DNA of 55,117 bases, counting the filler, from Jimgerdemannia flammicorona (taxonomy: Eukaryota), in the NCBI GenBank assembly GCA_003990765.1. It is 2 parts of 2 records of this genome, joined end to end, with 100 filler letters (N's around TTAATTAATTAA, not from the genome) between each part and the next. Parts side by side here need not be neighbours in the genome. Positions count along the whole stretch, not along the records: positions 27,619 to 55,117 come from RBNJ01000625.1; 1 more part is not named here. One strand, written 5' to 3'. Below the pieces are notes generated by a model, which worked only from the letters and a program-made list of their open reading frames with translations, did not search any database and was not told the DNA's origin. Below, in pieces: positions 1-55,117 of this stretch. Positions within the stretch are counted from its first letter, which is position 1, and the number at the start of each line of letters is the position of its first letter. The translations under genes were made by a program, and so were the position numbers.

Positions 1-768
1 AGACTCATTAAATATCTTTCTATCATGACATGATCCTGGCCATCCAATATAGAAACTTGTAAAGTTGCAAAGATGATCAGTAGTTGCTTGAATGTTCAGT
101 GAGTATCTCATTTTTCTTGACCAGTATACTGCTTTATGATAAAGAGGAGCACTGTAAAAAGGGATATGAGTAGCATCAATTGCACCAATTACTTTTGGAA
201 ATCCAGCAAGCTTTTCAAATCCAGCTTGAACTTCAAGATGCCATTTATCTTGAGGCCACTGTATATATTTTTTCCCAAGAATATCAATTATAGCTCTAAT
301 TGATCGAGTAGAATAATGTTCAACTGAGCCTTCCGAAATTCCAAATAGCATTCCCAGTTCAACATGTGTCATCAGTCCACCAAGGCGCTTAAGAAGTACT
401 GCAACTTGAATGTCAACAAGAACTTGCATGTTGGCTGAGCTATTCTGAAATACAGAGTGATTTCTTACTTCGGAAATTAACTTATTGAAAGTTGCTTTTG
501 ACATGCATAAGACCTCCTGAATTTTTCTGTCATCATATTTAGGAAGGATGTTGTAAAGCCAGTCGGAAGATGTTGGTGTTGCTGGCAATCCTCGAGGAAT
601 AGAATATCGAGAATTGATTGTTGTCAATGATGTCATCCCAGTAATAAAGGCAAATATTACAATAATGTTATCAGTGTCCTCCGTACTATAATCAATTTCT
701 TCTCCAGAAATTATATAGTTCTCCTCATCGTTAATTTCATCAATTATAGTCTGTGTGACCAAAAGCAT
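1..768 (-). CDS. PIF/Harbinger-type DDE transposase (DDE_Tnp_4 / HARBI1-like), 3' end outside window
   Basis: Manual translation of the minus strand is stop-free from ATG 768 to base 1: ...VLCMSKATFNKL...QVAVLLKRLGG...LFGISEGSV...YIQWP...GFPKVIGAIDATHIP...YWSRKMRYSLNIQATTDH...GWPGSCHDRKIF. Missing from the ORF track because no stop falls in the window. Confidence 0.88.
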   Translation of the reverse strand, partial: MLLVTQTIIDEINDEENYIISGEEIDYSTEDTDNIIVIFAFITGMTSLTTINSRYSIPRGLPATPTSSDWLYNILPKYDDRKIQEVLCMSKATFNKLISEVRNHSVFQNSSANMQVLVDIQVAVLLKRLGGLMTHVELGMLFGISEGSVEHYSTRSIRAIIDILGKKYIQWPQDKWHLEVQAGFEKLAGFPKVIGAIDATHIPFYSAPLYHKAVYWSRKMRYSLNIQATTDHLCNFTSFYIGWPGSCHDRKIFNES

Positions 769-835
769 TGTTGCTTCAATGAGCACAAGATTGGCAACAG
801 AAATGTGAGATTGTAGTTGTTGGCTGATAGTCCAA

Positions 836-1000
836 GTGAGCAGGTGAGTAGGAGCAGGCGAGTAGGTAAGCAGCACGAGCAGGTGAGCACGAGCAGCAGG
901 TAAGCGTGAGCAGCAGATGAGTACAAGCAGCAGGTGAGCGCAAGCAGCAGGTGAGCAGATATAATGAATGTGGATGTATATTTGAGAGACTAGGTGAGCA
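836..1000. repeat. Degenerate short tandem repeats (GCAGGTGAGC-like) upstream of the Harbinger ORF
   Basis: Many copies of (ca)gcaggtgagc(a) seen directly. Confidence 0.7.
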
Positions 1001-1099
1001 GAGAGTGGTGGAGGGCTGAGCGTGATGAGGATACAAGGATGAGAAATGGGTATAGATCTGAGTGAAGGTTGGATGTATAGCGAAAAAATAAAAATAGTA

Positions 1100-1370
1100 T
1101 CATTGTCTGCTTGGGCGCCGATTTAATTGTCGCTGTACCAATTTAATTCTCAGTTTAAATAGTGACAATGTAATTGTCTTGGTTTAAATAGCACTGATAT
1201 AATTGTCCACTTAATTGTCAGCTGGGTGCCAATTTAATTCTCAGTTTATATAGCGCTGATTTGATTAACACAATTTAAACTAAGAATTAAATCAGCGCCC
1301 AGCTGACAATTAAGCAGACAATCAAATTGGCACCAAAATCAGCACCAAGTAGACAATTAAATCGGCACAA
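1100..1370. repeat. Imperfect palindromic/subterminal repeat cluster (MITE-like or DNA-transposon subterminal region)
   Basis: 1201-1240 (aattgtccacttaattgtcagctgggtgccaatttaattc) is an imperfect inverted repeat of ~1284-1323; gccgatttaattgtc (~1117-1130) is inverted at ~1352-1365. Confidence 0.6.
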
Positions 1371-1403
1371 ATAAATAATGAAGTCGATGCCAAGAAGACA
1401 GTA

Positions 1404-1680
1404 GCATCCATTCTGGGCCTTGGCGTCCACCTCAAACTCACCCACAAGCAACCTCATGACCTCAATGTGCCCATTCTGTGCAGCTGTGTGAAGCAGGGTC
1501 AATCCATCATTGTCATGGGTCTTGACGTTACTCTGAACTTACCCACGAGCAACCTCATGTCCTCAATGTGCCCATTCAGGGCAGAATTAGAAGCGGTATC
1601 CATCTGTTGTTTGCTTGGGCATTGGAGTCCGCCCCAAACTCAGCCATGATAACCTCATGACATCGAGGATGTATATGTGG
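1404..1680 (-). pseudogene. Ankyrin-repeat gene fragments (2-3 frameshifted repeats)
   Basis: TLLHTAAQNGHIEVMRLLVGEFEVDAKAQNG, plus upstream variants (ALNGHIEDMRLLVGKF; HILDVMRL) in shifted frames. Confidence 0.7.
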
Positions 1681-2369
1681 TCCAGATAGAATTATACAGT
1701 TGTTCGATTTTTGTGGTCACCCTTGTGAGTGAATTTCGAGGCCAAGGTTGTAATGGCCTTGTTAGTAAATCCGGTAGGCTTGTGAGTGAATTTCAAGCCT
1801 ACAATTTCAGACTGCACTTACACAAGGCTGCACAAGCCGTTGGACGGGGCTGTTATTACTGAAATTGTGTATTTACACAAGGCTATTACTACTGAAATTG
1901 GGTATTTTACAACCAAAACCAGGTAAATTGAGTAACCGCAGACCCTGCAGCTTGTGCACCATCGCCGCCAGAACTATAGTTGAAAATTAACAGCAATAAT
2001 GTGCTAAATCAAAACAAAAATCCAGTATATATAGTCCTTACGAGGCTTTTGTGGTAGAAAAAAAGTGTATACACTTTTGATTGTTGCTGTACTCAAATTT
2101 GGTTATAAGGTTTATAGGGTGATTTATCAGGCTAGAAAACCATCTCCGAGGCTATTTTTCAGGCCTCCAATTTTTTTTTTTAGTGCAACTTCCCCATTCT
2201 TAATTTGTGACCTTTTTGGCCTTAAATTTAGTGGCCTGTGATATAAGGCCAGCTGATTTGGGATATTAGGAATTGACCAAATATGGACAATGAATTTCGA
2301 AACCGAAAACGACGTCCTCAAAGTTTACACATTACGTTTCACAAAAATTTCAACTTTGAAGACTGCTAG

Positions 2370-4860
2370 TGTATGAAACACAGGTAACTTGCAATCATTG
2401 GGCTCCATAAGGTATTCCCAAATTGGCATACAATTTGAATCACCAATGCAGAACTCAAGTAGACCAAGGAGGTCTAGCCTCACTGATTCCTTAACATTAT
2501 CAATCATAGAGAAATCATTCATATATGCAGGATTGTGAAAGAGAGACTAAAGACTGTCAAGATACAGAGCATGCAGAATTATGGTGAACCCCAGATTTTT
2601 TTTGGTAAGACAGACAGTAAAGTCATCATGAGTATGGATGTCTTTGAGAAGGCATTGGAACCTCTTCAGTATAAGTACACTAGACACATTCATCATGGAT
2701 CGGACAGTCTGATTTAGTATGGCACTCATATGAAGCATAATTTGCATATTTTTCATACAGTATGGCAGTCACAATTTTGATGGTACCCAGGTGGAGATCT
2801 CTGGAATATCATCAGGATTACCCATAGAGGTCCAGAAGGTTGCAAGGTTAAGGCATTATTGAAACAATGACAATGAAATTGGTTCAATAGTACTATTCAT
2901 CAATGCTAACCTGGGGAGAACAAACTTAGAGCCAAAGTTCAGCATATATGTGAGCTCAGAGATAAGCCAAGATAGAGGTATATCAGTAACAAACTCTTCT
3001 CAGTAAATATCTGAAACCGAGAGATAAAAAACTGACTTAAGCAAAAACTGGGAAGAGTAGACACAAAGGCAAAATCCTGAATTGGTGTCAAGGCTACTAC
3101 TCCATGTGGAATGGAGACATTGGGGCCAAACCATACTGCTGGGAAGTCATATAAAACATCCAGGCTGGGGACCTCTAGTTTTTTGAAGCTAGAGGACAGA
3201 TGTCACTAGTGTTATATCAGATGACATGACATTTGGCAGCAGTACACTTATTGCACTACAGTACAAAAGCTCTGGTGATAATCTTAGATGAGCAGCTTAA
3301 AGTCAATGAGTGGCTGGTCCCAGTAGAAGTAGATGAAACAGACAGGGAAGGTGAAGCCTTATATGCTCACTTGACCCCTTTTACAGAACCCTCTGACATA
3401 GCAGGAGATAGGGGGCAAGGACCTCAGTAGGTCTTAGTAGGTACACCAAGGTATCCAGAACAGCTATGGCAGTTCAGTACAGCAGAGGCTGAAGTTGTAC
3501 TTACTTCCCTAGCCTTTTCCATGGCCCCTAAAGGTGTGGCAGTAGAGGGTCGGGGAGTGGGGACACTCTTTTTCTGTTGGGCAGAACCAGTGGCAGCAGA
3601 AGCAAACATGTGTTTAGCATCCAGAGTAACAATTTCAGGGTGCTTCCCAAGCTCCTCAACTATGGCTTTATGGGTGACAGTGGAATTCCATCTTGCAGAG
3701 AGGAGGATATGGGGACAGTTGGGTGGACAGTGGTAGTGGCAGTCTTAGCGACAGTAGTAGCAGTGAGATGGCGAGATTGATACATGACACCATCATAACC
3801 TTGAAGGAAGAACAAAGTAACTTTTGCTCATTCAGAGGTGGATACAGTAGCAACATTCTTACCAATCTCTTGAGTGATATCTTTTGGAAGCCCAAAGAAC
3901 TCTAGGGCTTCAGATGAGATACTTATGGCTTTATTGATTTTAGCACACTGATCCTTAGCATGCTAGGCAGCAGTGACATTATCTATTACACAGCCTCAAC
4001 CATGGTCATGGCATGGTACTTGGCTTCTACTGAAGTGGTAGCAAGGGCAGCACCATGCTGCTCCTCAGATAGGAGAGTGATCGTAGCAGCAACCTTCTTG
4101 AAAGGAGTAAACTTCCAGTCAGTAACCTGGGCCCATAGGAAGTTGGCATAGTATTCTTTTGTAGCAGCAACCTTGAGGGCAGAAAGTACTCCAGTATAAG
4201 CAGTACAGAAGAAAGGAGGGACCTCAGCAGATGCAGCAGCCACATAGGCAGCCAGATTGTTGAACTCCACCAAATCAGCAAAGGAAGTAGTGGGGATAGT
4301 AGCATTACTATCTATATTTATATTATCTATCATGTTATATATTATAAAATGAGTAGATAATAGAGAAATAGTTTAGAGTGAGATGTAATACTATTATGGC
4401 AGATATAAAGGTTGGTGGTAAGAGGTCAAATAGTGAGAAACAATAAGCTTATGTGAATTGTTATGACAGAACAAAAACATAGAATAAAGTGTTTTCCGAA
4501 GCAAGGTGCAATAGATCTGCAACCCACTCATAGCACCACAATACATGATAGTCTTTATTCAAAATTGAGAACAAAGTTCAAATATATGATACATGGATCT
4601 AACCCCAGAATTCCAGAATCAGAATAGTGCATAAGTATCTGGACCTTGCCCTGATCTAAACAAAGGTCTGAATCAGACATCATCAATCTACACATGTGAT
4701 AGACCATTAAAAACCTGATATAGAAACAATTGGGAAAAGGTACCAGTCACATGATCTAATGTTACACAAACATAAACAATGCCAAAAATGGAACTAGACT
4801 AATGACTTTTACATGTCATCATGTAATTATCACTTATAGGTTTAGAAATGAAAAAAATCA
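2370..4860 (-). mobile_element. Inverted partial copy of the Penelope-like element (pLTR part + ORF1 + RT N-terminus)
   Basis: Reverse complement of ~5020-7450. ORF-track peptides pair up (3986-4333 vs 5546-6053; 2325-2522 vs 7295-7480; 2547-2756 contains LTKKNLG). Confidence 0.9.
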
Positions 4861-5538
4861 CTGGACAACCTCTGGTACGAGGCTTTAGGCCTGATGCCTA
4901 CATACCTACACTCCATGATGCCTGTCTACCTCTGCCTGCTTTGCTCGCTTCAGTGCTGAGGCTCTACTCTGCTCTGGTCATAAGGCTCTAGACCTGATGC
5001 CTGTACCTTCAGGTGCTGATGATTTTTAGGGGTTTAAACCTATAAGTGACAATCATGTGATGATACATGAAAGTCATTGGTCTAGTTCCGTTTTTAGCAT
5101 TGTTTATATTTGTGTAACATTAGATCATGTGACTGGTATCTTTTTTCAATTGTTTCTATATTGGGTTTTTAATGGTCTGTCATGTGTGAAGATTAATGAT
5201 GCCCAATTCAGACCTTTGTTTGAATTGGAGCAAGGTCTGGGTACTTATACACTGTTCTGATTCCAGAATTCCAGGGTTAGATCTGTGTATTGTATACTCA
5301 AACTTTGTTCTCAATTTTGAATAAAGACCATCACATATTGTGATGCTGTAGGCAGGTTGCAGATCTATTGCACCTTGCTTCAGAAAATACTTTATTTCAC
5401 ATTTTTGTTCTGTTATGACAATTCACATAAGCTTATTGTTTCTTACTGTTTGACCTCTTACTGCCAACCTTTATATCCACCATAACAGTATTACATCTCG
5501 CTCTAAACTATTTCTCTATTATCTACTCATTTTATAAT
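4840..5538 (+). repeat. 5' pseudo-LTR of Penelope-like element
   Basis: ~700-bp direct repeat of 8672-9368; ends just before the ORF1 ATG at 5546. Confidence 0.85.
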
Positions 5539-5545
5539 ACACAAT

Positions 5546-6650
5546 ATGATAGATAACATGAATATAGATGGTGATGCTGCCATCCCCACTGCTTTCTTTG
5601 CTGATTTGGTGGAGGTTGACAACCTGGCTGCCTATGTGGCTGCCACATCTGCCGAGGTCCCTCCTTTTTTCTATACTGCTTATACCAGAGTACTTTCTGC
5701 CCTCAGAGGTTGCTGCCATGAAAGAATGCCATGCCAACTTCCTATGGGCCCAGGTCACCAACTGGAAGTTTACTTCTTCTAATAAGGTTACTGCTATGAT
5801 CACCCTCCTATCTGAGGAGCAGCATAGTACCACTCTTGCTACTACTTCAGTGGAAGTCAAGTGCTATACCATGGCCGCAGTTGAGACTGCCATGACAGAT
5901 AATGTTGCTGCTGCCCAGCATGCTAAGAACCAGTATGCTAAAATTGACAAGGCCATGAGTGTCTCATCTGAAGCCCTAGAGTTCTTTGGACTTTCAAAAG
6001 ATATCACTCAAGGGATCAGTAAGAATGTTGCCACTGTATCTGCCTCCAAATGAGCAAAAGTTACTTTGTTCTTCCTCTGAGGTTATGATATTGTCATGTA
6101 TCAATCTTGCCATCTTGCTGCCATCACCACTGCTAAGGCTGCTGCTACCTGTAAAGCCATAGTTGAGGAGCTTGGGAAGTGCTCTGAAATTGTTACTCTG
6201 GGTGTTAAATGCACATTTGCTTCTGCTGCCACTGGTTCTGCCTGACCAAAAAAGAGTATCTCCACTCTCTGACTCTCCACTGCCACACCTTTGGGGGCTG
6301 TAGGAAAGGCTAGAGAAGTGAGTGCGACTTCAGCCTCTGCTGTGCCAAACTGCTGTAGCTGTTCTGGATGCCTTAGTGTGCCTACTAAGGCCCACTGAGG
6401 TCCTTGTCCCCTATCCTCTGCTGTGTCAGAGGGTTCTATAAAAGGGATCAAGTGAGCACATAAGGCTTTGCCTTCCCCATCCATTTCATCCACTTCTACC
6501 AAGACCAGCCACTTATCAACTTTGAGCTGCTCATCTAAGAGCACTGCCAGAGCTTTTGTACTACAGTGCAACAAGTGTACTGCTGCCAAACATCATGTTG
6601 TCTAGTATAATGCTGGCAATATCTGTCCTCTAGCTTCAAAAAACTAGAGG
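5546..6650 (+). pseudogene. PLE ORF1 (Ala-rich helical N-part, Ser/Arg/Lys-rich C-part)
   Basis: ORFs 5546-5782 and 5568-6053 join by a frameshift, and the inverted copy (3986-4333) is in one frame across that point. Stops are mostly explained by C>T changes. Confidence 0.65.
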
Positions 6651-6685
6651 TCCCCAGCCTAGATGTCTTATATGACTTTCTGGCA

Positions 6686-8640
6686 GTGTGGTTTGGCCCT
6701 GATGTCTCTATTCTACATAGGGTAGTAGCCTTGACACCAATTCAGGATTTTGCCTTTGTGTCTACTCTTCCCAATTCTCACTTAAGTCAGTTTTTTGTCC
6801 CTCAGTTTTGGATGTTTACCAAGGAGAGTTTTGTTACCAATATACCTCCACCTTGGCTTACCTCCAAGCTCATATATATGCTGAACTTTGGCCCTAAGTT
6901 TGTTCTCCCTGGGTTGGCATTGATGAACAGTACCATTGATCTGATTTCATTGTCATTATTTCAATGGCACCTTGACCTTACAATCTTCTGGACCTCTATG
7001 GGTAATCCCGATGACATTCCAGAGATCTCCACCTGGGTACCATCAAAATGGCAACTGCCACACTATATGGAAAATATGCAAATTATGCTTTATATGAGTG
7101 CTGTACTAAATCAAGCTATCTGATCCATGACTAATGTGTCTGGCATGCTTGTACCAAAGAAGTTCTGACACCTTCTCAAAGACATCCATACTCATAATGA
7201 CTTTACTATCTGTCTTACCAACAAAAATCTGGAGTTCACCATAATTCCATATGCTCTGTATCTCAATGGTCTTCAGTCTCTCCTTCACAATCTTGTGTAT
7301 ATAAATGATTTCTCTACAATTAATGATGTTAAGGAATCAGTGAGGCTAGACCTCCTTGGTCTACTCAAGTTCTGCATCAGTGATTCAAATTGTATGCCAA
7401 TTTGGGAATACCTCATAGAGCTCAATGATTGCAAGTTACCCATGTTTCATGTGCTGCCCAAGGTATATAAAGAGGCTTGAGTGGCATGGCACCCTATCAT
7501 TAGTGCTTTTAACTCTCCCATGACCAAGATTTTGTATTTCCTATTTTGCTTTCTCTGTCTATGGTTGGCTCATCTGTACCATAATGTGGGTTATTTGTAT
7601 TACTCACCTCTATATAATATGCTTGAACTATTACAACTAGTTCAATTAGATTACCTAGATGTGTCAGATTGTTCCTACATTGCTACTGGAGATTTTGCCA
7701 TATTCTATACCAGGATCACACTAGATGAGTGCATTGACTGCCTTATCTTTTTGTCAACTGTAGCTTTCTCCTCTGGCTCTTTATTACTTGATGCTGTTCT
7801 CGGCCTTGTCCATATAGTCATGACTCATATGACATTCACATCCACTATTGGTTCTTTCTGCTCTGTATCTGGTATTGTTATGGGGACAAATTGTGCCCCA
7901 GATCTCACTAATCTTGTTGGTTTCACTCATAAGTTACACACCTTACAAGTGCCTGACCATCTGCTAAGCTGAGCCATAGAAGCCAGGCTAAAGTTCTACT
8001 GGTATATTGATGACTTAATTGTCTTTATGCCTGCGATTATAGACTTGGCTGTAATCTTTAGTACTATATAATCCCTGCACCATCATATTGAATGGGAAGT
8101 CTTGTCCACTAGACCATGCCACTACTTGGACCTGGAAATCCAAGTCACACTGTTCCATACAGGCTGCTTTGCCAAGTTTCTGCATAGTACTCAGTTCATC
8201 AACTGGTTGAGTAATCATTCTAGGAAGACACTTCATCTATGTATTATGAATGAGGCCTACCACCTATCATTACTCTGCTCATCTTACCATGATTGGCTTG
8301 ATGAGTATCAGTCTTTGGCCAAATTCCTGGTCCACAGGAAAGGATACCCTGTTGATATTATAACCACTTAATTGAGTTTGGTTGATTGGCTTGAGGTTCG
8401 AACTTACCTCTCCTTTTTTCCCACCCCCCCATCCCCCACTCTGCTTTTCCTCCCCTATTATTTATTGTCTAATAAAATATGGCCCAATGGCTATATCAAT
8501 AGCCTGACAAGACTCTACATACTGCTTTGCTTTGTTTTAGTTTCCCTGTGACCACTCGATGACCAATCATTGCCCAGAAGAATGGTTTTACTGTTCTTAA
8601 TGCCATCTTAAATACCAGCTTCACTTTAAGTCCTCCTTGA
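6686..8640 (+). pseudogene. Penelope-type reverse transcriptase
   Basis: One frame with internal stops: LNFGPKFV, LTNKNLE (DKNLG motif), PMFHVLPKVYK..WHPIISAFNSP, ATGDFAIFYT, GIVMGTNCAPDLTNL, FYWYIDDLIV, HYLDLEI, SNHS, GYP. Confidence 0.88.
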
Positions 8641-8671
8641 AGGCCACATCATCCGTACATGTCCTGTGATG

Positions 8672-9368
8672 TTTAAAAACATAAAAAATCACCAGATAAC
8701 CTCCAGCACAAGGCTCTAGGCCTGATGCCTGTGTACCTATGCTCTGTGATACCTGTCAACCTCCACTTGCTTCACTTGCTCTGATGTCGAGGCTCTACTC
8801 TGCTCCAGTCATGAGGCTCTAGACCTGACACCTATACCTTCAGGTGCCAATGATTTTTAGATTTTTAAACCTATAAGTGACAATTATATAATGATATGTG
8901 AAAGTCATTGGTCTAGTTCCGTTTTTGGTATTGTTTATGTTTGTGTAACATTAGATCATGTGACTGGTACCTTTTCCTGATTGTTTCTATATTGGGTTTT
9001 TAATAGCCTGTCATGTATATAGATTGATAATGTCTAATTCAGACCTTTGTTTGGATCAGAGCAAGGTCTGGATACTTATGCACCATTCTAATTCCAGAAT
9101 TCTGGGATTAGATCTGTGTATTGTGTACTTGAATTGTTCTCCATTTTGAATAAAGACCATCACATATTGTGGTGCTATGAGCAGGTTGCAGATCTATTGC
9201 ACCTTGCTTCAGAAAACACTTTATTCCACATTTTTGTTCTATCATAACAATTCACATAAGCTTATTGTTTCTCACTGTTTGACCTCTTACCACTAACCTT
9301 CATATCCACCATAATAGTATCATATCTCTCTCTAAACTATTCCTCTATTATCTACTCATTTTATAATA
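8672..9368 (+). repeat. 3' pseudo-LTR of Penelope-like element
   Basis: Direct repeat of 4840-5538. Confidence 0.85.
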
Positions 9369-9959
9369 AAAAAAATAAAAAAATTTAAAAAAAAATGCAT
9401 TTCCTATATTTATGCTATAGTGGTATGATGGGTTGTATGATAGGTTGCCATAGTCTATGGTGAAAATATCTTGATATTTGTTGAGGAGTTCTACTAGTTG
9501 TTGTCATTGCTGGGGTGTCAGTTCTTCTCCAATATTGGTGGAAGGCTTCACTATCTCCTGGGTTGCAGAGGGGCCTTTCCTTTCTTCTGGGACCTTTTGC
9601 TGTTTTCTGATAAGTTTAGTTTATAAACTTCTCTGTATGTTCAGTTGAGAAAAGGCATCAGATAACCTATGATGGTTCCTTTTGGCAAGATGATGGTTTC
9701 CCAACTTTGGTTAGTTGCTTGGGAATACACTGGATTCATTCTGTTAGGGAATGTGTGCCCTTCTATATCCAGGTACATGATATCTTCTTTGGGTTCAAAG
9801 AAGAGGTTTCTGGGGTCGGGTGGTGCAAAGATTTTGAAGGTGGTTTGCTCTCCAGGCTCCAGGATGAGATTCTTGTGCAGCTTGACTGGTTGGCAGTATA
9901 CTTGCTGGAGAACATTCCTTTTGAGGTAGTTGACTTAAAGGAGATATACTTCCTTCTTA

Positions 9960-10370
9960 TCTGAGCTTCCAAATCCTTTGGCTTGTCTTGTTCCTTCAGT
10001 CAGTTTGAGGACTTCTTGCAGTTGTGGAGTCTTGACCTTCATGAAGACTGCTTGGGCAATCTTCTGTCCTCTTATGACTTGGTACCATTTTGTACTATCA
10101 TTGTGTAAGATGACCTTGATTTTGCCTATATATCCTGAGTCAATGGTCCCTCCTTCTACAGTTATTCCTTGTCTGGCATATCCAGACCTTGAGGTTAGTT
10201 GGATGTAAGTTCCTTAGGGTGGCTGCATGGCTAGTCCAGTTCTGATCATCAGTGTTCTTCCAGGCTTAATGGATTCATCCTCCAAACTGTGAAGGTCATA
10301 CCCTATGTCTTCTTGATGAGCTTTGGTCAGGGGTTTGGCCTTGGGATATAGCAGGGCATACTGGGCAACA
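9960..10370 (-). pseudogene. Retroelement dUTPase (between protease and RT)
   Basis: IGYDLHS...RTGLAMQPP*GTYIQLTSRSGYA..GITVEGGTIDSGYIGKIKV...KIAQAV...RQAKGFGSSD: all five dUTPase motifs. Confidence 0.85.
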
Positions 10371-11649
10371 TTCTTGCTGAGTTTGGGCTATCCTTGGGCT
10401 AAAGCTCTACTGGCAGGAAGTTTTCAGGCTCTGAGGTTAAGGTATAGCCATCTGGCTCCAGTGGAGGGATCTCAGAGATAATTGATTTCTCTTTTTCCTG
10501 TAGGATCTAGGGCTTCCATAAAGTTGGTGAAATTTTCTACCCATCCTTGGTGGGTTGTATGTCTGATAAGAGCTAAGATGTCTTCTCTTAAATTGTAGAT
10601 CTTAAGGGTCCTTCTTCCTGGCTTCTTGATCTGGAGTTTTCAGATCTGGCCTCTATTATCTCCTCTTTTTAAGGTATAGATTGCAACATCATGGCTGAGG
10701 TAAATCTTCTGATGTCTACAGTCTCAGCAGTCTGAGTGTCTTCCATAATTACAATATCCCATTACTTAGAAATGCTATTCCTGGTTATTGATCTCTCGTT
10801 GTCTCAGGAATCAATATCCATCTTGGTCATAAGTTGGGGGAAGAGTAGACAAGGGGTATACTTCTGTTCAGGTAAAGAGACCTTGTCCTCTAAATTGACT
10901 TTGCAACTTAGTGGTAACTTCTTGGAAGGTAGTTGACTGTGCAACTGTAGTCAGGGGTTCTGGTCTTTGGGGTCTCTGCCTTTCTTGCTAGTCTAGTAGA
11001 TAGCACTAATAGCAGTAGTCTCAGAGAGAGTAGAAGACCATTTGGTGTGGACATCTTTCGAGCCAAAAAGTCCTTTCTTGGTATATTTCTTTCTTGAGAA
11101 TAATGGAAATTGTACTAGGTCCTTCTTCAATATTCCAGGGGTCATTATCTTTGAGTGGTGTCCAGCAAGAATCATCCCAGGGAATAAGTTTGGGAATCTT
11201 TTCTTCTTCAGGTACCTTTTGTTCAGAAACCTCCTGTTCAGTGGCTTCTTCTTCCTCAAATAATTCTTGATCCCAAATTGCTTGTACTTCTGCAGCTTTG
11301 GCTGCAGGTGTCTCTGAAACATGTCTGTATTTCTTCTTCTTCTTTCTACTCTCAGGGCAGGCTATGCCAGGTGAATTCCTTTCCCAATGATCTTGGAGGA
11401 GTGCTTGGGGCACTTGTGTCTCTTGAGGCAGATAGGGCATCCTTTGATCTCTCCTGCAATGGCTCCAATGCTGATAGAAATAGTATTCTTAGCTCACACA
11501 TTATCTTCTGGCCTGTCATCCACCAGATTGATTTGGGGATTGAGTCTGGGATCATTTCCATCTTTGGATTCTTCCTCTTCTTCTGTGGTGGATTCTTTGC
11601 TGCTGGCATATTCCTCCTGGATAGTGACCTTCTTCTTCTTTGATTACTC

Positions 11650-12015
11650 ATAGCTAGTTATCTTAACTCTGTACTTCTTGTCTTGATAGTCAAACTTGAG
11701 TACTTATTGACCAATATTAACAACTGCATTCATTTCCTTCATCTAGTTGGTGCCAAGGATTATGTCATAGGTGATAGCTTCAGTAACAACTGCTTTTAGA
11801 ATAGAGAACTGAATGTGTCCAAGAGAGATAGTGATGTTTTTTACTTCTCCAAGGGGTTGGGTTCAGGCTCCATCTGCTACTATGATGCTGAGATTGGATG
11901 ATCCATCAATGGGCCATTGGAGGGTATCTAGGAATTATTTGGCAATGATACAGATAGCTGCTCCTGTGTCTATAAGGATTTTCACTTTCTGTCCTCCAAT
12001 ATCTCTATATAGGTA
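11650..12015 (-). pseudogene. Retropepsin protease of Gypsy fragment 1
   Basis: KVKILIDTGAAICII...IIVADG...YDIILGTN. Confidence 0.8.
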
Positions 12016-13781
12016 GGTGCTGATATATCTCTCTGCAGCTTAGATAGGTATGGGATCTGGCTCTTACTGTGGAATGGGGACCCAGCCAGTGCTAGACCTT
12101 GTGGTCCTCAGCAATTTGTTTTAGACTCCAGTTAGTGTCAGTTGCAGAAACTGTAGGAGAGGAACTTCCATCTTGGCTTCTTGAATCTTCTGCCAGACTT
12201 CATTGTAGATGTCTCTAGGCATAGTCTTTGGAGTGTATTTCTTTTTGGGCTTTGGGGTAGTAGGTTCCCATTCTTCTTGTTCCATTTATTCATTCTCTAG
12301 TAGCAACTCATTTGTCTCAGGGACAAAGAGTGAGAGAGTTCAGGGAGGTGTTTCTACTTGCTCTTCTTTATGTTCTTCATCTTCTTCTTAGATGATTCTT
12401 CTGCTGATGTTCCTGAATAGGTCTCTTCCTTTTCTCTGCTGGGTAGACTGTTTTTTGAGTAGTAATCTTGGCAGGATACAAGTCTAGATCACTGTAGTCT
12501 TCACTGGTGCTTTCCTCTTCAAAGTCTTCAACAGGATGGGCTTCAGCCTTCTTGTACTGAGTTTCATTTCTTCAGTTTGGTGGTTCTGAGTTCCTTTAGT
12601 CACTTCTTTTGTTGTCGCATTCAGTGATACAATGTCTAAATTGTCTATAGTGGAAGCATTGGACTTGGGCTCTGTCTCAGACAGGGTATCTTCTTTCTTT
12701 TTGCTGATAGTTCTTGTTATCTCTTAGTGGGTAACCTTAGTTCCTCTGTGGTGGATATCCTCTGTTGTCTTGATAACTCCAATTTTCACATGTGATGAGT
12801 TTTTCAATCTGTCCAACCAATTAGTCTAACTTAGGCTGAGGTCTTGGATTTCACTTCTGTCCTTCTTTCCTTCTTTAGCTAGCCTTCTTTATCATTCTTC
12901 TTGTCATGGTCACTCTAGGTAGTTCTTTGTCTGATATCAAAGAATCCTTAGGCTGCATCTACTTGCTCTTCAGATCTTCTGATACCTAGGGTGTAGACAT
13001 ACTGGGCAATGTTCAGATGAATTCCATTCATGAAGGTCATTGGACCTATAATGTCTTGGTTGGTTGCATGACCCAGCTGTATACATTCTCTTTTGGATTC
13101 TTGTGAAGAATGCTCTGGGCAATTCTCCAAGGTTCATTTTCATCTTTATGATGGATTCTTGAGCCTTGTGGTAGGTTTCATTTCCTGCATATTTTTTGAT
13201 GAGCCAGTAGACTATGGCTATGTATTCCAGCTTGTAGGATGCTGCTACTTATATTTGTGCTATCAGTTCTGAGTGTGGGTCATTTGTTGTTTGGTGAAAA
13301 ATTCCTCTGGCTAGTTCTCTGAGCTGGGCCTTATAGATGGTGATTTTTCTTTCATCTAAGAGATTCCTCAGAGCTGCAATTCCCTCAATTCCATTAAGAA
13401 ATTCTCTAGAATCTTCCTCTGGATATCTTGCAAAGGTTGGCAATAAGGTAGCCATTTCATTGTCACTTTCTTCTTATTCTGGTTCTGGTTCAGATTCTGA
13501 CTCTAATTTACTTTCTGAACTGTCACTGGAGATAAGAGTGCTTGGGTATCTTGAGGATAGTGTTCTGAACCTTGGATGAAGTGGAATGAGTCTAGGTATC
13601 CTTGAAGGAGCTGCTTCAAGTTCTACAAGGGCTGGTGGTAAAGGTTCAATGAGTGAGATTAGTGGGACTGCTGTTGTAAGTGCACAACCTTCAAGCTACT
13701 GAAATTGTACATCACTCTCAGAATGCCACTGAAATTACATGCAACCTCTAAACAAATCCAGAAATTACATATAAGATCATG

Positions 13782-13899
13782 AAGCTGAGTCAAACTGAAG
13801 TCACAGCATACAAAGCTGAGTCAAACTGAAGTCACAGCATACAAAGCTGAGTCAAACTGAAGTCACAGCATACAAAGCTGAGTCAACCCAAAGTCACAG
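13782..13899 (+). repeat. 31-bp tandem repeat, ~3.8 copies
   Basis: Unit aaagctgagtcaaactgaagtcacagcatac. Confidence 0.9.
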
Positions 13900-14032
13900 A
13901 ACACTAGACTTACACAAACAGAATCTTACCAATCAGGACTAAATGCATATATACTGAGCATTCAGACACATTGAAACAGAGAACCACAACAAACCAAACA
14001 AATAATCCCAACTCTTGAATATATACACAAAT

Positions 14033-15134
14033 ATGACCACTGAGATCTACAACTACATCTATGCTGACATTTGGAATACCATTGTCAACCAAGCCACACC
14101 TCCTCTGCCCCTTATGAATATATATAGCCTAGCACCCCTCTACTTTATAGAAGCCCAATGGAATGCTCTGAACATGCTTAACAAAGTCCACCAAATTGGA
14201 TAAATCTCAAGTTACTATCAGATCAACCATCTCCTAGAAGATATGGTCAAACACCACCATGATACAGACATTACCCAGATGTCTTAACACCAGAAACTCA
14301 TTGCCTGTAAACACCGAGAACTCTTCTATGAGTACAGTACTATTATTCCCTACCTCTGAGTCACTATTGCCGAAATGGTCACTACTCTGTCCTATTGTCA
14401 AATTGATGATATGATACAAGAACTCAACCATAAGTATATTAAGTATGTTCAAACTATAGACAGAACCTTCCCACACCCTGATGACCAAATTCTACAAATG
14501 CCCCAAGTTGGATATGCCATGAAGGATATCTATGATATAATCTGGTTTGACAATGATGAAGCAGAAGATAATAATCCCTCTAATACCAATATGACCTCAA
14601 GCCAAGGATCTCTGCCAACCCTGATTACCCCACCAACCTTGCTGATAAACTTACAATAGTTCATATATAACCACCTATGAGACTTATTGGAATAATGACC
14701 ACTGGTATGAGTATCAACTCATGTTCACTCCTGATTACTTCAACTACAATGAGGAGACTGGAGAACACAATCTGTACCTCCAGACAACTCTTGAGATCAA
14801 ACCAACAACTCCACCACCCAAGTATGAGTGACATAAACTACAGCTACCAGCTTACTACAACCTAGCAACTCATAGTGCCATAACTTATAGAAGATACGCA
14901 GATAGTGAATCTGATGAAAGTGAAGATGATATACCCCTCCTTCACTCACCAACTCCATACCCAGTATATAAGATAGATGATGCTATTCTATAGAACAGTG
15001 ACAAGGTTCCAATATATTACTACATGAGTGAACAAGGAGAAGTAATCCAAGAAGCACTCTTTATAGATGACTACTTCATCAGAGATGATGTCATCGATGG
15101 TAATATCATTGAAGACTACCCAGACAGCATCTAA
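14033..15134 (+). pseudogene. Decayed ORF of unknown function (Tyr/Asp/Pro-rich, ~365 codons)
   Basis: ORFs 14015-14203 and 14375-14659 share a frame. After one frameshift it continues as YWNNDHWYEYQL...SESDESEDD...DDYFIRDDVIDGNIIEDYPDSI*. Confidence 0.5.
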
Positions 15135-15839
15135 ATCTATAGATAGCTCAGCAGTCATTAGTATAGTTAGATTAGCATTATACAATGTGACTGTGAACTG
15201 ACTCAGCAGTCAGATGATCTCTTGACATATCAGATCACACTTGTACTATGTGACTATATTCTGACTCAGCAAGACACTAAGTGCTATATCTATATTTAGT
15301 ATAGTCCAGATAGCCTCTTATTAGTATAAATACCCCCTCCCCCAGACCTCAGAATCTCAGACTTGAATACACAGAACATTCCAGACACATAGAACATTCC
15401 AAACACCTCCTGAACACTTCCCCAATATCCCCTCACATAGCTACTTCTAGTATAGTAATATCATAAATAGCAAATAAACCTATTTAATAATCCACAAACC
15501 ACTCTTAAGTAAATCTTCTCCCCATTAGGTCCTACTCCTAAGCCCATTATAAAATTTCCTAATTGGGTATTGTCTGCAGTGATATACTAATTCAACTAAG
15601 CTGATCTTAGTTTCTTGAACTTCCTGAAATATGGAAAATCCTGAACATTCAAAACTAGTCCAAAAAAGGACTTTGGTTGAGACATCAACCCGATCTTGAA
15701 ATCAATAAGTATAGAGGATGTACTCCATATGAAATTGATCTTGACCTTAAGAAAACAGTCTTCCAGAATATCTAAAACTTCCAAAAAACCCTTCCAGAAC
15801 TACATAATGGTTATCTTAATAAGTAACCCTCTTACAACT

Positions 15840-15851
15840 TAGTAGCAGTGG
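15840..15851 (+). promoter_or_regulatory. Decayed tRNA-iMet primer-binding site
   Basis: TAGTAGCAGTGG just after TTACA reads as TGGTAGCG... with G>A changes. The same motif follows the Gypsy 3 LTR at 35760. Confidence 0.6.
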
Positions 15852-17852
15852 TTTACAATCCAATTCTGCTTCAAGATGCTTCCTCACCCTGCTATAAACC
15901 TCTCTGAGAATTCCTACAAGTTGATATAAAGCCCAACCTCTGACCTGGAATTTATCACAAATCATCTAACAATCTGAAGAGAATTGTATCTGATGTATAA
16001 GGACAATTTGACCTCCACATCTACAATAAGTGGAACAGACTTTATTCACAAAAAGAAGTACTCAAATTAAATCAGCAGATAGACAAAACCCTATTCACTG
16101 AACTTCTTACTCTACACCCCACAAGTCAAGATGAAGAAGATCTTATAGAAGCCTTCTTTACTCTACTCAACAAGAGTTTTGTCAGCTCTATAAATCCAAG
16201 TAACCTAGGACAACCAGCAGCAACCTTTCTAGCCTTAGTTCCTCATGAAGCCTAAGCCTCTATAGCCAAGTGGCTCAACTCTACTGATTATCACTGCACC
16301 AGGACCAAGACCACCTTATACTACTGCTTCCAGAATTGTAAGGCCTGCCATATTCTTAAAGAAGAAGCAAGAGAAACCCTTCATCAACTACCTGATCCTG
16401 AATCTGAAGTAGGCCCAGCTATAGTCCCTCCTGAAACCAATACTCATACTAAACCAGATCAAACTCTTGAATTAAGTCCATCTGAAATCTGATATATAAC
16501 CAATACTATCTACTTTGATGTCAAGTAAACCTAATTATATAAGGACCAAACCAAAGAGGAGGAGGAGTATCTCAGTGAATTCAATCCTGGATATACTATA
16601 GAAAGAGACACACCTCCATTAGGGCAAAACACACCTACATAGTAACAGACAGCTATCCATCAAGCCCTTACACCAGACCCACAACAGTTACTCCAGCAGC
16701 TTACACAGACTCAAAGAACACTATCACACTCTGCACCAGTACCTTAAGTAGTACTAGTAACATTACTACCAGTAGTCCAATCATCTCTAATAAACAATAT
16801 GGCAAATCAACAAATTCTAGACCTCACAGCACAAGTAGCCATAATAGTAGCAATCATTACTGTCTTAGTCAAACAGACCTGATCAACCAAAAATCTGAGC
16901 CTACCTACCTTCAATGGTACTGCACAAGAAGTCCAAAGCTTCATTAGTATAGTTGACACTAATTTTGAAGCCAACCAATAGACCAATGAGCAAGTTGCTG
17001 ACTACCTTCTAACAAACAATCAAGACCACACTCTGGAACAACTCTTTGCTACTACTACAGCCTATGTCCATAGAGTTCCAAGAACCTGCTGAAGAATGGT
17101 GGTGAACTCTTCCTGAAAACCCTCTCACATGGGATACCTGACCTGCAGTAGTTGCCCAGAATATAGCAAATAATACCCCAGGATATGAAAACCATTCTGC
17201 AGTCCCTAGACTCAAACAACTCATGATTGCTCAATATTGCAGCAAAACAATGATTGCCAAATCTTGAGTAAAACTCTGCAACCTCAAGTTTGATATATAT
17301 GGTAAAGAAGAATTCAAAACCTTCTGTACAAAACTCGAGTCACTTCTGAACACCATTGGCCTAGGATATATTGCCAATGATGAAGTACAAAATGGTACAA
17401 GAGCAGACCATTTGTTCGATGCACTACCCAAATGGCTTATAAGAAAAATTCAAGAATAAGGACACTCAGTTGGTTGTGATCACCAACAATGGTGCCTGAC
17501 AAGAATCAAGACTATGGTCAAGTGAATCCTAACAGCTGGACCAATTCTGCCTTGAAGACAATTCAATAATAAGGAAAAGACTTGGATCAAGAAAGAAGAA
17601 CCCAAGCATAAAGCATCCTGAGCTCCCTTTACATCCACCTCTTGGATACTATAAAATCCTGAACCTATACAGCTAAGTACCTTCAAGAAACTCACAGAAG
17701 GAGAAAGAAATGAACTCTGCAGAAGTGGAGCATGCTTCTATTGCTGAAAGACAGGATACATGGCCAGTGTCTGCCCCAACCAAAAACCCCAAACAGCAAC
17801 ATGAGCAACTGTTACTACCCTGCACCACCTCAATAATCTGACCACCAAGACA

Positions 17853-18262
17853 GTAGACTTTGTCAAGTTAAGGCAAACTGCCAAGGCCCCAACCAAAGGA
17901 AGTCAAAAAGCAGCCAGATATGATCTAGATGCAGCTGAAGATGCTACAGTCTCCAACTGAGAAGTTAAGCAAGTTTATACAGGAATTAGCATCCAAATTC
18001 CCAAAGGATATGTTGGAAGAATATATTGTTAAAGCAGCCTAGCATTGAAAGAACTCTCAGTAGAAGAAGGAGTCATTGATGAGAATTATACAGGCAAAAT
18101 CATAGTCCTCATCTGGAACTATAGTTGGACACCATTCATGATTCCTATTGGTTTCTATATTGCCCAGATCCTATTCAAGAAAATCGAATCAACTCTGATA
18201 GTCAAGGAAGTCCCTGAACTACTGCCTATCATCCAAGGATTAAAGGGATTTGGCTCATCAAA
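17853..18262 (+). pseudogene. Retroelement dUTPase (between NC knuckle and protease), Gypsy 2
   Basis: AARYDLDAAE...YTGISIQIPKGYVGRIYC*SSLALK..VEEGVIDENYTGKI...IAQIL...GLKGFGSSN. Confidence 0.85.
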
Positions 18263-20295
18263 CAAGGCCCCAATCCAACCTACCATGAATAAGGAAGAAT
18301 AATTCTACAAGAAAATCAAAGATAGATTTGTACCAAGTGGCTGATTTCTCCATGGCATTAGAATGTACTCTTCCTGAATAATTGATGATTGCTTCTCTTG
18401 TGTCAATGAACTGGCCCAAAGAAGAACCAATAGAAGAAAAGCTCCTACAACCAAAATCACCTGCATTGAATCAGACAAACTACTTACACTCTAAGTCTTT
18501 ATCAATCAAGTATTTGTCAAGATTATGATAGACAGTAGAGCCTCAGACAACTTCATCAATGAAGAAACAGCCAACAGACTCAAGGTCCTGACCTCTCCAG
18601 TACAACAGACTTAAGCAGTTGCTATAGCTGATAGAACCTCTCATATCATTAGCAAGGAAGTCTGTAACCTACCCTTCCAAATTAGTGACTATCAAGTATA
18701 TGTTACCCTCCAGATTGTACCACTTTCTGACATGAAATTTTTCTTGGAACCCTATGATTGATTGGGTAAACCATTCCCTAACCATCAAGAAAGGATGCCA
18801 TAACTTCAAACTGTAAGGCAAAAGAGATCCACTCAGTTCCTGTGACCCTGGACCAAAGATCACCCACATCAACAAGCTATAACTCAAGAAATTGGCCAAG
18901 AAATGCCCTCTCTTTGCTATCTCCATCCGACCATCCAAAGGAGAATCCAAGAACTCTGAAGAAGATTTTTCCAAAGTTGATAGCCATGTCAGACCCCTAC
19001 TTCCGAAATTCTGAGACATATTTCCAAAGAAACTCCCAAAAGGCCTACCACCTAAATGAGTAGTAGACCATGTCATTAAGACCATCCCAGATGCCAAGCC
19101 AGCCTTCAAGTCAATCTATCATATGTCTCTGAGAGAAATTGATGTACTCAAGAAAGAGATTGATGAACTCTTAGAACAAGAATTCATTAGACCCAGTGTA
19201 TTACTCTATGGTATACTAGTCCTCTTTGTTGTCAAGAAAGGAGGAGACCTATGAATGTATATTGATTACCAAGATCTCAATGAACAGACCATCAAGAACT
19301 GTTGCCCACTACCCTGAATTGATGAAATATTTGATAGATTTACTAATCCACAATTTATGAGCTCTTTTGACCTGTAAAATAGTTACTGGCAAATTGCCAT
19401 GAAAGAAGAAGATATCTACAAGACAGTCTTCCAAACCCACTATAGACATTTTGAGTTTCTAGTTATGCCTTTTGGCTTAACTAATGCTTCTGCAACCTTC
19501 CAGATACTGATGAATACTATCCTATACCTATACCTGGACAAATTTGTTATTGTCTACATCAATGACATCCTAGTCTTCAGCAAAACCCTGGAAGAACATC
19601 TTGAATACCTTGAACTAGTACTACTGAAACTCTGAGAAAACAGACTCTTGCAAAACTCAGTAAATGTGAATTTCTTCTGAAGAAAATTCAATTTCTTAGA
19701 TACATTGTTACTCCCAATAGAATCAAAGTAGACCCCAGCAAAATCTCTGCAATCAAGGAATGGCCCAGACCTAAGAAGTTGAAAGACCTCCAGTTATTCC
19801 TAGGACTAGCAAACTACTACTGGCAATTTGTTGCAAATAGTGCTCCAAATGAGTCAATTGGAATAAAATCTGGATTTGATTTGTCACATGATGGTTTGAT
19901 CCAAATCTCAAATCCAAAGCCATCCAAATCAACTTGGATTAATCCTAATCACTCCATCCGAATTACCCTATCTGAATTATCCATCTGAATCACTCCATCC
20001 AAACCACTCCATCTGAACAACTCAATCTTAATTATTCAATCTGAATCACTCAATCTGAATCACTCAATTTGAATTACTCAATCTGAATCACTCAATCTGA
20101 ATCCTCCAATTCAAATCCTCTAATTCAAATTCTCTAATTCAAATACTTCAATCCAAATCCTCATCCAAATCCTTCAATCAAATCCTCCAATCCAAATTCT
20201 CTATTCCAAATCCTCCACATGACTCATATGTCAGATGCATCCATATATACAATATATACACACATGCAAACACATACATATGCACACACAAATAC

Positions 20296-22903
20296 ATATC
20301 AACAGATCAGTCTTCAACAGTTCACAGAATTAATGATGCTTCAAGTCAAACATCCCTAATAGTTCCACACCTTCTATGCAATCCTTGCTCCGAAATCTGG
20401 CAACATTGTGCTAAAATAGGAGATGATGTTATTTGTAATTATTGCAGGTAAAAAATTAAGATACACCTATTGATATAACTGAGACTTTTGTTTGACACAC
20501 ATGATACTGTTTCATTCACGACCATAAACTGCACCAGCCAGAAGTTCAAAATGCTTGGTGGTATAACTTCGAATATTGACACATAAAAGACAAACACTCT
20601 GACAAAATCAAAAAGAATACAGAGACAAATAAAATCAACATCCAAGCTGTGGTGGGTATGTTTATCCAATTGCCTGACCATTTCTGTATCAATAACCCCA
20701 TTTAATCAAAAATATTTAGCCATACTCTTCAGCAGAATTTCGAAATTGGCTTATTTGCTGAATTGTATACACAGACCAGCCATTCACAATCATCAAGAGT
20801 GATCAATTATATAGCATCTTTGGCCTCCTCAAGCATGACTTATATTTGCCAAGTACCAATACTATTTGCAAAGATGTCCTGGAGGCCTATAGGAAGGAGT
20901 ACAACAACCTCCACCAGATACTTCAGATAAAATAAAGGTAGCACTATGACCTTTGCAAGCTGAATTATATATATATTTTTATAAAGAGCTCACCAATTTA
21001 ACCTCACATTCAATAAGCAGAATTCAGCAGGCAAAATTTCATTTATAATCAATACATGGATATCCCCCAATGCAATTTCATTTCTGGGTATTACTGATCA
21101 TTAGATTGACCTTGATTGGTAGCTTAAATCTCTCATCCTTGACTTCATCAAACTTACTGACCCTCATTCTGAAGATAACATCACAGATGCTTTTATTAGT
21201 TGTATTCAGGAGCTTGGGATCACAACCAAGATAAAAGAGGGGGGCTTGCTGTCAGATTGGTGTTTTGAGAGAGGTCCTAAAACAAAACAGATTTTAATGG
21301 TTATTTATTTTCACATAAATTCGCTGACTAAATATTTCAAGTATAGATTTTGATCATTATGACAGACAATACCACAAACAACTCAATATTTTTCCAAGTT
21401 TTAGTGGCCAGCCTTAAATAGAAAAATGTGGCCTTCAGTACAGAAAGCTGTCATGTGCGATGCCAGGCCCATGTACTGAACCTCACTGTTCAGGACTATC
21501 TTACACATGTAGACAAAACATCTGAGAGAGGAGAGGCCCTGAGTATAATTTTCAAGCTACGCAAATTGGTTATATCAGTCCAATCATCACCACAATAATG
21601 AGACAAATTCACTATACAGTGTAAAGCAATTAGTTTAGCCCTGAAAGAGCTTATATTGGACATCTGTATGTATCGGAACTCAATATTTGCAATGATCCAG
21701 CATATGCTGGAGTTTGCTGTAGTATGCATCCTTTTTTCTTTAGTTGGCTGAAGTAACTTGTTTCGGATAATTGAAGAATTTTTTTAAAAAAAAACAAAAA
21801 ACAAAAAACAAAAAACAAAAAACAAAAAAAGTTAATAGATTCAATGGTGGCTACTGATAAGGAAATATGGGGCAAGGCTCTAGGTGAAAGCAAGTGGGAC
21901 ATACTTAGAAATGTTGTCAGAGTTTTGGAAGTAAGTGGTGATTTCTCTGGCTCCACACTCATTTTGTCTGCCTCTATACAATGCAATACCTCACCATATA
22001 TAACTGTCAGTGTTTTGATGATTATATGAAGGATATAGTCAAACAAATGACCCTGACAATAAGCTCTGAAATACTAGTATATAACCTTCTGATTGACTAG
22101 CTAGAGGACAAGCTTGAGGACAGGCTAGAGGGTTGTAGTGATTTACAGTTAAGCCTGGATCAGAGAGATACTATGGAGGTTACTCTAAGTAAGCTCAGAA
22201 AATACTACTCCAAAACAGATACTGCCATATACTCAATCAGTACAGATATATCAGCATATGGTTGTTGCCCCTTCCAAAACAGAGAAATCCCTATAAAAAA
22301 TCACTCTCTTTTTCTCCAAACAGTGCTGGACCCATGCTTAAAGCTACAATACCATAAAGATTAGGGCTGAGAGCAGCACTTCATTGGGAGAACCAAGCAG
22401 GCCATAATTGAAGTGTACTGGAAAAACTATACACTGCCACAAGGTTCTGGCTGAAGTTTGGATGAATATGCTGAGAGATTCCTTCTGTCCCACATTTACT
22501 TCAGCAGAAAGAGGAAGAGAGAGCCATTAGTGGAAGAGCTGCCATCAATAGATGAACTTACCATTTACCTCACCAGCGACCATGTGATCCTGCTGGAGGA
22601 TGCAAAGGTACTCAACTGATAGAAGGTAAGTTGTCAGGCAGACGTTGGGCCAATTTAACCCACCAATCTAACTACCGCTCTACCCACTGCTTTATCCACC
22701 AGAGCATGCAGCTACATCAAATGGACTTCCCCAGTCTGTGTGGTATGGCTTGGGACTACCTGGCAATTCCTGCCTCCAGCACTCCTGTTGAGTGGGTGTT
22801 CTCAAGTGGGGTGGACCTCATTGCCCCAAAGAGGTGTGTGCTGAATACTGAGACAATCTGAGCATATATATGTCTGAAGTCTTGGTGGGGCTCAGGCTGC
22901 TAA
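20296..22903 (+). pseudogene. hAT transposase, multi-exon (BED finger, DDE core, C-terminal dimerisation domain), copy A
   Basis: EIWQH...CNYC, WISPNAISFLGIT, TDN, RCQAHVLNL, RNSIFAM, VLDP, DYLAIPASSTPVEWVFS...CLKSWW. Confidence 0.88.
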
Positions 22904-23019
22904 AATTTGGTGAGTCCTGGGGATTCGTGGACAAGTTGGTTGGCCTTGTAGAATATTTAACACCTTTCAAAAATAAAAAGGAAAAAAAACCTGAGGACTC
23001 AGCTTGGAGTTTGTAGGGC

Positions 23020-23640
23020 AGTGGTCAGCAGAGAGAGCATGCAAAATTTGTGGCCCTCTGCCAGCAGCAAGGAGTATCTCCAAGCTACCAGTACTTGGGT
23101 TGGTGGGTGAGTTGGTGGGTACAGAGTTGGCAGAGAGAGTATGCAAAATTTGCAGCTCTCTGCTGACAGCAAGAGGTAACCCTAAGCTGCAAGTGTCCAG
23201 AATAGGGGGGTAGGTAGAGGGAGCATGCAAAATTTGTGGCCCTCTGCCAGTAGTGAGGGGCAGCCCCAAGCTGTCAGTGCCTGGGTTGGTTGGTGGGGTC
23301 AGTTGACAGGATCAGTTGGCATGGGGTCAGTGGAGAGAGTGCACAAAATTTGCAGCCCTCTGCTAGTGGCAAGGGGCAGCCCCAAGCCACAAGTATCCAG
23401 GGTGGGCAGGGCAGGCAGAGGGGCTCCCCCCAGAAGCCTGTGTCTGGGCCGAGGGTCAGTGGAGAGAGTGTGCAAAATTTGCAGCCCTTCACCAGCAGTA
23501 TAAGGGCAACCCCAAGCCACCAAGGAGTCCAAGTATGGGTTGGAAGGTGCTTCTGATGGTCAGAGGGTGCTTCTGGTGGTCAGAGGGTACTTCTGGCAGT
23601 CAGAGGGCATTTCTGGCAGTCAGAGGTTACTTCCGGTGAT
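23020..23640. repeat. Internal tandem repeats of hAT copy A (~90-130-bp units, then ~20-bp units)
   Basis: gagagagcatgcaaaatttgtggccctctgcc...ccccaagc occurs about 5 times; cttctggtggtcagagggt about 4 times. Confidence 0.8.
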
Positions 23641-23920
23641 TGAAGTCCACCACAGATTTAGGCTCCATTGCCAGTTCAGGTCCCACAGGCACCCTGGCCC
23701 TGCACCATAGTGTTACACCAGCAGTACTACAGAGCAGGATGAAGGGGCCAGTAGGACCTGGCATAATGGCTAAACTAGTACTACAGAAGAGGTGCCCAGC
23801 TACCAGCCCAACCTGTACAAAATGACTGCCGAACTCTTATGAAAAATTACCTAACCCTTACAAAAGATTGCCTAACCCTCACAAAAAATTGTCAAACCCT
23901 TACAAAAGATTGCTGAACCC

Positions 23921-25488
23921 TCACGAAAACTGCTCCACCTGCAAATCCCAGGCCTTGATGAGCCAGTCATCTGTTATAAGTGTGACAACTATTGTGTCTG
24001 AGCTCTCCTTGAAGATGACAGTACCATAGTGGTTATGTGGTTGGAATAGGACAGCTGTGTTGGCCACAAATGGGACCCTGAAACTATAGGTGAGATCATA
24101 CCAAACTTCGCCACTATCCTCTCAGATTGGGCCCTTCCTTTTCAGGACATAGAATATTATCAGGGTAATGTTGTTATCTGTGTGTATGGATAGAGAAATG
24201 TTGTGCCCAATGTATCCTGATGTGACACAAGCATACAGTTGGGTGAACCCTTGGCCCAGGACCTCATACTGCCAGGCTGTGCTGGTGGATGCCTGCTCTT
24301 GGTCCAGCCCCAGGAGTCCCAGCTTGGAAACCTGCCAAAACAAACAGCATCTGGTCAGTCCTTTTTGTATGTAGGGGGGCAGAAATCCCCTGGACCACAG
24401 AAACCCCCCAGGTCCCAAATAAAAGCAGAGCTCCTCACCTCATACAGTATGCTAAATTGTGCCAAGAATGTACATACAGCCATACTGAGATCACCACCAA
24501 GCTAGTCTGCTGTACACTCTACCAATCTGCTCAAAGAACCCCAGATCATAGCTGCCATCACTGCACAGGCCGTGTCATGCTCATGTGCAGTTTGCTCTTT
24601 GATGGCACTTCTAAAGTTCCAGTAGAGGTACAGAATCTTGTGCATCCCTGGAATTGTATCAAAAAAGAGTATGTTGGCAAAGAGTGTGATTATCTAGTGA
24701 GGAGTAAAAAAAAGAGAGATGAGTGCAGGGGATTTCAGAACTCCAGAACCCACCCTTCACCAGTGTTGCAGTATACTCAATTCCCATCCAAACCCCCCCT
24801 CTTTGCTTTTTTCATCCCCTCTTTCCTGCCACCTGGTATTTGATACAATCCTTGCAAACCTCATTGATGTGGTGGTGAAGCTTGTCACTATAGAGGTTCC
24901 TTATCACCATCACAACCACCTCTTTATGTTCATTAATAATAATATAGTTCTCTTCATCATTGGTTACTCCTGCTGGCCAATAGACCTCTTGGTCAAGAAT
25001 AATTGGCTCTGATTCAAATGTAGACCCCCAAGCCTTGATGATGATACTGGTACTACTTATGGTGAACATCTTGCCCTTGAATTTCTCTATTTGGTCAGAT
25101 GCTAGATGTGGTTGAACTTGGGTAACTTTGAACTCTTCTTTTTAATAGAACTGAGCTCTGATCTGTGGGGCCAAGATAAGAATGCAGATGGGTTGCATGT
25201 AGATGGGTTGTGTGCAGATGGATTGCATGCAGATGGGTTGTATGTGGATATCATGTGGGTGTTTTTAGAGAGAGACCATATAAAAAAAATGAAGTTAAAT
25301 AAAACACGGAGATGGGTATTTTAGAAAAAGAGCTTGAGTGAGTGAGTTGCATACCAATGAGTTGCAAGATTGCTCATAAAGGCTTGCTTCTGTTCCTTTT
25401 GAGACTTCTGCCACATGATGTATTGACTCAACAACTCAGCCACCAAAGGCATACCCCACAACATCTGCCAGCCTTTCTTTATCTTGAC
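23921..25488 (-). pseudogene. hAT cargo gene copy A: TET/JBP-like Fe(II)/2OG dioxygenase (5' part cut off by copy B)
   Basis: TSGYIGHNISLSIHTDNN...EDSGEVWYDLTYSFRVPFVANTAVLFQPHNHYGTV; same intron positions as copy C. Confidence 0.7.
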
Positions 25489-27518
25489 TAGTGCTCCGAA
25501 TGAGTCAATTCGAATCAAATCTGGATTCGATTCATCACATGATGGTTTGATCCAAATCTCAAATCTGAAGCCATCCGAATCAACTCAGATTTAATCTGAA
25601 TCGCCCCATCCGAATTGCCCCATCCGAATCACCCATCTGAACCACCCCAATCTGAATCACTCAATCCGAATCACTCAATCCAAATCACCCCATATGAATC
25701 GCCCCATCCAAATCACCCATCTGAATCACCCATCCAAACCACCCCAATCCAAATCACTCAATTCGAATCACTCAATCCGAATCACTCAATCCGAATCACT
25801 CAATCTGAATCACTCAATTCGAATCCTCCAATTCGAATCCTCCAATTCGAATTCTTCAATCCAATTCCTCATCCAAATCCTTCAACTGAATCCTCTAATC
25901 CAAATCCTCCACATGACTCATATGCTGGACATGTCTACAACACAATACACACATATACATACACACACACACATACACATATACACATAAACATGCAAAC
26001 ACACATGTTGACAGATCAGTCTTCAACAGTTCACAGTACCAATGATGCTTCAAGTTAAACATCCCTGATAGTTCCACACCTTCCATGCAATCCTCGCTCC
26101 AAAATCTGGCAACATTGTGCTAAGATAGGAGATGACGTTGTTTGTAATTATTGCAGGTAAAAAATTAAGACACACCTATTGATACTTTGCTTTGACACAC
26201 ACATGATATTGTTTTGACACACACATGATATTGTTTCATCCACCCCCATGAACTGTACTAGCCAGAAGTTCAAAATACTTGGGGGTACGACTTCGAACAT
26301 GAATCGACACATAAAAGACAAGCACTCTGACAAAATCAAAAAGAACATAGAGACAAATAAAATCGACATCCAAGCTGTGGTGGGTACGTTTATCCGATTG
26401 CCTGACCATTTCTGTACCAACAACACCATTTAATCAAAAATATTTAGCTATACTCTTCAGCAGAATTTCGAAATCGGCTCATTTACTGGATTGTATGCAC
26501 AGATCAGCCATTCACAACTATCAAGAGTGATCAATTGCATAGCATCTTTGGCCTCCTCAAGTATGATTTATATTTGCCAAGTACCGATACTATTCACAAA
26601 GATGTCCTGGAGGCCTATAGGAAGGAGCACGACAATCTCCACCAGACACTTCAGGTAAAATAAGGGCAGTACTGTGACCTTTACAAGCTGAATTATATAA
26701 AAGAGCTCACCAATTTAACCTCACATTCAATAAGCAGAATTCAGCAGGCAAAATTTCGTTTATGATCAACACATAGACATCCCCCAATGCAATTTCATTT
26801 CTGGGCATTACTAGTCATTGGATTGACCTCGATTGGCAGCTTAAATCTCTCACCCTTGACTTCGTCAAACTTGCTGGCCCTCATTCTGGAGACAACATCA
26901 CAGATGCTTTTATTAGTTGTATCTGGGAGCTTGGGATCACTACCAAGGTAAAAAAGGGGGGCTTGCCATCAGGTCGGTGTTTTGAGAGAGGTCCTAAACC
27001 AAACCAAACCAGATTTTATTGGTTACTTATTTTCACATAAATTTGTCAACCAAATATTTCAAGTACAGATTTTGGCCATTACGATGGACAATGCCACAAA
27101 TAACTCAACATTTTTCCAAGTTTTAGTGACCAGCCTCAAACAGGAAAATTTGGCCTTCAGTCCAGAAAGCTGCCATGTACGATGCCAGGCCCACATACTG
27201 AACCTCGCTGTTCAGGACTATCTTATACATGTAGACAAAACATCCAAGAGAGGAGGGGCCCTGAGTATAATTTCCAAGCTGTGCAAACTGGTTGTGTCAG
27301 TCCAATCATCCCCACAATGACGAGACAAATTCACTGTGCAGTGTAGGGCAATCAGTTTAGCCCTGAAAGAGCTTATATTGGATGTCTGTATGTGTTGGAA
27401 CTCAACATTTGCAATGATCCAGCGCACACTGGAGTTTGCTGTAGTATGCATCCTTTTTTTCTTTGGTCAGCTGAAGCAACTGTATTGGATGATGGAAGAT
27501 TTATTTTTTAAAAAAAAA
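25489..27518 (+). mobile_element. hAT copy B, nested in the cargo gene of copy A; runs into the assembly gap
   Basis: TIR TAGTGCTCCGAATGAGTC at 25489 interrupts the cargo exon (...LVKIKKG). Contains BED finger, MDNATNN, RCQAHILNL, CWNST. Confidence 0.9.
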
Positions 27519-27618
27519 NNNNNNNNNNNNNNNNNNNNNNNNNNNNNNNNNNNNNNNNNNNNTTAATTAATTAANNNNNNNNNNNNNNNNNNNNNNNNNN
27601 NNNNNNNNNNNNNNNNNN
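27519..27618. other. Artificial 100-nt gap linker (N44-TTAATTAATTAA-N44)
   Basis: The 12-mer gives stops in all six frames and sits between two runs of 44 N. Confidence 0.95.
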
Positions 27619-28226
27619 TTTTTTTTTTTTTTTTTTTTTTTTATATAGTCACTTGGACTTCATCCTTTATTACACCCATCTATCCTATATAAATATAGTG
27701 GTCCTACCCTATCTGATCCCCCTATCTGTTACCCTTTCTCCTATCTGTGATAGCCATCTCTCCTCCCATCCTGACAATATCTAAAAAGCAGTCACCTATA
27801 TCAGAACTGTATTTACTGGGAAGCTCACCAAAGCCAGAGAGCTCCACTACAGATACTGAGGACCTATAGGTAACCTACACTAGACACTTGATGCCCAAGG
27901 TCAGCAAACTCCCTATATAGCTCATAATATACTGAGACAGTACCTTATTGGTAACAGTAAAAGGAAAAAGGCACTATATCAAAATAAATATACTTCAGAT
28001 ATAGCCAAAGGCACTAGAAACTATGAAAAAGTAGAGAAGATATCAATCTGACACTAATAAAGGGGCAACTCATCACCATTGTCTCCCTTCCACTACTCTG
28101 TAACAGATACAGCAAACCAACCTAAGATAGAGGGAGTAATAATTGTAAAAAGTAGACTTGGAAGATTATCTACTAAATCATTATAACTGGTAAGATAGTA
28201 AAAAAAAGGAGCTTGGTAGTGAGAGA
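27619..28226 (-). mobile_element. 3' end of a LINE (poly(A) tail and decayed C-terminal zinc finger), interrupted by the Gypsy 3 LTR
   Basis: Poly(T) then tatagtcacttggact...cctttattac matches the reverse complement of the 3' end of the LINE at 47147-47174. SCPF...HSF*C remnant. Confidence 0.65.
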
Positions 28227-28662
28227 TATAACAAAATTACATTTCAACATCACAAAAAGTGATGTCATCAGACTGATATTATCAGATTTATGTCACTAGC
28301 AAGGTTATATACTAGAAAAACTAAGAATATTAGTAAGATCATAATGATTTTACACTAATTTTAGCTCTCTTCAGTCAGTGACATCATAGTAGTCACACTA
28401 GTCTCTAGTGCTCCAAATGAATGGAGTTGATCTGGATGAGATTTGATTCAGATTCATCATGTAATGGATTCAAATCAACTCAGATTGGTCTCGTGATCTG
28501 ATCTGGATTGATCCATCCAGATTGAAATCTTTGGTGACGTCATCCTTTCTTTTATTCATTTCACTCTTGTTTTTTTTTTTCTGTCACACTTTGGTGACAT
28601 CACCCTTTCCTTTGTTCCCTCTCTTTTCTTTGTTCTTTTTCTTTGTTCTTTCCTGCCACATC

Positions 28663-30764
28663 ATGAGCAAACAAAGCAGCAGCCCTTAATTTGTACGTTG
28701 GTCCAGTCTACTCATTTTTCACCCTGCAATGATCATCAAAAGAGGGGTATTCGAGGTGGAAATGTACTCTCTGTTGATAATGTTAGATTCTTTCTCATAT
28801 AGACAGCACACAAACTGCTCATCAAGAGCCAAAGGGGCGATGGTGGTGGTGGTGGCGATGGCAATGGCGGGGATGAGGGAGAATTCCAGCAACAACTCAT
28901 AGTGGCCCTTTGGACCTCAGAATTCACAGACCTCACAGCTATGTACATGGCATCCTTTTTAGAGTAGCTGATAGTAGATGTAGATTGCTCACTTGGCTGC
29001 CACTTGTTTACTTATGTTTATTTAAACTTCTCCAGCATGACTCAATTTACCTTATGCTTTTCTTAGAGTCCACAGCTCTATGGCAAGATCTGCCAACTTT
29101 ATTCGCAACATCTGGTCAAGATGAAGAAAGGCTGGTGGACGTTGTGGGGCATGCCTTTGGTGGCTGAGCTGTTGAGTCAATGCATCACGTGGCAGAGGTC
29201 TCAAAAGGAACAGAAGCAAGCCTTCATAAGCTATTCTTGTGCAACTTATGCAACTCGTCGGTGTGCAACTCGTCGGCATGCAGCTCACTCACTCATGCTC
29301 TTTTTCTGAAATACCCATCTCTGTGTTTTATTTAATTTCATTTTTACATAGTCTCCCCCTAAAAAACACCTATACCTACATGCAACCTGCATGCAATCCA
29401 TCTGCACACAACCTGCCTGCATACAACCTGCCCACACGCAACTCGCCCGCAACCTGCCCACATACAACCTGCCTGCACACAACCCGTCTGCATACTTATC
29501 TTGGTCTCTCAGATCAGGGCTCAGTTCTATTGGAAAGGAGAGTTCAAAGTTACCTGAATTCAACCACATCCAGCATCTGATCAAATAGAGAAATTCAAGG
29601 GCAAGATGTTCAGCATGAGCAGTACCAGTATTGTCATCAAGGCTTGGGGGTCTACATTCGAATCAGAGCCAATCGTACTCGACCAAGGGGTCTATTGGCC
29701 AGCAGGAGTAACTAATGATGAAGAGAACCATATCTTTATTAACGAATGTAGAGAGGTGGTTGCGATGGTGGTAAGGAACCTCTACAGTGACAAGCTTCAC
29801 CATCATATTAACGAGATTTGTGAGGATTGCATCAAATACTGGGTGGCAGGAAAGAGGGGGCGAAAAAAGCAAGGAGGAGGGGTTTGGACGGGAATTGGGT
29901 ATACTGCAATACTAGCGAAGGGTGGGTTCTGGAGTTCTGAAATCCCCCACACTCATCTCCTTTTTTTTTTTTAACCCCTCCCCAGATAAATCACACTCTT
30001 CACCAATATACTCTTTTTGATATAATTCCAGGGATGCACAAGATTCTATACCCCTACCAGAACTTTAGAAGTATCATTGAAGAGCAAACTGCGTACAAGT
30101 ATGATATGGCCTGTGCGGCGATGGCAGCTATGATCTGAGGTTCTTTGAGCAGATTGGTAGAGCGTATGGCAGGCCAGCTTGGTGGTGATCTCAGTGCAGC
30201 TGTACATACATTCTTGGTACAATTTAGTATGCCATATGAGGTGAGGAGCTCCGCTTTTTTGGGGTACTGTAGCCCAGGGGGTTTCTGTGGCCCAGGGGGT
30301 TTCTGCCCCTCTGAACGCAAAAAGGACTAACTAGTTACCATCCATTTTGGTAGGTTTCCAAGCCAGGGCTCCCAGGGCTGGACCAAGGGCAGACATCCAC
30401 CAGTACAGCCTGACAGTATGAGGTCCTGGGCCAAGGGTTCACCCAACCATATACTCACATCACATCAGGATATATCAGGTGCAATCTTTCTCTGCCCACA
30501 CATACAGACAACAATATCACCCCAGTAATGTTTTATATTCCAGAAAGGAAGGGCCCAACCTGGGAGGATAGCGGCAGAGTCTGGTATGACCTCACTTATG
30601 GTTTTAGGGTCCTGTTTGCAGCCAACACGGCCATCCTATTCCAACCACATGACCACCATGGCACTGTTACCTTCAAGGAGAGCTCGGACACAATAGTCAT
30701 CACACTCACAATGGACGATAGGCTCATCAAGACCTGGGACTGGCGGGTGGAGCAGTTTTTGTGA
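28663..30764 (+). pseudogene. hAT cargo gene copy C: spliced TET/JBP-like Fe(II)/2OG dioxygenase
   Basis: Phase-consistent exons ~29590-29921, 30032-30240 and 30354-30764 (GTGGGT..CCAG; GTGAGG..GACTAAC..TAG). HTD at 30501-30509, HHGT at 30654-30665. The 5' exons are less certain. Confidence 0.72.
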
Positions 30765-30974
30765 GGGTTAGGCAATCTTTCATGAGGGTTAGGTAGCCAT
30801 CTTGTGCAGGTTGGGCAGTCTTATGTAGGGAGATTGGGCCAGGCACCTCTTATGTAGTACTAGCTTAGCCATTATATAGGGCCCTATCAGTCTCTTGGCC
30901 TTGCTCTGTAGTGCTGCTGGTGCGGCGCTGCAGTGTAGGGCCGGGGTGCCTGTGGGACTCAAACCAGCGACTTC

Positions 30975-31500
30975 AACTGCCGGAAATGCCCTCCAATCAC
31001 CAGAAGCACCCTCTGACTGCCAGAAGCACCCTCCACCCCAGACTCCTTGGCAGCTTGGGGCTGCCCCTATGCCACTGGCAGAGGGCCGCAAATTTTGCAC
31101 ACTCCCTCTGTCTGCCCTGCCCATTCCAGACACTTGTGGCTTGGGACATCCCCTTGCTGCCGGCAGAGAGCCACAAATTTTTGCATGCTCTCTCCGCCGA
31201 CCCCATGCCCGCCAACTGACCCTGCCCACTGACCCAGATACTGACAGCTTGAGGCTGCCCCTCGCTGCTGGCGGAGGGCCACAAATTTTGCATGCTCCCT
31301 CTGCCTACCCCCTGATCCGGACACTTGCGGCTTGGGGCTGCTCCTTGCTGTTGGTGGAGGGCCGCAAATTTTACATGCTCCCTCTACTGACCTGCCCACT
31401 GCCCACCAACCTGGGCACTAGCAGCTTAGAGCTGCCCCTTGCTGCTAGCTGAGGGCTGTAAATATTGTACACTCCCTCTGCCGCCAACCCTGCCCCACTT
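30975..31500. repeat. Internal tandem repeats of hAT copy C between the convergent genes
   Basis: Reverse complement of the arrays in copy A (gagggccgcaaattttgcatgctccctctg about 5 times). Confidence 0.8.
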
Positions 31501-31610
31501 TGGCCGCAAACTCCAGGCTGAGTCCTCAGGTTTTTTTTTCCTTTTTATTATTTTGAAAGGTATTAAATATTCCACAAGGCCAACCAACTTATCTGCAGAC
31601 CTGCCAAATT

Positions 31611-32675
31611 TTAGCGGCCCAAGCCCCATCAAGACTTCAGACACATATATATCCGGATTGTCTCAGTATTTAGCATACACCTCTTTGGAGCAATGAGGTC
31701 CACCCCACCTGAGAACATCCACTCAACAGGAGCACTAGAGGCAGGAATCGCCAGGTAGTCCCAAGCCATACCACACAGGCTGGGGAAGTCTGTTTGATGC
31801 AGCTGCATGCCCTGGTGGGTAGAGCAGTAGTTAGATTGGTGGGTTAAATTGGCCCAACACCTGCCTGATAACCCACCTTCCACTAGTTGAGTACCTCTGT
31901 GCCCTCCAGCAGGACCATGTGGTCACTGGTGAGATAAATAGTAAGTTCGTCTATTGATGGCAGCTCTTCCACTGACAGCTCTCTCTTCCTCTTTCTGCTG
32001 AAGTAAATGTGGGACAGGAGGGATCTCTCAGCATATTCGTCCAGACTTTGGCCAGAACCTTGCAGCAGTGCATAGTTTTTCCGGTACACTTCAATTACAG
32101 TCTGCTTGGTTCTCTCAATAAAGTGCTGCTCCCAGCCCTGATCTTTATGGTATTGTAGCTTTAAGTATGGGTCCAGCACTGTTCAAAGAAAAGGAGAGTG
32201 AGTTTTTGTGGGGTTTCCTCTGTTTTGAAAGGGGCAACAGCCACACGCTGACATCAACATACCTGTACTGATTGAGTATATGGCAGTATCTGTTTGGGAG
32301 TAGTATTTTCTAAGCTTGCTTAAAGCAACCTCTATGGCATCTCTCTGATCCAGGCTTAACCATAAATCACCACAACCCTCCAGCCTGTCCTCGAGCTTAT
32401 CCTCTAGCTGGTTAATCAGAAGGTTGTATACTGGTATTGCAGAGCTTATTGTTGAGGTCGTTTGTTTGACTATATCCTTCATACAATTGTCAAAACACTA
32501 GTAGTTATATGTGGTGAGGTATTGTATTATGCAGAGGTAGACAAAACAAGTGTGGAGCCAGAGCAATCACCACTTACTTCCAAAACTCTGACAATATTCC
32601 TAAGTATGTCCCACTCACTTTCACCTAGAGCCTCAGCCCATATTTCCTTGTTGGCAGCCATCGTTGAATCTATTG

Positions 32676-32709
<34 letters not shown>

Positions 32710-34201
32710 AATCTTCCATTATCTGAAACAGTTGCTTCAGCCAACTGAAGAAAAAAAGGATGCATACCACAGCAAACTCCAGTGCATGCTGGATCATTGC
32801 AAATGTTAAGTTCTAATGCATACAGATGTCCAATATAAGCTCTTTTGGGGCTAAACTGATTGCTCTATACTGCACAGCAAATTTGTCTCATTGTTGTAGA
32901 GATGATCGGACCAACATAACCAGTTTGCATAGCTTGGAAATTATACTCAGGGCCTCTCCTCTCTCAGATGTTTTGTCTATATATATAAGATAGTCCTGAA
33001 CAGCGAGGTTCAGTACGTGGGCCTGGCATCATACATGGCAGCTTTCTGCACTGAAGGCCACGTTTTCCTGTTTGAGGCTGACTGCTAAACCTTGGAAAAA
33101 TGTTGAGTTATTTGTGGCATTGTCTATCATAATGGCCAAAATCTGTACTTGAAATATTTGGTTGATAATTTTATATGAAAATAAGTAACCAATAAAATCT
33201 GATTTGATTTAGGACCTCTCTCAAAACACCAACCTGACAGCAAGCCCCCCTTTTTTATCTTGGTAGTGATCCCAAGCTCCTGAATATAACTAATAAAAGC
33301 ATCTGCGATGTTGTCTCCAGAATAAGGGTTAGCAAGTTTGACGAAGTCAAGGGTGAGAGATTTAAGCTGCCAATCAAGGTCAATCCAATGACTGGTAATG
33401 CCCAGAAATGAAATTGCATTGGGGGATGTCCATGTGTTGATCATAAATAAAATTTTGCCTGCTGAATTCTGCTTATTGAATGTGAGATTAAATTGGTGAG
33501 CTCTTTTATATAATTCAGCTTGCAAAGGTCATGGTGCTGCCCTTATTTTACCTGAAGTGTCTGGCGGAGATTGTCATGCTCCTTCCTATAGGCCTCCAGG
33601 ATATCTTTGCGAATAGTATCAGCACTTGGCAAATATAAATCATGCTTGAGGAGGCCAAAGATACTATGTAATTGATCACTCTCAATGGTTGTAAATGGCT
33701 GGTCTGTGTACACAATCCAGTGAATGAGCCGATTTCGAAATTCTGCCAAAGAGTATGACTAAATATTTTTGATTAAATGGCATTATTGGTACAGAAATGG
33801 TCAGGCAATCAGATAAATGTACCCACTACAACTTGGATGTCAATTTTATTTGTCTCTGTGTTCTTTTTGATTTTGTCAGAGTGCTTGTCTTTTATGTATC
33901 GATTCATGTTTAAAGTTATACCCCCAAGCATTTTGAACTTCTAGCTGGTGCAGTTCATGGGAGTGGATGAAACAATATCATATGTATGTCAAAACAATAT
34001 CATGTGTATGTCAAAACAAAGTATCAATAGGTGCATCTTAATTTTTTACCTACAATAATTACAAACAATATTATCTCCTATCTTAGCACAATGTTGTCAG
34101 ATTTCGGAGCAAAGATTGCATAGAAGGTGTGGAACTATCAGGAATGTTTGACTTGAAGCATCATTGGTACTGTGAACTGTTGAAGACTGATCTATCAACA
34201 T
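31611..34201 (-). pseudogene. hAT transposase, multi-exon, copy C
   Basis: ORF-track pieces: AEFRNRLIHWIV..DQPFTTIES, WTSPNAISFLGITSHWID, LRKYYSQTD, LDPYLKLQY, DYLAIPASSAPVEWMFSGG. Confidence 0.9.
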
Positions 34202-34299
34202 GTGTGTTTGCATGTTTGCATATGCATGTGTATGCATGTATGTATATGCATGTATGTGTGTTATGTTGTGGACATATCCAGCATATGAGTTATGTGGAG

Positions 34300-34692
34300 G
34301 ATTCGGATTGAAGGATTCAAATTGGAGGATTCGAATTGGAGGATTCAAATTGGAGGATTCGAATTGAAGGATTCAAATTGAGTGATTCAGATTGAGTGAT
34401 TCAGATTGAGTGATTCGAATTGAGTGATTCAGATTGGGATAGTTCAGATGGGTGATTCAGATGGGTGATTCAGATGGGGCAATTCAGATGGGGCAATTCG
34501 GATTGAGTGATTCAGATTGAGTGATTCAGATTAGGGTGATTCAGATAGGTGATTCAGATGGAGTGATTCAGATGGAGCGATTCAGATTAAATTCAAGTTG
34601 ATTCAGATGGCTTTGGATTTGAGATTCAAATCAAACTGTCATGTGACGAATCAAATCTGGATTTGATTCAAATTGACTCATTCGGAGCACTA
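34300..34692 (-). repeat. hAT subterminal repeat array (~14-bp CCGAATCACTCAAT / CCGAATCACCCAT units); also at 19940-20215, 25590-25910, 54100-54445
   Basis: Seen directly next to the TIR in all four copies. Confidence 0.85.
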
Positions 34693-37600
34693 CTAGTCTC
34701 TGTACTAGTTTAGTATGAATATGCCTCAGAAATAGACTAAAGATGCTAAAAATAACATGGGACTAAATTAGTCTTCAGTTACATTGATATTATAAACTAA
34801 AATAGTCTATAATATTATAGAAACTAGAATATATTGAAATTAGTCACTAATATCATCAGCCCTCTGATGTTAGGAGCTAGTAAGATCTTTAAGACCAGTG
34901 ACTTCATGGGCTAAACTAGATCATAATAAGCTATGAAATCATAGTTGTCATATACTAAAATAGTTTGCTTGATAAATAAACCATAAGATCAGAACTAGAC
35001 TCTAATGAGTTTAGTATTATATTATCTGAATTTGAGACTCTGAGAGAAGTCTTATCTCTTTTTAGAGAAGTCTATTACTATTATATGATATAATGAAACA
35101 CTACATCATAAGTCTCAGTCAAAATCTAGAACAATTATCTCATAACTAGCATATGAAAATGACATTATTAAATAGTATTATTATAACTTTATAATAATAC
35201 TGATATAACTTTTATATATTATTTCTAGTAACTTTCTGTCTTATATCTTCTAGCAAATAGTTAGTCAATATATAAATTCTTTAAAAATATATAAATACCT
35301 CCAAGTAAGCAACTCAATAAAATATAAGAATATTCAGAATATTTACAGAAATATTTATAGAACAATTAAGACTTAAAAAGTCTATAATATATAGATAAGT
35401 CTCTGAATAACTTAAACTAAAAAAGACTATATCTAAAAATAGATGTTCTGAACTCTATAAATACTGAACTCTGAAGAATCTAAATATAATTCTCAGAACT
35501 AGACTATATCTAAAAAGAGTATACTAAAAGACTTAGACTTTAAAGAATTAAAGTCTATAATTATCAAATTGTTATCTAAGTCTATCAGAAGGAGACTAGA
35601 TTAATTAGAAGTATAATAGACAGTATTTAGATATTAAGACAGCTGCTTCCTCAAGCTATAGATACTTGATATAAGTGCCTTGAAGTTATTAATATCAAGA
35701 ATTATTAACTTAAAGGATATGTATAACTATTAATAATAGTAAAAATATACTATTATAATTAGTAGCAGTAGAATCTATAAGCCAATCTGGTATAAGATAA
35801 ATAAAGAATTGTTAAACAGCCCACTAGCTATTACTGAACAAATTCTTTAGGAAGTGACTAGATACATACTCTGAACTCTCAAATAAGAGAAAAACAGAAT
35901 ATAAAGACTATTATTAACTAAGAAAGCGAATATAAAGAACAACAATAAGAACTTATTGAACATTTTGCTTAAAATTTATATTCAGAATTCTGTGAACTAT
36001 ATCCAGTATTAAGAAGAGATACAGACCTTCAGAAAAAGTTTTACAGATATATAAGATAACATATATATAGAGCAGAAATACCTGAATCAGTTGCTTAAGT
36101 AATAAAATAATTTCTTAAATTAATTTCTATTGAAATAAAACCTACTGTTCTTCAGTAGATTAATTCATCTTATTATTACTCTACTAAAAGAAATAGTCAT
36201 CTTTACTTCAGTTATCTAAGTCATAAGACTATCTATATATAAGAACTATAAAGACTAGAAACTCTTAAAATAACTACTCAGGAAATTCAATATAAAGAAC
36301 ATATAATCTATTTTGATACCCAACAAGAACCAGACACCTCTTCTATACTTAGTTCAGAAAAAGACTAAACAGAATATTTATCTACTAGATAATAGACATC
36401 AGTAGGAAGACAACCTCTAGAATTAACAAGTCTAGAACCTAGTGCAAATTTATTAGAAGCTAGGGAATTACTTAAAACCCTTGCCTCAGAAATTTATATA
36501 TCTTCATACTCAGTACCTATTTCTTACTTAGAACCAGAACCTAAACTAGAAGATATATATTCAGATTCTAAATATGAACTATAATAGAAGACCTTTCTGA
36601 AACAGAAAGCTTACCAGATATATTATCTAAAGAAAAGGAGAAAGCAATAGACCTCTTAGAAGATGAAGACCTTGAAAGACTTTTTGAAGAAATCTCTGAA
36701 GACTTAGATAAACCTTTTAGAGGACTAGGGTTTATATCTGAATCAATAACTCTAATAATGACTACTGATGCATTAACAAAATAACTAGCAGTATATAGGA
36801 CAAATAGCAATTATGAATTAACTAGCTAAAGTACTATCAATTTCTACTTTTGGAGGAATATCTACAGATCTATCAGTATTTATAAGTATAGTAGATAATA
36901 GATACAAGTGCAACAGTTGGAATGATCAAAGAAACCCAGACTCTATCTTAGTAAAGAATATATTATATACTGCAGAGAAAGTCTTTGCAAAAGCCCAAGC
37001 TCAAACTACTAAAGTAGCTACATATTTTTAAGATTCAGCTATTCTCTGATATCATAACTTAAATCCTAAACTCCTTACTTAGGAAGATAGAATTGGAGTA
37101 ACTAAACAAGATACAACAAGATACTACAAGAGACCAACTAGGATATCTACAAATCTCTAAAGTAAGAGAACTTAAATATTTCCTAAAAAGTTATTTTTTA
37201 AGTCCTTTACTTCTTACAGACATAAGAGTATAATTAGAAGTCATGAAATAGGATGAATAAAGCAAAGAAAATCTAGAAGTCTTTGTAGCAAGAATAGAAG
37301 CCTCCTTGAATATATTAGAACTTTCTTATAATTCTGATAATAATATCTCTAATAGAACTAGAGCAAATTACTTTTTCCAAAGTATTTCTCTATAGTTATC
37401 CAGAAAAATTAAGGAAATAGAAATCTTTATAGACTATCTTTATGATCAATGGTACTTCAGATAAGCAGTATCTAGAGTAAGAATAGTCTTAGCAATATCT
37501 GCTACTATCAAATATAGATAATAGAATAATATAAGAAACTCTGAGTAAGCTTCAAGTAAACTCTATCAAGACTCTAGAAAAAGAAATTAAAACAGAGAAA

Positions 37601-37789
37601 CTCCAATACTTAAAAAACTCACTTTTCAAAAACTTTCTCCAGAAGAAAGAGACAGACTCAGAAAAGAAGGCAAATGTTTTTACTATAAGAAAACAGAACA
37701 TATGTCTAATGTCTGTCTAGAGAAAAATAAAAACATTCCTTCAAGACCTTCAACTATCTCAGTCATTGACACTATTCCTAAGATAGAAG

Positions 37790-38205
37790 AAGTTATCAGA
37801 TTTAAAAAGCTTTACTATAAAGTAATTATTCCTACTAAGGCTTATCTAACAAATATAGGATATGATCTCTATAGTACTGTCTTATAGACAATACTACTAG
37901 GAAAATCTCAAGTAATAAGAACTGGCATAGCTGTACAAATACCTCAGAGTACTTATACTAGAATAGCAGAAAAAAGTAGACTAGTAAAAGATTATGACCT
38001 CTCAATAAAAGGAAGAGTCATTGATGAAGGATATTAGAATGAAATTAAAGTTATTCTAAAAAACCTTAGAAAGAATAATATACTGTTCTATTAGGACAAA
38101 AAGTAGTATAACTGATTATAGAAGTTATAAGAATAATCTTATAGTTCAAGAAGTCAAAATATTTCTACTCTTAGAAAGAGGAACTAAAGGATTTGGATTC
38201 TCAAG
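37790..38205 (+). pseudogene. Retroelement dUTPase (between NC and PR), Gypsy 3
   Basis: IGYDLYS...RTGIAVQIPQSTYTRIAEKSRL...IKGRVIDEGY*NEIKVIL...RGTKGFGFS. Confidence 0.8.
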
Positions 38206-38685
38206 ACTGCTTCAAAATACTGAAGAGAAGTCCAAGATAGCAGCTACTATTTAAGAAACAAAATCTACTAAAGAAGAAAAATGGTACTCTCAACTAGAAG
38301 ATGAGTATGCTATGTAGAAGATATCCTCATGATATATAGATAGATTGTGCAGAAATGCTCAATGACTGTTACTCATATCTAAGTGAACTTAGCCAAAGAA
38401 GAGCTACTAAGCTAGCTAACATTCAGACTGAGGAAAAGAAATAAAATCTGATACAAGAAGTTGTTTCTACAATCAATAATGAAGAACTTATTGAAATATC
38501 AGCTCAAGTTAAAGAATAAGATATAAAGATTCTCTTTGATATAGAAGCCTTTAGAAATTTTATTAACCAGAACTTAGTAAAATAGACTAAAATTCTTACT
38601 ATATCTAGAGATAAAAGAATAGTATAATTTGCAAATAGTAAAACTCAGATATTATCTCAGATTACTAAAGGCTTAATACTATATG

Positions 38686-40030
38686 ACCATTTGTGACACC
38701 TTTCTCCTGTATAATTCACATTACACAAACTTCAAGCAATAGTTTTCAATATAACTCAGAGAAAAGGTATTATAAAAATGTCATCAAGCAAGAGTTCTGA
38801 TGGGCATGCTAGGTCTGGTGGACCTGGAGCTTTTGGCTGGCAGTATGTGGAGAGAGGATATGAATTGGAGATGGGGGCTTTTGGAGGATCAAAGGGTAGC
38901 AAAGGCTCTGAAGGAGGACTAGTGTCTGGTGGATCTGGGGGAAGACCTGGTCTCTTCAGCTTTGCTGACAAAGTGAAGACGAGTGGATGGCCTGCTAGAA
39001 CCAGGGCTGGCACTGCTGAGGGGAAGGGCAAGACTAGCATCAGGAGAGAGAGTGGCCCTCAGAAGGGAGATGGGAGTATAGAGGCTGGAGGGACTATAGC
39101 TGGGGGTGTGACTGTTGATGGGAGTGTGATGGGAGATTAGGAAAAAAAAAGAGATATGATGGCTGATGGTCAGGTGAGGCAGGGGGTCCCAATGCAAAAG
39201 GGGGACCTGATGGATGGTATAATAGAGCTGATAGTGGCCCCATTGCTCAAGAAATAAATCTCAGAGTTTGTAGCTACCCTGTGCTTTCAAGGCTTGATAG
39301 TGATAGTGAGGATGGTCCTGGGACTGATTTCAAAGCAGGTGGCTGGGGCAGTCTTAGTGAAGTTCCTGAAGGGTCTGGAGGGGGTTGAGGTGGGCTTTGA
39401 GGAGGCAGGCCCACTGGATGAGACCCTGAAGACTGGAGTAGTGATTGGGGAAGTGGTGGTCTCCATGGTACAGTACTTGAGGTGGGACCCCAGGGTAGTG
39501 CAGCTTCTGGTGAGGGGGGTGCTGACAGTGATGAAGGAGAAGACTAGGAGGAGGGTGGAGGAGGTGATGGTAGAGTATAGTGACATAGTAGACATTGGCT
39601 TCCAGATGTAGGAGGGGACCACATTCAGGACAGGTGATGTTGATATCAGGATTTAGCTGGTAGGGAAGGAGGCTACAGAGAAGGCGAGTGACTGGCCCTT
39701 GGTGCTAATGTGGGGGGCTTTTGTCTGTAAGGTATCAAGGGTAAAAGGGAGTGAAAAGGAGGAGAAGGACTTGTTGGAGGCTCTGGAGGAGTTGAGTGGT
39801 ACAGTTGAGAGGAGGGTGAAGGTCTGGAGAGTGTTTGAGGAGTCAATACATCTGGAGATTGTGGATGGGAAGTGTATTTGCACTGATAAGAGGCAGTGGG
39901 AGTAGGCCCAGGGGTGCAGGAGGCAGAGAGAGTTATTGGCAAGTATGAAAGAAGGAGTAATAAAGAAGATAGATAGGGCTGAGGTGTCTGGGGGTACCAA
40001 AGCCAGTGTCTGGGCTAGTAAAGGAGAAGA
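38686..40030 (+). mobile_element. 5' fragment (UTR + ORF1 N-part) of an L1-clade LINE inserted after the Gypsy 3 protease
   Basis: GAFGWQYV, SFADKVK, VKFLKGLEGVEVGFEE and EEKDLLEALE are homologous to ORF1 of the LINE at 41404. Confidence 0.8.
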
Positions 40031-40255
40031 AAAGATGGAGGCAAACAAGAAAGGAGCTGGGAAGGTACTGAGCAAGGACCCCTATGCAGATGGCATGTTT
40101 GAAGTCTGGAAGCAGAATTTGGATACCACCTCCCCCCCTCTTACCAGGAGGGATCTGGCTGTAAAGAGAGGGGCAACAGAGGATGTACTGATACAGGGGG
40201 CCCAGCAAGTGCACTTTGGGGTCCCCAATGTGGTGAAAGGGGGCCAGGTAGTAGT
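40030..40255 (-). mobile_element. Short inverted LINE ORF2 fragment (post-RT region)
   Basis: YYLAPFH...QIPPGKRGGGGIQILLPDF resembles the LP..RGGLGL.DF segment of L1 ORF2. Confidence 0.45.
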
Positions 40256-40349
40256 GCTTATTTATAGTATTACTCAAAAAGAGTACCTCTAACACTTAAG
40301 AGAAGTCTTTACTATACTGAGAAAAAATCAATTATATATAAATAATATT

Positions 40350-41403
40350 AAGGACTTCTGTTATTCCTATAATCTATGTCAAAGAAATAAGACAAGAAAT
40401 CAAGTACCTCTAGGACTTCTTCAATCTTTATTAATATCTACTAGAATTAAGATTAGATTGCCTTAGACTTTATAGTAAGATTATCCAAAACTAGTTAAGG
40501 AAAGAATGCTATAGTACATAGTATTCATAGATAGACTTAGCAAATAAGTATGCTTTGAATCTAATACTACTACTATCACTGCTCTAGAAATAGCAAAGAT
40601 TTTTCTGTATACCATTTTTAAACTATATAAACTACCCTCAGTAATAGTCTCAGATAGAGACTCTAAGTTTATAAGTACTTTCTAGAAAGCATTCTTTGGA
40701 ATAATAAATATTAAGTTATTATTCTCTACTTTCTATTATCTACAAACTGATGGTCAGACAGAAAGAACTAATAGAACTCTTAAACAAATGTTGAGAATAT
40801 TCTATGATTACAAATGAGATAACTGGGACCAATATCTCTCATTGGCAGAATTTACCTATAATAATACCAAATAGTTATCTACTCAAATGATATCTTTCTT
40901 TATAAATACTGGTCAATATTCACAAACTCTGGTAACTATAGAAAAATCTATAATATCTGCAGCAGAAGACCTTACAGTAACTATTGAAAATATCATACAG
41001 TTAGTATAAAAAGAATTACAAAAGGCAGAAGCAATAAGTCATATATATTAACTAATATAGAAGAAAAGTTTACTTTGAAGTAGAAGACTTAGTTCTCTTA
41101 GAAGTCTTTAATATAACTGTAGAAAATCAGACTGAGCATTCTAAATAAAGCTTATTTCCAAAATATATTAGACCCTACTCAGTTAAAAAAATAATATCTA
41201 ATATATCATATCAATTAGAACTCTCTCAAGATATGAAGATATATAATATATTTCATGTCTCACTACTCAAGCAGTATACTTTAAATAAAATTCCTAATTA
41301 GGAAATACTCCCACTATCACTAGTAATAATTAAAGAATAACCAGAATATACTGTGGAACAAATTTTAGACTGCTAAGTTATAAAAAGAGGAAAAGAAATC
41401 TTT
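40350..41403 (+). pseudogene. Gypsy 3 integrase + first half of chromodomain
   Basis: LCQRNK, LDFIVRL, IDRLSK, IVSDRDSKF, QTDGQTERTNRTL, YIRPY, IYNIFHVSLLK, EYTVEQILD. Confidence 0.85.
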
Positions 41404-41483
41404 CGATGGCACAACCCTTTCACCAGTAACATTTGGGTGACACAAGACTCAGACAACACTTTTTACAACGTTTTTGGTGTCTG

Positions 41484-43412
41484 ATGACTAACAACATGGA
41501 CGGCATCGATCGATCTGGTGAGCATACTGGCCAGGGGGGTGATGGCGCCTTTGGCTGGCAGCAGGTGGGGAGGAGGGGAGATGGTTTGGGGATGCCAGGG
41601 GCCTCGATGGCTAGCCGAGGCCCCAGTGGTGGAGGAAGGAGAGGTCTGAGGCAGAGAGGAGGGGAGAGGTCGACCTTTGCTGATAAGGTCAGAATGGGAA
41701 AGATGACTTCTGGGCTGGATAGTTGGCTGGGCCTGGGGAAGGCATCGATGACTACTGCTGGGGGTCAGGGAGGTGCTCCCCAGGGTGCTTCGGGTGGTAG
41801 GGAAGGGGCCGGAGTAGGGGCTGGAGATGTGACTGTTGATGGGGCTGTGACTGGGGATCTGGCAAAAAATCCAGATGTGATGGTGGTTGGCAATTCGGGA
41901 CTTGGAGTGGGCATAAGGCCTGGGGACCTGGCAGATGGGGTGATAGGCATAGTGTCGGCCCTGTTACTCAAGAAGTCGAGGTCCGAATTCATGATCATGA
42001 TGTGCTTCTGGGGCTTAGCAGTGATGGTGAGGATGATTTTGGGGCTGGTGGTGCAGGAGGCTAAGGGTGCAGCGTCAGTGAAGTTCTTGAGGGGAAAGGA
42101 AGGGGTTGAGGTAGGGTTTGAGGAGGAAGATGCCTTGTTGGCAGCCATAGAGAAGGGGGTGTTGGTTGGTGGAGTTGTGGTCCCTATGGTCCGGTGTATG
42201 CGCTAGGACCCCCGGGTGGTACAGTTGACAGTGTTGGACCTTCCTACGGTGTCGAAGGAAAGGACCAGAGAGTTGGTTATGGAGGTGATCAAGGAGTATG
42301 GCAAGATTATGGATGTTGGGTTCAAGGTCTGGGAGGGCATGGAGCTTAGAACTGGAGATGTTGATGTCAGGGTGAGGCTGGCTGGAAAGGAGAATATGAG
42401 AAAGTCGAGAGACTGGCCAGCAATGCTGAGGTGGGGACCAGTGGAGTGTAAGGTCACTAGGGTAAAGGGGATGCAGGAGGAGGAGGAGGACCTGTTGGAG
42501 GCTCTGGAGGACCTGGAAGGGGTAGTTGCGAGGAGGAGATTAGCCTGGAAGGAGTTTGAGGCCAGGACAGTGGTGGGGGAGGTGGATGGGAAGAGGGTTC
42601 AGATAGAGAAGGGGGCCTGGGAGAAGATGCAGGGGAGGAGAATTCAGAAGATGTTGTTGGTGAAGTTGGGTGGGGGTAGGGCTGGTGGAAGCTCTGGGGA
42701 GGGGGCTGCAGGGTTGCAGGAGAGCGCCTGGGCTGAAGGGGGAGAGATGGCTCAGGGCGGAGCTCAGATTAGAGTCGGGGAGGGAAGGGAGGATAACTTG
42801 GAGGTGGATGCCGAAATGGGTGAAGGTGGGCGCCCTCAGTATAGTGTTCCAAATGGGGCGGGAGGTGAGGAGGAGCTGATGGATGTGCCAGATGAGGAGT
42901 GGGATGAGTCAGTGAGGAGGAGCATGCTGGTGGACCCCGAGGTGGATGGGGGACAAATTGCTCAGGGGGCGGCAGAGGCGGTAGATGAGGAGAAGTGGAT
43001 GTGGAAGACCCTGGAAGGGGTAGCAGCTGAAGAGCTGGGGGGTGAGGACTTCAGGGTGATGGAGGAGAGGCATTGGGAGGAGATTCTACGTGGGGAAGAG
43101 GTGCCGAGAAAGATGAGGAATGAGATCCTGGCTGTCCTCCTGGAGTCTGTTGAGTATCAGATTGATGATCAGCGAGAGGAGGAGCTTAGAAGGATTGCAA
43201 GTGATAGGGTACTTGTCTTGTGGAACTCGAGAAAGGGACTAGAGAAGTGGCGTGCAGTCTGCTTGGATTACAGGGCGAATATGGAGGAGGTGGACAGGGT
43301 GGAGTGTCAGGAAATCTTGGGGGCACTGGATGCTCGGGATATTGTGGAGGGTGAATTGGAAGCTGAGCGGCTCTTGGACTTGGCAAGGGATGAGATGAGC
43401 ATGGAATTATAG
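41484..43412 (+). pseudogene. LINE ORF1 (Gly-rich N-term, RRM-like middle, acidic C-term), one internal stop at 42204
   Basis: ORFs 41433-42206 and 42216-43412 are in frame. The paralog at 39294 has Trp (RWDP) at the stop. Confidence 0.8.
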
Positions 43413-43443
43413 GTTGGGGTCTCTTCTACAATGTCTATTCAAT

Positions 43444-46400
43444 ATGAACAGTACAACTAGGATATTCTCATTGAACGTTAATGGGTTACAGGGGGCGGCT
43501 AGGAGGAAGTACATCTTTGGTTGGCTTCGGGGTCTGGATGCGGACCTCTTCTTGTTACAGGATGTTTGGTATGATGCAGATGTGGATTTACAGGATTGGA
43601 CTAAGGAATGGGGGGGTACAGCAGTTTGGAGGGGGAAAGTGGGTATTCTTGTTCGGAAAGGGATGGGGGACATTGGGGACATTGGACATTAGGGGTCATG
43701 GGTGGTGTGGAGAGTGTGGAAGAGGCCTGGATGGGGCTCGCTGACAGTTGGGTCTTGTTACTGCCTGGCTGAGAGAGGGGAGAGAGTGGATTGGATTCGC
43801 AGATTGAAAGAGGCTGGTTTATTGGGAGAAGTTGGGTTTGACTGTATGGGGGGGGACTTCAACATGGTACGGGATAAGGAGTTGGACAGAACTGATAGAG
43901 GGAGAGGTATGCGAGGTGAAAGTGGTGGGTTGGCAGACTGGTTGGAGATGGAGAGGTTGTGTTCTTTAGTAGACTCAGGGAGACATTTCTGAGCTGATCA
44001 GCAGATGTATACCCATTGGGCAGCAGGACTGGGCTCTAGAATTGACTGGGTTCTAACAGCAGAGTATTGGAGAGCAGATGTCTGGACAGTGCTGGGAGTC
44101 ATATGGTGTCCATGATCTGATCACTGGGGGTTGCTTGGAGGGGGGAGGTTTGGGGGAAATGAGGATGGGTCCAGACATTGGCAGCTAAATTCTTCCTTAT
44201 TGGCGGATAGAGCATTGTGGGAGGGTTGGGAAACAGAGGTGGTTGGAGATATCAGCAGGTGGCGGGATCGAGGACTGGCAATTGGGGACCGCTGGAGAAG
44301 GTTGAAGGTGAAGGCTCAGGGGTATTAGAGGGAAGCAGGGAAAGGAAAGAGTGCTCAGAGAAGGCGGCGGGTGATGTGGGCCTCGCGGCATTTGGCAGCA
44401 CTCATGGAGAGATGGGCGGGTGTGCTGGAGGATAGGGCCGAGGCTGATTGGTGTATTGCGAGAATCCGGCAGGAGGTAGAGGAGCTCAAAGGGGTGCTAC
44501 AGAGGGAGGAAGAGGAGCTGCTGCAGGGGATGGTGACCCGCTTGCGATGGCAGGGGCTTGAGGAAGGGGAGAGACCTACCAGGTTCTTGTCGCAGTTGCT
44601 ATAAGCATGACGAACGAGATAGCGGTGGGAGAGAGTTTTGGATGAGAATGGCGAGCTAGTGGTGGGGACCCCAGTGATTTTGGGTCTATTGCGATCTCAG
44701 TGGGGGAACCTGTGGAGTGAGGATGAAGGGAGACTGGATGCTCTGGACATTGAAAGGCAGCTGGAGGATTGGCACCCAGACTCTGCCATGGGACTTGTGG
44801 CATTGGGGGACCTGGTGAGCGGCAAGGAGATTTGCAAGGTGGTGGCCTCTATGAGTAAAGGGACAGCCCTGGGAGAGGATGGTCTCCCCTGGGATTCTTG
44901 GCAGAAGATGACAGGGGTGCATGAGGTGCTAGAGGAAATGATGGCTATGTGTGATGAAGTTCTTCGGTCTGGTGCCTGGATTGGGGGACAGTGCTTGGGG
45001 CTGGTCTCCTTGCTATTTAAGAACAAGGGCAGGAGGGAGGATTGGAAGAACTGGTGGCCAATCATGCTTCTGGACATGGACTGCAAACTGGTGATGAAGA
45101 TCTTGGTGTTACAGTTGCAAGGGATCACTCAGCAAGTGCTTGGTTTGGAGCAATGTGGGTTTGTCGGTGGTCAGTTAATTCGCGATGGAATGGCCTGGGT
45201 TCATGGAGTAATTGAAGGTGCCCAGGCTACAGGGGTGGATGGCAGATTGGTATTTCTGGACCAGGAGAAGGCTTATGATAGAGTGCGGAGAATATGGCTG
45301 GAGGGAGTGCTGAAGCGGATTGGTATCCCCCTGGGGTTCCGAGGTTTATTGATCAGCCTCTTGGAGGACAGTCAGGTGGCATTGATCATCAATGGCCACC
45401 GGGGGGTGACCTTCCCCCTGGGCCATGGGGTGCCACAAGGGGACCCCTTATCACCCATATTGTATGCCCTTTCCCTGGAGCCACTACTGGACAGGATTCA
45501 GCATAAGATTGGAGGTTTGGATATTTTAGGAGTGAACTGGAAGGTGGGGGCCTTTGCCGATGATATGGTGGTCAGACTGGGTTCCTTGGGGGATGTTGGA
45601 GAGTTGCAGAGGATGGTGGAATGGTATGAGTGGGGTTCTGGTGCTAAACTGAACTGGCACAAATGCGAGATGCTGGTGCTGGGTGCTGGAATTGTTAGTG
45701 GTGATGTTATTGGAACGGTGGTCCCAGCTGGTGAACCAGTGCGCTACTTGGGGATCTACTTCTCGGTGTTCGGATCTCTTCTTCCCCGGGCATGGTGGGG
45801 CTGTAAACTGCTAGAGTGGGGCGATGTCTTGATGTGATGGGGAGGCCAGCATATGTCCCTTGCCAGAAGGGTGATGGTGTTGAATGTGTACTGGATGCCG
45901 AAGCTGTGGTATGTTGGATATCATTTAGATTTCCCACCATGGGTGGTTAAGGGGTTGTTGAAGATGGCGAGGTCATGGATTTGGGGAGGGCGGCGGAGCC
46001 AGGTTGGTTGGAAGGTGCTCACACTGCCCTTGGAAAGAGGTGGGCTGGGCTTAGTGGACTTTACTAAGCAGCTTTTATGTCTGAGGGCCTGGTGGCTAAG
46101 GAGAGTGAGTGAGCTTAGAGGTTGGGAGTGGGTGCCACTCATGCAGAGGTTGTGGGAGGTTTGATACTCCCCACGTGGTGGCTCCGGTGACCTGCTTGCA
46201 ATGGTGGCCATGGAAGGGAGCTGGAGGATGCGGTTTACAGGCTTTTGGTGGGGAGCAGTGGATGGTGCTAAGAAAATCGGCCTTTGGTGGCGAGGTGATG
46301 AGGCCAAGAAAGTTTGGGGACTGCAGATGTGGAGATGGGACAGGCTTCTATTGGGTGGTGTTCTGGTGGAGGACTTTCAGCTTGGCGAGGGTCTGGAGTA

Positions 46401-47106
46401 CCTGTGAGGCCTAGGTGGTGACCTGTGGCCTGAAGCCTGGCAGAGGGTTGGAATCAGGGAAGAGTGGAATTGGAATGAGCTCTGGCTTTGGAGCAAATGG
46501 GTGAGGCAGTAGCTGCCCCCCAAGTTCTGATTGGTGTAGTGGTGGATCCTACAGCAGAATGTGATGCTGAACTATCAGTCTGGTCACTTGGTGGATGGTG
46601 GGGTATTCGAGTGCAAGGATTGTTTCAATGTTGGTCAGGAGGGAGGAGTGGTACAAATGCCTGAACATTGGCTTAGCAAGTGTGAGGTTTTGGGGGAGTT
46701 CTGGAGATATATAATGGACAGGTTAGGGTTGGAACCTGGGGGAGGGGAGGGAGGGGGGAGATGGGGAGAGCTTCGCCGGCGATTAGTGGGTGGGGTCGGA
46801 GATGAATGGCTGACCCTTGGCTGGACCTTGGCTATGTGGGTTGGGTTGGCAGGGCATTGGGTGCATGTATTTGAGAACAGGCATCAGGTTGGGGTTGGTG
46901 AAAAGGTGGCATAGTGGGAATGGTTGCTGTTGGACATTTTGAATAGCTGGTGGTGGGGTTGGGGTATGGGTGGGGGGTACCACAGGGATTTGGTACAGTA
47001 TATCTCCCAGAAGAGTGGTGGGAGGGTTCAGGTAGTGGGTGATTGAGTGGTGCTCGGGTAGGGAGAGGTTGAGGGAGGGGGGTTGGGCCCCCGGGGCATT
47101 GGTTGA
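43444..47106 (+). pseudogene. LINE ORF2: APE endonuclease + RT + C-terminal zinc finger, several stops
   Basis: SLNVNGL, LLQD, GGDFN, SRIDWVL, SDH; GEDGLP, PIMLL, QCGFV, LDQEKAYDRV, GVPQGDPLSP, FADD, SGAKLN, YLGI, GGLGLVDF; CKDC...EHWLSKC. Confidence 0.92.
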
Positions 47107-47172
47107 GGGAGTGGGTGACATTATATTGTTAACACTATAGACTTCAGTAATAAAGGGCAGTCCAAGAGACTA

Positions 47173-47203
<31 letters not shown>

Positions 47204-47205
47204 AG

Positions 47206-47257
<52 letters not shown>

Positions 47258-47270
47258 AAAAGAAATCTTT

Positions 47271-47381
47271 TTAGAATACTTAGTAAAATAAGAAGACTAC
47301 TCTTTACATGACTCTACTTGGGAACCAGAAAGAAACCTCACTAATACTAAAGAAAAGATCTTAGAATATTTGGTACAATAA
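47271..47381 (+). pseudogene. Second half of Gypsy 3 chromodomain
   Basis: LEYLVK*EDYSLHDSTWEPERNL continues EYTVEQILD...GKEIF across the LINE TSD. Confidence 0.85.
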
Positions 47382-48220
47382 AAAAGAAAACTGCAATCTT
47401 GCTGGCATATCACTCATATCTCCTAGTCTAAGGAGAATAAATAGATATAACAAATTCAGGTAATATAGACTAAAGAATATATATATGTAATATGCTGAAT
47501 TTGGGGAAGTTGAATCTCCAACTCATAGTTCTGAGATTAACCTACTATCTACTATATTATAAGATACTAATTGCTAGAATAAAATAAGTAAATATAGAAA
47601 AAGGTTACAAGAAAATTTTTATGAGCCAAGACTAGTAATCTAAAAGAATTGACCATAAGAATGATAATAAAGACAGAGACAAAAGAAGTACAACTCTCTA
47701 TACTATTAATGACTCCTATATTCAGGAGTCTAGACAAAGTGTTCAGATTCTGATACAGCCTATCAGGTGACTAACCTAGTATAGATTAGTACTTATTAAT
47801 GTGGCCTAAAACAATAGCTAGCTCTAACTTCAACTTATATCTAGTTTATATCTAATAATATAGTAAGATAAGATCAGAAATTTCTGGGATATCAAAATAC
47901 ACCTAGCATGTAGCATAGTAAATCTTTACTAGAAGGACTCAGAATGGGTCAAACCTCTAGTCTGTAGACCAAAAGTCCAATACCTTAACAGAGTGACTAA
48001 TATCTTATAAAAGATTAAGAAAAATTTGAAAAATTAGCTTAAGAATCAAATTAAGACTTCTTAATTATATAGTAAAGCTGAGTTTCAAAACTCTGAGAAT
48101 ACTCTACAAGAACCTCAAAAGAGAAAGAGATAAAAAATTATTATATCAAGAATATTTTATTTATAAGAAAAATCCTATAAAATTATTTAATAAGGATATT
48201 AAATCTTAAAGAAGAGATAA

Positions 48221-48554
48221 TGTAATGAAATTATATTTCAATATCATAAAAGGTAATATCATCAGGCTGACATCATTGGATTTATATTACCAGCAAGATA
48301 TATGCTAGAAAAACTAAGAATATTAGTGAGATTATAATGATTTTATACTAATTTCAGCTTTCTTCAACCAGTAATATCATAGTAGTCACACTAGTCTTTA
48401 TACTAATTTAGTGTGTATTCACATTGATATCACTATATACATGCTTCAGAAATAGACTAAAGATGTTAAAAATAGTATGAGACTAAATTAGTCTTCAGCC
48501 ATATTGATGTTATAAACTAAAATAGTCTATAATATTATAGAAACTAAAGTATAT
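48221..48554 (+). repeat. Truncated 3' LTR of Gypsy 3
   Basis: TGTAATG start after a purine tract; similarity to the 5' LTR ends at ~48554. Confidence 0.8.
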
Positions 48555-51500
48555 ATCTAGATCTTGGCCATCTTTAATAATCTCTAATTACCTATACTGA
48601 GAAGTCTAAGTAATACTTCAGATATTATAATTTAGATAGTCAATAGATATTTAATACTATCACTCTTCTTACTAGAGAAATATATTAACCACTCTACTCT
48701 AGGAGCATTTTTCTCTACTCTACCAGCTATTGCCCTCACTATTCTCTAGGCAGTAGAGAATTATATACTGAGAAGTAGATTTTCAGATAATGAACCATCT
48801 CTCCTACTGGGACAACTATTTCAATCACATCTCTATCCACTATCCTTCTATCTAACACTATAGTCTCACACTTGTACTAATTAAGCTTAGTATCTGAATA
48901 CTCTTTATACTATTCCACTGCTCTCTTCAGTACTGCCACATTCTCCACAAAGCTCAGTCTAACTACTATATCATCAGCAAAGGCCCCTATCTTCCAATTT
49001 ACCCCAAGAATGTTCAACCCCCCCACCTTATATCTAATCCTATTCAATGGAGGCTCTAAGGAGAGAGCATAAAGAATTGGTAATAGCAGATCCCCTTATA
49101 GCGCTTCTCTGCTCAGAGGGAATAAAACCCTCTTATGACTATTTACCAAAATAGCTACCTGACTTTCCCTTCAACAGACTGACTAAATACTACTGAAATT
49201 CTGAGAGAACTCCAATATACTTCAGTACTCTCTTCAGCCATACTTGCTGAACCCTATCATAAGCCTTCTTCTAGTCTAGAAATACTAGATATCTATCTAT
49301 TCCTGCAGTATGAGCTCCTTCAATAATACCATATATATATTCATACTATTCCATATCTTATTAGATAGCCAATAATAAATCTCCTCTACTCCTCCTCTAG
49401 CATCTGCTGAGCTACTCTCTGCAGCCTAGCTACTAATATCTTTATAACTATATCTAGAAGCATGATCAGCTGCCAGTTCTTTCACTTCTCTCTTCTCTTC
49501 TTATTTTTATACAATAGAGCTATAAGACCTAGATGCTGCCCTCCAATCTAAGCCCCAGAGCTAATAATTTCATTATATATCTATGTTATTTTTTCCAAAA
49601 CTAACTCAATATTTACTATTCTCTTTCAGAAATCCTAAGGAAATTCATCCTCTCTGAGGGTCATCCCAAGACTCATAATTGCCAATACCTAATAAATCTT
49701 CTCTCCTTAGACTAATACTCTGAATTTACCCAAGCCCTCTACTAGGTCTGGGTGCTAGTCCTTTAGATACTATTCAATATTCAATACATTCTCCTCACTT
49801 TCCTCCTCACTCTACAATTGTCTCTACTATATATTCAACTAGCTCAAAATCCCTAGAGTCCTCACTACCATCTTCTCTATTTCATCCAATACTTCTTTCT
49901 ACTACAGCCTCACCCTCCTTGTCCAAAGAAATTATGAGAGAAACTTCATAGACCTCTCTCTCTCTTCCAAGCTCTGCTATTATAACTATGCTGCCATACC
50001 CTTTATCTATAGATCCTTCTCCTATCTCAGTAGCCTCTTCAGTTTCTTTACCTTAAGCTGGATCTACTGAGTCCTCCAATTCCCTCTCTCTCCATTCTTC
50101 AGCAATTTAGCCCACATTATCAACAACTTCTCCAACCATCAGAAAGTTCACCATAAATGACTCCTCCTCTGAGCACTTCTTACCTTTCTTGCCTCCCCTC
50201 AGAACTATTGAGTATTCAATTTCAACCATCACTATCTATCTCCAATCTTCAGCCCACTTACTCTCTAACTAAAGATTCTAGAACTAATGTCTATCATCTA
50301 TATAATCTATAAGGAGAGCTCTCCCAATAATAAAGTATTTAAACATCAATATCTAGGCTCCTCTTCACTTTCTCTAAACCTTCCACAACTCAGTAAACCC
50401 CAATGATCTGATTATGGGAACCAAACTATCTTTAAAGATTCTCAGACATTCTTTCCCCAGTACTCAGCAGTCAAGATTCAGTCAATCCTCAAGCCCAGCC
50501 CAGCTATCCAGTGAGTATAGACCCTGCAATCTCTTCACTCAAGTCACTCTGCATCCACCAGAGAGCTCAGACTTTCAATCTCTTCCCAGTCTTCCATTCT
50601 CCTACTCCTACCAACCATCTCTCTCTCTCCATCTGTTCTGTCCAACTGCCTATTATAAACTATGTTAAAGTCTCTATCCAAACTGTCCATCTCAGCCTCT
50701 ACTATAATACCTGCATCTCACAGTCCTCTTATCTACTCCAAGTATATCTCTCTTTTTACTGAGCAATAACGGAACTCAATAGTTAAGAGACTCTAGCCTG
50801 GCCTTCTCTATATTCCCCATACCACTCTGCCTCCCTAGTGTCTAATATTCCTAATATCCCCCTTACTCTTCTGAACTAGAATATCTACTCTATCCCACTA
50901 TACAGCCATATCCCTCCATTCTCTTGTTCAGTTCAGCATATCCAAGTTCTCATCATACCCTATATTCTATAGTAGAAATAGATTAGTATTCAACTCTCTC
51001 AGTCAGTAGAATATATTTCAATATCTCACTATACTCTATAATCTACTAATATACAAAGAGAAGATTCTAGTTATACTATTCATATTGAATAATATTTGAA
51101 AATGAATCTTTTACTCTATAATTTCATACTTACTATATCATTAGCCACATTCAGATTTCTCTTTGCCTCAATCTTATCTGTCTCTCTCTACTGAGTATCT
51201 AGTGCTACCAGAATCTCCTGACAATTCTCACCATTCTGTACTTCCATGAAAGATCTGTACTCCTTGCATACTATCTGTTACTTTATTAACCCCTTCCTAG
51301 GACTCCATAGATAGATCATACAATTATTCACAATTTCCAGGAGTGCTGTCTCTTTATTATCATCCATCTCATACTCCTCTATCTTTAGTAGACCTACCAT
51401 CAACTCATCTTAGAGCTTTTGCACCACTTCTTCTCCTTACAAGATATTGCTCCAATATCTCTTACTAATAATACAAAAATTCACCTCTTCTAACTTATTA

Positions 51501-53105
51501 GCTGTAACATTTATCAGTACCTTCTACAACTATCTCTTATCTCCAATAGTCTCATCCACTCTCAGAGCTATCTTCTGTCTCTTGACTCTCTGATCTCTAT
51601 CAGTATTCATCCTCACCAATTTATCTCAGTTCTTCTTCAGTATATTCTATAGCTCATCAGTACTCTCCCCCCCTGTAGATACCCCATACTGAACTCAAGT
51701 CTCTTCTACCATCACCTCATCCTTAGTCACTATACTCTGCCCTATGTCTGTACTCTTCTCCAGAGTCACCTTCAGAGCCACTCTCTTCTCCTCTGCCCAG
51801 ATACTAGCTCTTGATCTAACTTCCTCAGTAGTATTCTCCCCCTTAGCCCTATCTCCCAAATTCACCAACAGATCTTTCTGATGCTGTCTCTCTTGAACCC
51901 TCTCTCAGATAGCCTGATTCAGTTATACTCTCTTATCATTCATAGTCTCTACTACCATCTTAGCTTTAAACTCCTTCTAAGCCAATCTTCTCTTCTCAAT
52001 AGTTCCTACCAGATACTCTAATACCTCTAGTAAGTCCTTCTCCTCCTCTAGCATCCCCTTTACTCTTAAGACCTTGCACTTCACTAGGTCTCACTTAAGT
52101 ACTACTGGCCAATCTCTTTCTTTTCCAGTATTCTTCTTGTCTATCAGCCTTACTCTAATATCTATATCTTCTATCCTGAACTCCATACCTTCTCAGACCT
52201 AAAAGCCAACATCTACTATATCTCTAAACTCCTTGATAGCATCAACAATTAGCTCTCTAGCCACCTCTTTTCTCACTATAGGCATATTCACCACTACTAG
52301 CTATACTACTCTATGATCTCAGTACAAGTATTGAGCTATAGAGATTACTACCTCCTCTCCTATCACTCTTTTCTCCAGTACTTCCAGTATTAACTCCTTC
52401 TCCTCAGAGCCTACCTCCACCCCTTCCAGCCTCTTCAGGAACTTCACTAAGGCTACTCTCTTTATCTCCTAGGCCAAAAGCCCCAGAACTATTTTTGTAA
52501 CTCTAGAAGCACAATGTGATAGTAAATTCAGACACTGACTTCTTGAGTAATAGTACTGCCACCAGACCTATTATACTATCAGCTAGATCTTCAGGCCTTA
52601 TACCCCCCCTCTGCTCAGCTCTACTATTAGCCATTATATCTGATTTTTTTTTTTAGATTAGTAGTCTCTCCTCTATCAGTAGTCTCTCTCTCCCCTCTAG
52701 CCACTACTCTCTCAGCTCTACCACTACTACTATCTAAGACTACTCTGCTAGGCCCAGCAGTTTCCCCCTTCTCCTTATCTCCCTATAGCTAGCCCTTTAA
52801 GCTTGTTGATAGATGCTCAGTCTTGATCTTATCAGTAAAGCTTATCTTCTCTATCTCTTGTCTATTAGCACCACTACTTCCCCCTCTATATCTACCCAAA
52901 AGAGAGCCCAATAGACTCCCCCCCAGATCATAACTCTACCTAATATACTGCTAGTCAAATGTACTAAGGCTATTCTGCTCAGTATATATCTCAGATTGAT
53001 CATTGGTCTCTATATTACTATTATTTTTTCTCTAAAAGTTGTATTGAAAGTATTATCAGAAGTTTATATAATCCAAATAATACTGGTAAAAGAATGTTCT
53101 ATAAG
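48555..53105 (-). mobile_element. Heavily mutated L1-clade LINE (same group as 41404-47254), 3'-truncated
   Basis: Reverse complement shows GAFADD (~48975-48990), GDLLLPILYALSLEP, FLD*KKAYDRV, ORF1 VKFLKRLEGVEVG, and a 5' UTR similar to 41404-41470. Confidence 0.82.
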
Positions 53106-53996
53106 AGGCTATTGTTATTGGCTTATATTATTACTCAGTAGTGGGGATGATTATATTGAGTAGTTAGATAGACTTTTTGATGGTAGTATACTGACTGAGA
53201 TAGAGATTAATGTACTTAAGAGAGACTTCAATATGGTCAAAGATGTGATGCTAGACAGAACTGATCAGAAGAGGAGTGCTGGGAGTTAAAATAATATAAA
53301 GAGGCTTAACTCCTTAGTAGATACTGATAGAGCAATATAGGGTAACTATAGTATCTATCTATAGAACAAATGGACTTAGAATAAGGATTATTAGAATAGA
53401 AACTCAATATATAGATATATGACTTTATACTATATATCATTCTATCAGTTTTATATTATTCATTAGTAATGTATAAAATACATAACTTAGATATTTTGAA
53501 TAAATTGCTTCTTCTGTTCATCATAATAAGTTATGAGCCCCACTAGTGACTGAGTAGCTATATAGCCCAGTTAGTGGATACTAATTAGTAGTTAGAATCT
53601 TCTCTAGTATATATATATATTATACTGAAAAGTACACAAACATATCAAGTATAAATACCCAAAGACAAATATGGTCATTATCAACCCAGATGGTGAAGAA
53701 GTCTACTAGATAGTAATAATAGTAAAGTTCACTAGAGGCAATACTAAAGTCCTCCCAAATGACAGATAAAGTCCTCTCTGGTATCAAGGCAATTACAAAG
53801 TCCTCTCTGGTGACAGAAGGTGATTATGATAAAGGCACCTATCTAGATATTAGAGGCACAAAGTTCTTTCAGATTATAGAGATAAATATAGCTAAAAAGG
53901 TCAAATATCTGAGACAATTACAAAGCCCTCCCAAGTGGTTGAGACAATTATAAACAAGGTAAGAAATATGTACTATCAAAAGGTCTAAAGTACAGA

Positions 53997-55117
53997 TAGT
54001 GCTCCGAATGAGTCAATTCGAATCAAATCCGGATTTGATTCGTCACATGACGGTTTGATTTGAATCTCAAATCTGAAGCCATCTGGATCCACTCGGATTT
54101 AATCCGAATCGCCCCATCTGAATCGCCCCATCCGAATCACCCATCCGAACCACCCCAATCCGAATCACTCAATCCGAATCACTCAATCCGAATCGCCCCA
54201 TCCGAATCACCCCATCCGAATCACCCATCCGAATCACCCATCCGAATCACCCATCCGAACCACTCCAATCCGAACCACTCAATCCGAACCACTCAATCCG
54301 AATCACTCAATCCGAATCACTCAATCCGAATCACTCAATTCGAATCCTCCAATTCGAATCCACCAATTCGAATCCTCCAATTCGAATCCTTCAATCTGAA
54401 TCCTCATTCGAATTCTTCAACCGAATCCTCCAATCCAAATCCTCCACATGACTCATTTGCCGGACGCGTCCACAACACAACACACACACACGCATACACA
54501 CACACGCATACACATGCACACGCAAACACGCAAACACACATGTCGACAGATCAGTCTTCAACAGTTCACAGTACCGATGATACTTCAAGTCAAACATCCC
54601 TGATAGTTCCACACCTTCCACGCAATCCTCGCTCCGAAATCTGGCAACATTGTACTAAGATAGGAGATAATGTTGTTTGTAATTATTGCAGGTAAAAAAT
54701 TAAGACGCACCTATTGACACTTTGTCTGACACACACATGATATTGTTTGATACACCCATGATATTGTTTCATCCACCCCCATGAACTGCACCAGCCAGAA
54801 GTTCAAAATGCTTGGGGGTACGACTTCGAACATGAATCGACACATAAAAGACAAGCACTCTGACAAAATCAAAAAGAACATGGAGACAAATAAAATCGAC
54901 ATCCAAGCTGTGGTGGGTACGTTTATCCGATTGCCTGACCATTTCTGTACCAACAACGCCATTTAATCAAAAATTTTAGCCATACTCTTCGGCAGAATTT
55001 CGAAATCGGCTCGTTCGCTGGATTGTGTGCACAGATCAGCCATTCACAACCATCGAGAGTGATCAATTGCACAGCATCTTTGGCCTCCTCAAGCATGATT
55101 TATATTTGCCAAGTGCC
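53997..55117 (+). mobile_element. hAT copy D, left end; least mutated copy; continues beyond window
   Basis: TIR TAGTGCTCCGAATGAGTC at 53997; CpG-rich subterminal repeats. Confidence 0.92.
54540..55117 (+). CDS. hAT transposase N-terminus (spliced BED finger), copy D
   Basis: MSTDQSST...PRSEIWQHCTKIGDNVVCNYC / intron / QKFKMLGGTTSNMNRHIKDKH / intron / EFRNRLVRWIVCTDQPFTTIES; no stops in the inferred exons. Confidence 0.75.

Follow-up and report, generated by a model that had tools for sequence, protein, structure and literature searches.

Does a hAT transposon of Jimgerdemannia flammicorona carry, as a second gene, a dioxygenase of the TET/JBP type? The question arises from positions 28,663 to 30,764 of a 55,117-nucleotide stretch of assembly GCA_003990765.1 (hereafter the window: the whole stretch analyzed, comprising two parts joined by an N linker), where a preliminary description had placed a spliced TET/JBP-like gene inside a hAT element. 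We favor the reading that this hAT family ancestrally held two converging genes, one for the transposase and one for a candidate TET/JBP-type dioxygenase carried as cargo and resembling the PE-type transposon-borne TET/JBP-like dioxygenases (Kojima, 2025, Biology 14:1741, PMC12730594), and we put the probability of this reading as a whole at about 0.68.

We observed four copies of one hAT family in the window; copy C is complete (28406-34692, transposase sense on the minus strand), and copies A, B, and D are truncated. A 15-bp terminal inverted repeat (TIR) beginning with YAG, TAGTGCTCCRAATGA, bounds copy C on both sides and opens copies A, B, and D at their 5′ end; the window contains five exact matches to the 15-mer, compared with 0.29 expected. 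In copy C, the left TIR is TAGTGCTCCAAATGA (28406-28420, plus strand) and its inverted partner at the right end is TAGTGCTCCGAATGA (34678-34692, minus strand). The octamer CTAGTCTC flanks the left end at 28398-28405 and is repeated at the right end at 34693-34700, while a paralogous empty target site at 48391-48398 holds the single copy CTAGTCTT between flanks that match those of copy C (83% for 28222-28407 versus 48213-48400 and 89% for 34721-34800 versus 48441-48520). Judged from the one copy with both ends, the target-site duplication (TSD) of the family is probably 8 bp, a reading consistent with the symmetry of the TIRs. A 7-bp reading (TAGTCTC) is less probable; the element would then need an extra 3′ C without a TIR partner, and a G would have to precede the 5′ TAG, where the four copies have A, C, C, and A. 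Copy A (19838-25488, plus strand) is truncated where copy B has inserted, about 7 bp upstream of the start codon of copy A's cargo gene. The window includes only the first 2 kb of copy B (25489-27518, plus strand), up to the N linker, and the part of copy D (53997-55117, plus strand) that precedes the window edge. Copy C also contains a subterminal array of 14-nt repeats (34286-34589, repeat family D2) and, between its converging genes, a GC-rich spacer of tandem repeats of roughly 90-100 bp each (30880-31500), with a counterpart in copy A at 23023-23411 (repeat family D13).

Remnants of the transposase, identified from the ORF list and Pfam, lie in several frames at 31620-34250 on the minus strand of copy C. 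Within them, at 31632-31922 on the same strand, Pfam recognized Dimer_Tnp_hAT (PF05699) at a score of 37.5 bits (cut-off, 21.4; E = 2.1e-9). Together with the 15-bp TIRs, the 8-bp flanking duplication, and the empty site, this match assigns copy C to the hAT superfamily, in agreement with its earlier description as a TIR/TSD-bounded hAT copy. We also sought a BED zinc finger and an RNase-H-like DDE core; the other six transposase fragments scanned, the other four of copy C among them, gave no relevant Pfam match. The gene is broken across several frames. Separately, a C..C-type motif was noticed by eye at the N terminus of the transposase.

The cargo gene lies inside the hAT element. In copy C, it runs on the plus strand from 29121 to 30764 and converges on the transposase in four exons. 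Exon E0 (29121-29225, plus strand, 35 codons, with ATG at 29121) matches by eye the N terminus of a related protein, P0003, and exon E1 (29513-29921, plus strand, with a TGA stop at 29555) aligns to P0003, to a second relative, P0007, and to exon 1 of the metagenome locus L001. Exon E2 (30032-30249, plus strand) has a TGA stop at 30136 and a junction, AKG|MH, that is spanned by the ORFs of P0003 and P0007; exon E3 (30354-30764, plus strand) has a TGA stop at 30411, encodes the distal His as well as an HTD motif, and terminates with the natural stop codon at 30762. The resulting model comprises 1143 nt, or 381 codons, with intron phases 0/1/0. Introns 1 and 2 are bounded by GT..AG in both copies A and C, and the donor after exon E0, that of the first intron, is AT instead of GT in both. 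Position 28663, previously given as the start, opens an ORF of only eight codons; the model begins at 29121 because homologues support that start. The cargo is present in both of the copies that reach over its region. In copy A, it occupies 23921-25482 on the minus strand, again converging on the transposase, with four internal stops and ATA as its start codon. The peptides that had been quoted from a two-copy consensus were all present, and the description of a two-gene hAT element with a spliced second gene bearing an HxD...H signature was borne out in this four-exon model.

We then compared the two cargo copies. Stops interrupt copy C at codons 50, 207, and 264 and copy A at codons 42, 152, 220, and 314; none is common to both, as had been reported for the last two exons. 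Each stop differs by one transition from the sense codon of the other copy, except at codon 42, where TAA in copy A versus TGG in copy C requires two. The 1143 aligned coding columns contain no gap and no frameshift, and outside the coding sequence we counted 8 gap events in 489 bp of introns and 16 in 836 bp of spacer. Transitions make up 90% of the 820 differences between copies A and C, with rates highest at CpG (0.455 per site), followed by CpA (0.238), in DNA whose CpG observed/expected ratio is 0.17. TCG-biased hypermutation, as reported for Pucciniomycotina (Kojima, 2025, PMC12730594), was considered and rejected, TCG having the lowest rate (0.33, versus 0.64 for ACG, 0.51 for CCG, and 0.43 for GCG). 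Both cargo copies seen are pseudogenes. Because they are, the active self-DNA-modifying system that had been proposed cannot operate at this locus.

The cargo gene has relatives in the databases. Querying 1.84 billion proteins with exon 3 retrieved five of them (E = 3.2e-58, 1.8e-29, 2.5e-10, 1.4e-8, and 6.2e-5). P0003 is an uninterrupted ORF of 374 aa that spans every predicted splice junction, and P0007, an additional relative obtained with P0003 as the query, is an uninterrupted ORF of 259 aa that spans predicted exon junctions. L001 has introns at two positions identical to those of the cargo gene; the relative at L001/L002 comes from AT-rich soil-eukaryote contigs, in repeated, CpG-decayed DNA adjoining a hAT-like terminus. 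The relatives, their uninterrupted ORFs, the L001 introns, the gap-free coding alignment, and the unshared stops establish that the cargo is a real, once-constrained gene. A word-indexed search with P0003 returned P0007 alone, the same search with the A2 profile returned nothing further, and exon 3 scored none of 34 candidates among longer proteins. P0006, a 1472-aa repeat protein with E = 2.6e-4 over 10 stretches, was set aside as spurious. In one soil-metagenome DNA run, 12% of the sampled words were present.

To what protein family, then, does the cargo belong? Across copies and relatives, the His and Asp of the HxD motif are kept in seven of eight aligned rows, as is the distal His about 50 residues further on, bearing out the conservation expected for such an enzyme in the preliminary description. 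The motif reads H-[TV]-D, and the exceptions in the triad are P0004 (HVN) and the pseudogene of copy A (Tyr). The nearest protein-language-model neighbors of P0003 residues 100-374 were a Basidiomycota cluster (0.96) and a Mucoromycota cluster (0.95). Twelve of the 30 neighbors fall in clusters with PF12851 Tet_JBP (16% of members), six in clusters with PF20515 2OG-FeII_Oxy_6 (15% of members), and twelve in clusters without a family, such that all 18 family-bearing neighbors are Tet_JBP or 2OG-FeII_Oxy_6. We take the content of PF20515 from its name, presumably a 2-oxoglutarate/Fe(II) oxygenase family; a literature search under that accession or name found nothing.

Alignment-based searches returned no such signal. 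Neither PF12851, PF20515, nor any other relevant family was matched by Pfam at E up to 10 with three window fragments and P0001-P0005, or at E up to 1 with the three L001 exons, and PHROGs gave no meaningful match for the cargo family. In the PDB, sequence searches with the A2 profile and P0003 gave no matches, and the A4 profile gave one chance match to TFIID (E = 1.2); TET2, NgTet1, CcTET, CMD1, and JBP1 went unmatched in the four PDB sequence and profile searches. AlphaFold2 models had a mean pLDDT of 36.1 (A2, P0003) and 37.6 (A4, P0007), too low to give a usable model of the double-stranded beta-helix expected of such an enzyme. The earlier assignment to a TET/JBP-like dioxygenase thus stands as far as the HxD motif, the distal His, the language-model neighbors, and a by-eye match to PE-type proteins are concerned, and fails to gain an alignment score from Pfam or the PDB. 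Based on motif conservation, language-model neighbors, and that unscored match, the cargo family appears to be a divergent Fe(II)/2-oxoglutarate dioxygenase whose nearest described relatives are apparently of the PE type.

In TET/JBP proteins, a conserved Arg following the distal His binds 2-oxoglutarate; PU-type rows show it within ..SRLG.S... The aligned rows of the cargo family have no conserved basic residue there; an Arg at His+20/21 is found in P0003, P0007, P0001, P0002, and copy C and is absent from P0004 and L001. When three PU-type-like motifs were searched as regular expressions over the window, the sole match was the candidate's own distal-His motif. The cargo might be like a 2-oxoglutarate/Fe(II) oxygenase and yet stand outside the TET/JBP lineage, acting on a protein or a small molecule, its likeness to PE-type proteins reflecting a shared oxygenase core. 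The missing counterpart of the PU-type Arg and the absent Tet_JBP match in window fragments and relatives speak for this alternative, as do the neighbors of exon 3 alone, which score no higher than 0.88 and belong to 2-oxoglutarate oxygenase families, mostly clusters of PF13640, PF03171, and HalD. However, the longer P0003 query drew its family-bearing neighbors from Tet_JBP and 2OG-FeII_Oxy_6 and from no other oxygenase family, and the blocks matched by eye extend partly beyond the metal-binding core, to an N-terminal EVVAMV.RN strand and a GY[ST]A strand. Moreover, in the PE-type rows available, the PU-type Arg is missing too, and the transposon context agrees with that of the TET-positive transposons described (Kojima, 2025, PMC12730594). 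We therefore consider a non-TET/JBP oxygenase improbable.

A still less probable alternative, to which we give little credence, is that a host gene was passively captured by the hAT lineage through transduplication, was useless to the transposon, and appears in two copies by common descent. hAT elements are known to pick up pieces of host sequence, which favors such an origin, and the two copies examined are both dead. Kojima's conclusion that TET genes move passively from one transposon family to another (PMC12730594) points the same way. Yet the captured unit would be no fragment: all four exons of the gene are there, from start codon to stop codon, along with intact GT..AG introns, and its coding columns stayed free of indels while the introns and spacer gained 24 gap events. 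The distant L001/L002 relative likewise has a hAT-like terminus beside it and is embedded in repeated DNA with CpG decay, and no single-copy host version was found in the protein and profile searches. Close to refuted is the idea that the motifs arose by chance, or that the ORF ends in a WD40-like repeat, and that no oxygenase is encoded: exon 3 matched only WD40 proteins in the PDB, with a phmmer E of 7.6e-11 to the designed 8-bladed protein Tako8 over residues 80-114, but this value sums eight identical repeats of 7.3 bits each (individual E about 45), Pfam finds no WD40 domain, and homologues are conserved from end to end, HxD and the distal His included.

We return to the reading of a two-gene hAT family with a PE-like, TET/JBP-type candidate. 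The ancestral element would have joined a hAT transposase to a converging four-exon gene of about 380 codons from a rare protein family. The element's DNA may have been the substrate of its own dioxygenase, which would oxidize 5-methylcytosine or a different modified base; silencing by CpG methylation would thereby be relieved and methylated C would mutate to T more slowly, with the transposase mobilizing the two genes as a unit. The family seems to have lost that contest in this window, where both cargo copies are transition-riddled pseudogenes.

That DNA transposons might counter CpG-methylation silencing with a candidate demethylase of their own is an idea already in the literature, and hAT carriers of TET/JBP genes are in print as well (Kojima, 2025, PMC12730594), so this locus is a further case rather than a first. 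It adds a combination of carrier and cargo absent from the available part of that survey, and a protein family invisible to Pfam and PDB sequence searches. Since known TET sequences served as the seeds of that survey (Kojima, 2025, PMC12730594), lineages like the cargo family would be missed, hinting that surveys of this kind under-count such elements. The locus also illustrates the losing end of the contest, in copies decayed almost wholly by transitions. It leaves the overall picture unchanged, and the function of the cargo here is read from sequence.

Because the L001/L002 relative lies beside a hAT-like terminus and the second-best language-model neighbor is a Mucoromycota cluster, the cargo may belong to transposon-borne TET/JBP-like dioxygenases of a fourth lineage, a sister group of the PE type that has kept HxD, is carried on canonical hAT elements with 8-bp TSDs, and reaches beyond the three published fungal classes. 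We advance this tentatively, at a little under even odds. If true, the capture of base-oxidizing enzymes by DNA transposons would go back further and extend more broadly among eukaryotes than the survey found.

Compared with characterized TET/JBP enzymes (human TET2, Naegleria NgTet1 [PDB 5CG9], Coprinopsis CcTET, Chlamydomonas CMD1, and trypanosomatid JBP1), the cargo family shares the HxD...H triad and its spacing of about 50 residues, as well as the neighbors in Tet_JBP-containing clusters, and differs in having no PDB sequence or profile match to any of them and no match to PF12851. Among DNA transposons, 11 lineages, hAT being one of them, carry TET/JBP genes (Kojima, 2025, PMC12730594). 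The statement that no hAT carrier was known is out of date, given 20 TET-positive hAT7 families with PU-type cargo in six Puccinia species (PMC12730594). Like those, the element here belongs to the hAT superfamily, has a TET/JBP-type gene as its second gene, and resides in host DNA undergoing C-to-T decay. Unlike it, the hAT7 consensus begins with CAACGGTGGGC or CAGCGATGGGC (five P. graminis rows), whereas our element begins with TAGTGCTCC, a sequence that occurs once in the searchable supplement text (first 400 nt per consensus), inside an unrelated EnSpm. The TSD is 7 bp in hAT7 and probably 8 bp here; hAT7 cargo is of the PU type (GG.MW.IGWRK, ..H.D.ND.., ..SRLG.S.Q), whereas ours is PE-like; and in the P4-lineage families of hAT7 the TET gene precedes the transposase gene and is read in the same direction, whereas the genes here converge.

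The closest comparison is with PE-type proteins, which resemble CMD1, NgTET, and CcTET by structure at E below 1e-5, are reported at E = 1.4 to CMD1 by HHpred, and for which, as for PU-type proteins, no activity is known (Kojima, 2025, PMC12730594). The PE hallmark is HxE, in contrast to the HxD of the cargo family, and hAT is not among the PE carriers in the available part of the paper; six short peptides of the cargo family are absent from all TET sequences of Table S1, where a match to YGFG lies in an unrelated region of a PU-type row. Against these differences stand several colinear blocks, all matched by eye and unscored: E[IV]VAMV[YV]RN[FL], with 8 of 10 residues shared with a Tuber-family row of Table S1; the GY[ST]A strand; G-x-C-A shortly before the His motif; E/K-R after the next strand; YG.R....A.NT....Q....HGT, with 10 of 23 residues ungapped; and GG..F/Y...YG.R....A.N[TS].......HG[TS] at equal spacing. 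From LD.GG to HG, P0003 and an Agaricus row share 11 of 37 residues without a gap. Where PU-type proteins have their Arg, PE rows have Q-G-M-S-F; neither the PE type nor the cargo family is recognized by Pfam Tet_JBP, and each is the second gene of a DNA transposon.

We identified in the window a hAT element in which a transposase gene converges with a cargo gene that was formerly under coding constraint. This eukaryotic DNA is rich in repeats (GC ∼40%, CpG observed/expected 0.17), and self-comparison of the window revealed one element in four copies, namely A (19838-25488), B (25489-27518), C (28406-34692), and D (53997 to the window end); copy C lies in the opposite orientation and is the sole copy with both ends. 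All four start with TAGTGCTCCRAATGA, a 15-mer with five exact matches in the window, both copy C ends included, against 0.29 expected by chance. CTAGTCTC lies on either side of copy C, and we found the copy C flanks again, unbroken, around one CTAGTCTT at 48391-48398; this empty-site paralogue fixes the element boundaries. The minus strand of copy C contains transposase fragments, one of which matched Pfam Dimer_Tnp_hAT (31632-31922, E 2.1e-9, 37.5 bits). The TIRs, flanking repeat, empty site, and Dimer_Tnp_hAT match thus place the copy C family among hAT elements. With symmetric TIRs, the TSD is read as 8 bp; for 7 bp, the 3' end would have to carry one more C, unpaired, and the matching G never precedes the 5' TAG. 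The insertion target of copy C is itself repeated (28222-28407 and 34721-34800 versus 48213-48520, 83-89% identical, 14-20 kb apart).

The cargo gene is directed toward the transposase, on the plus strand in copy C and the minus strand in copy A. Using homologues as a guide, we built a four-exon model for copy C, with E0 at 29121-29225, E1 at 29513-29921, E2 at 30032-30249, and E3 at 30354-30764 (1143 nt, 381 codons; intron phases 0, 1, 0). The preliminary description had started the gene at 28663; just eight codons were open there, outside the cargo gene. Introns 1 and 2 carry GT..AG in copies A and C alike. The donor of the first cargo intron is AT in both copies and, because this site was once part of a CpG (TTC|GT), we infer that it was probably hit by deamination. 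The copy B TIR begins ∼7 bp upstream of the copy A cargo start codon (25482-25503), so copy B was inserted into copy A as a nested hAT; the rest of copy A, ∼700 bp, lies outside the window. Between the converging genes is a GC-rich tandem array with units of ∼85-115 bp (23023-23411 in copy A, 30880-31500 in copy C), which could serve both genes as a source of terminators or regulatory sites.

A HMMER search of 1.84 billion proteins with exon 3 alone as the query returned six proteins with E ≤ 0.001. Five were relatives: P0001 (E 3.2e-58, 78% identical), P0002 (E 1.8e-29), P0003 (E 2.5e-10; 374 aa, full length), P0004 (E 1.4e-8), and P0005 (E 6.2e-5). The other, P0006 (E 2.6e-4), is a 1472-aa repeat protein and was discarded as spurious. 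Searching again with P0003 brought in P0007 (259 aa). Both P0003 and P0007 have ORFs that run unbroken through the junctions that the model predicts (..YAKG|MH.. and ..PY.E|..), supporting the splice model. A metagenome scan recovered two loci, L001 and L002, with a cargo-type gene in AT-rich DNA and introns at the same two sites as the cargo introns. The cargo therefore belongs to a real gene family, all relatives of which come from metagenome or run assemblies, with 'hypothetical protein' as the sole annotation. L002 is nearly identical to L001, and its stops arise from C/T and G/A changes; differences in the coding part read as C/T or G/A, several at CpG, with stops in exons 1 and 3. On this reading, the organism of these loci likewise has the cargo-type gene in repeated DNA undergoing deamination. 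Downstream of the gene, L001 3490-3640 contains GATTTGA-type short repeats and then TTGACTCGTTGGAAGCTCAT, which agrees with the window terminal TTGACTCATTCGGAGCACTA at 14/20 positions. A related hAT may end in this segment, in which case the hAT link would recur in a distant host. The exact TIR pattern is absent from L001 and L002.

Both cargo copies are pseudogenes. Stops interrupt copy C at codons 50, 207, and 264 and copy A at codons 42, 152, 220, and 314; the start codon of copy A is ATA. No stop is common to the two copies, and each lies one transition away from the sense codon at that position in its counterpart; codon 42 is the exception, with two transitions between TAA (copy A) and TGG (copy C). 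We found no frameshifts in either cargo copy; between A and C, gap events numbered 0 in 1143 aligned coding columns, 8 in 489 bp of introns, and 16 in 836 bp of spacer. Among the 143 cargo codons that differ, 55 changes were synonymous and 88 nonsynonymous, a ratio clouded by mutation bias. The ancestral cargo gene had an open reading frame under constraint. Identity between copies A and C as a whole is 84.8%, and 90% of their 820 differences are transitions, with rates that peak at CpG (0.455 per site), then CpA (0.238), and with no TCG preference. The present state of the cargo copies is methyl-cytosine deamination decay. The proposal of a spliced gene inside a hAT, converging on the transposase, was borne out by the element's ends, empty site and transposase domain and by the two proteins that span the junctions.

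We then consider what the cargo encodes. Among three fragments of the window and five relatives (E ≤ 10) and three L001 exons (E ≤ 1), none matched PF12851 or PF20515, a PHROGs search gave nothing meaningful, and four sequence/profile searches of the PDB returned no TET2, NgTet1, CcTET, CMD1, or JBP1 chain. The sole 'significant' PDB match, a designed WD40 protein, was the sum of eight identical weak repeats and was rejected. In both AlphaFold2 runs the model was unusable, at pLDDT 36.1 and 37.6. HxD is present in 7 of 8 aligned rows, as is the distal His (7/8), at a spacing of ∼50 residues; the exceptions are P0004 (HVN) and dead copy A (Tyr). For P0003 residues 100-374, the best protein-language-model clusters scored 0.96 (Basidiomycota) and 0.95 (Mucoromycota), and the sole Pfam families among 30 neighbours were 2OG-FeII_Oxy_6 (in 15% of cluster members, for 6 neighbours) and Tet_JBP (in 16%, for 12). 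Exon 3 alone had weaker neighbours (≤ 0.88), in generic 2OG-oxygenase clusters. Motif conservation, these neighbours, and a by-eye comparison with published proteins point to a TET/JBP-like dioxygenase, an indirect enzyme assignment. That part of the preliminary description thus has partial support, from the motifs, the Tet_JBP-bearing neighbours, and PE-like blocks, but not from any Pfam or PDB match.

The cargo would then be a TET/JBP-like Fe(II)/2OG dioxygenase that may act on the DNA of its own element, oxidising 5mC or a different base, and such oxidation could allow escape from CpG-methylation silencing and the ensuing C-to-T decay. Section 4.2 of PMC12730594 proposes the same role, as a hypothesis, for transposon TET/JBP genes. 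The element is dead at this locus and both cargo copies have decayed, so the active self-modifying system envisaged earlier does not operate here.

Elsewhere in the window, 27519-27618 contains the 12-mer TTAATTAATTAA between two 44-N runs and resembles an artificial linker with stops in six frames, placed where two contigs meet. In that case, 1-27518 and 27619-55117 are not necessarily genome neighbours, and copies A and B would stand apart from C. Copy A interrupts an ORF at 19614-19837 with, by eye only, a Ty3/gypsy-like RT/RNase H junction motif (..FLGLANYYWQFV) and no Pfam match at E ≤ 0.01. Strand asymmetry is very strong at 39000-47000 and 49000-53000, with a GC skew of +0.35 to +0.58 across 42-47 kb, where a non-LTR reverse transcriptase lies (RVT_1, 44623-45834, E 2.3e-24), and of -0.45 to -0.54 across 49-53 kb. 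The pattern resembles C depletion on one strand in oppositely oriented retroelement copies.

TET/JBP genes on fungal DNA transposons are already known. Kojima 2025 (Biology 14:1741; PMC12730594), the one relevant paper that our literature searches brought up, describes them within 11 lineages, including 20 TET-positive hAT7 families, with 7-bp TSDs, in six Puccinia species; the statement that no hAT carrier was known is therefore outdated. Within the searchable supplement, our element does not appear to be among the published families. The hAT7 consensus starts, CAACGGTGGGC or CAGCGATGGGC, are unlike it; TAGTGCTCC occurs once, within an unrelated EnSpm; HTDNN, THVD, GYTV, YGFR, and DHHGT of the cargo family are absent; and the single YGFG match falls in a part of a PU-type row that is unrelated. 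That paper sorts transposon TET/JBP proteins into three types, PU, AG, and PE, and relates PE (section 3.2.3) to CMD1, NgTET, and CcTET by predicted structure (E < 1e-5; HHpred only E 1.4). In the rows available, our cargo protein is by eye unlike the PU type carried by hAT7. With the PE type, by eye and unscored, the cargo family shares an N-terminal strand, E[IV]VAMV[YV]RN[FL] (8/10 residues of a Tuber-family row), a GY[ST]A strand, G.CA directly ahead of the His motif, E/K-R past the next strand, and YG.R....A.NT....Q....HGT (10/23 residues, ungapped); P0003 likewise matches an Agaricus PE row at 11/37 residues, ungapped, from LD.GG to HG. The Arg after the distal His is found in the PU type, whereas the cargo family and the PE type lack it; the cargo family has HxD, whereas HxE is the PE hallmark. 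Compared with the published record available, what appears new is a canonical-looking hAT carrier outside hAT7, with a PE-like cargo that bears HxD and belongs to a family invisible to Pfam.
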